NCBI RefSeq assembly: GCF_000013905.1
Contig: NC_007969.1
Coordinates: forward strand, 2,880,001 to 2,912,000
Reading direction: 5' to 3'
Source: Psychrobacter cryohalolentis K5
GTDB taxonomy: Bacteria; Pseudomonadota; Gammaproteobacteria; Pseudomonadales; Moraxellaceae
Length of the DNA stretch: 32,000 nucleotides
Position 1 is the first letter of the stretch. The number at the start of each line of letters is the position of its first letter. The notes below the pieces were generated by a model. It ran no database searches. It was not told the origin of the DNA and saw nothing but the letters and a program-made list of their open reading frames with translations. Below, piece by piece: positions 1 through 32,000 of this stretch. The position numbers and the translations under genes are program-made.

Positions 1-33
1 TAGCTTAATAAAGAGAGTTACAGTAACTCAGAC

Positions 34-417
34 TTATTTCTTTTTCCACGTTTGGCTACGTGAGAATGGCCCTAAATGACCTTTTAGATCAAGATTGCTA
101 CCATTCAAGTTAGCAGTCAATTTATAAGTCTTGTTTTTTTCAGGGTCAGTAATCTTACCACCACTGTATTTACCATTACCATCAGCTTTTAGTCCAGAGA
201 TAATCGTCATACCAACGTGCTTCTGACCCTTCTCTGACACGGTGCTGATAAGCTTACCAGTCAACACGCCATTTGACTCAGTGATTTTAACCACGCCTTT
301 TGGCTTGCCTTCGTCATAAGTCTGCCAAGTAGTATTGGCTAATGGATCAGCAGCGAATGCCATGCTTCCTAAACTGATACCAGCAATTGCTAATGTAGTT
401 TTTGCGAATAGTTTCAT
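34..417 (-). CDS. DUF2147-like secreted/periplasmic protein
   Basis: ORF track gives 34..438(-). I prefer the internal ATG at 417: it has GGGAG about 7 nt upstream and yields a classic signal peptide, MKLFAKTTLAIAGISLGSMAFA. The mature part (WQTYDEGKPKGVVKITESNGVLTGKL...GGKITDPEKNKTYK) fits my recollection of the DUF2147 pattern. Confidence 0.6.
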   Translation of the reverse strand: MKLFAKTTLAIAGISLGSMAFAADPLANTTWQTYDEGKPKGVVKITESNGVLTGKLISTVSEKGQKHVGMTIISGLKADGNGKYSGGKITDPEKNKTYKLTANLNGSNLDLKGHLGPFSRSQTWKKK

Positions 418-688
418 AAATAGACTCCCTTCATTCAATGATTATTAGAAACGATATGTTTCTATGTCCTAAGCTCATCCTTTGCCAACAATTTTTTATT
501 ACAGCTCAGTGGTACTATATTCAGTTTTCGCTCATTAGTACAGCAAATACCAAATGACCAATTTACTCTTTATAAAAAATCTGGACAGCATAAGCGTTGT
601 CTTGACCCATTATAAGCAATTTTAAGAATTTGCCTAGTAATTTTTTTATAGTTTATTATTTCTATAAAATCAAAACTATATCAATAAG

Positions 689-952
689 TTACAAGAAAGG
701 ATTGTCTATAATTTTGCCCGATTGGTCATCTTTTTCTTTTGACTTAGCCTCATCATTAATATAGAGACTTTTACTTTCGAAGGCGCTTAAAATTTTACCG
801 CTAAGCTCATGCAGCTGCTTTGCCTGCTCATATCCAGTGTCATTTAAGACCAGATTAATGTCCCCATAAATAATAATTCTATCTTCTTGATTTTCAATCA
901 CCAGCTCACCAATTTGCATGCTTTGGTGGTTATTAGCAAATGGGTCAATCAT
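689..952 (-). CDS. hypothetical small protein (87 aa)
   Basis: Open frame with a strong SD (GGGGGA 5-6 nt upstream of the ATG on the minus strand). No recognisable motifs. Confidence 0.55.
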   Translation of the reverse strand: MIDPFANNHQSMQIGELVIENQEDRIIIYGDINLVLNDTGYEQAKQLHELSGKILSAFESKSLYINDEAKSKEKDDQSGKIIDNPFL

Positions 953-1028
953 TTAATCCCCCTTTTTTCATAAGTAGCATATTACAGGATGTATCAGAAT
1001 CACACAGGTCCAGCAATATTTAAACGAT

Positions 1029-1922
1029 CTATGTTTGCAATTGTGCCATGAGCCATTCAAAAATTGCTACTACGAATAGTATCCAAGCAGGCTCTTCTAC
1101 CTCTGTGGTTGGTAGATCTATCGCTTCACCAGCCTTTAGCGGTAAATCCAGAGCTTGTACTTTAGTTTTTGCATCAAGTACCGGCAAGACGTCAATACCA
1201 ATTTTAGACGTCAATTCGTCAATACTAATTATTTCTATACGCTCAGATTCGTCGTTTGGTGCATAGTAAACACCTGCTTGATTGATCGCTGGGATATAAA
1301 CGGCTTTAAAGAAATGACTGGGCACCAGTACTCGCCCTGCTAGTTGCTTAGCTTTTTTATCAGTAAATGCAACCCCTGTGACAGTATAGACTTCACCATA
1401 TTGCTGCGTTAAATAGCGAGTCGCCGATTCAATATTGCGCCAGATATAGCGATTATTACGTGGTGATTGCGGGGCTATATTAGCAAGGCTAAAGCTATCA
1501 TACTGCTGACTTCGATTGGCCATGTCACCATTAGGCGCTAAATGTCCGCGGTCATAACCTGAGCCTGAATAGTCAGAGAGCTTGGCACGCATGGACTGTG
1601 GCAATCGGCTTTCTTCATGAAAGCTGTCTTCACGGTCGATTTGTTTGGCCTGCTGTAAACGCTTACGATCCAGATATTCTGCTGACCATAATGGTGTACG
1701 TGATATACCAGAATACATGACAGCGAAACCGTCCATACATAGTGCTTGGGTATTATTACTGAGCTTAGTATTGCTGAATTCAGGATAGACACCGCCATAA
1801 AATGATTGGCTGCATTGTGTGAAATCCTCAGCATGTGCCGTTGATACGCTTAAAACGGTAGCAATTATTACCGTTATCGTGCTGTTTTTTAGATTAAATC
1901 TTCGCTTAAAAACACTTCTCAT
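1029..1922 (-). CDS. secreted non-specific DNA/RNA endonuclease (Serratia NucA/EndoG-like, beta-beta-alpha-Me)
   Basis: ORF track gives 1029..1937(-). The internal ATG at 1922 gives the signal peptide MRSVFKRRFNLKNSTITVIIATVLSVSTAHA. The DRGHLAPNGD motif is the hallmark of the Endonuclease_NS family. The start could also be 1937. Confidence 0.8.
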   Translation of the reverse strand: MRSVFKRRFNLKNSTITVIIATVLSVSTAHAEDFTQCSQSFYGGVYPEFSNTKLSNNTQALCMDGFAVMYSGISRTPLWSAEYLDRKRLQQAKQIDREDSFHEESRLPQSMRAKLSDYSGSGYDRGHLAPNGDMANRSQQYDSFSLANIAPQSPRNNRYIWRNIESATRYLTQQYGEVYTVTGVAFTDKKAKQLAGRVLVPSHFFKAVYIPAINQAGVYYAPNDESERIEIISIDELTSKIGIDVLPVLDAKTKVQALDLPLKAGEAIDLPTTEVEEPAWILFVVAIFEWLMAQLQT

Positions 1923-2145
1923 GCAACTTTCAACCATTTATGCTTACTATTACGTATGCTCTATCCTAGCAGGCGTCTACCAATAAAGAAAGATACTGCG
2001 CACACCGTGACATTTTAAATGCTATCCGCTATACTAGGTCCTGCAAAAATCAGTGCCTGTATATCATATACAGTATTTAAAAGCTTGGAGTCCTAATCAG
2101 ATTATCAATGGTCTGTGCAGTATTTAAGTGAGTATGACTCAAAAC

Positions 2146-2236
2146 GGTGAAGTGGGTGAGTGGCTGAAACCGCACGCCTGGAAAGTGTGTATACGTTAAT
2201 AGCGTATCGAGGGTTCGAATCCCTCCTTCACCGCCA
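2146..2236 (+). tRNA. tRNA-Ser (anticodon GGA)
   Basis: Cloverleaf folded by hand. Acceptor stem GGTGAAG/CTTCACC. Anticodon stem CACGC/GTGTG with loop CTGGAAA. Long variable arm ATACG-ttaatag-CGTAT. T arm GAGGG-TTCGAAT-CCCTC. Discriminator G and encoded CCA. Confidence 0.93.
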
Positions 2237-2382
2237 ATCTTAGTTATCCCCTGTTTTCCTAATCTGTCCCATCACATCCTAAACACTCCTTAAACCCTTT
2301 AACAGCAAGACTTCCAGTCTATGCTTACTGTCTATCCCTGTCCCAATCATTCCCATTCGAACCTATGTATCCCACGTGTTGT

Positions 2383-2520
2383 GTTGGTCTATCCGTTGGT
2401 CTATTATTCATATACGCCTCAATTAGACCAACATTCGATCTCAATCTATATGGCTTAGACCAACATAATCGTCTATAAGCTTTAAAAATATAGCTTGTAG
2501 GTATAAGGAATAGACCAACA
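2383..2520. repeat. five copies of a 9-10 bp motif TAGACCAAC(A): two inverted, three direct; probable integrase arm-type/Xis binding sites
   Basis: GTTGGTCTA at 2383-2391 and 2395-2403. TAGACCAACA at 2424-2433, 2456-2465 and 2511-2520. The last copy abuts the int ATG at 2520. All lie between the tRNA and int. Confidence 0.6.
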
Positions 2521-3878
2521 TGTTAAGTGATGCCAAAATTCGTAAGCTTAAGCCAACTGATAAATGCACCCCTTCTCGCCCAGACAAATATAGTGATCAA
2601 CAAGGTTTACAATTACTGGTACGCAGCTCAGGAACGCGGACATGGGTAAGCGCATATCGCTTTGATGGTAAGCAGCAGAAAACTACTTTAGGTACATACC
2701 CACAAATGGGCTTGGCAGAAGCAAGAGTAGCTAACGCTGACATTAAAGCTTTAGTAGCCAATGGAATCAATCCAAAGAATAAAAAACGTCAAGACAAGCT
2801 TGCGAATGAGCAAGCTAAAACGTTCAATGATTATGCGGTTGAATGGCTAGAGGAGCGTGAGCGCAACGTAAAGCCTCGCACCTATCAGCAAGACTATAAT
2901 CGCATGCACAAAGACGTTATACCTAGCTTTGAAGGCATTGCTTTAAAAGATGTGACGTTTGAAGATTGTAAATTAATGGCAGATAACATTGAAAGCAGGA
3001 CTAATAATGAAGGGGCCTCACCACGAGAAGTAACCAGACGCACTATTGATCTTGTTGGGAATATTCTTAGAAGAGCCATGAGAGAGCGCCTAATCGAGGT
3101 AAATCATACAGATGGGCTTAAAGAGCTATATCCGAAAGCGAAGACTAAGCACATGAAACACGTTGAGCTTAGCGAGCTACCTAAGCTCTTACAAGACATT
3201 GAAGGCTATCATGGTCACGATCAAACTAGATTAGGTATGAAATTTCTAGCATATTCTTTCTGTCGTACTATCGAGCTAAGAATGATGAAGTGGGAGCATA
3301 TTGATTTTCCTAACCGTCTCTGGCGTGTCGATATTGATAATCTTAAAATCGCGCGTAAGCATGTTGTTCCTTTATCAGATCAAATGCTAGCGGTTTTGGA
3401 GGAAATGAAGCACATCACTGGACAGTATGAATACGTTTTCTATCATACTGGTATGCACCAGCCTTATAGCGAAGAGTTCATCAATAACGCTTTAGACATT
3501 CTCGGATATGGAGGTAAACAAACTGGACATGGCTTCCGTCACATTGCCTCAACTAACCTAAACGAGCTGGGATACATGGGTGATGCTATTGAAAAGCAGA
3601 TGGCGCACGACAAGAAAAGTAGCATCAGAGCTGTATATAACCATGCTCAACACTTAGAAGAACGACGCAAGATAATGCAAGTATGGGCGGACTTTTTAGA
3701 CCTACTTAGAGACAAAGGCGAAGTCATAGACTTCCAGACAGCTCGGCAGCAGATTGAGAAGTCAATGATTGTGGAAAACCAAACATCCCTATCAGATTTA
3801 GATAGTGATGCTTTGATAAAGGCTTTGCAAAATAAAGGTCTAACCGGTGAAGATATAAAATCATTACTATCTCTATAG
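2520..3878 (+). CDS. int: tyrosine-type site-specific integrase (P4/CP4-57 family, DUF4102 N-terminal arm-binding domain)
   Basis: The N-terminus LSDAKIRKLKP...GLQLLVRSSGTRTWVSAYRFDGKQQKTTLG is typical of DUF4102. Catalytic pattern: R in CRTIELRMMKWEHIDF, HGFRH, and Y in RAVYNH. SD AAGGAA lies 9 nt upstream. The gene sits next to a tRNA. Confidence 0.95.
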   Translation: MLSDAKIRKLKPTDKCTPSRPDKYSDQQGLQLLVRSSGTRTWVSAYRFDGKQQKTTLGTYPQMGLAEARVANADIKALVANGINPKNKKRQDKLANEQAKTFNDYAVEWLEERERNVKPRTYQQDYNRMHKDVIPSFEGIALKDVTFEDCKLMADNIESRTNNEGASPREVTRRTIDLVGNILRRAMRERLIEVNHTDGLKELYPKAKTKHMKHVELSELPKLLQDIEGYHGHDQTRLGMKFLAYSFCRTIELRMMKWEHIDFPNRLWRVDIDNLKIARKHVVPLSDQMLAVLEEMKHITGQYEYVFYHTGMHQPYSEEFINNALDILGYGGKQTGHGFRHIASTNLNELGYMGDAIEKQMAHDKKSSIRAVYNHAQHLEERRKIMQVWADFLDLLRDKGEVIDFQTARQQIEKSMIVENQTSLSDLDSDALIKALQNKGLTGEDIKSLLSL

Positions 3879-3884
3879 CAAAGG

Positions 3885-4808
3885 CTAATAAATTTCATTG
3901 CCATCCACATCAAGAAATTTTAAATTATATTCCGAGTTAATTAGAATATCGAGCATTGCAGTTTGAGATAACCTATTAACTTCAGCCATCTTCTCAAGTC
4001 TCGCATGTGTCTGGATGGTTAATGGTAAATGATAGCTTTTTTTTGTTTTACCAGCATCACGATATTTTTGTTGGCTCCAAGCTCGCTTCATCTTATCTAT
4101 AATTATTTCTTTACGGTCGTTTGTTACATACTTATTACTATTGTTTATTGACGCTTCAGACAATGGGTAACTTATAATATCCAAAGAAGCTAAAACATGA
4201 CTTCTTACTTCTTTTAGAGAAGCCTTATCTCTTATTATTTCATTATAGATACCAGTCTTTCTTAAATAATCCTTAGTCCACTCTATCTGCTCTTTGTTAC
4301 TTTCACTTATCCACTTAGAATAATTATCTTTACTAGATATTGAAAACCAAATTCTTTCTATCTTACTCAACAGACTAATTTTAGAATCTATAGTATTTTC
4401 ATTAATCTTATTATCGAAAAATCGATATACCTCCTCCATTAAATCATTACTATTAATATCAAACCAGTTATAACCATTTTCTAAATATAGAATGCTCAAA
4501 GTAAATATTTGACCTCTTAAATTATTTATAAGCCAATTAAACTCTCTATCCGGTATTACCTTATAAGTCATTTTCGAATAAGCGTCTTCAACGTAATCTC
4601 TGAATTTATCATCACTTGATAACTGCGCAATAAACTCTTCATGTCGGTTGGTTGAACCAACACTAGAAAATCTAATGTTCTCATTAGAAGATAAATACTC
4701 TTGCATCCAAATAACTTGCCTTTTTGTTAAAGACCTAACATTTTTATCAAAGTATGATTTATTATTGAATTCTCTTTGACGTTTTTCATTACTATAATTT
4801 ATAGACAT
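3885..4808 (-). CDS. hypothetical protein with C-terminal ribbon-helix-helix-like segment
   Basis: 307-aa ORF convergent with int. It is visibly much more AT-rich than its neighbours. The C-terminal KKSYHLPLTIQTHARLEKMAEVNRLSQTAMLDILI looks like a CopG/Arc RHH motif. The rest is unrecognised. Confidence 0.6.
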   Translation of the reverse strand: MSINYSNEKRQREFNNKSYFDKNVRSLTKRQVIWMQEYLSSNENIRFSSVGSTNRHEEFIAQLSSDDKFRDYVEDAYSKMTYKVIPDREFNWLINNLRGQIFTLSILYLENGYNWFDINSNDLMEEVYRFFDNKINENTIDSKISLLSKIERIWFSISSKDNYSKWISESNKEQIEWTKDYLRKTGIYNEIIRDKASLKEVRSHVLASLDIISYPLSEASINNSNKYVTNDRKEIIIDKMKRAWSQQKYRDAGKTKKSYHLPLTIQTHARLEKMAEVNRLSQTAMLDILINSEYNLKFLDVDGNEIY

Positions 4809-5162
4809 ACAACGACCTTTTTGTTATAAATTGTTAATATCACTAGTGATATTTTAGTATAATAGCTTACGTATTCTAATAATCATTATATAGTAATAAA
4901 GTATTATTTAAGATGATTTTCCATAATATTTTGATAGATTTTATGCCACCCTTCGCTAAGGAATATAAGAGTTCTGCCTTTGAAATCACCCTAATATAGC
5001 TAATATATAAATATCAGGTAACTTTCCCTCATAACACTCCTAAGTAAGCAATCATTTCCTCCTAGGCTAGTATGTAAAATCTCTAGTCTAGACTTATAAA
5101 AGGCAATACTAAACGAAAAATAATAGCTTGGTATTATAATATCAAATAACTAGGTAGTAATA

Positions 5163-5185
5163 AGCTAAGAGATTAGCTCTTAGCT
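5163..5185. promoter_or_regulatory. perfect 9-bp inverted repeat AGCTAAGAG-N5-CTCTTAGCT in a divergent promoter region
   Basis: Read directly: 5163-5171 and 5177-5185, about 65 bp upstream of the 5249 start. Flanked by TATTATAA-like elements. Confidence 0.35.
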
Positions 5186-5248
5186 ACTGATATTATAAAA
5201 ATACTTATTCATATAACCCTATGAGTCATTAATCTTATAGGTGAAATA

Positions 5249-6139
5249 ATGCTACATCCATTTATCAATCAATCTAAAATTACTAACGACGTTGATAGAC
5301 TTGTTAAAAACTTGCTATTCAATAATCTTAGCTCTAAACACTTTCAAGATCAACTGAACGAATTATATCGTCCATTCATGTATATGCATTACTCAAATTA
5401 TTCTTTAAATTACTCTCAATCTATTAACGCACTTATGGACAGCTCCATTATGTTTATTGGCGCTGAGCATCCCTGCAATGTTATTTGGGAATACGACATG
5501 ACTCAAAATCTAATTACAGAGCTTTTGAAATATAAGGATAAAATTAGTACAGAGCGTTATAACTGGCTTTATCAAGAAAAAAGAAACAAAGAAAGCTTAG
5601 ATCTTTACTTTAAAAACCTAATTGAAAGAAGATCAAGAGTATTGGTTATCTTTATCGAGCTTAAATATTTAAAAGACCAACGTCATAATGTAAATATTCA
5701 CAGTTTTCATAATCATATGAAAAAACTCAGAAAACTTATCAGTAAGAGGAACTCTTGTTTTAAACACTTAACTGGTTATGCATGGGCATTAGAACAAGGT
5801 TATAAAAACGGTGGTTTTCATTGCCATTTAGTTCTAACTTACGATAATTCAAAAAAGTACTCTGACTGGCTTATAGCTAAAACGATAGGTGAGAAATGGC
5901 AAGAGATCACAGAGGGCGTCGGTACTTATCATAGTTCTCACGATTCTGAGACTAAGCGTAATTTTGAGATGAAAGGTAAATTAGGTGTTGGTAGAATACG
6001 CCGTGATAACCCTCAAGAGGTTGAGAACGCTTTTACTGTAGCAAGGTATCTAACAAAGACTGATAAATACGATCAAAAACTCAAAGTGTGGTTGCCTAAA
6101 ATGCAAACATTTGGACATGGTGAATTCAAGGAAGAATAG
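5249..6139 (+). CDS. YagK/YfjJ-like (Inovirus Gp2-type) protein with HUH and YxxK motifs; possible Rep/relaxase-like protein
   Basis: AWALEQGYKNGGFHCHLVLTYDN contains H-hydrophobic-H, and the downstream VARYLTK is Y-x-x-K. The pattern resembles the YagK/YfjJ proteins of CP4-type prophages as I recall them. Good SD (AGGTGA). Confidence 0.5.
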   Translation: MLHPFINQSKITNDVDRLVKNLLFNNLSSKHFQDQLNELYRPFMYMHYSNYSLNYSQSINALMDSSIMFIGAEHPCNVIWEYDMTQNLITELLKYKDKISTERYNWLYQEKRNKESLDLYFKNLIERRSRVLVIFIELKYLKDQRHNVNIHSFHNHMKKLRKLISKRNSCFKHLTGYAWALEQGYKNGGFHCHLVLTYDNSKKYSDWLIAKTIGEKWQEITEGVGTYHSSHDSETKRNFEMKGKLGVGRIRRDNPQEVENAFTVARYLTKTDKYDQKLKVWLPKMQTFGHGEFKEE

Positions 6140-6243
6140 AGGCTTATCTAAATAGTAAAATAATTTCAGATATATATTATTCCCATGAGAGCAGTCAGGG
6201 AGCATTGCTCTCCTGACGGTTTAACCCAATCCATCCTAATTAA

Positions 6244-6270
6244 AGGTCTGCTTAATCGCAGGCCTTTTTT
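6244..6270 (+). terminator. rho-independent terminator
   Basis: AGGTCTGC-ttaatc-GCAGGCCT stem (8 bp, one G:U) followed by T6. Confidence 0.6.
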
Positions 6271-6294
6271 ATGCGCTTAATTTAAGGAGCTTAT

Positions 6295-6585
6295 ATGCAA
6301 ACAATCTGTCCTTACTGTCACTCATCAAGGGTGATGAACAATATGGATATTGGCAATCCATTTAGTATCTTTGAACAGCTGTGTACGCCAGCAGCGTTAT
6401 CTGGTCTTGGTGTGAGCATCTGTAGGTATTACAAAATCAATTCCGCTATCGGTGTAGTAGTAGGCACGGCCCTTGCCTCTGCGATCAGCTTGGCTAAAGA
6501 TAAGCTACAGCAGCCACCTTTGATCACTCTGGCAGCAAGACCTAGTTATACCTGTAATACCTGCTCAAAAACTTTCAGCATTTAA
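6295..6585 (+). CDS. small hypothetical protein: split zinc ribbon flanking a hydrophobic segment
   Basis: Strong SD (AAGGAG). CPYCH at the N-terminus and CNTC at the C-terminus. Central hydrophobic stretch AIGVVVGTALASAISLA. Confidence 0.55.
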   Translation: MQTICPYCHSSRVMNNMDIGNPFSIFEQLCTPAALSGLGVSICRYYKINSAIGVVVGTALASAISLAKDKLQQPPLITLAARPSYTCNTCSKTFSI

Positions 6586-6634
6586 CTTGTCTATATAACC
6601 AATAACTCTAATCAAATCTAAAAGGACAATTATC

Positions 6635-7627
6635 ATGGCACATTTAATCGAAACAATGGCATACGTCGGCGAAACCCCTTGGCATGGCTTAGGTAACGAG
6701 CTGTCCCCTAAGCAGCCTATCGAGGTTTGGGCTAAGCAAGCTGGGCTTGATTGGCGTATTGAATCCTCAGACGTCAGCTACATGGCAAACAATGACAAAG
6801 GGCATAACCTGATTCTGCCCTTTGCTGAGCAGAAGGTGTTGTACCGCTCTGATAACTTTGAGCCGTTATCAGTCGTTAGTCAGCGTTATCAAGAAGTGCA
6901 GCCGCGTGAGATTCTGGAATTCTATCGTGATCTTACCGAGCAGTCTGACTTTGAATTGGAAACAGCAGGTGTCTTAAAGGGAGGTCGCAAGCTATGGGCA
7001 TTAGCCCGTACAGGCCAGTCAGCAACGCTTAAGGGGAAAGATGTCAGTAATGGCTATCTGTTACTTGCAACGGCTTGTGATGGCACTCTGGCGACCACAG
7101 CACAGTTCACATCGATACGTGTGGTCTGCAATAACACTTTAGCAATTAGCTTAGCGGACGGAAGCGGTGGCGTGGTGAAAGTACCGCATAGCACCTCCTT
7201 TGATGCCGACAAGGTGAAGCAGCAATTAGGTGTGTCGGTCAAACAGTGGAATCAACACAGCTACGAGATGAAGCAATTGTCTGAGCGCCGTGTCACTCAA
7301 GCGGAAGCGGCTAATTATCTTAGCCGAGTCTTCAATGATCAGGACAATAACATCATTTTATTTAACAGCGCTAAGAAAGAGAAAGACGCTGTACCAAACG
7401 CAAAAGCGATGAATAAGGTGATGCAGATGTTTAATGGTCAAGGACGCGGAGCAGATCTTGATGCAGCTCGTGATACGGCTTATGGTTTGCTGTGTAGCAT
7501 TACGGAGTATGTCGATCATGAACGTCGAGCAATGAATACAGACAACCGACTCAACTCAGCATGGTTCGGTGCTGGCGCTAAGCTCAAACAAAAGGGTTTA
7601 GAGGAATCGCTGCTGATGCTTGCTTAA
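6635..7627 (+). CDS. DUF932 domain protein (phage/plasmid-like, TIGR03299-type)
   Basis: The N-terminus MAHLIETMAYVGETPWHGLGN and the overall pattern (LKGGRKLWALA, ACDGTLA, RVVCNNTL) match the DUF932 family common on ICEs and islands. Confidence 0.8.
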   Translation: MAHLIETMAYVGETPWHGLGNELSPKQPIEVWAKQAGLDWRIESSDVSYMANNDKGHNLILPFAEQKVLYRSDNFEPLSVVSQRYQEVQPREILEFYRDLTEQSDFELETAGVLKGGRKLWALARTGQSATLKGKDVSNGYLLLATACDGTLATTAQFTSIRVVCNNTLAISLADGSGGVVKVPHSTSFDADKVKQQLGVSVKQWNQHSYEMKQLSERRVTQAEAANYLSRVFNDQDNNIILFNSAKKEKDAVPNAKAMNKVMQMFNGQGRGADLDAARDTAYGLLCSITEYVDHERRAMNTDNRLNSAWFGAGAKLKQKGLEESLLMLA

Positions 7628-7658
7628 TTATCGATGCTTAAAATATGACAACACAACC

Positions 7659-7685
7659 AACCACGCCTTTGAGCGTGGTTTTTTT
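7659..7685 (+). terminator. rho-independent terminator
   Basis: AACCACGC-ctttga-GCGTGGTT stem followed by a T-run. Confidence 0.7.
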
Positions 7686-7730
7686 ATACCGTTTATTTAA
7701 CCAATAATAAATCTAACGAAGGAGTTCATC

Positions 7731-8837
7731 ATGAACACAATCGCATTGAACCATATCGCTCAGCTCAGACAAACCAAGCGTACAACCGTTAAGGTGAAAG
7801 CGCCTATGGCGACCAAAGCCAATATAGATACTGAAACAGTAAAGCCGTCTACCAATCAATCAACCACCGCAAAACGTCTGGTCAATACCAAAACCCTCAG
7901 TCATGAGGACTGGCTTGAGGTACGTAAGCAAGGTATTGGTAGCTCTGACGCTGCCGCAGCTTGTGGAATACACCCTTACTTATCGATGCTTGAGCTGTGG
8001 ATGATTAAGACCGGTCGTTTGCATTCACACTTGGATGACGATATTGATGGCTACTCACCATTGTACTGGGGCAATACACTAGAGCCGATGGTGGCTAAAT
8101 ATTATCAACAGCACACAGGCAACAAGGTTCGCCGTGTGAATGCCATCTTGCAGCATCCTGATCCTGACAATCACTTTATGCTGGCAAACTTAGACTACGC
8201 GATAACAGGAAATGAGAAGGTGCAGATTCTAGAGTGTAAAACCGCAGGGGAACATGGTGCCAAGCTGTGGAAGCATGGCGTACCGTTGTATGTGACGTGC
8301 CAAGTGCAGCATCAATTAGCAGTCACGGGTAAGCAAGCTGCACATATCTGCGTGCTGCTATGTGGTCATGAAGCAAAGATTTATAAAGTTGAGCGTGACG
8401 AGCGCTTGATTGCCTCCATCATTGAGCATGAGCGGTTATTTTGGCAATATGTGGAAACCGACACTCCACCAACGCCTGATCATAGTGAGTCAGCAGCGAG
8501 AGCCTTAAAACAACTTTATCCAACCCCTGAGCCGTCAAGCAAAGTTGATCTGCGAGAAGATGACGGAGCCAATAAGTTGTTTGAGCAATTGCTGAGCTAC
8601 CGTGACTATATGCAAGAGTTAGAGCAGCGTCATGACCAAGTGAAGCACCAGCTGCAAAGCTTAATTCAAGATAATGAGATTGCGGTATTCGAGAAAGGCG
8701 CTATATCTTGGAAGCGCTCTAAGGACAGCATTAGCCTCGATAGCAAGGCACTAACCAAAGCGCATCCTGAGTTGCTCGAGCAATTTAGTAAAACTCGTCA
8801 AGGCAGTCGTCGCTTTGTAATCCTTAACGATAACTAA
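7731..8837 (+). CDS. YqaJ-type viral recombinase exonuclease (lambda Exo-like PD-(D/E)xK)
   Basis: GIGSSDAAAACGIHPYLSMLELW, LECKTAG (ExK) and QVQHQLAVTG are typical YqaJ motifs. N- and C-terminal extensions are present. Confidence 0.85.
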   Translation: MNTIALNHIAQLRQTKRTTVKVKAPMATKANIDTETVKPSTNQSTTAKRLVNTKTLSHEDWLEVRKQGIGSSDAAAACGIHPYLSMLELWMIKTGRLHSHLDDDIDGYSPLYWGNTLEPMVAKYYQQHTGNKVRRVNAILQHPDPDNHFMLANLDYAITGNEKVQILECKTAGEHGAKLWKHGVPLYVTCQVQHQLAVTGKQAAHICVLLCGHEAKIYKVERDERLIASIIEHERLFWQYVETDTPPTPDHSESAARALKQLYPTPEPSSKVDLREDDGANKLFEQLLSYRDYMQELEQRHDQVKHQLQSLIQDNEIAVFEKGAISWKRSKDSISLDSKALTKAHPELLEQFSKTRQGSRRFVILNDN

Positions 8838-8901
8838 GCCAATAATTCGTTATCAACCATAATCCGTAAATTAATCCACTCAATCAAATAAGCGCATAAA
8901 C

Positions 8902-8928
8902 GCCCACCCGTTATAGGTGGGCTTTTTT
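8902..8928 (+). terminator. rho-independent terminator
   Basis: GCCCACC-cgttata-GGTGGGC stem followed by T6. Confidence 0.7.
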
Positions 8929-8960
8929 ATGGCTAAATAAAACACATAAGGAATATCACC

Positions 8961-9869
8961 ATGATTAAAGGTCTCACTATAACCCCACCAGTTTTAGGAC
9001 GTATCAGCATTGGACGTGTCATTGTAAAGGATGGCAAGCGTCTACCTGCCAAAGACGATCAATTCACCATCACCAGCCAAGTTCAAAATAAGGACGGCTG
9101 GATCAATCACCCACTAGACGAGAAGCTACGCGAAAACAGCAACGGCAAACTCAGACAAATACCGGTACGCATGCTGTTTAATGATCCTGAACTAAACTTA
9201 CGTGCTGAGTACACGCTATTTGATAGACAGACCGGACGCCCACTATGCGTAGGCGACGGTGAGCAATGTCAGCGACGCACAAACAAAGGCGTTGAAAACC
9301 ATCCATGCCCATCACCTGATCGCTGTCCATTGGCACAAGGCGGTGCTTGTAAACCTTATGGAAGGCTCTATGTGAATCTGTCTGAGGATGATGAACTTGG
9401 CACGTTCATCTTTCGGACAACTGGCTTTAATAGTATTCGTACGCTTGCCGCAAGGCTGAGCTACTTTGCAGCAGTATCAGGCAATAAACTGTCATGTCTG
9501 CCATTACAGCTTACCTTGAGAGGCAAAAGTACGACACAAAGCTATCGCACGCCGATTTACTTTGTTGATTTAACACTGCGTGATGGCATCACACTCAAGC
9601 AAGCGGTGCAAGATGCACAAGCGATAGATGCGGAGCTGAGTGAGCATGGCTTTGATCAAGCAGCATTAGAGCAAGCTGCGAAACAAGGATATGTGAATTC
9701 ATGCTTTGAGGTCGATGGCGATGATTTAGCAGAAGTCGCTGAGGAGTTTTATCCGATGGAAACAGACGCAGCTAGCAATCAGCAAAATAACTCTAAGAGT
9801 GAATTCCCCATTAATACAGTAGCTAGTATTGAGCAAGGTCTACGGCAAAGTGTGACGGCTGTGAGTTGA
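8961..9869 (+). CDS. Cys-rich protein of unknown function
   Basis: Good SD. The N-terminus is MIKGLTITPPVLGRISIGRV. Cysteine cluster C-x6-C...C-x5-C-x7-C (CVGDGEQC...CPSPDRCPLAQGGAC). Acidic C-terminal tail. Function unknown to me. Confidence 0.6.
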   Translation: MIKGLTITPPVLGRISIGRVIVKDGKRLPAKDDQFTITSQVQNKDGWINHPLDEKLRENSNGKLRQIPVRMLFNDPELNLRAEYTLFDRQTGRPLCVGDGEQCQRRTNKGVENHPCPSPDRCPLAQGGACKPYGRLYVNLSEDDELGTFIFRTTGFNSIRTLAARLSYFAAVSGNKLSCLPLQLTLRGKSTTQSYRTPIYFVDLTLRDGITLKQAVQDAQAIDAELSEHGFDQAALEQAAKQGYVNSCFEVDGDDLAEVAEEFYPMETDAASNQQNNSKSEFPINTVASIEQGLRQSVTAVS

Positions 9870-9896
9870 TACTGCTAAGCGTATACAGAGCATATA

Positions 9897-9927
9897 AAGG
9901 AGCTGATTAATTCAGCTCCTTTTTTTC
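9897..9927 (+). terminator. rho-independent terminator
   Basis: AAGGAGCTGA-ttaat-TCAGCTCCTT 10-bp stem followed by T7. Confidence 0.75.
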
Positions 9928-10037
9928 GTGAATTAAATAAGAGTAAACAATCGGACTGCATGGGATGCCGTAAAAAAATATAGGACTGGGTAACTGTATG
10001 AGAGGAAACGCTCTCAATAACTTACAAGGAGCTAATC

Positions 10038-10298
10038 GTGGAAAATTTAAATATTAATAACCAAAATAACGCAGCTAACCTAAGTGCTTTACTCATACCA
10101 AGAATGGTGCCACTAAAAGATGTCGTCTACTTCACTGCGCTTAGTAGTACAACTATTTACGACATGTTAGATAAAAGATCTAGTCGTTATGACCCAACTT
10201 TCCCTCGTCAAGTTAAATTATCAAAAGGCAGAGTAGCTTGGGTTGAGAGTGAAATTACACAATGGTTAGAGTCCAAGATGGCAGATAGGGTTCACTAG
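10038..10298 (+). CDS. alpA: AlpA-family transcriptional regulator/excisionase (phage HTH)
   Basis: GTG start with AGGAG SD. The LKDVVYFTALSSTTIYDMLDK...FPRQVKLSKGRVAWVESEITQWL pattern matches the CP4-57 AlpA / Phage_AlpA family. Confidence 0.85.
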   Translation: MENLNINNQNNAANLSALLIPRMVPLKDVVYFTALSSTTIYDMLDKRSSRYDPTFPRQVKLSKGRVAWVESEITQWLESKMADRVH

Positions 10299-10611
10299 GT
10301 AGCAATACAAGAATAAGTCACTTTAATTGGCTTATTTTTTTCTTCCTAACGTGATTAGTATTAACCCAAAAACCTATCTCGACATACGCATTAAGATGTA
10401 ATTACATACCTGACCAATATAATTTTAACCCCTTAAATACAACTAAACCTTCCTGACGCATTTTTTGTAAAAACTCCCTGCTCTATATTCCAATGCTTTT
10501 TATATAACAGTTTTAAGCGTTTTATGACAAGTGTTGAAATGAGTGTAAAAGAGTGGATAAAAAATACACTAAAGAATCGTAGCAAAAGGTTAAAAACAAC
10601 GAGAGTAAGCC

Positions 10612-11502
10612 ATGCAATTATCTAAACGTGAGCATATAGCCCTTGAGCTATTGAAAACTAAAAACTTTTCTACAAAAAAATCTTTTAAACTTGCTGATGA
10701 ATTCAGCATCTCTTCACTTGATGTTGATCATCCTATTTCAGAAGACTGTGACCTTAAGAAAATATGGCAATGGGCAGATGAGTTTAATATCCCTGAAAGC
10801 GAGATTCCTCGTAATAAAGATCAGTTGCTATCAATGAGTCATTTGCAAATACTAAGAGATTACGATGGTAATTCTCGCTGCCTAACCTACTTGCCTGAAG
10901 CTATTGGGATACTAGTCAATTTAAAGCAAATTCATTTATTAAATCATGAGCTAACTAAACTACCTGATAGCATTGGTAACTTAAAGAAGCTAATGTTCAT
11001 ATCTGTTGATCGTAACAATCTAACAGAATTACCTGATAGCATATGCAAACTTAGAAAATTACAAGTTCTCACTGCAACAAGAAATTCGTTAATTAAGTTA
11101 CCTAATGAAATTGGGAGCTTAATGAGTTTGCAACTAATTGAACTAGCAGGCAATAAACTGAATAAACTACCATCTAGTATTACTCATTTGACTGAGCTAG
11201 AAATACTTGACATTAGATGGAATCGACTAACTGAGCTACCCGATACTATAGGTCAGCTATCAGAATTACAAGAACTTCACATTGAAGAAAACTTCCTAAC
11301 GAATCTGCCTGATAGCATTGGTGAGCTATCCTACCTAGAAGAGATTCACTTTGACAATAATCATATAACAAGAGTTCCTGAAGGTATCTGCAATCTTAAA
11401 AGAATTAATACCTTAGTCTTGGATAATAGCATATTCGAGAATTCGTCTAATTCAGTTAAGGGTTTTTTAAATGGCATAGAGAGTTTTGAGAAAAAATTAT
11501 AG
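10612..11502 (+). CDS. leucine-rich repeat (LRR) protein, no signal peptide
   Basis: Eight exact-period 23-aa repeats of the form LxxLPxxIGxLxxLxxLxLxxNx span aa 91-274 (nt 10882-11433). They are preceded by a ~90-aa non-repeat N-terminal region. No hydrophobic leader. Confidence 0.9.
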   Translation: MQLSKREHIALELLKTKNFSTKKSFKLADEFSISSLDVDHPISEDCDLKKIWQWADEFNIPESEIPRNKDQLLSMSHLQILRDYDGNSRCLTYLPEAIGILVNLKQIHLLNHELTKLPDSIGNLKKLMFISVDRNNLTELPDSICKLRKLQVLTATRNSLIKLPNEIGSLMSLQLIELAGNKLNKLPSSITHLTELEILDIRWNRLTELPDTIGQLSELQELHIEENFLTNLPDSIGELSYLEEIHFDNNHITRVPEGICNLKRINTLVLDNSIFENSSNSVKGFLNGIESFEKKL

Positions 11503-11526
11503 TGATAAGACCTAACTAATATAAAA

Positions 11527-11556
11527 AGGCGAGTCAATCTAAATGACTCGCCTTTT
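11527..11556. terminator. bidirectional rho-independent terminator
   Basis: AGGCGAGTCA-atctaaa-TGACTCGCCT 10-bp stem with an A-run before and a T-run after. It sits between the LRR gene (+) and the small minus-strand ORF. Confidence 0.75.
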
Positions 11557-11674
11557 ATCATAACTTCTCTAACAAAATTATGAGTCGCAACAGCTTTCAA
11601 AAGTCCTTTGAATAAACACAGCTGAAGGCTTCGAGAGCATAAACCTAAGCTATTATAAGTAGGTTTTAGAAGAA

Positions 11675-11854
11675 CTATTCTCCTGGTTTGGTATCAATAT
11701 GTGCACCAGGTGGTAGACCTTCTAACAACGGTTCATCAAACGTACCACTTTCTATTTGCTTTGCAATCAAATCACTCTTTTGTTGCTGTTGATTTGGGGT
11801 AAGACTTTCATCATGATTGACTTTATTTCCATTCTCATCATACTCTTCGATCAT
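11675..11854 (-). CDS. small acidic hypothetical protein (59 aa), absent from the supplied ORF track
   Basis: Hand translation of the minus strand gives MIEEYDENGNKVNHDESLTPNQQQQKSDLIAKQIESGTFDEPLLEGLPPGAHIDTKPGE followed by a stop. AAGGA SD lies 8 nt upstream of the ATG at 11854. Confidence 0.35.
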   Translation of the reverse strand: MIEEYDENGNKVNHDESLTPNQQQQKSDLIAKQIESGTFDEPLLEGLPPGAHIDTKPGE

Positions 11855-12226
11855 TGTACTGTCCTTATACTAATTAGATAAGGAAGCAGTATTAGATGAT
11901 AGAAACAATATTTCAAGTGTTTTTTACACTCATCTTCTGATTAATTTTTCAATAGACTGTATTCTTGCAAAAGCACCACTGCTAATAACATAAAACAAAA
12001 TATTAACAATGGCCTATGCGAGACATCTGTTGGATTACATGAAGCAAAAAACTCAAGTGATCTAGTCGCAAAGAAAAATATTCACCCCCAAACCAAGTAC
12101 ATGAATTATGGTCATTTTTTTAGCTCGTTACTGAAGTTTTTTATTCTTTTACTATAGACTGTATGCTCAGATTAAGGCGCATTCAAATAGACAAATATTT
12201 ATTTTAGATACATGTGAGTAAGAAAG

Positions 12227-15094
12227 ATGAGAGAGATTATTACCGTTGATCAATTAAATTTTAATTTTCTTGGCAAGATTTTTGGTAAAAAAGGCATCCG
12301 TCTGACAGAGCAAGGCTTGCTTATAGACACTAAAAAAGGACCAACTGAGCTCATCTCTTTCGCTGAAGTTAAGAAGTTTGCTTATATTGAAGAAGGATTC
12401 TTTGGCGCAACTCTATTTGTTCACAACAATCAATCATTGCGAGAACACAAATTTTTATCCAAAACTAACTCTACAGCGTTTTTAGAGTCTATCAACAAAA
12501 AGATTGCTCACTCATTACAACCCCATCTCCTTAACTTAATTGAAGATTTTAACCTTCGAGTTTTGAGTAACTACCCTAGAGATTCTAAAATAGAACCAAT
12601 TAAGTCATTAGCAGATGAGCTGTCTATATTTTATAAAGATGCTAGGGTGCCATGGGATTACTTTAGCAACCCTAATCTGTTTAGCGAAGTTGAGAAGATA
12701 CACAACCTCTGCCCTATCAAACAAGAAACCTTAGGCGCGTATCATGAAAAAATCAATCTAGAACGAAGAAAGTCTTTTTTTGATAGCGTAGAGTCAAACC
12801 CGTTGACTGATGAGCAAAGACTAGGTGTACTTCGCTCTAATGATAAGAACATGGTACTGGCTGCTGCTGGCACAGGCAAAACCTCTGTAATAGTTGCCAA
12901 GGCCCTCGACCTTATTGATAGGGGACTAGCAGCACCTCAAGAGATTCTAGTTCTGGCTTACAATAAATCAGCTGCTGAAGAGTTAAAAAAACGGCTTGCT
13001 GATAAAGCTGAGAACTCAGGCATCGTATTAACTGAATCCCCTCAAATTTCAACATTTCACGCTTTAGGTAGAAAAATCCTAGGGGATTCTGGTATCTCAA
13101 CCTATATGAGCGTCTTCACTGAAGACAGCTTAAAGCTTGGTGCGTGGGTAACAGAGTGGCTAATAGAGTATTTAACACAAGATCCCAAAAGAATGGTCGA
13201 TTTTATATCGCTATTCCCAGAACCTGTGAATCCTTTCGACTTTAAGACTCAAGAAGAGTATGAGCGGCATATCAGAGACAATGAGTTTAGAACTCTCCAA
13301 GGCGAGTTGGTCAAAGGGTATCAGGAACTCAGGATAGCTAACTGGCTGGCTATTCATAAGATCGCATACGAATATGAAGCGCGTTATATCAGTAAGCGTA
13401 GAATTGACATAGGTTTTGACTACCAACCTGATTTTCATATATCGGACTCTAATATTTACATCGAGCACTTCGGCATTGATAGGCATGGTAATACTCGACC
13501 AGATATTGATAAGCAAGCATATGACGATTCTATAGATAGCAAACGTAAACTGCATAAAGAGCTTGAAACAGTTTTAGTGGAAACATTCCATTATGACTGG
13601 ACTGAAGATGCACTCGAAGCTCGTCTTGAAGAACGACTGGCTGCTGTTGGGGTTATTCCTGATAAAAACTCAGTTGAAGAGGCTTCAAAAGAATTACTCT
13701 CTAAACTCAAGGAAGGCAATCAAATTGCCACTTGGAGCAAAATGCTTATTAAGGCTTTACAAGCCACTCGATTTGAAAGGCTCAATGAAAACTCAATACT
13801 TGATAGACTAGAAAAAGCCGGCATCTCACAAGCAAAGAAAAAGACACGCATTCTGACTGACTTGCACAACGCGTATGTTGAAGAGCTTGTAGCTACTGAT
13901 TCAATTGACTTTGACGATATGATTATTCGTGCAATCGCAGTTGTAGATAATGGTCAATATAAACCTCAATGGAGATATATTCTTGTTGATGAGTTTCAAG
14001 ATATATCAGCTTCTCGGATGGAGTTTGTTAATAGTATTATTGAGAAAGGTCCTGATCCCTCATTAACCGTTGTCGGTGATGATTGGCAGTCTATCTATCG
14101 ATTTTCAGGTGGTAAACTTGAGCTCACCACTAGATTCAATGAGTTGGTTGGACCACACACGCTAACAATGCTCCAAAAGACCTTTCGCTATAACAATAGC
14201 ATTGCTGATACTGCTGGGACGTTCATCATGGAGAACCCTGAGCAGTATCAGAAACACATCAAAACACACGACGTGATTAATGAACCACAAGTATATTTAC
14301 TAGATGATAAGACTGGTGAAGAGAATGGTCTCTATAGTAGAGTAGCTGAGGTTGTCAGCAAGATTAGAGCAAATGACCCTGAGGGTTCAATAGCGATTAT
14401 TGCTAGGTATAATTATTTGCTAAAAGATTCACGTGATTTTCTTGGTAAAGAAAATTCAAAAGGCATCCATTTTTGGAGCTTTCACAAATCTAAAGGGCTT
14501 GAAGCTGACTATTGCATCTTAATTGGGTTTTTCCAAGGGAAAAGCGGCTTCCCTAATGGAAACCGCGAGGACGCTATTCCAGAAGCCCTACTTCCAACAT
14601 TAGACTCATTCCCTCATTCTGAAGAACGACGTTTGCTGTATGTTGGTATAACGCGCTGTAAAAAGAAATCGTATATTATTGCTAGTCCCACAGCGCCCTC
14701 AGAATTTGTTCTTGAATTACTGGCTCCCAAATATGACATCAACATTTTCTCTAAATCATTTCAAGAACGCCATAGAAAGATATTTAAATGCCCTAACTGC
14801 GTAAACGGCTACCTACGCTTAATCAAAGGGCAGTATGGCAGTTTCTATAGCTGTAGTTCTGGAAAAGGTTGTTCGGTAGGTAAGGCGCGCGTCTGCACGA
14901 AGTGTGAGGCACCATCTGTTGATAGAGAACATGAAAGCTTATGCAACAATAGAGACTGTGGCAATTCAATGAAAATCTGTAATAAATGCGGTCGTCCCAT
15001 GAAAATGCGTGAAAGCAAGTTTGGTAAATTCTGGGGCTGTAGCGGATATGGTATTCCTGATGATCAATGTAAAAATACAATCAAGATTCGCTAA
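12227..15094 (+). CDS. helicase IV (HelD)-like SF1/UvrD-family helicase with inserted Vsr/PD-(D/E)xK-like domain and three C-terminal C4 zinc ribbons
   Basis: The N-terminus and FFDSVESNPLTDEQR...VLAAAGTGKTSVIVAKA...EILVLAYNKSAAEEL align by eye with E. coli HelD as I remember it. Helicase motifs: ILVDEFQDIS, VVGDDWQSIYRFSGG, TFRYN, SFHKSKGLEADY, RRLLYVGITR. Insert at aa ~355-470 (nt ~13289-13636): ELRIANWLAIHKIAYEYEARY...YQPDFHI...IYIEHFG. C-terminal 103 aa (nt 14783-15091): CPNC..CSSGKGC, CTKC..CNNRDC, CNKC..FWGCSGY..C (topoisomerase-type ribbons). Confidence 0.85.
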   Translation: MREIITVDQLNFNFLGKIFGKKGIRLTEQGLLIDTKKGPTELISFAEVKKFAYIEEGFFGATLFVHNNQSLREHKFLSKTNSTAFLESINKKIAHSLQPHLLNLIEDFNLRVLSNYPRDSKIEPIKSLADELSIFYKDARVPWDYFSNPNLFSEVEKIHNLCPIKQETLGAYHEKINLERRKSFFDSVESNPLTDEQRLGVLRSNDKNMVLAAAGTGKTSVIVAKALDLIDRGLAAPQEILVLAYNKSAAEELKKRLADKAENSGIVLTESPQISTFHALGRKILGDSGISTYMSVFTEDSLKLGAWVTEWLIEYLTQDPKRMVDFISLFPEPVNPFDFKTQEEYERHIRDNEFRTLQGELVKGYQELRIANWLAIHKIAYEYEARYISKRRIDIGFDYQPDFHISDSNIYIEHFGIDRHGNTRPDIDKQAYDDSIDSKRKLHKELETVLVETFHYDWTEDALEARLEERLAAVGVIPDKNSVEEASKELLSKLKEGNQIATWSKMLIKALQATRFERLNENSILDRLEKAGISQAKKKTRILTDLHNAYVEELVATDSIDFDDMIIRAIAVVDNGQYKPQWRYILVDEFQDISASRMEFVNSIIEKGPDPSLTVVGDDWQSIYRFSGGKLELTTRFNELVGPHTLTMLQKTFRYNNSIADTAGTFIMENPEQYQKHIKTHDVINEPQVYLLDDKTGEENGLYSRVAEVVSKIRANDPEGSIAIIARYNYLLKDSRDFLGKENSKGIHFWSFHKSKGLEADYCILIGFFQGKSGFPNGNREDAIPEALLPTLDSFPHSEERRLLYVGITRCKKKSYIIASPTAPSEFVLELLAPKYDINIFSKSFQERHRKIFKCPNCVNGYLRLIKGQYGSFYSCSSGKGCSVGKARVCTKCEAPSVDREHESLCNNRDCGNSMKICNKCGRPMKMRESKFGKFWGCSGYGIPDDQCKNTIKIR

Positions 15095-15247
15095 GCAATA
15101 TCTCAGTATTACAACCTGTTACTTAATCAGTTCATTATATTAATCGTCAAAAACTATTAGGTTTTTAGGTTAAGGCAAGAAAGTAACAGGAACGCTATGC
15201 ACAAAAAAGTGCTCACGGTTATGATACTCGGCAATATGACAAGGCTC

Positions 15248-15277
15248 AGGCATTGATTAATCATCAATGCCTTTTTT
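15248..15277 (+). terminator. rho-independent terminator
   Basis: AGGCATTGAT-taatc-ATCAATGCCT 10-bp stem followed by T6, about 155 nt after the helicase stop. Confidence 0.75.
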
Positions 15278-15674
15278 AAAGATTTTCCTAAATACGAATT
15301 GATTATAGAATAGTTTTAATAAACTAAATCCTGATTGGCTTATTATTATTTTCAACTTAAAAAAAGACTATTTTTACCGTACAGGCCTTATTAAATAAGG
15401 ATTTCAGCCTCTCTCTAGATAAAGGTGTATTTTTATATTTATAACGTTTTTTAGTAAAATACCTAGACTTAGATAATTAACACCTACAGAAGATTGATTG
15501 AAATTTACCTGTGCAAAAATACAGATAATTGTATTGAAGTTTATTGTTTAGGGATGTTTGTTAATAGTGAGTATAATTCTTTTACTCTAACTTGATAGCT
15601 AGATTCACCTTCTGGCTTTAGACCATGACGCTAATGTAAAGTCATAAAAATTTCAGAGAAATATAAGGATAAAC

Positions 15675-17534
15675 ATGAAGATTGATGCAGATGTCTTTAG
15701 TATTCAAGAGCTTGAAAAATACTATTTTGTAGTTCCAGACTATCAAAGGGAATATGTCTGGGAAGCAGATAAACATATTTATCAGTTTTTAGTTGATATA
15801 GACGAAGAATTTGAAGCCAATTCTCACGATCAACAAAGCTATTTTATCGGCTCAATCATTGTTGTAAAAAAAGACAGTAAATACGATGTCATTGACGGTC
15901 AACAACGTTTAACGACTATTGTCATTAGCTTATGTGCAATGCGTAATATCCTAGAAGACTTACAAAAAAAGGGGCAGCTTACTGACATGAGCAGTAGCAT
16001 CCTAGATATTATAAAAGGTTGGCTCTTTAAGTTTGACTTGAAGACTAAGTCTACACTTTCTCGCCTTGAGCTACAGTATGATGAAAGCAATGGGTACTTA
16101 GAAACTATAATCCAAAAAAAGACATATGAAGGTGAAATAACTAATTCAATCCAAAAGATGCAAAAAGCATATAATCGTATTTTTAAACATCTACAAGACT
16201 ACTTAAATCAAGGGGTAGAGCGTTTCGAGGAATATACCCAATATTTTTTAACGAATGTTAACGTTGTCGTAATTGAATCGGATAACCTAGGTAGCGCGCT
16301 TAAAATATTTGAGACGATTAACCAACGTGGCGCTGGTCTAAATGCAATGGATTTAGTTAAGAACCTGATGTTTAGTAAAGCTAATGCTGACGACTTTGAA
16401 ACTATCAAAACCAAGTGGAAGCAAATTACTAATGATCTCCAAGCTTGTGATGAAGGGGATAAACCGTTACGTTTTTTAAGATACTTTATGATTGCACGTT
16501 ATCATAATGGCATCATTCGTGAAGATGATTTGTACTCGTGGATCATATCTAAAGAAGGTAAGGATAAACTACAGTATGAGACCAAGCCGCTAAACTTAGT
16601 GAATGAAATGGCTATAGCAGCTAAACGTTACAGCCATTTAGTACAAGCCACAAATAGCGATAGCAGTAATATAGGTATTAATAAATACCCTAATGTAGTC
16701 AAGATTGGTTATATAAACAAACAACGCTCACGTCAGCATTTAATGTTATTGATGGCATTGGACTTGAATTGTAATGACGATGTAGTTAACTATTTAGCTC
16801 AGCAAATCGAAAGCTTCTTATTTTTCTCTAATACTCTTAAGATTCAAACTAACAGTTATGAGAGGCGTTTTACAGACTGGGCTATAAAATTACGCGGAAA
16901 GCGTAATATAGAGGAAGTCGTAAACCTTGTTGATGAAGCTGTCATACCCTTTCTAAGAGGCTATTTATCTGACTTCAAAAATAGTTTTTTGCAGATAAGA
17001 CACTATGACTATAATCCACAATATCGAGAGCGCTATATTTTAGGTTGCCTAAATACTGAACTATGCAAACAAGCGGGACTAACTCCGCTTAGTCAAGACA
17101 ACATACAAAAGCTTCAAATTGAACACATTCTCCCACAAACCTTAATTAATTTAGATGCAAGTGATGAGTTTGGCGAAGAAGAACGCGACAAATATACCTT
17201 CATGCTGGGTAATACCACTTTACTTGAGAGTCAAATCAATCAAGCTATTAACAATTGCAACGATCTGTCCACTGATTGGTTTGGAATGAAGCAAGCAGAG
17301 TATATACACTCCAATTTTGTGCTGACTAAATTATTAAATGATCAATATGCTATTGGCAAAAATACTGGTCTGAATCGCCTAAAGAATAAGCTAAACTGCC
17401 AGTTTGATGAATGGACTAAGACGTCAATTGAGCAAAGACAGCAAATGCTAATGGAGCTAGCCTTTGATCACTGGCAGCTTAATGGCAAGCGTTTAGATGA
17501 GTATGACAGAGCAAGTACTGTAAATAATATATAG
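15675..17534 (+). CDS. GmrSD/BrxU-like type IV (modification-dependent) restriction enzyme, DUF262 + DUF1524
   Basis: N-terminal DUF262 hallmarks DYQREYVW and DGQQRLTT. C-terminal His-Me finger of DUF1524: LQIEHILPQ ... GNTTLLESQINQAINN. Confidence 0.85.
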   Translation: MKIDADVFSIQELEKYYFVVPDYQREYVWEADKHIYQFLVDIDEEFEANSHDQQSYFIGSIIVVKKDSKYDVIDGQQRLTTIVISLCAMRNILEDLQKKGQLTDMSSSILDIIKGWLFKFDLKTKSTLSRLELQYDESNGYLETIIQKKTYEGEITNSIQKMQKAYNRIFKHLQDYLNQGVERFEEYTQYFLTNVNVVVIESDNLGSALKIFETINQRGAGLNAMDLVKNLMFSKANADDFETIKTKWKQITNDLQACDEGDKPLRFLRYFMIARYHNGIIREDDLYSWIISKEGKDKLQYETKPLNLVNEMAIAAKRYSHLVQATNSDSSNIGINKYPNVVKIGYINKQRSRQHLMLLMALDLNCNDDVVNYLAQQIESFLFFSNTLKIQTNSYERRFTDWAIKLRGKRNIEEVVNLVDEAVIPFLRGYLSDFKNSFLQIRHYDYNPQYRERYILGCLNTELCKQAGLTPLSQDNIQKLQIEHILPQTLINLDASDEFGEEERDKYTFMLGNTTLLESQINQAINNCNDLSTDWFGMKQAEYIHSNFVLTKLLNDQYAIGKNTGLNRLKNKLNCQFDEWTKTSIEQRQQMLMELAFDHWQLNGKRLDEYDRASTVNNI

Positions 17535-17561
17535 ATGTGATTTATTTGAATGCACAAAAAC

Positions 17562-17588
17562 AAGTCACTTCTAATTAGTGGCTTTTTT
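17562..17588 (+). terminator. rho-independent terminator
   Basis: AAGTCACT-tctaatt-AGTGGCTT stem (one G:U) followed by T6. Confidence 0.65.
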
Positions 17589-17776
17589 ATGAATCAAATT
17601 TGTAAGATAGTAACTAGTGTATTTTACTGTGAGTATGCTTTTTAAGGTTGTATATCGAAGCTTAGAGAAGCCATGCAGATAAATTCCTGCTAGTTAAAAC
17701 AATAATATAGTTAACTTTTCTATAAAAAGCGTATCAGCATAATATTTTAACTGATTCACTGTTAAGGCGGATATTA

Positions 17777-18241
17777 ATGGGATTAGAAAAAAAGATAGCA
17801 TTAAACATCTCTAAAGAGCTCTCTAATAAACTGTCAAAGAAAATAGCTGGACAGACTATCAGGTGGATGCAAAGTCAAAGCACTACAATAGATCTAGGCT
17901 GCCTCGAAAATCTCTGGGATGATGTTTGTTACCAGTGTCAAGGGGGATCACGAACCTACTCATGGAATCAATATGATTTTGCGGTTGTGACATATGTCAT
18001 ATCACGGCTTGAAGAGCTCAGTGAATATGAAGCTAATGCAATCTGGTTACAAACTGAATATGCCTATGATCATCTAGTCGATATGGAAGACGGTGGTGTA
18101 AGCATAGATAGTAGTTTCACACCAATGAACTCATCGCCCTATGTAGATGACATAGCAAAATATATTGCTCATAAATATATTTATGAGCAGGCAGCCAGTT
18201 GGCATAACGATAGACTCCGACAAGCTCTCGGATACGATTAA
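17777..18241 (+). CDS. hypothetical protein (154 aa)
   Basis: Open frame with an SD-like AAGGCGG. No motif I can name. Convergent with hsdR. Confidence 0.5.
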   Translation: MGLEKKIALNISKELSNKLSKKIAGQTIRWMQSQSTTIDLGCLENLWDDVCYQCQGGSRTYSWNQYDFAVVTYVISRLEELSEYEANAIWLQTEYAYDHLVDMEDGGVSIDSSFTPMNSSPYVDDIAKYIAHKYIYEQAASWHNDRLRQALGYD

Positions 18242-18361
18242 AGGAACTGCACTGGTCAAGCCTTGAATCTTTACTAAAAAGTGTGTAATCGCTTATAACT
18301 CACTAACTGGAGAATAAGCAATGGCTACTCAATCTAATACTAAAAACTGAAAAACCTTACC

Positions 18362-18390
18362 CTATAAGCCTTCAAAAAGAAGGCCTATAG
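18362..18390 (-). terminator. long hairpin between convergent genes; probable hsdR terminator
   Basis: CTATAAGCCTTC-aaaaa-GAAGGCCTATAG, 11 of 12 bp paired. On the minus strand a T-run follows a few nt later. Confidence 0.45.
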
Positions 18391-18454
18391 TCCATCATTG
18401 AAGACGGCTTTAAAGCTAGGTCGTTAACATCTATACTTAAAAACTAGCTTCGAT

Positions 18455-21400
18455 TTAAGCGCTCATTCTATAAACACTATCATTACCACCACGGTAGCTG
18501 GCAAAGATATGCTGATAGACATCTGTTGCTTTAGTATCAACATCTTCATCACTATATGATTCAATAGGTAAGTGCAACATATTCTCATGAATAACGATCT
18601 TAACTTGAGCGATTACTTCACGACTTTCTCGCCAACGCTCGATACTTAACTTTTCTACTTTTAATTTATCTAACGTATCCTTAGCGACTTTTTTAACTTT
18701 TTTAACATCTTCATTGTTTAGCTCTTTTCCTTTAGTTAATAAATCGAAAATTGCCAACACTTCTTGATCGCCTAGATTTTCTCTTACAGCTCTCTGCTCT
18801 TCAACAGATAGATCTCTAACAAAATCGTTTAGATCATCGAAAGCTTTCACTGTATTCTCTAGAGACTTACCAGCATTGTAAGCATCAATGATCTCTTTAT
18901 AACGCTCATAGAACTCAATCCTTAAAGGATTCTCCTTTAACATTTGCTCCAGCTTATTTTCAATGATCTGTTGAAGCGTATATGTCATAGTATTTTTTTG
19001 ATCAGACTTTGCGAAAGCAGCTTTCAGCTTGTCAAAATCCAAGTTACTTAAGTCAATATAAACACCATCTACATTATGACTCTGTTTTACGCTAATGCTA
19101 TCGCTCACTAAACTTTGTAGCTTCTTCATCACTTCAGTGATATCTGCTGATTTGGCTTTTTTATTGAGCTGCTTATAAATAGCCTCGATAGCATTATGAT
19201 CTTTAGTATGAGACTTGGCTTGTGGCTCAGGAAAGAGGGCTTTGTATTTTCTAAAAACATTCTGCGCCATAACCTCAAAAGTTGCTCGGCTTGTCTCATT
19301 TAAGCACACACAGTTTTCTGCTTCTTGTAATTTGCTAATTCTAAGCATTGGACTGGCATTCTTGAGAGATTCAAGATCAAAGCCCAACGATCCAAGATGC
19401 TTGATGGTTTCTTCAATAGCAATTTTCAGCTCTACCTCTAACTCAGATAATTCAGGGATTGGCTTTTCAGGACCTGTTCCTTTACCACCTCCACCAGTAC
19501 CACCTTCACCATATACAGAATATGCTTTTTCTAACTGCTCATAGACATTACCGTAATCAACAATTAAGCCATTCTCTTTCTCATCGTCATAGACACGGTT
19601 CGCCCTTGCAATGGTCTGCATTAGAGTATGACCTTTGATAGGCTTATCTAGATATACGGTAGATACACACTGTGCATCAAAGCCTGTGATCCACATTGCA
19701 CAGACAATCGCTAAACGAAATGGATTATCAGGATCTTTAAATTCCTTTTCTAGGTCTCGCTCAACCATCTTCTTACGATGGGTAGCAACGTCTAATCCAA
19801 GCTTTTTAAACTTATCAACTTCATTCTGCTCGCCACTGACCACCACACACACTTCAGTTTCAGTGACTCGATTAAATTTCCTTCCTAGCTCTTGAGCCTC
19901 TTGAACATCTTCTGCATTATCAATACGCTTTTGTAGCTCAATTAGGTATTCACCCCAATAGCGCTTAATAAGATCATACATACGTACAGCTGTAGGCTTA
20001 TCGAGAGCGACAAGCATCGCCTTACCCTGATAACCACGTTCATTGAAGTGCCATACTAAATCTTTGGCAATAGTCTCTAATCGGGATTGTGCCGTGAGTA
20101 TCGGATAGTTTCTACTAAACTTATGAATAAGCTTCTGTCTTTGATCTTCGGTTAGATCTTCATTCTCTAAAACTTCAGCCATTTCTTCATCAAGCTTTGG
20201 ATTATCGATGTTAAGCAGCTCTCCTTTATTAAGATAACGAAGAGGCAAAGTCGCCCCATCTTCAACAGCACGTTTAAAGTCATAAACAGACACATAGTCA
20301 CCAAATATATCTTTGGTCAGCTCTTCTTCGTCTTTGATAATCGGCGTACCTGTAAAGCCCAAATACGACGCATTAGGTAAACCATAAAACCGCATATTGC
20401 GTGCATAAGTACCACCTTGTGTACGATGAGCTTCATCCGATATCACAATGACGTTCTTACGATTAGTTATTAATGGATATTCGCTCTCTTTATTTGGGTC
20501 AATAGAGAACTTATGAATCAGGGTAAATATGTATCTATGGTTTTCCGATAGTAGCTCTCGCAAGTGCTCGCGCCCTGTCATTCCTGACTTTTTACCTGCA
20601 ATTAATTCTTTTTTATTAACGACGCCAACGCCTGAAAAAGTATCATAGATCTGACTTTCTAACTCGCTTCTATCAACTACCAATAAGAAGGTATAAGACC
20701 CTCCCATCTTCCGATGGATTTTCTCGCATAAGAAAACCATTGAGTAAGACTTACCACTGCCTTGAGTGTGCCAAAACACACCAAGCTTGCCCTGCAAATC
20801 TTCAATATTATCGACTTGATCGATGACTTTATTAACGCCAATATATTGGTGATTTTTTGCCATCAGCTTAACGACTTCACCATAGGAGGTGTCGAACAAT
20901 AGAAAGTTCTCAAAAATATCCATTAAGCGTTTTGGGTCACAAGTACCACGAATCATGGTATCTAAGCTAACTACCCCTTCTGCATCTTCCTCAATACGCT
21001 TCCAATCAAGGAAGTACTTATAAGGGCTGGTTACCGTTCCTACTTTAGACTCTGTACCATTACTAAGGATAACGAAGCCGTTGCAATGAAAAATAGCAGG
21101 GATGGTATCTTTATAATCAGTAAAGTTATCATCATAAGCGTGACGCAGATCCTGATGATGAGCTTTTAACTCAAAGAACACTAGCGGAATGCCATTAACA
21201 AAACCCACTATATCAGGGCGACGGTTATATAGATCTCCAACCACTTCTAATTGGCTTACCGCCAAAAAGCTATTATTGCTATAGTCTTGATAATCAAAGA
21301 CCTTTAGATCGCGCTCTTCAAGTTCATTATCGCTATTAGTGAATTTAACAGGGACACCATCTTTTAGCAGCTTATACTTTTCTTGGTTGATCTTACCAAG

Positions 21401-21658
21401 CGTTTTATCTGCCGTTTTTTGAGTAATGATGTCGATAGCTTGCTGATAAGCGGTATCAGGCAAGCCAGGATTTAGGGTAACCAAAGCATGGCTTAACTCA
21501 CGAGTGAGAATGACCTCTGATCTATTCTCTCTTCCAAGTAGACCGTCCTTACCAAAGGTTTCTTTTTTCCAAGCTGTTACGACTTCCCAGCCAAGCTCAA
21601 TTAATACGTCTTTGGTCGCTTCCTCAACCATGCCATCTTCTGAATATTCGTAGCTCAT
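18455..21658 (-). CDS. hsdR: type I restriction enzyme R subunit
   Basis: N-terminal PD-(D/E)xK (RPDIVGFVNGIPLVFFELKA). SF2 motor motifs HTQGSGKS (Walker A), SDEAHR (DEAH) and QTIARANR. Long helical C-terminal region. Last gene of the hsdM-hsdS-hsdR order. Confidence 0.95.
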   Translation of the reverse strand: MSYEYSEDGMVEEATKDVLIELGWEVVTAWKKETFGKDGLLGRENRSEVILTRELSHALVTLNPGLPDTAYQQAIDIITQKTADKTLGKINQEKYKLLKDGVPVKFTNSDNELEERDLKVFDYQDYSNNSFLAVSQLEVVGDLYNRRPDIVGFVNGIPLVFFELKAHHQDLRHAYDDNFTDYKDTIPAIFHCNGFVILSNGTESKVGTVTSPYKYFLDWKRIEEDAEGVVSLDTMIRGTCDPKRLMDIFENFLLFDTSYGEVVKLMAKNHQYIGVNKVIDQVDNIEDLQGKLGVFWHTQGSGKSYSMVFLCEKIHRKMGGSYTFLLVVDRSELESQIYDTFSGVGVVNKKELIAGKKSGMTGREHLRELLSENHRYIFTLIHKFSIDPNKESEYPLITNRKNVIVISDEAHRTQGGTYARNMRFYGLPNASYLGFTGTPIIKDEEELTKDIFGDYVSVYDFKRAVEDGATLPLRYLNKGELLNIDNPKLDEEMAEVLENEDLTEDQRQKLIHKFSRNYPILTAQSRLETIAKDLVWHFNERGYQGKAMLVALDKPTAVRMYDLIKRYWGEYLIELQKRIDNAEDVQEAQELGRKFNRVTETEVCVVVSGEQNEVDKFKKLGLDVATHRKKMVERDLEKEFKDPDNPFRLAIVCAMWITGFDAQCVSTVYLDKPIKGHTLMQTIARANRVYDDEKENGLIVDYGNVYEQLEKAYSVYGEGGTGGGGKGTGPEKPIPELSELEVELKIAIEETIKHLGSLGFDLESLKNASPMLRISKLQEAENCVCLNETSRATFEVMAQNVFRKYKALFPEPQAKSHTKDHNAIEAIYKQLNKKAKSADITEVMKKLQSLVSDSISVKQSHNVDGVYIDLSNLDFDKLKAAFAKSDQKNTMTYTLQQIIENKLEQMLKENPLRIEFYERYKEIIDAYNAGKSLENTVKAFDDLNDFVRDLSVEEQRAVRENLGDQEVLAIFDLLTKGKELNNEDVKKVKKVAKDTLDKLKVEKLSIERWRESREVIAQVKIVIHENMLHLPIESYSDEDVDTKATDVYQHIFASYRGGNDSVYRMSA

Positions 21659-21692
21659 GATTACCCCGTAAATTACAACTAATTTATATTTT

Positions 21693-22934
21693 TTATACTT
21701 CGATAATACCCATCATCAGACGTGGTAAGAGAATGTCTCGGGCTTCTTGTAAAAGCTGATTTTGCTGATGTAATTTATATTTTAGTTCAAATATAGGTTG
21801 AACAATTTCGTCAAATTTTTTTATAAGCGGCTCTTGTGGGAAAAAATCCTGAAATCTTCTAATAAATGACAAACTGTAAAATTTCTGAGCAACCCCTGAT
21901 GACTGATTATCTAACTTTATCTTGTTTATAGGATTAGTTAAGTAACAATACAGAAAAGAATCAAAACAATTCTTTTTCTTAAAAATAACCACGTTTTTAC
22001 AGCTATATTCAAAATCTTCTGTTACTACACCAATATTTCCTAACGTACCAATATTCGAAAATAATATATCCCCTTTTTCGATACCACTTCTTTTTCTAAT
22101 TTTTTCATGATCTTCTATGCTTATTTGATAAGCTGATTCAAAATCAATAATGCCTTTATTAAGGTGTTTCCCAGTAACTAAGTAGCATCCATGATTTACT
22201 TGCTTGGGTGAGTCATGAGTACCATCTGTAATTTTTGAACATAAATAATCTAACCCTTTTTTCTCCCAACCCTCTGGCAAACCTGTCTCTGCATCAATTT
22301 GTGTGTTCTCATAATTTGGAAATTTCTTACGTACGAACCATTCTTCATAGATGAGCTGTGCTTGCTCTTCTAATAGCTCAATACGTCTTATATTATTTTC
22401 GATTAAGTCATAATAGGCTGATAAGATGCTAGCAATTTTTTGTTGGGTTGGTAGTGGTGGAAGATGAATTTTGATACTACCTATATCTCCATTGCTTATA
22501 TTCGCTTGGTTTCCAGCACCTTTGGCACGCAATCCTACATTTTGAAAAAAATAATCTGTTGTTAAGAAGTAATATAAAAAATTATGATCGCAGATCTTAT
22601 CTTTTACTTTGAATTTTCCAACACGCTGATTAAGTAAAAGTTTTTCTTTGTGCCTTGATTTAGCGACTCTTCCAACTGCTGATGAAGGAAGTGTTATATG
22701 TGAACCAGTCATAGCAATTACAAAGTCATCATATTGAATATGATACTTTTCGTTTAACTTTAAAAAATCTTTATCAACGAAGTCTCCATTATCAATGACA
22801 AGCATTTTGTCTTTTAGACTTTTAATCTTAATAATAGGTACACCTGAACTGATAAAATCTTTTGATTTGAAAGCATAGCCATTAATAATTTTAGCAACGT
22901 CATCTATAGTATATTCTCTCCAGTCTTCCTTCAT
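21693..22934 (-). CDS. hsdS: type I restriction enzyme S (specificity) subunit, two TRDs
   Basis: Two variable TRDs are separated by a conserved central helix (LPPLPTQQKIASILSAYYDLIENNIRRIELLEEQAQLIYEEWF) and followed by a C-terminal helix (QQNQLLQEARDILLPRLM). The start overlaps the hsdM stop by 4 nt. Confidence 0.9.
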   Translation of the reverse strand: MKEDWREYTIDDVAKIINGYAFKSKDFISSGVPIIKIKSLKDKMLVIDNGDFVDKDFLKLNEKYHIQYDDFVIAMTGSHITLPSSAVGRVAKSRHKEKLLLNQRVGKFKVKDKICDHNFLYYFLTTDYFFQNVGLRAKGAGNQANISNGDIGSIKIHLPPLPTQQKIASILSAYYDLIENNIRRIELLEEQAQLIYEEWFVRKKFPNYENTQIDAETGLPEGWEKKGLDYLCSKITDGTHDSPKQVNHGCYLVTGKHLNKGIIDFESAYQISIEDHEKIRKRSGIEKGDILFSNIGTLGNIGVVTEDFEYSCKNVVIFKKKNCFDSFLYCYLTNPINKIKLDNQSSGVAQKFYSLSFIRRFQDFFPQEPLIKKFDEIVQPIFELKYKLHQQNQLLQEARDILLPRLMMGIIEV

Positions 22935-24511
22935 AGTTCAACTCCTTGAATCTTTTTCATAAGCTCAGCTGCTTCTTTATTTAGACTGCTAAGCTCTGAG
23001 CGGATCTCAGTCATACGCCCTTTATAGTCAAAATCCATATCAATATCGATATTTACGCCCACATAGCGCCCTGGCGTTAAACTATAGTCTTGCTCTTTTA
23101 GAGCATCAAGATCCACTACTTTGCATAGTCCTTCGACATCCGTATACGTGCCATCAGGGAAATGCTCAGTGAACCACTCATTGTCTTTACTAACGCCAAG
23201 CTCATCGCCGCGAAAAGCATTAATTAGCGCTGTTAGACCCTCTAATTGATCCTCACTGAAATCTTGAATCGTGCTACTGACTTTACGATAAGTGTTACGC
23301 GCATCGATCATCAAGATTTTGTCTTTATTTTCCGCCTTCTTTTCTTTATTAAAGAACCAAACGTGACACGGTAGTGATCGGGTATAAAAGAAATTATTAG
23401 CGATAGAGACGATACACTCGACATCGCCTGTCTCTATCAACTGCTGACGTATAAGCTTTTCAGCATGACCTGCGTCAGTCGCTGATGATGCCATAACGAA
23501 TCCTGCGCGCCCAGTCTTATTCAGATAACTGTGGAAATACTGAATCCACAAATAGTTGCCATTACCGATCGTACCGCCTTTGGTCAAAGGTGCGCCAAAC
23601 GGCAAGCGAGCGTCTTCTGTGAGAAATTTATTTTTCCCATCGATACCACTTACGTTAAATGGCGGGTTTGCCATGACAAAATCGCACTTACCATTGAGAT
23701 CATGCGGGTTAGTATAAAAACTATTACTCTCTATTATTGCCCCTTCGATACCATGAACAGCAAGGTTCATCTTAGCAAGCTTAGTATTATTACTTTTAAG
23801 CTCTGTACCATAGACCGTAATAGCCTCGTTAACACTCTTGTTTGGCATATGGCCTTGTATGAAATGAGCCGTCTGTACAAACATGCCACCGGAGCCACAG
23901 GCAGGATCATGAATAATGCCATGATCAGGTTGAATGAAATTGACAATCAGATTGACCAGTGATGGCGGTGTGAAGAATTCGCCACCCTCTTGTGCACCAG
24001 CACCTTGCATAGAGAACTTCATCAGGAAGAATTCATAAATACGACCGAAGATATCACCCTTAGCTTTTCTTACCGCATCTTTGTTAAATACACGCACCAA
24101 GTCGCGTAATAGCTTATTATCAAAGACTTGGTAGTTTTTGGGAAGTATACCTACTAATGAGGGATACTCTTCCTCGATGAGTTTCATCGCGTTATTGATT
24201 GCCTCAGCGATATTTTCGCTTTCAGGTAATGCAGCTAAATAATCATATTTGGCTTTTTCAGGTAGTAGAATCGATCCTGCAGCTACGAAGTCGTCTTTGG
24301 TCACCTCGCGCTTTTGACCAGTACGAGGATTGATTGCTAATGACTCTTGAATTTTAACCTTAGCATCTTCATGGCGATTTTGTACAAATCGTAAAAACAC
24401 TAAACCTAGTAAAGGATCTTTATATTCAGCAGCGGTAAGGGTTGAGTTGGCACGCAGGTTGTCAGCCGCGTTCCATAGATCACTTTCGAGTTGTTTGATT
24501 GAAATATCCAT
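22931..24511 (-). CDS. hsdM: type I restriction enzyme M subunit (N6-adenine DNA methyltransferase)
   Basis: HsdM_N-like N-terminus (LWNAADNLRANSTLTAAEYKDPLLGLVFLRF). GEFFTPPSLV. Motif I DPACGSGGMF. Motif IV NPPFN. Confidence 0.95.
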   Translation of the reverse strand: MDISIKQLESDLWNAADNLRANSTLTAAEYKDPLLGLVFLRFVQNRHEDAKVKIQESLAINPRTGQKREVTKDDFVAAGSILLPEKAKYDYLAALPESENIAEAINNAMKLIEEEYPSLVGILPKNYQVFDNKLLRDLVRVFNKDAVRKAKGDIFGRIYEFFLMKFSMQGAGAQEGGEFFTPPSLVNLIVNFIQPDHGIIHDPACGSGGMFVQTAHFIQGHMPNKSVNEAITVYGTELKSNNTKLAKMNLAVHGIEGAIIESNSFYTNPHDLNGKCDFVMANPPFNVSGIDGKNKFLTEDARLPFGAPLTKGGTIGNGNYLWIQYFHSYLNKTGRAGFVMASSATDAGHAEKLIRQQLIETGDVECIVSIANNFFYTRSLPCHVWFFNKEKKAENKDKILMIDARNTYRKVSSTIQDFSEDQLEGLTALINAFRGDELGVSKDNEWFTEHFPDGTYTDVEGLCKVVDLDALKEQDYSLTPGRYVGVNIDIDMDFDYKGRMTEIRSELSSLNKEAAELMKKIQGVEL

Positions 24512-24568
24512 AAACTATCGTTTTCCTAACGTATATTTAAATTGTTTTAAATTTGGTTGTTTGAAGGT

Positions 24569-26371
24569 CTATAAACTCCAAAGCTCACTTTGTATCGCAT
24601 ATTGCTCTGATAGCAGCTTTTGAATAGCTTTTTGTGTTTCTCTGCTTTTATCTATACATGCAATTGCCTGCTCTCGCTCTTCTAAAGACGGTACTATAAC
24701 AGGTATCTGCTTGAGCTCTTTTAATGAAATATTGGGTATAGTAGCCCCTTTAATCAGACCAGAGATTTGAGTTTGCCCGATATCTGATTTTAGATAAGCG
24801 TATAAAACCTTTGGGTTCACTTTGTCAGAAATTGTCCTTATTACTATCGCTGATCGATTTACCATCCAACATCTATCGCCTGTCGTTGGAACATCTTCAG
24901 GCACGATACCAAGCTTACCAGCACTACCTTTTAGGATGAAAATAATATCATTCGGCTGTAAAAAACCTGTTTGGTTCTTCGCACGTTCTGACTCTGATAT
25001 ATTGGCTTCTTTGGTTGGTACAGAGATGTCACCAATGTCATTTAGTTCGCTAGCGCCTACCTCTAAGACAGTATAGTCACCTTCGTCTGGCTTAACAGAC
25101 AATCCACGCTCAAAACGAACGATCCTATCAAGAGTGACTGTCGTTGACTCGCTAAGGATTTTATTGACTCTCTTTTCCTTTGGATCTAGAAGGTAACGCC
25201 CGACACTCAGATCATAGTCGTTTTTTTGGATGAGCGATGATGATACTGAGGTTGCGCAATCTAATTCTTTATCAGAGGCTAGATACTCTAAAATAATATC
25301 GATATTGCTTAAGCTTAGTAATCGCTTGGTGGTCTTTTCAATAAACTCTTCACCAGTTACGTCTATAAATCTTACCGATTGATTATTACCATTTGGCTCA
25401 ATGAGTAATAATGATGTCTTTACAGCAGTCCCTGTCCAGATTCCTGAAGGTAGAGATATCACTGCTTTAAGCATACCCTGATCAACTAAATACTGCCTCA
25501 GATCTTTCTCCATAGTAGAGTATAAGAATCCTTCAGGAACAGATACAACAACGGTTCCACGACATTGTTTAATCAAATGTAAGATATTAGCTGATTCAAC
25601 TTTCTTAGTCGGTATAATAAATCTATCGTAGCTATCGATATTATCAGAAATATGCTTTGGCACCATTACGCCCATCGGTGAAAAACTAACACCATGATCA
25701 AACGTCTTGAGTTCATTTTTTGATGTTATGTAAGCAGGCTTATCCAATGCATTAGAATATGATACCTCAAAGCTATTTTTGCTCATCAACGATAAAGCAT
25801 CTGCTATCATTCCTGACTGATTTATTGTTTCATAGCAAACACCTTCAGACTCCTCGCTAGCTATAATAGCTAAAGGAAGTGAAGCTGGTGACATTAGATA
25901 GGTCGTTTTACCACTTTTATCCCCTAATAATGCATTTGCTAGCAGGTATACGCTGAAGTCTGCAAAACCCTCACTAGTGGAGGAGGTAAAGTTTGAAATG
26001 ATCGTTCTGATCGAATCAACTGCTGGGCTTTCTAGAGTGATATCCTGATACTTCAATAAAGTACTTATTGCGCTGTGAATAAATGGCAGTGGAAGATCCT
26101 CTAGAGCATTATCATATGAGAAAACCCGCTGTATCTGGCTATCCTCACTTGCTTTAAGAGCGTCTATAAGCGCTAACCACTCGCCTTTATACTCCGCTAA
26201 ACTTTGACTTAGCTTTAAACCATTCGGAAGCTTGTCTTCTTTTGACAACACCAAGATTGTTATTAGCTTTAATGCGACTTCATTTTCATTGTGTTTTCTA
26301 ATGCCATGTGAGCGCATAAGATCATAAAAACTCCAGACCAGACTCTGAACGTTTTGGGTATTTTTTTGCAT
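24569..26371 (-). CDS. HsdM-like methyltransferase-fold protein with degenerate catalytic motifs, fused to a single HsdS-type target recognition domain
   Basis: By-eye alignment to the adjacent HsdM. DPACGSGGMF corresponds to SPASLPLAII (aa 161-170, nt ~25868-25894). FVMANPPFNV corresponds to HGVSFSPMGV (aa 226-235, nt 25667-25696). The post-catalytic block is retained: VVVSVPEGFLYS...LRQYLVDQGMLKAVISLPSGIWTGTAVKTSLLLIEP. The C-terminal aa ~405-600 has a Methylase_S pattern: NDIIFILKGSAGKLGIV...LYAYLKSDIGQTQISGLIKGATIPNISLKELKQIPVIVPSLEEREQAI. Confidence 0.7.
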   Translation of the reverse strand: MQKNTQNVQSLVWSFYDLMRSHGIRKHNENEVALKLITILVLSKEDKLPNGLKLSQSLAEYKGEWLALIDALKASEDSQIQRVFSYDNALEDLPLPFIHSAISTLLKYQDITLESPAVDSIRTIISNFTSSTSEGFADFSVYLLANALLGDKSGKTTYLMSPASLPLAIIASEESEGVCYETINQSGMIADALSLMSKNSFEVSYSNALDKPAYITSKNELKTFDHGVSFSPMGVMVPKHISDNIDSYDRFIIPTKKVESANILHLIKQCRGTVVVSVPEGFLYSTMEKDLRQYLVDQGMLKAVISLPSGIWTGTAVKTSLLLIEPNGNNQSVRFIDVTGEEFIEKTTKRLLSLSNIDIILEYLASDKELDCATSVSSSLIQKNDYDLSVGRYLLDPKEKRVNKILSESTTVTLDRIVRFERGLSVKPDEGDYTVLEVGASELNDIGDISVPTKEANISESERAKNQTGFLQPNDIIFILKGSAGKLGIVPEDVPTTGDRCWMVNRSAIVIRTISDKVNPKVLYAYLKSDIGQTQISGLIKGATIPNISLKELKQIPVIVPSLEEREQAIACIDKSRETQKAIQKLLSEQYAIQSELWSL

Positions 26372-26411
26372 AAGATGAAATTACCTTTATTATTTAGTAT
26401 TGAAAGACATG

Positions 26412-26597
26412 CTATTTAAAAGCAAGTCTTCGATCATAGCTGTCTAAGTTATAGGTAGTAATCAATGTACCGCTTTCAGAAACAACGACTACCCCACCTT
26501 TTTTTAAAATATTCTTTAGCGTCTTGATAGCCGTCTGAATATCTTTGACATTAAGATCTGCGCCAGAACTTATTTTCTCATAACAGCTTAGTTTCAT
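26412..26597 (-). CDS. small hypothetical protein (61 aa), second of an overlapping pair
   Basis: The start overlaps the upstream stop (ATGA). The C-terminal GGVVVVSESGTLITTYN resembles the C-terminal strand motif of DUF4258-type small proteins (weak, from memory). Confidence 0.5.
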   Translation of the reverse strand: MKLSCYEKISSGADLNVKDIQTAIKTLKNILKKGGVVVVSESGTLITTYNLDSYDRRLAFK

Positions 26598-26779
26598 CTT
26601 ACTCTCTCCTTTTTACACGCTAGAAGAAACTCGAATTCTACGAGTAGTTCTTTTGCACGTCTTTTATTTACAATGACCTTATCTCCGTCTACTTCTCCGA
26701 AAGCCATAACAATATCTAGTTCGGCTTTACCTATAGCACGTTGACTCATCCTTGATACTAAATGCGTTGAAGCTTTCAT
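26594..26779 (-). CDS. small hypothetical protein (61 aa), first gene of the minus-strand hsd operon
   Basis: AAGGAA SD lies 7 nt upstream. HLVSRMSQRAIGKAELDIV resembles the N-terminal H-x3-R-x3-R-x-I motif of DUF4258-type (BECR-fold) small toxins (weak, from memory). Confidence 0.5.
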   Translation of the reverse strand: MKASTHLVSRMSQRAIGKAELDIVMAFGEVDGDKVIVNKRRAKELLVEFEFLLACKKERVR

Positions 26780-26813
26780 AAGAATTTCCTTGCAATCATT
26801 GTTTGATGCAAGT

Positions 26814-26842
26814 ATTAAACCATAGAAACTCAGTGGTGTAAA
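26814..26842 (-). promoter_or_regulatory. putative sigma70 promoter of the six-gene minus-strand operon
   Basis: On the minus strand: TTTACA (26842-26837), 17-nt spacer, TTTAAT (26819-26814), about 35 nt upstream of the ATG at 26779. Sequence match only. Confidence 0.3.
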
Positions 26843-27178
26843 TAGTATTGATATAATATTTTTATATTAATGTTGGTATTTTAAAGATATTAGTGATTTT
26901 ATTGGATTTACCATTAGCTATTAAGCTATGTAATAAAGTGAGTTGCTTAGATCAAGAGAGGCTATATTTGAACAAGTCGATCACTTATTAATGAACGAAA
27001 CAAAGTAAAATAGATAGTAATTAAAATAATAGGAGAGCTCACAGAAAGTGAGTAGGAGATATTGTTATAGCTTTACAGCTAGAAAGTGACAACTGACACT
27101 GCAAGTCCAGCGACTGAGCGTTTGAGGAATAAAATATGCTAAAGAGCTTACGTGTTAAGTAGCTCAATAATGTAAATC

Positions 27179-27598
27179 TTATTCATACTTAGAGAGCTTA
27201 GGATTTAACAATAATAAAGGTAGACCTTCGGGAGTAACATATACCACCGCATTTTGTAGGTAGCTACAACACAGGTTGATACTTGTTTGTTCATCTATCG
27301 GAAAAGCAAAGAAACTATTCTCTCTCCACGATTCGTCAGGATTTTCACCATAGCCGTCAACGACATTAAAGCCTCGACTAAGCAGCTCATTCTTTAAACC
27401 TTCATTTGCTAACTCATTAGTTGTAAGATCTAGATATTCGCCCATAGGGTTCCAAGCCGTGATAAATAAGCCACCACTTCGTATAAATGGCTTTAAAATC
27501 AACTCTGCTTTAGCAGATGGCTTATCAATATTTAATACGACATCACCAAAACAATAATGAGTTTGTTGGTAGGCTTCTAAAAGGGACTGGCTTAACAT
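27179..27598 (-). CDS. DUF3293 domain protein
   Basis: LLEAYQQTHYCF..., ...LFITAWNP..., ...SWRENSFFAF... and ...YLQNAVVYV match the conserved blocks of DUF3293 as I recall them. No obvious SD. Confidence 0.55.
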   Translation of the reverse strand: MLSQSLLEAYQQTHYCFGDVVLNIDKPSAKAELILKPFIRSGGLFITAWNPMGEYLDLTTNELANEGLKNELLSRGFNVVDGYGENPDESWRENSFFAFPIDEQTSINLCCSYLQNAVVYVTPEGLPLLLLNPKLSKYE

Positions 27599-27918
27599 GG
27601 GGTAGCTCGATGAGATATTGGTAATAACTTATGCTAGCAGGAAACTGATCTAAATAAACGTATTTAAATTATTACCTTATAACTCAGTTATATTAGAAAC
27701 CTCCTACTTATATATACTTCAAAAACCTCACGACAACTATCGTCGCCTTAATCACATCTGCACTTGAATTCTGCAACCTCACACCTCTACACTCAAAGCC
27801 ATCTATCCTACTACTTTTATATAAGCGCTTGGATTTTTGAAAATAGTATATAGAGCATCTATAGTGAGTGCTTTAATTAGTAAACTTGTGTAGGATGGCT
27901 ATAAAAAATAGCTAGTTA

Positions 27919-27946
27919 AATTTAATGAAATAAATTTCATTAAATT
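27919..27946. promoter_or_regulatory. perfect 13-bp inverted repeat AATTTAATGAAAT-aa-ATTTCATTAAATT; candidate operator
   Basis: Read directly: arms at 27919-27931 and 27934-27946, about 157 bp upstream of the GHKL ATPase start, in a 490-bp intergenic region. Confidence 0.35.
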
Positions 27947-28102
27947 ATTTAACTTAGCACTAGTGCCTCATGATAGTGATGCTAATAGGCACTATTATGA
28001 TTCATTGATTTTTAATGCAGCCAAATAAATCGATATAACTAAAACCAAAATAATAAACTTTTTTTCTGAAAAACTTTATATTAAAAATTGGAAGTTTTAA
28101 AT

Positions 28103-29563
28103 ATGTCACTGACTATAGATAGTCCGCCAAATGCGGCGGCACTTATGCACTCTTTGCGAGATATTGGATATGAGTTAGATACAGCTTTGGCAGACATTAT
28201 TGACAATAGTATTACTGCAGGAGCAAGCGAGGTCCACATTACTTTTGAGACGGATCCCGTAACTAAGGTTGCTATCTTAGATAATGGTGATGGCATGAGT
28301 CGGGATGAACTCATAAAGGCGATGACGATTGGATCAAAAAGCCCTCTAATTGAGCGCTCTACTAAAGACTTAGGAAGATTTGGTCTAGGTTTAAAAACAG
28401 CTTCTTTCTCACAGTGTAAACGTTTAACAGTAGTTACTAGACAGTTTGATCAGACGTGGGCAATGTGTTGGGATTTGGATCAAGTCACTAAATCTAATTG
28501 CTGGGATTTAATACAGCTTGGCGATGACGCGATGGTAGAGATCTATCAGTTCGATCAACTGGAAGACACAGGTACTTTAGTAGTCTGGGAGATTTGTGAC
28601 CGTCTGCAAGGTGACGGAAATCGCAGCAATGATAACCATGTATTGCAAAAGTTTGATAATGCCGAAAAATATCTAGGACTGATATTTCACCGGTTTTTAG
28701 ATAAGTCACCAAGTTCTGTATCGAATTTAGACATTGTTATTAACGGTAGAGCAATTAGCTACGTGGACCCCTTCTTTCGCCATAAACCTGCCACTCAGGT
28801 CCACAACCTTGAAACTATCAAATATAAAGACGTATACATTAAGGTGCAAGGCTATACCCTACCCCACCATACAAAATGTACCAAAGAAGAGTATGACAAA
28901 TATTCTTTAGGTAGCTATCGAGATAGCCAAGGATTCTACGTATATCGAGCTAATAGACTTCTTATAGCAGGTGATTGGTTTCGATTAGCTGCAAAATCAG
29001 ACTTAACCTCTCTAACACGAATCGAAATTGATCTACCTAATAACTTTGATAGTGAATGGCATATTGATATTAAAAAATCACATGCCAAGCCACCTGAGCA
29101 AATGCGAGATCAACTTAAGCAATATATCGACACCTATATTCAAGGATCTAAACGTGTTTATAACTCTAAAGGTTATAGACACAAAGGAGATGTCACCCCA
29201 CTTTGGCATCAATATACCAATAAAAATTTACGCTCTTATCAAATTAATAAAGACTATCCATTAATTTCACAGTTTATGGAAGGTTTAGATGTTAGGCAAA
29301 CAAGTCAGCTTAAACAGATACTTATTTTAATTGAGGAAAGTTTCCCAGTTGACCAGTTGTATGTGGACTACGCTTCTTCTCCCAAAGAGTTTAAAACCAA
29401 ACACACCGATGAAGAACTTGAGGAGCTAGCGCTCAGTTATCTTGAAAATTTTTCTAATATTGGGTTTGAGATAAGCGATATAACACTTCTTTTAGAAAAA
29501 AATGCACCTTTTAGTGATTACAGCAGAGACTGGGAAAGCTATCTAAAAACATCAAAGGAATAA
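28103..29563 (+). CDS. GHKL-superfamily ATPase (HATPase_c_3 / MORC-MutL-like)
   Basis: N box DIIDNSITAGA, G1 box ILDNGDGMS, G2 box GRFGLGLKTAS. The ORF track starts at a TTG (28088). I prefer the ATG at 28103, with GGAAG 8 nt upstream. Confidence 0.8.
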   Translation: MSLTIDSPPNAAALMHSLRDIGYELDTALADIIDNSITAGASEVHITFETDPVTKVAILDNGDGMSRDELIKAMTIGSKSPLIERSTKDLGRFGLGLKTASFSQCKRLTVVTRQFDQTWAMCWDLDQVTKSNCWDLIQLGDDAMVEIYQFDQLEDTGTLVVWEICDRLQGDGNRSNDNHVLQKFDNAEKYLGLIFHRFLDKSPSSVSNLDIVINGRAISYVDPFFRHKPATQVHNLETIKYKDVYIKVQGYTLPHHTKCTKEEYDKYSLGSYRDSQGFYVYRANRLLIAGDWFRLAAKSDLTSLTRIEIDLPNNFDSEWHIDIKKSHAKPPEQMRDQLKQYIDTYIQGSKRVYNSKGYRHKGDVTPLWHQYTNKNLRSYQINKDYPLISQFMEGLDVRQTSQLKQILILIEESFPVDQLYVDYASSPKEFKTKHTDEELEELALSYLENFSNIGFEISDITLLLEKNAPFSDYSRDWESYLKTSKE

Positions 29564-29566
29564 ATC

Positions 29567-32000
29567 ATGAATACGGATATGATTAATCTCATTTACAGTA
29601 TCAGTGTTAAATTGCTAGAGCTGAACACTAATTTGAGTGTTTCTGAAGCAGTAAGTGAAGCTATGAGCACATTTAATATAGATCAAATGAGCGAGCTGGA
29701 TGTTTTCAATAATATCGTAAATAATTTAAATCTCTTTCGTAATACTAAGCAAGAGAATGCTCACGTATTGGATGATCAAGAAATCACGCCTTGGCTGCAT
29801 ACGGTCTCTAGTGATAAATATTATAGCGACCGCTATTACACCTATCTACAAAATGAAGAACGATTACCCGCAAGAGTCGTTGATGTCATGAAGCGCACTA
29901 ATGAAGATATTTTAGAGCGATTAGGTAACCCAAATATAGATACGCCTTTCAAAAGGCAAGGTTTAGTAGTAGGAAATGTACAGTCGGGAAAAACGGCGAA
30001 TTATCTATCATTGATAAACTTGGCAGCTGATTATGACTATAAGTTAATTATCCTGATTACTGGCATTCACAATAACTTAAGATCACAAACTCAAAAGCGG
30101 GTTAATAAAGGATTTATAGGTGTCAACAGTGAGGAGCAAAAACTTACAGGAGTTGGGGTTACTAATAACCCAGTGCTTGATAAAGAAATTAAAGCGAAAC
30201 AGCCACACTGTTTAACAAGCTTAACTGAAGACTTTAGCGGAAAAATTCGTAAGACAACGGCAGTTCGATTGGAGAACGCTAAGAACCCAGTCATCATGGT
30301 CATTAAGAAAAACCATCATACTTTAGGTAATGTGATTAAATGGCTGAGAAATAATGAACAGGGTCAACGCTTTATTAACGAGCCTGTACTAATTATTGAC
30401 GATGAAGCAGACAATGCTTCAATTAATACCAGTAAACATCCAAATGAGACGACAAAAATTAATGGGCAAATAAGAGAGACTTTTAACTTGTTTCGTCAGG
30501 GTTCTTATATCGGTTACACAGCCACCCCATTTGCGAATATATTTATAGATCCTGCCAACCACGATGAAGCTTTGGCAGACGATTTGTTTCCTAAGCATTT
30601 TATTTTTACGCTTGTACCACCATCGAATTATCTAGGCCCAGCCCAGTTTTTCTTAGGAGAAGATGGTGAGCCTAATTACGACTCTCCTTACGTAGAGTTC
30701 ATCCAAGATAATGAAGATAGTATCCCGTTAAAAAAACCTAAAGACTTTGTTCTTACTGAACTTCCTAAAAGTTTGACTTTGGCGCTCTATGAGTACTTGG
30801 TAACTATCGTTATTAAAAGTGTACGCTCAGTTAGTAATAAACATACATCAATGCTGATCAATATATCTCATAAAACTCAAGAGCAAGCTGACGCACAATA
30901 TCTAGTTAGCCAAACGTTAGAAGAAATCAGACTAGCGGTAAAATTTCATGGTGCTAAACCACAGCAAGAGCGTCTGAAAAACCCACATTTAGAGGGCTTG
31001 TACCGCAAGTTCTTACCTCACTTAAATAAACAGAACGTTGATGAGCTTTTTACTCAGCTACAAAAAGTCATCGATTCAGTTAAAGTAAGAGTAATAAATA
31101 GTGAGAGTAAAGATAAATTAGATTACGATAATTATGAGAACGGTCTAAATGTCATTGCTATCGGTGGATACAGTCTATCACGTGGATTTACTCTAGAAGG
31201 ATTAACTATAAGCTACCTAATACGTAATACCGCCATGGCAGATACGTTATTGCAGATGGGACGATGGTTTGGCTACCGTGAACAGTATGATGATCTCTGT
31301 AAGCTATATATTCCTGACGCTTCATTCGAATGGTATGCATTCATTGCTCAATCTATTGAAGAATTGCGCTCAGAGTTTTCTATTATGGAACAAAATGGTC
31401 TGACGCCAGCAGAGTTTGGTTTAAAAGTTAGAACTAGTAATACTGGGCTATTAATTACTGCACGCAACAAAATGCATCATACAGAGGCTGTTACGCTATC
31501 AGAAAGCTTTTCTGAAGAAGCTTTTACACTTCGTGGTATTGCACTAAACAATTTACTTAGTCAACGTAAATTATTTACTGATTTTGCGCTTAAATCTGCT
31601 GATTTATATGGCTTTAAGCCAGTTTACAACTATGTTAGAGCAGAAAACGATAAGCAATTTCATTTGATTCAAAAAGTTGGCATTGACGAGGTTATCAACC
31701 TACTCAATGAGTATGAGCATTCAATCGATGATAATGGCAGGAAAGAGGCGCTGATATCCTATATTGAAGAACGAGAGGATGAGTTGGCAACTTGGGATAT
31801 TGCAATTCATAAAAGTTATTTAGGTGAAAACGCACTATCTCAGGTTCGTACTTTTGCAAAATCTTGCTATCACTCAGATCATGTCAAAACAGCTGACGGT
31901 GGTGGTCGTATTTTAAGACCATGGGAAGAAGCTTTTGGCTTAACAGATGAGCAGTACGCAAGTGCAGAACAACAAAAAGAGAAATCGAAAGTTAAACAAA
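29567..32000 (+). CDS. Z1-domain protein (P-loop/DEAD-like ATPase N-terminal region + Z1 domain), 3' end outside the window
   Basis: Not in the ORF track because it is open-ended. My hand translation from the ATG at 29567 (3 nt after the upstream stop) shows no stop through 31999. Walker A GNVQSGKTANY (nt ~29972). Walker B IIDDEADNAS. TATPFAN. Z1 hallmark GGYSLSRGFTLEGL...LLQMGRWFGYR (nt ~31252-31278). Confidence 0.8.
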   Translation, partial: MNTDMINLIYSISVKLLELNTNLSVSEAVSEAMSTFNIDQMSELDVFNNIVNNLNLFRNTKQENAHVLDDQEITPWLHTVSSDKYYSDRYYTYLQNEERLPARVVDVMKRTNEDILERLGNPNIDTPFKRQGLVVGNVQSGKTANYLSLINLAADYDYKLIILITGIHNNLRSQTQKRVNKGFIGVNSEEQKLTGVGVTNNPVLDKEIKAKQPHCLTSLTEDFSGKIRKTTAVRLENAKNPVIMVIKKNHHTLGNVIKWLRNNEQGQRFINEPVLIIDDEADNASINTSKHPNETTKINGQIRETFNLFRQGSYIGYTATPFANIFIDPANHDEALADDLFPKHFIFTLVPPSNYLGPAQFFLGEDGEPNYDSPYVEFIQDNEDSIPLKKPKDFVLTELPKSLTLALYEYLVTIVIKSVRSVSNKHTSMLINISHKTQEQADAQYLVSQTLEEIRLAVKFHGAKPQQERLKNPHLEGLYRKFLPHLNKQNVDELFTQLQKVIDSVKVRVINSESKDKLDYDNYENGLNVIAIGGYSLSRGFTLEGLTISYLIRNTAMADTLLQMGRWFGYREQYDDLCKLYIPDASFEWYAFIAQSIEELRSEFSIMEQNGLTPAEFGLKVRTSNTGLLITARNKMHHTEAVTLSESFSEEAFTLRGIALNNLLSQRKLFTDFALKSADLYGFKPVYNYVRAENDKQFHLIQKVGIDEVINLLNEYEHSIDDNGRKEALISYIEEREDELATWDIAIHKSYLGENALSQVRTFAKSCYHSDHVKTADGGGRILRPWEEAFGLTDEQYASAEQQKEKSKVKQ

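What the first reader, a model, noticed from the sequence alone, without database searches (positions are those of the whole stretch)
12227..15094. Stand-alone HelD-like SF1 helicase carrying an inserted restriction-endonuclease-like fold and three zinc ribbons
**Shown by the sequence**
- The protein matches helicase IV from the N-terminal domain through all UvrD-type motifs.
- About 115 aa are inserted between the 1A and 1B/2A parts. The insert has an E...PDF...IEH pattern typical of Vsr/DUF2726-like PD-(D/E)xK folds.
- The C-terminal 103 aa hold three C4 ribbons. Two are of the topoisomerase type (FYSCS / FWGCS).
- As far as I recall, E. coli HelD (684 aa) has neither addition.
- The gene is monocistronic, with its own upstream region and a strong terminator at 15248-15277. 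It lies between other defence genes.

**Established knowledge**
- Single-chain nuclease-helicases (e.g. Nhi) and UvrD-like partners (GajB) act in phage defence.

**Inference**
- This is a candidate single-gene nuclease-helicase defence protein of an architecture I cannot assign to a named system.
Basis: partly seen in the sequence, partly recalled or inferred. Interest (0 to 1): 0.65.

Follow-up and report, generated by a model that had tools for sequence, protein, structure and literature searches.

The report
Helicase with built-in nuclease, defence candidate
A Psychrobacter genomic island encodes a single 955-residue protein that joins a helicase IV-type DNA motor, an embedded DNA-cutting domain and three zinc fingers; it belongs to a large, uncharacterised, horizontally mobile family that often sits beside known anti-phage systems and is a good but untested candidate for a one-gene defence system.

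Summary
The ORF at 12227-15094 is real and encodes 955 aa. Its SF1A motor is closest to E. coli helicase IV (36-42% identity in two blocks). It scores 361.6 bits against a 543-bit equivalog cut-off, and residues 1-170 show no detectable HelD similarity.

About 150 extra residues sit at the 1B position between TFHALG and DEFQD. Their core (aa 338-472) is a PD-(D/E)xK nuclease fold of the Vsr/DUF559/T7-endonuclease-I branch. The evidence is Pfam Phage_endo_I hits in 16 of 32 relatives, a PDB profile hit to T7 endonuclease I, PADLOC PD-DEXK models, an AlphaFold model (pLDDT 89.6) and 21 Foldseek viral hits. E367, D402 and E413 are conserved in about 99% of relatives. The canonical lysine position is Phe/Tyr.

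The tail holds three C4 ribbons with 12 near-invariant cysteines.

The architecture defines a large family (1,101 50%-identity clusters at E<=1e-10). It has no conserved partner gene and is carried by islands, plasmids and transposons. In Psychrobacter, close relatives occupy four different loci, each beside known defence systems.

No PADLOC model or paper found names it. Defence activity remains an inference.

The parts
12227..15094 (+). Complete ORF, 955 aa: helicase IV-like SF1A helicase with an embedded nuclease domain and a zinc-ribbon tail
12227..12736 (+). N-terminal domain, aa 1-170. Family-specific and variable in distant relatives; no detectable similarity to the HelD N-terminal domain or to any Pfam or PDB entry
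12737..13102 (+). First part of motor domain 1A, aa 171-292, including Walker A GTGKT (12869-12883) and TFHALG (13052-13069). 42% identical to E. coli HelD aa 176-283
13103..13837 (+). Enlarged 1B-position module, aa 293-537 (253 aa between the HelD-alignable blocks, against 104 aa in HelD): helical flanks plus the nuclease core
13238..13642 (+). PD-(D/E)xK nuclease core, aa 338-472, alpha-beta-beta-beta-alpha-beta. Candidate catalytic residues: E367 (13325-13327), D402 (13430-13432), E413 (13463-13465), H414 (13466-13468), K439 (13541-13543). F415 occupies the canonical Lys position
13838..14734 (+). Rest of the helicase core, aa 538-836: DEFQD 13988-14002, motif III 14075-14104, motif IV 14183-14194, motif V 14483-14503, motif VI 14639-14656. 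36% identical to E. coli HelD aa 387-670
14789..14872 (+). Zinc ribbon 1 (C855, C858, C876, C882; FYSCS), topoisomerase-I type
14894..14959 (+). Zinc ribbon 2 (C890, C893, C906, C911)
14978..15070 (+). Zinc ribbon 3 (C918, C921, C938, C948; FWGCS). Best Pfam Zn_ribbon_Top1 stretch, aa 917-953
15248..15278 (+). Terminator-like hairpin (10-bp stem, 5-nt loop, T6) 154 nt after the stop codon
11524..11556 (.). Hairpin with a 13-bp stem, flanked by an A run and a T run (bidirectional terminator-like). It separates the upstream LRR gene from the 724-nt region ahead of the helicase gene

Best explanation
The gene encodes a self-contained helicase-nuclease that most likely acts as a one-protein defence against phages or other invading replicons.

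**Shown**
- The motor is an intact SF1A (UvrD/Rep/helicase IV-type) ATPase-helicase.
- A PD-(D/E)xK nuclease domain of the Vsr/DUF559/T7-endonuclease-I branch is built into the 1B position.
- The nuclease acidic triad (E367, D402, E413), H414 and K439 are conserved at 94-99% in 162 relatives that are as little as about 30% identical.
- Three C4 zinc ribbons, two of the topoisomerase-I type, form the C-terminus.
- The N-terminal ~170 residues differ between subfamilies.
- The gene has no conserved partner. It travels as cargo of islands, plasmids and transposons, often next to known defence systems.

**Inferred mechanism**
- The ribbons bind single-stranded or branched DNA, as they do in topoisomerase I.
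- The motor translocates 3'->5' and unwinds.
- The nuclease sits in 1B, next to where DNA enters the motor. It cuts the strand or branch point being processed and so destroys replication or recombination intermediates of the invader.
- The variable N-terminal domain gates or targets this activity.
For: **Architecture**
- Pfam, NCBIfam and BLASTP against HelD define the motor and the two additions.

**Nuclease fold**
- Pfam Phage_endo_I matches 16 of 32 family members, best E=6e-5.
- A profile hit to T7 endonuclease I in the PDB (E=1e-3) aligns E367/D402/E413 with E20/D55/E65.
- PADLOC models HEAT_CxxC_PD-DEXK (2.7e-6), PDC-S69 (1.5e-9) and PDC-S68 match the insert.
- AlphaFold models reach pLDDT 89.4 and 89.6 with an alpha-beta-beta-beta-alpha-beta core.
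- Foldseek against BFVD gives 21 hits at E<=1e-3, probability 1.00, TM 0.52-0.67. They include Vsr (DNA mismatch endonuclease), DUF559, endonuclease I, restriction enzymes and homing endonucleases; DUF2726, TnsA-N and a second Vsr entry follow at E 2e-3 to 4e-3.
- PDB Foldseek top hits are PD-(D/E)xK enzymes.
- Active-site residues are conserved.

**Family size and conserved architecture**
- The insert alone finds 1,761 clusters at E<=1e-3 and 1,101 at E<=1e-10. Of 87 full-length representatives, 59 have at least three CxxC motifs in the tail.

**Mobility and context**
- Window: tRNA-Ser island with GmrSD-like, type I R-M and MzaB.
- L013-15: Gabija plus GmrSD immediately downstream.
- L092: AAA_11/12 helicase plus PLD (Mokosh-like) and an integrase.
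- L093/94: ThsB_TIR/TPR-S and type I R-M, between resolvases.
- L101/102: DO-GTPase/caspase conflict system and an MmeI-type R-M.
- L096-98: TniABQ transposon cargo.
- Conjugative plasmid pVAS114, and 114 plasmid records in all.
- A Vibrio integrase/AlpA island.

**No conserved partner**
-.

**Precedents for single-chain helicase-nucleases in defence**
- Hhe has a Vsr domain, and its E1731A mutant loses defence (10.1101/2022.06.16.496414).
- Nhi and Hna (PMC10734457, PMC10732053).
Against: - No phenotype or biochemistry exists for any member found.
- The canonical Lys of (D/E)xK is replaced by Phe/Tyr/Leu in the whole family, so catalysis must use another base or may be absent.
- Neighbourhood evidence is strong only for the close clade. 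Over 59 loci of at least 12 kb, only 13 had a homologue of my limited seed set of mobile or defence genes.
- No Pfam family recurs in more than 3 of about 110 neighbours.
- Pseudoalteromonas species keep the gene in a conserved non-defence locus with GGDEF/EAL, phospholipase C and a peptidase.
- The locus from assembly GCA_900079515.1, whose helicase is named Shewanella woodyi, lies between sugar genes and rpoD-dnaG.
- I could compute no background-controlled enrichment statistic.
- A T7 endonuclease I-like domain would fit recombination or repair roles equally well.
Confidence: 0.55

Rival explanations
1. It is a DNA repair, recombination or replication-restart enzyme. In this reading, a helicase IV-type motor with a junction- or branch-cutting nuclease processes stalled forks, R-loops or recombination intermediates. 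It does so for the host, or for the mobile element that carries it (plasmid, ICE or transposon maintenance or establishment), rather than attacking invaders.
For: - The nuclease is most similar in sequence to T7 endonuclease I, a branched-DNA resolvase.
- The motor is closest to helicase IV, a repair/recombination-associated helicase.
- The gene is carried on conjugative plasmids and transposons, where element-benefit genes are common.
- One relative lies next to umuDC.
- Pseudoalteromonas has a conserved non-defence locus.
- Many neighbourhoods are heterogeneous and not defence-like.
Against: - The distribution is sparse and patchy: 237 loci with the signature motif in 185,579 species genomes.
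- The flanks change right at the ORF boundaries, even between relatives 85-97% identical.
- Four of four Psychrobacter contexts and the P0014 context are packed with defence or conflict systems.
- The variable N-terminal domain is typical of fast-evolving conflict proteins.
Confidence: 0.25
2. The nuclease-like domain is catalytically dead and serves only as a DNA-structure-binding module. The protein would then be a specialised translocase or remodeller. For example, it might strip proteins or RNA polymerase from DNA, as suggested for HelD-type proteins. The TopA-type ribbons would tether it to ssDNA or RNA polymerase.
For: - The canonical catalytic Lys position is Phe/Tyr/Leu throughout the family.
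- Foldseek's best PDB matches are T. gondii mitoribosomal proteins, which are not known nucleases. My recollection that these are RAP-domain proteins is unverified.
- From my own knowledge, E. coli topoisomerase I ribbons contact RNA polymerase. This was not tested here.
Against: - E367, E384, D402 and E413 are each conserved in 159-160 of 162 sequences. H414, K439 and H443 are conserved in 152-161 of 162. Such retention of a metal-binding acidic set is not expected for a dead domain.
- Vsr-type members of this fold also lack the classical Lys (my knowledge).
- The Bacillus HelD and HelR models match only at 29 and 14 bits.
Confidence: 0.12
3. It is simply the local housekeeping orthologue of helicase IV (HelD), with lineage-specific decorations.
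For: - Helicase IV is the best NCBIfam hit.
- Many database entries name relatives 'helicase IV'.
Against: - The score of 361.6 bits is below the 543-bit equivalog cut-off.
- There is no HelD N-terminal domain.
- The gene sits in a tRNA-integrated island.
- Close relatives have different loci.
- E. coli helD lies in a core yccF-helD-mgsA locus and lacks both additions.
Confidence: 0.04

Closest known systems
E. coli DNA helicase IV (HelD; NCBIfam NF008276)
   Same: It is the closest named relative of the motor. Identity is 42% over aa 171-285 and 36% over aa 538-828. The motif set is the same, and the segment between motifs IV and V is short.
   Different: - No detectable HelD N-terminal domain.
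- About 150 extra residues carrying a nuclease at the 1B position.
- About 113 extra C-terminal residues with three zinc ribbons.
- Below the equivalog cut-off.
- Mobile rather than core location.
T7 endonuclease I / Vsr / DUF559 / DUF2726 branch of PD-(D/E)xK nucleases
   Same: - Same core fold.
- Same E...(P)D(F)...E motif register; FEYE/YEYE, YTPDF/YQPDF and VETKG/IEHFG line up.
   Different: - The domain is embedded inside a helicase rather than free-standing.
- The Lys67 position is Phe.
- An invariant Lys (K439) and His (H443) lie on the following helix.
- T7 endonuclease I works as a domain-swapped dimer, which was not examined here.
Hhe (HheA) single-protein defence system
   Same: One polypeptide combines an SF1 helicase with a Vsr-type endonuclease. 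The nuclease glutamate is needed for defence (10.1101/2022.06.16.496414).
   Different: - HheA is much larger; its nuclease active-site residue is E1731.
- From my recollection, its nuclease is C-terminal and its helicase is not UvrD/helicase IV-type. This was not checked here.
- No HheA PADLOC model matched the insert, and none was in the top 25 hits for the whole protein.
Nhi and Hna nuclease-helicase defence proteins
   Same: They are stand-alone proteins that join a nuclease to a helicase. Nhi is reported to degrade phage-specific replication intermediates, and both are reported to be triggered by phage SSB (PMC10734457, PMC10732053).
   Different: - They use different helicase clades. By my recollection Nhi is UPF1-like (AAA_11/AAA_12) and Hna is SF2-like; here the motor is UvrD/helicase IV-type.
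- Their nuclease is terminal, not inserted in 1B.
- They have no Top1-type ribbons.
Gabija GajB
   Same: It is a UvrD-family helicase used in defence, and gives the best PADLOC hit (130 bits).
   Different: - The match covers only part of the motor.
- GajB works with the separate nuclease GajA, and no GajA is adjacent in the window.
- In L013-15 a complete, separate GajA/GajB pair lies next to the gene, so the two are distinct.

Membership tests
DNA helicase IV (HelD), NCBIfam NF008276 equivalog | Whole-protein score at or above the curated cut-off (543 bits) | tested here: not met
   361.6 bits in two stretches; the best is aa 502-836 against profile positions 350-678
DNA helicase IV (HelD), NCBIfam NF008276 equivalog | HelD-type N-terminal domain | tested here: not met
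   No Pfam hit for aa 1-194 at E<=10. hhalign of the family N-terminus against HelD aa 1-195 aligns only 14 columns next to the motor. Sensitivity is limited because the template was a single sequence
DNA helicase IV (HelD), NCBIfam NF008276 equivalog | UvrD/Rep-type SF1A motifs I-VI | tested here: met
   Pfam UvrD-helicase 4.1e-46 and UvrD_C 5.1e-13; motifs located
DNA helicase IV (HelD), NCBIfam NF008276 equivalog | Core, syntenic chromosomal gene | tested here: not met
   The gene lies in a tRNA-Ser/integrase island in the window. Close relatives occupy four different loci. E. coli helD is core, in yccF-helD-mgsA
PD-(D/E)xK nuclease superfamily (Vsr/DUF559/endonuclease I branch) | alpha-beta-beta-beta-alpha-beta core fold | tested here: met
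   AlphaFold pLDDT 89.6 with elements H28-39, E44-46, E66-68, E73-78, H92-108, E112-117. 21 BFVD hits at E<=1e-3 to endonucleases of this branch. PDB hits are weak (best E=0.009) but are PD-(D/E)xK enzymes
PD-(D/E)xK nuclease superfamily (Vsr/DUF559/endonuclease I branch) | Conserved acidic residues on helix 1 and strands 2 and 3 | tested here: met
   E367, D402 and E413 align with T7 endonuclease I E20, D55 and E65. Each is conserved in 160 of 162 sequences
PD-(D/E)xK nuclease superfamily (Vsr/DUF559/endonuclease I branch) | Catalytic Lys two residues after the second acidic residue | tested here: not met
   Position 415 is F131/Y23/L4/M1/H1 and never K. K439 (159/162) and H414 (152/162) are candidate substitutes; this is inference
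PD-(D/E)xK nuclease superfamily (Vsr/DUF559/endonuclease I branch) | Metal-dependent DNA cleavage | not testable with these tools
   Needs biochemistry
Zn_ribbon_Top1 (PF01396) | Pfam gathering score (32 bits) and four Cys per ribbon | tested here: met
   38.2 bits for the whole protein and 40.6 bits for the tail alone, two stretches. 12 Cys in three C4 sets are near-invariant. The middle ribbon is not called by Pfam
Gabija (GajB with GajA) | Full-length GajB match plus an adjacent GajA | tested here: not met
   Best GajB model scores 130 bits, with its best stretch at aa 535-739. The neighbours are an LRR protein and GmrSD, not GajA
Hhe / Nhi / Hna single-chain helicase-nucleases | Sequence membership (PADLOC model, or the same helicase clade and domain order) | tested here: not met
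   The insert matches only PDC-S69, PDC-S68 and HEAT_CxxC_PD-DEXK. The top 25 whole-protein hits are 24 GajB models and one RTasHel. Pfam gives UvrD-type, not AAA_11/AAA_12
Hhe / Nhi / Hna single-chain helicase-nucleases | Anti-phage phenotype dependent on the ATPase and nuclease residues | not testable with these tools
   Needs cloning and phage challenge
Gram-positive HelD / HelR RNA-polymerase recycling motors | NCBIfam NF041464 / NF041254 cut-offs (419 / 750 bits) | tested here: not met
   29.3 and 14.1 bits

The most novel reading that the evidence does not exclude
This is the founding example of a large, unnamed, single-gene immunity family with at least about 1,100 clusters at 50% identity, found across Proteobacteria, Campylobacterota, Firmicutes and several candidate phyla. 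In it, a helicase IV-derived motor carries a structure-specific, lysine-less Vsr/endonuclease-I-type nuclease inside its 1B domain, together with TopA-type ssDNA-binding ribbons. That arrangement would let one polypeptide find, unwind and cut branched or single-stranded replication intermediates of phages or plasmids. A swappable N-terminal domain would set what triggers it.
Probability: 0.4. Interest if true: 0.7.

Novelty: new variant of a known kind. Interest (0 to 1): 0.55.

Why it matters
If the inference holds, a very widespread protein now labelled only 'UvrD-helicase domain-containing protein' or 'helicase IV' would be a new one-gene defence system.

- **Design.** The nuclease is built into the 1B domain of an SF1A motor. 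That differs from the terminal fusions of Hhe, Nhi, Hna, AddA and RecB. It would give a compact model for how unwinding and cutting are coupled.
- **Annotation.** Hundreds of genomes label these proteins 'helicase IV', which suggests a housekeeping role that the data here do not support.
- **Nuclease chemistry.** The conserved lysine-less active site (D...E-H plus a distal K/H) is a testable variation on PD-(D/E)xK chemistry.

Tried and rejected
- **Pfam on the window's own insert, N-terminus and tail.** Only the ribbons were found. The nuclease became visible only through relatives and profiles.
- **phmmer of the insert against the PDB.** Only spurious repeat hits.
- **Foldseek of the 246-aa and 135-aa models against the PDB.** No hit at E<=1e-3. 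The lists are enriched in PD-(D/E)xK enzymes but are not decisive alone. T7 endonuclease I was not recovered, possibly because it is a domain-swapped dimer. The viral library gave the significant hits.
- **hhalign of the N-terminal domain against the HelD N-terminus.** Negative.
- **phmmer of the N-terminal domain against the PDB.** Negative.
- **Search for a conserved partner gene.** All-against-all clustering of ±4 neighbours in 79 loci found none. The largest cluster (9 loci) is GGDEF/EAL proteins.
- **Pfam census of ±1 and ±2 neighbours.** No family occurs in more than 3 members. It gives no enrichment statistic, because the tool lists only family counts and I had no control set.
- **Seed-based scan for mobile or defence homologues in 59 long loci.** Only 13 were positive. 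This is limited by my small seed set and is a lower bound.
- **Phage genome collection.** Only short unannotated faecal metagenome fragments at 27-32% identity, so this is not a typical phage gene.
- **Literature searches.** No paper describes this architecture as a defence system. Post-2023 catalogues could not be queried directly.
- **Rfam on the window.** Only the tRNA.
- **Upstream and downstream DNA of six close relatives.** No shared promoter or terminator block; similarity ends at the ORF boundaries.
- **GajB, HelD_BACSU/HelR and true HelD membership.** Considered and rejected.


Full report
**1. What is in the sequence**

Pfam finds a split UvrD-helicase domain (E=4.1e-46), AAA_19 spanning aa 207-626, UvrD_C (aa 702-820) and two Zn_ribbon_Top1 stretches (38.2 bits against a 32-bit cut-off).

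All SF1A motifs are intact:
- GTGKT, aa 215-219
- TFHALG, aa 276-281
- DEFQD, aa 588-592
- GDDWQSIYRF, aa 617-626
- FRYN, aa 653-656
- HKSKGLE, aa 753-759
- YVGITR, aa 805-810

The best named family is DNA helicase IV (NF008276). The score of 361.6 bits is below the curated 543-bit cut-off. Rep, PcrA and UvrD score far lower. The Gram-positive HelD and HelR models barely match, at 29 and 14 bits.

**2. Comparison with E. coli HelD**

I fetched helD from MG1655 and compared the proteins.
- Similarity is confined to aa 171-285 (42% identity to HelD 176-283) and aa 538-828 (36% identity to HelD 387-670).
- Between these blocks the query has 253 residues and HelD has 104.
- After the last block the query has 127 residues and HelD has 14.
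The internal one is about 150 residues net, not 115.

The claim that the match starts in the N-terminal domain does not hold.
- Residues 1-194 have no Pfam hit even at E<=10.
- There is no PDB hit for the N-terminal domain.
- hhalign of a 101-sequence family profile against HelD aa 1-195 aligns only 14 columns adjoining the motor.
- In more distant relatives, coverage typically begins near residue 175. The N-terminal domain is therefore the variable part of the family.

**3. The insert is a nuclease fold**

The window's own insert gave nothing in Pfam or by phmmer against the PDB. Several independent lines then converged.
- PADLOC models with PD-DEXK domains match it: PDC-S69 at 1.5e-9, PDC-S68 at 8.9e-8 and HEAT_CxxC_PD-DEXK at 2.7e-6.
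- Of 32 diverse family inserts, 16 hit Pfam Phage_endo_I, best E=6e-5.
- A profile of the family hits four T7 endonuclease I entries in the PDB, best E=1e-3. The alignment places E367, D402 and E413 on the catalytic E20, D55 and E65. The strings FEYE/YEYE, YTPDF/YQPDF and VETKG/IEHFG are in register.
- AlphaFold models of aa 290-535 and aa 338-472 are confident (pLDDT 89.4 and 89.6, pTM 0.81). They show helix-strand-strand-strand-helix-strand, with those residues on the expected elements.
- Foldseek against viral predicted structures returns 21 hits at E<=1e-3, probability 1.00 and TM 0.52-0.67. They are annotated Vsr (DNA mismatch endonuclease), DUF559, endonuclease I, restriction enzyme or homing endonuclease. 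DUF2726, TnsA-N and a second Vsr entry follow at E 2e-3 to 4e-3.
- Against the PDB the hits are weak (best E=0.009). They are cap-snatching endonucleases, the R2 restriction-like endonuclease, Bax1, RecU, PvuRts1I, BstEII and McrC, together with T. gondii mitoribosomal proteins.

The closest relative at sequence level is the endonuclease I family.

One departure matters. The position of the catalytic Lys (T7 K67) is F415, and it is F, Y or L in 158 of 162 relatives and never K. Conservation of the other residues is high:

| Residue | Conserved in (of 162) |
|---|---|
| E367 | 160 |
| E384 | 159 |
| D402 | 160 |
| E413 | 160 |
| H414 | 152 |
| K439 | 159 |
| H443 | 161 |

I read this as a live active site with a relocated base. 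That is inference.

**4. Position of the insert**

It lies between TFHALG and DEFQD. From established knowledge of Rep, PcrA and UvrD structures, this is where the 1B domain is inserted into 1A. 1B lines the path of the incoming DNA. The nuclease is therefore embedded in the motor, not appended to it.

**5. The tail**

Twelve of the protein's 15 cysteines lie in the last 101 residues. They form three CxxC...C...C sets (855/858/876/882, 890/893/906/911, 918/921/938/948). All are at least 90% conserved in the 25-sequence alignment. Pfam calls the first and third as topoisomerase-I ribbons.

**6. A large family with a fixed architecture**

- The word-indexed search returned 1,170 proteins at E<=1e-10. 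The best 120 are 919-1013 aa (one of 830 aa), 55-97% identical, and nearly all have the same Pfam set. They are named only 'UvrD-helicase domain-containing protein' or 'helicase IV'.
- The insert alone, searched against 1.84 billion cluster representatives, found 1,761 clusters at E<=1e-3 and 1,101 at E<=1e-10.
- Among the 87 listed representatives of at least 850 aa, 59 have three or more CxxC motifs in the tail, and nearly all have the insert at about residue 300.
- A signature-motif scan of one genome per species found 237 loci in 185,579 species. They are scattered over Psychrobacter, Acinetobacter, Vibrio, Shewanella, Pasteurellaceae, Campylobacterota, Veillonella and several candidate phyla. 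Two genomes carry two copies.
- The window itself is Psychrobacter, with 95-97% matches.

**7. Context in the window**

A tRNA-Ser(GGA) at 2146-2236 is followed by a P4-type integrase and a backbone of DUF932, YqaJ, Gp3-like RDF and AlpA genes.

The cargo then follows, in order:
- an LRR protein with no PADLOC hit
- this gene
- a GmrSD-like enzyme (HEC-06/Orf5 models, 4e-82)
- a 154-aa orphan
- a type I R-M (REase_I 1e-160, MTase_I 3e-208)
- an MTase-S fusion
- a DUF3293 protein
- an MzaB homologue (1.6e-90)

The gene is bracketed by a bidirectional hairpin at 11524-11556 and a hairpin plus T6 at 15248-15278. This fits a monocistronic unit. Promoter-like matches are at chance level.

**8. Context of relatives**

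In the close clade (85-97% identity), four unrelated loci were found:
- the window
- Gabija (GajA at 912 bits, plus GajB) and GmrSD immediately downstream, in three Psychrobacter species
- an AAA_11/AAA_12 helicase plus a PLD protein and an integrase
- ThsB_TIR/TPR-S and a type I R-M, with resolvases on both sides

DNA similarity between these loci stops within a few bases of the start and stop codons.

Further out, the contexts are:
- a DO-GTPase/GASH/caspase conflict system and an MmeI-type R-M
- cargo of a TniA/B/Q transposon, seen on at least 24 contigs
- RepL/H-NS/AlpA/MobA elements
- a Vibrio yicC island with integrase and AlpA
- the conjugative plasmid pVAS114, and 114 plasmid records in all
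- a locus beside a 1,907-aa NACHT protein

Counter-examples exist.
- One locus lies between sugar-utilisation genes and rpoD-dnaG.
- Five to six Pseudoalteromonas species share a conserved non-defence neighbourhood of GGDEF/EAL, phospholipase C and an M14 peptidase.

No partner gene is conserved. The largest neighbour cluster covers 9 of 79 loci, and no Pfam family occurs in more than 3 of about 110 neighbours. My seed-based scan flagged only 13 of 59 long loci. This is a lower bound, and it shows that I cannot claim a measured enrichment. Cultured phages do not carry the gene.

**9. Interpretation**

The protein is best described as an autonomous helicase-nuclease of the helicase IV branch.

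I commit to the reading that it is a one-gene defence or exclusion system. In this reading:
- the ribbons load it on single-stranded or branched DNA
- the motor unwinds 3'->5'
- the 1B-embedded nuclease cuts the substrate
- the variable N-terminus controls when this happens

The domain facts are shown. The polarity, the substrate and the defence role are inferred from family knowledge, context and precedent. The precedents are Hhe, Nhi and Hna (10.1101/2022.06.16.496414, PMC10734457, PMC10732053).

The main rival is a repair, recombination or element-maintenance enzyme. The endonuclease I kinship and the non-defence loci keep that rival alive.

**10. Novelty**

PADLOC 2.0 has no model for it. 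Pfam has no model for the insert. Nine literature searches found no description. Single-chain helicase-nucleases in defence are a known kind. This domain order and helicase clade are not. I therefore rate it a new variant of a known kind, of moderate to good interest, pending experiment.

Noticed in passing
window 2146-10298: tRNA-Ser(GGA) at 2146-2236 is followed by a P4-type integrase (2520-3878). A backbone follows: REP_ORF2-G2P-like (5249-6139), DUF932 (6635-7627), YqaJ (7731-8837), Gp3-like RDF (8961-9869) and AlpA (10038-10298). This is the integrated island that carries the defence cargo. No attR repeat was found inside the window.
   Followed up: partly
window 10612-11502: A 296-aa leucine-rich-repeat protein lies directly upstream. 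It has five 69-nt-spaced DNA repeats (10951-11322) and no PADLOC match. Its role in the island is unknown.
   Followed up: partly
window 28088-29563: A HATPase_c_3 protein matches PADLOC MzaB at 1.6e-90. This suggests an Mza system at the right end of the window. The other Mza components were not checked.
   Followed up: no
window 24569-26371 (-) and 17777-18241 (+): A 600-aa N6-methyltransferase fused to a type I specificity domain lies next to the complete type I R-M. A 154-aa orphan ORF with no hits lies between GmrSD and HsdR.
   Followed up: no
L006:9051-9557(-), L011:11015-11521(-), L033:3691-4194(-): A 168-aa predicted membrane protein lies divergently upstream of the helicase. It is identical in a V. 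parahaemolyticus chromosomal island and the V. alginolyticus conjugative plasmid pVAS114, and 99% identical in L033. This points to a two-gene block that moved recently.
   Followed up: partly
L101:6244-7980, L040:3311-5056, L045:6739-8559: A 578-606-aa ORF with no Pfam entry on record (L101) or PDB match lies co-directionally just upstream of the helicase in three lineages. In the Pasteurellaceae an additional ~120-aa ORF lies between them, and gaps are 20-40 nt. It may be a partner in a subset of the family.
   Followed up: partly
L060-L064, L068 (Pseudoalteromonas): A ~50%-identical subfamily sits in a locus conserved across five to six species, beside GGDEF/EAL, Zn phospholipase C and an M14 peptidase. 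This is the main observation that does not fit a purely mobile defence gene.
   Followed up: partly
L013:8020-8814(-), L092:394-1188(-): A 264-265-aa protein with a ParA-like P-loop (GNTGKS) lies upstream of the helicase in two Psychrobacter contexts that differ downstream (Gabija versus Mokosh-like). These loci may be plasmid-borne.
   Followed up: no
L067 and L072; L030 and L068: Neptunomonas japonica and Pseudoalteromonas sp. APC 3691 each carry two divergent copies of the family.
   Followed up: no

Follow-up and report, generated by a model that had tools for sequence, protein, structure and literature searches.

We observe that X, a 600-aa protein encoded at the head of a type I restriction-modification (R-M) operon in Psychrobacter cryohalolentis K5, is still built like a type I methyltransferase of the fused M-S1/2 kind, with an HsdM-like N-domain, a Rossmann core, one target recognition domain (TRD) and a C-terminal coiled-coil helix, and that the loss of its SAM glycine loop and catalytic N/D is ancient and shared across the X family. 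Furthermore, X and the DUF4258 protein encoded beside it co-evolve with each other and not with the neighboring R-M genes, and together they constitute a portable module at the 5' end of unrelated restriction operons. The window referred to below is the whole stretch of 32,000 nucleotides that was analyzed, and its relevant features are collected in Table 1.

Table 1. Features of the X locus, with coordinates in the window
Feature	Coordinates	Strand	Evidence
hsdR	18455..21658	(-)	TIGR00348 1.5e-143; Pfam HSDR_N, SWI2_SNF2, T1R_D3-like
hsdS, two TRDs	21693..22934	(-)	Pfam Methylase_S, two stretches
hsdM, canonical DPACGSGG and NPPF	22931..24511	(-)	Pfam HsdM_N and N6_Mtase, E 4.5e-75; PADLOC MTase_I 2.7e-208
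X, catalytically degenerate M-S1/2 fusion, 600 aa (pseudo-methyltransferase, one TRD, conserved helix); uninterrupted ORF, ATG start	24569..26371	(-)
Single HsdS-type TRD and C-terminal conserved-region helix of X, residues about 410-600	24569..25144	(-)	Pfam, PDB S-subunit matches, AF2
Motif IV equivalent of X, residues 230-233 FSPM, F in place of catalytic N/D/S	25673..25684	(-)	hmmalign
Motif I equivalent of X, residues 161-170 SPASLPLAII, glycine-rich SAM loop lost	25862..25891	(-)	Alignment to solved HsdM structures
sm2, C-terminal half of split DUF4258, 61 aa, KKGGVVVV...LITTYN hairpin, own Shine-Dalgarno AAGGAGAG	26412..26597	(-)
sm1, N-terminal half of split DUF4258, 61 aa, invariant H6, R10, Q13, R14	26594..26779	(-)
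Candidate promoter/operator, low confidence: TATT-N5-AATA (26846-26858) directly upstream of -35-like TTTACA (26837-26842)	26837..26858	(-)

X retains the HsdM fold and lacks its catalytic motifs

The start of hsdM lies 57 bp after the stop codon of X on the same strand, followed by hsdS and hsdR. Residues 198 to 398 of X match Pfam N6_Mtase (PF02384, E = 9e-22) over profile positions 104 to 307 of 311, and since the match begins at position 104, the SAM-binding N-terminal part of the profile is unmatched in X. Residues 430 to 571 match Methylase_S (E = 7e-11), and the AF2 model (pLDDT 87) consists of a helical N-domain, a Rossmann-like core, the TRD, and a long C-terminal helix (residues 563 to 599). 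The overall HsdM fold is retained, as seen from the PF02384 match and from the Foldseek comparison with 3lkd (TM 0.70, rmsd 4.1), and the broad-family profile of X aligns to solved HsdMs with E-values of 1e-35 to 1e-31. The best Foldseek match of the model is chain A of 7EEW (7eew_A; E = 1.7e-21, 14% identity in the structural alignment), which the X profile matches in both its MTase and its TRD/helix parts; further matches include the complexes of EcoKI M2S1 with Ocr and of EcoR124I with ArdA.

With respect to catalysis, neither the glycine-rich motif I (D/E-P-x-C/M-G-S/T-G-G) nor motif IV, (D/N/S)PP(Y/F/W), of active HsdM is present in X. When the Psychrobacter profile is aligned to solved HsdM structures, 'YvaSPASLPL' of X falls under 'YDPTCGTGGM', and the broad-family profile places 'vYlpwdssgq' under 'VYDPACGTGG' and 'afpPl' under 'ANPPF'. 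FSPM of X and NPPF of the window's own HsdM share four columns in the hmmalign alignment.

An earlier note, made from the DNA letters of this stretch, had described an uninterrupted 600-aa ORF 57 bp upstream of hsdM on the same strand, with motifs I and IV lost and with a single TRD and conserved helix at its C terminus; the ORF coordinates, the profile alignment to solved HsdM together with hmmalign, and the Methylase_S match with the AF2 helix, respectively, bear this out. The block-for-block alignment with HsdM that it reported by eye holds at the family and profile level, but the pairwise BLASTP comparison with the neighboring HsdM reaches only E = 0.028 over 138 residues. We therefore reject the idea that X is a recent paralogue of the neighboring hsdM; it belongs to an old, separate family. 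As for the proposed HsdM_N-like N-terminus, the Pfam search gives no match of PF12161 (HsdM_N) in X, and it is the profile and structure alignments alone that extend into the HsdM N-domain.

Motif loss is shared by a widespread family under purifying selection

We recovered 479 representatives of the X family at E <= 1e-30, mostly full length (580 to 610 aa). The family comprises several hundred 50%-identity clusters from many phyla, with members in Psychrobacter, Moraxella, Aromatoleum, Polynucleobacter, Caballeronia, Geobacter, Sulfuricurvum, Oscillatoria, and other cyanobacteria. Motif counts were taken over 208 full-length members. The first position of motif IV is F in 101 of these, I in 21, L in 18, V in 15, M in 9, N in 8 (4%), S in 8, and D in none, with a catalytic D/N/S present in 16 of the 208; the third position is P in 195. 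Any GxG at the motif I position is limited to 5 of the 208 members, the glycine loop being missing in the other 203. The PP of motif IV is kept, and E181 (motif II-like) is nearly invariant. Judging by these motifs, members of the X family that are credited as methyltransferases almost certainly cannot methylate. X proteins are called 'N-6 DNA methylase' or 'type I subunit M/S' in the NCBI annotation and by current genome-annotation and defense-finding pipelines.

Estimates of omega (dN/dS) are 0.13 to 0.21 for X and 0.08 to 0.10 for its TRD, indicating purifying selection that is strongest in the TRD. The TRD also shows the highest family-wide conservation within X (0.50) and the N-domain the lowest (0.27), and X length varies only between 596 and 600 aa within the Psychrobacter clade. 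A decaying gene copy is ruled out by the omega values, the constant length and the conservation across phyla. These results agree with the suggestion of the earlier note that X is a pseudo-methyltransferase under selection. They also settle the check it had proposed on the homologues, in which canonical motifs are not generally retained (N in 8/208, D in 0/208, GxG in 5/208).

A split DUF4258 protein is encoded upstream of X

The two small genes upstream of X, sm1 and sm2, which overlap by 4 bp, correspond by sequence comparison to a single DUF4258 protein, a putative toxin, divided between them. PF14076 matches all 8 sm1 orthologues (8/8, best E = 1.3e-4), with the window's sm1 alone scoring 16 bits, under the cut-off. 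In BLASTP against the single-chain DUF4258 protein of Aromatoleum, sm1 matches the N-terminal half (E = 1e-8), sm2 the C-terminal half (E = 4e-10), and the concatenated pair the protein as a whole (E = 1e-16), and both are colinear with the single-chain proteins in the alignment. In the X-linked DUF4258 subfamily the two beta-hairpins are separated by an inserted long helix, and this helix is where the Psychrobacter protein is split. Both halves are under purifying selection in most comparisons (omega 0.05 to 0.27 for sm1, 0.08 to 0.29 for sm2). Across the family, PF14076 matches 16 of 19 X-partner proteins (best E = 5.9e-9), the Aromatoleum partner scoring 26.2 bits against a gathering cut-off of 25 bits, and most of the listed DUF4258 relatives carry precomputed PF14076 matches.

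DUF4258 has been classed among type II toxin-antitoxin (TA) toxins as a BECR-fold family of the RelE/ParE superfamily (PMC11980606). The AF2 model of a single-chain DUF4258 relative is a soluble alpha/beta domain, and structure comparison of the modeled small DUF4258 protein found no significant structural relative. No long hydrophobic stretch or RonA-type transmembrane helix is visible in the sm1 or sm2 sequence, and domain and model searches found neither an ABC-ATPase nor a HEPN anticodon nuclease domain in sm1, sm2 or X.

X and DUF4258 travel together between unrelated restriction operons

A single DUF4258 ORF adjoins X in 47 of 55 loci and is absent in the remaining 8; in the reverse direction, an N6_Mtase protein of about 595 aa follows DUF4258 in all four lineages examined (4/4). 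Mirror-tree comparison gives a Spearman correlation of 0.77 (Pearson 0.90) between X and DUF4258, against a Spearman correlation of 0.17 between X and the adjacent HsdM. The coupling of X to the two small upstream genes, which had been suggested from the window, is supported by the mirror tree, with the small genes being one split DUF4258, and the linkage of X to the small genes and to type I R-M, for which a synteny check had been proposed, is conserved across phyla.

On the same strand, hsdM or hsdR lies within 600 bp downstream of X in 38 of 48 loci (79%), with a median gap of about 60 bp. The type I systems found behind X belong to unrelated families with different gene orders, with HsdM identity down to 22%. 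Exceptional neighbors of the module are an MmeI-family RMS fusion or BREX genes, and some X-DUF4258 pairs stand alone, without adjacent R-M. Type I neighbors can come with GmrSD. In the window, the locus belongs to a mobile island whose integrase lies at tRNA-Ser.

With respect to specificity, HsdS is 33 to 63% identical between loci in which HsdM and HsdR are 89 to 96% identical, and the X TRD is 91 to 95% identical where the neighboring HsdS is 33 to 40% identical. The X TRD does not track specificity swaps of the neighboring HsdS.

Most of the family shares a palindrome at the promoter

A GTA-N5-TAC palindrome stands beside the -35 element TTGACA in 22 of 36 distinct non-Psychrobacter loci, against 1.3 +/- 1.1 loci in shuffled sequences and a frequency of 0.02 per 150 bp in other DNA. 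In the Psychrobacter clade its place is taken by a different, AT-rich palindrome. The positional analogue in the window is TATT-N5-AATA, which does not reach significance there (4 observed against 2.4 expected), and a promoter scan of the window made no call at 26837..26858. We infer that X would recognize DNA; the palindrome of the broad family lends this indirect support and, being two-fold symmetric, does the same for a homodimer of X with DNA or Ocr in its TRD cleft.

Comparison with known systems

We found no described system of the same composition in the literature searched, as the earlier note had also supposed, and neither PADLOC nor NCBIfam holds a model for the X-DUF4258 pair. The Ronin system of E. 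coli ECOR55 combines a 61-aa toxin with HsdMS in the absence of HsdR, is triggered by Ocr/ArdA and also by Aop1, still causes cell death when its HsdM carries the motif IV mutation F287G, and occurs in association with composite type I/IV R-M or with BREX (bioRxiv 10.1101/2023.04.06.535777). The X module resembles it in several respects: the gene for a small protein (about 61 aa) immediately precedes those for HsdM/HsdS-like recognition proteins, an HsdR of its own is lacking, and methyltransferase activity is dispensable in the one just as the catalytic motifs are lost in the other. The neighbors are likewise comparable, being type I/IV or BREX for Ronin and type I (+GmrSD), MmeI-family or BREX for the X module, and the upstream non-coding region that Ronin requires has its counterpart in the operator-like palindrome conserved in the X family. 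The two differ in that RonA is a predicted transmembrane toxin, whereas the partner of X is a soluble DUF4258/BECR-family protein with no RonA homology, and in that Ronin has a separate, motif-intact HsdM and HsdS, whereas X is M and half-S in one chain with motifs lost family-wide. In addition, Ronin genomes mostly lack any HsdR and Ronin is known mainly from E. coli, whereas the X module usually heads a complete hsdMSR operon and the X family occurs in many phyla.

The protein of 7EEW, the 'intact' M-S1/2 enzyme of Vibrio vulnificus YJ016 crystallized with Ocr and SAH, shares with X the one-chain order of N-domain, MTase core, one TRD and conserved-region helix. It reportedly pairs into a symmetric dimer, (M-S1/2)2, resembling M2S1, with Ocr bound in the TRD cleft, and the SAH-bound protein is said to be a functional methyltransferase. 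X differs from it in having neither the SAM loop nor the catalytic N, and the similarity is remote (14% identity). We know of no DUF4258 partner for the Vibrio enzyme.

Three further comparisons concern the effector. Like EcoprrI with PrrC, the X module places an RNase-type effector (putative in the case of X) within or adjoining a type I R-M operon, but PrrC, of ABC-ATPase-HEPN type, is kept silent by EcoprrI itself, an active enzyme, whereas the X module pairs a putative BECR-family effector with an inactive M-S sensor of its own and would therefore be portable between R-M systems. PrrC is a suicide effector of a type IC R-M operon, held latent by the R-M proteins and freed when T4 Stp, a phage anti-restriction factor, acts on them (PMC3710099; PMC12707154). 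The module also shares with DUF4258 type II TA modules the PF14076 family (16/19 partners), a bicistronic arrangement with tight spacing, and, in most of the X family, a promoter palindrome; the reported modules differ in having small antitoxins (e.g., MqsA-type fusions) and antitoxin-toxin order (PMC11980606), whereas here a 600-aa partner lies downstream. PARIS (AriA/AriB), as far as the cited accounts describe it, senses Ocr-like DNA mimics and mounts an RNA-targeting abortive response (PMC10802264, PMC10802454). The logic that we propose for the X module is the same, from DNA-mimic sensing to abortive response, but PARIS is built from an ABC ATPase and a TOPRIM nuclease, its sensor does not derive from R-M, and it need not lie beside an R-M system.

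Proposed mechanism and alternative explanations

The reading that we favor, tentatively and short of calling it probable, is that X and DUF4258 may form a Ronin/PrrC-like guardian of restriction, which would sense DNA-mimic anti-restriction proteins and release a toxin. X would dimerize to an M2S1-like body, as is reported for the M-S1/2 enzyme of Vibrio vulnificus, and its DNA groove would have two jobs. At the promoter of its own operon it would bind a palindromic operator of fixed sequence, which for most of the family is GTA-N5-TAC, and it would hold the DUF4258 toxin in check in the manner of a type II antitoxin. The same groove would be the target of the phage DNA mimics Ocr and ArdA, so that a phage which disarms the R-M, BREX or MmeI system next door would fill the X decoy as well. 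With the decoy occupied, the RNase toxin would be derepressed and/or set free, leading to growth arrest or abortive infection. This is in line with the inhibition of type I R-M and BREX alike by Ocr, as reported in the cited account (PMC7261183), and with the general rule that RNase toxins within R-M operons are a second line of defense (PMC3710099; PMC12707154).

Several observations count against the guardian reading. The tight 5' position in R-M operons is equally compatible with transcriptional control; GTA-N5-TAC is absent from the Psychrobacter clade, where the replacement palindrome is not significant; 8 of 55 loci are without DUF4258, and some pairs are without adjacent R-M. Moreover, the small protein is unrelated to RonA and PrrC, the likeness being one of logic and not of homology, and its toxin fold has no independent support from its structure model. 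In its widest form, which we consider rather doubtful, the proposal would describe an uncatalogued and widespread 'decoy immunity', in which an M-S fusion of type I origin, exapted as a dead sensor/antitoxin that binds DNA sequence-specifically, sits on a GTA-N5-TAC operator and cages a BECR-fold RNase, phage DNA mimics directed at the neighboring type I, MmeI-type or BREX system displace X and so fire the toxin, and the whole serves as a plug-in across phyla; X would then be the first M2S1-type body to act as a transcription factor/antitoxin.

Unlikely, but next in line, is that X is a transcriptional controller, a sequence-specific repressor or timer at the operon promoter analogous to C-protein/RptR, which would set the expression of the downstream R-M system, e.g., during establishment in a new host, with DUF4258 as a co-regulator or mRNA-level modulator and not a suicide toxin. 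The conserved GTA-N5-TAC adjoining the -35 element fits this explanation, as do the position of the module at the head of the operon with operon-like spacing to hsdM or hsdR (38/48 loci) and the conservation of the X TRD whatever the R-M specificity. MTase-repressor fusions are known (PMC12707154), and the cited account describes dedicated repressors of R-M and defense islands (PMC12255303). The operator does not discriminate between a controller and a TA module, because autoregulation is also typical of the latter. Left unexplained by a controller are the BECR-toxin-family gene as an obligate, co-evolving partner and the selection on the whole HsdM core (about 400 aa) merely to position one TRD, and the pairs without any downstream R-M likewise speak against it.

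We give still less weight to a plain toxin-antitoxin or addiction pair, in which X would serve as an antitoxin of unusual size, neutralizing DUF4258 and autoregulating the operon, stabilizing the island or providing generic abortive infection upon host shut-off, with no sensing of anti-restriction and with R-M adjacency reflecting defense-island clustering. Such a pair would account for the cataloguing of DUF4258 among type II TA toxin families, for the tight coupling and co-evolution of the two genes, for the palindromic operator-like element, for the stand-alone pairs, and for the location in the mobile island with its tRNA-Ser integrase. It sits poorly with the close spacing of same-strand hsdM/hsdR (79% of loci, about 60 bp), which holds for unrelated type I families and in different phyla and is far tighter than island clustering, and with the keeping of an M2S1-like body instead of a small DNA-binding domain; the other neighbors, MmeI-type and BREX, are again N6-adenine-MTase defenses.

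Recruitment of HsdR, offered as an example in the earlier note, is disfavored, given that the module also occurs beside an MmeI-family enzyme, beside BREX or alone, where HsdR is absent, and that X co-evolves with DUF4258 and not with R-M. An alternative specificity or assembly subunit, in which a dimer of the form (M*-S1/2)2 would either modulate M2S1R2 or bring in HsdR for cleavage, without methylation, at a fixed sequence or modified base, is very improbable. X is operonic with hsdMSR and keeps the HsdM-like N-domain and C-terminal helix, and a hydrophobic residue in place of the catalytic N could, speculatively, suit a modified base; but the R-M systems that accompany X come from unrelated families (HsdM identity as low as 22%) and differ in gene order, the evolution of X is uncorrelated with that of HsdM, and the N-domain, which would make the partner contacts, is the least conserved region (0.27). 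Restriction without cognate protection would moreover be self-toxic, and DUF4258 would be left without a role. Finally, the view that X still methylates by means of unconventional motifs, or that it is a decaying copy, hardly merits belief: the N6_Mtase fold, core motifs such as E181 and the PP of motif IV, and the NCBI annotation speak for activity, but the glycine loop is missing in 203/208 members and D/N/S is found in only 16/208, while the omega values, constant length and cross-phylum conservation oppose decay.

Significance

Through the annotation of X, hundreds of lineages are credited with methyltransferase activity, and the assignment of methylomes to genes can be misled. If the guardian reading is true, decoy sensing of anti-restriction proteins, so far represented by Ronin in E. 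coli, would be old, common, and built more than once from R-M parts, and the module would contribute a new effector family and the first biological role for DUF4258. The conserved operator-like palindrome offers a testable handle, and the module is small enough for cloning. X would exemplify a large enzyme scaffold selected purely as a recognition device.

Domain architecture and catalytic motifs of the M/S gene

The M/S gene (X) and its surroundings are listed in the table below. At 100% identity, the protein matches one from Psychrobacter cryohalolentis labelled "N-6 DNA methylase", and its relatives are named "type I restriction-modification system subunit M/S" at NCBI. We observe that residues 198 to 398 match Pfam N6_Mtase over profile positions 104 to 307 of 311 only, so that the SAM-loop part of the profile is left unmatched, and that residues 430 to 571 match Pfam Methylase_S, in agreement with the S-type C-terminus read earlier by eye. 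The open reading frame itself, 57 bp before hsdM, is likewise real.

Degeneracy of motifs I and IV holds at homologous positions in profile alignments and hmmalign. For motif I, "YvaSPASLPL" is aligned under "YDPTCGTGGM" when the Psychrobacter-clade profile is compared with a solved type I M subunit, and "vYlpwdssgq" stands under "VYDPACGTGG" with the broad-family profile, which also places "afpPl" under "ANPPF" at motif IV; FSPM of X shares four hmmalign columns with NPPF of the window's own HsdM. The block-for-block alignment with the neighbouring HsdM that the earlier note described was overstated, as direct pairwise BLASTP gives E = 0.028, a value that also eliminates X as a recent tandem paralogue of the adjacent hsdM. 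The HsdM_N-like N-terminus claimed there stands in part: Pfam HsdM_N gives no match, and profile and structure alignments alone extend into this region.

An AF2 model of X (36-sequence alignment; pLDDT 87, pTM 0.76) has as its top Foldseek match 7EEW, an intact methyltransferase of Vibrio vulnificus YJ016 with the DNA-mimicking Ocr protein, whose 638-aa chain is matched in both the methyltransferase part and the TRD/helix part. X can thus be placed as a catalytically inactive relation of a naturally occurring M-S1/2 fusion, sharing the architecture of the 7EEW enzyme but lacking its catalytic features. Other matches were PacII M1/M2, several HsdM subunits, EcoR124I-ArdA and the EcoKI M2S1-Ocr model. 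DNA mimics are documented to target the DNA groove of the 7EEW-type fusion.

Features of the window
Feature	Position	Strand	Remarks
tRNA-Ser	2146-2236		island integration site
Tyrosine integrase	2520-3878		
DUF932, YqaJ, Gp3-like RDF			island genes
ORF	3885-4808	minus	no Pfam match
ORF	5249-6139	plus	no Pfam match
LRR protein	10612-11502		
UvrD-like helicase	12227-15094		Zn-ribbon
GmrSD type IV enzyme	15675-17534		convergent with hsdR
hsdR	18455-21658		downstream of hsdS
hsdS	21693-22934		downstream of hsdM
hsdM	22931-24511		57 bp after X, followed by hsdS and hsdR
X (M/S gene)	24569-26371	minus	600 aa, ATG start
sm2	26412-26597		C-terminal DUF4258 half
sm1	26594-26779		N-terminal DUF4258 half
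Palindrome in sm1	26629-26645		5-bp stem
AT-rich element	26837-26858		TATT-N5-AATA at 26846-26858
DUF3293 gene	27179-27598	minus	immediately upstream of module
MzaB-like GHKL ATPase	28088-29563	plus	PADLOC MzaB 1.6e-90; NCBIfam MzaB 5e-102, below its cut-off
ORF, at least 812 aa	29564-32000	plus	GKT P-loop; extends past window end

Motif loss and selection across the family

A profile search run exhaustively over 1.84 billion representatives returned 479 matches at E <= 1e-30, mostly full length (580 to 610 aa), and some 75 cluster-level relatives of 596 to 600 aa, with identities down to 37%, all carry degenerate motifs. The canonical motifs, whose general retention in homologues would have spoken for a decaying copy, are rare: among 208 full-length members the first position of motif IV is F in 101 and I, L, V or M in 63, with N in 8, S in 8 and D in none, and GxG at motif I is found in just 5, while the second proline of motif IV is retained in 195. 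In a codon analysis of the Psychrobacter loci, omega (dN/dS) is 0.13 to 0.21 for the whole gene and 0.08 to 0.10 for the TRD. The family-wide motif pattern and these omega values argue that catalytic inactivation is ancestral and maintained, on a scaffold that is under purifying selection; the X family is a large and old one, almost certainly of pseudo-methyltransferases.

No dedicated model for X or the pair exists in PADLOC or NCBIfam, a phage collection searched with one family member gave no match, and the broad alignment (A4) used against an indexed protein database recovered the Psychrobacter clade only. A weaker relative (225 bits) on the Lactococcus cremoris plasmid pJM2A (L018, 7497-9299) heads an hsdM-hsdS shufflon-hsdR locus of dairy plasmids; its motif IV reads VPPF, with the catalytic N lost, its motif I region is partly glycine-containing, and no DUF4258 ORF was detected upstream. 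It may be a borderline or independent case.

A conserved TRD beside a variable HsdS

In loci L001 to L003, where HsdM and HsdR are 89 to 96% identical to those of the window, HsdS is only 33 to 63% identical, the textbook pattern of TRD exchange within the resident type I system. The TRD of X is 91 to 95% identical in the same loci, and across the family it is the best conserved part (conservation 0.50, against 0.43 for the methyltransferase core and 0.27 for the N-domain), which is the reverse of genuine S subunits and suggests that the X TRD recognizes something constant. A TRD that is frozen while HsdS varies argues against X as a reader of the adjacent system's methylation mark, a reading that is rejected here.

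The split DUF4258 partner

In Oscillatoria nigro-viridis and Aromatoleum aromaticum, plasmid-borne homologues of the M/S gene have an annotated DUF4258 gene directly upstream. The two small ORFs upstream of X, both on the minus strand, correspond to the halves of the 99-aa Aromatoleum protein, sm1 to the N-terminal half (E 1e-8) and sm2 to the C-terminal half (E 4e-10), and their concatenation matches it end to end (E 1e-16). The split falls in a variable helical linker of the multiple alignment; when one single-chain relative is modelled with AF2 (pLDDT 87), that linker is a long helix set between two beta-hairpins. PF14076 is matched by 16 of 19 partner proteins (best E 5.9e-9) and, weakly, by all 8 sm1 orthologues; among 1,168 relatives, most of those listed carry a precomputed PF14076 match. 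The split form, with two ORFs of about 60 aa, is found only in the Psychrobacter clade and throughout it, including the 37%-identical L010.

A programmed frameshift fusing sm1 and sm2 is rejected, given junctions that differ among loci (4-bp overlap, 1- to 2-nt gaps or 10-nt overlap), a separate start codon for each half and a strong Shine-Dalgarno ribosome-binding site of sm2's own in the window. Omega is well below 1 for both genes in most comparisons, a sign of purifying selection on each half, and sm1 and sm2 make up a genuine two-piece DUF4258 protein. DUF4258 is classed as a BECR-fold toxin family of the RelE/ParE superfamily, target unknown (PMC11980606), and the split version looks like a naturally split putative toxin. 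Foldseek found no significant match for the small-protein fold in PDB or BFVD, and HMM matches to designed armadillo-repeat proteins (about 8 bits per stretch) were dismissed as repeat artefacts. A terminator scan of both strands also found a perfect palindrome (ACTCGTAGAATTCGAGT) in the 3' portion of sm1, just ahead of the ribosome-binding site of sm2, with a possible role in coupling or attenuation of sm2 translation.

Association with restriction systems

The trio sm1-sm2-X is present and adjoins a type I system in all 8 Psychrobacter genomes and one metagenomic contig, with neighbors that vary both in HsdM identity (93% down to 22%) and in gene order (M-S-R, R-M-S, and M-S-R of other families). 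Scanning metagenomes with an alignment from another clade of the X family (A5) added 61 loci. The linkage to the small genes and to restriction-modification (R-M) genes that had been proposed from one locus recurs widely: across all loci, the M/S gene directly adjoins a DUF4258-like ORF in 47 of the 55 having room upstream, and hsdM (33) or hsdR (5) follows within 600 bp on the same strand, at a median gap of about 60 bp, in 38 of the 48 distinct loci whose downstream sequence extends for at least 1.5 kb. The exceptions adjoin an MmeI-family R-M-S fusion, BREX genes (BrxC/D, PglZ, Lhr-like helicase), DUF1156/DUF3883 genes, or nothing recognizable.

In a reverse search from the DUF4258 subfamily, all four lineages examined (Polynucleobacter, Geobacter, Caballeronia and a metagenome) have an N6_Mtase gene of about 595 aa immediately downstream, followed by hsdMSR in three. 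Pairwise identities of X follow those of DUF4258 over 37 loci (Spearman 0.77, Pearson 0.90), with a much lower correlation for X versus the adjacent HsdM (Spearman 0.17), and 38 pairs combine an X identity above 45% with an HsdM identity below 30%. DUF4258 and X form a module that is portable and attaches to restriction systems.

In the Geobacter sulfurreducens subsp. ethanolicus locus (L083), an IS element (HTH_Tnp_1 and rve, 12886-14042) lies between the downstream hsdM and hsdS; despite this insertion in the type I system, the DUF4258-M/S pair is intact. Zorya-like genes (OmpA-like, EH_Signature, SNF2 helicase) immediately precede the module in two Polynucleobacter loci (L081 and L082, 1613-8773), which places it in defence islands of other phyla too, and the pairing of type I and GmrSD systems after the module is also seen in Polynucleobacter L080 to L082.

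The whole region in P. cryohalolentis is a mobile defence island, in which the MzaB-like ATPase and the long ORF are probably part of an MZA-type defence system beside the type I locus. Just after the integrase, GC content is 0.28 to 0.31 (4001-6000) versus about 0.35 to 0.46 elsewhere in the window, in a stretch that takes in the two ORFs lacking a Pfam match. A DUF3293 gene is also the immediate upstream neighbor of the module on an unrelated plasmid, Sulfuricurvum pSULKU03 (Campylobacterota; L017, 4456-4863), there on the opposite strand, and none was seen in L001 to L009 by tblastn with the window proteins; the link could be coincidence or a loose association.

A palindrome at the module promoter

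Many unrelated loci have, ahead of the DUF4258 start, an A-tract and GTA-N5-TAC directly beside a TTGACA-like -35 element, with the operator-like consensus AAAAAAGTA-N5-TACC-NN-TTGACA. Of 36 distinct loci outside Psychrobacter, 22 have the exact GTA-N5-TAC motif within 150 bp (L012, L013, L020, L023-L026, L030, L031, L039, L040, L042-L044, L047, L048, L051, L058, L061, L080, L081, L085), 22 to 80 nt upstream of the start, versus 1.3 +/- 1.1 loci expected from 500 shuffles (maximum 5) and a background of 0.02 per 150 bp elsewhere in the same loci; Aromatoleum has two copies, one on each side of the -35. This conserved palindrome, a new observation, has the look of an operator. Since a symmetric (M-S1/2)2 body would suit a two-fold bipartite site and the TRD is conserved, we infer that X may bind GTA-N5-TAC and autoregulate its operon.

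The window clade has a different AT-rich palindrome, TATT-N5-AATA, in the corresponding position beside TTTACA. GTA-N5-TAC is absent upstream of the window sm1, TATT-N5-AATA is neither enriched in the window nor significant by itself, and a strict sigma-70 scan of 26815-26842 called no promoter; we therefore do not claim an operator for this locus.

Proposed function and relation to known systems

The best-supported reading, which we hold tentatively, is a guardian or decoy module, in which X would be a non-catalytic M2S1 mimic that represses its own operon and/or sequesters the DUF4258 toxin. If a phage deployed a DNA mimic against the adjacent type I, MmeI-type or BREX enzyme, X would be occupied as well, and the toxin would then be released; the step from a conserved module to mimic sensing and killing is one that we infer. 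Rather unlikely beside this is control of the R-M operon in the manner of a C protein. A simple toxin-antitoxin pair, or an addiction pair, seems somewhat less probable again. The module shares PF14076 with DUF4258 toxin-antitoxin modules, but its partner, X, is unprecedented there. We consider it improbable that X serves as an HsdR-recruiting alternative specificity subunit, and an active or decaying enzyme is hardly credible, with the decaying pseudogene ruled out by dN/dS and conservation across the family.

The guardian or decoy reading has two precedents. Ronin combines a 61-aa toxin with HsdMS without HsdR, is triggered by Ocr and ArdA, causes cell death that is unaffected by HsdM motif IV mutation, and is linked to type I/IV R-M or BREX (bioRxiv 10.1101/2023.04.06.535777); PrrC-EcoprrI is a second R-M-linked guardian (PMC3710099, PMC12707154). 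Both are closest to the module in its proposed working but differ in their effectors, as the module has neither a transmembrane RonA-like peptide nor an ABC-HEPN protein, and its sensor, unlike theirs, is fused and motif-dead. We found no description of a DUF4258-pseudo-methyltransferase pairing in the literature searched. By analogy, the module would belong among the R-M-linked guardian or decoy modules.
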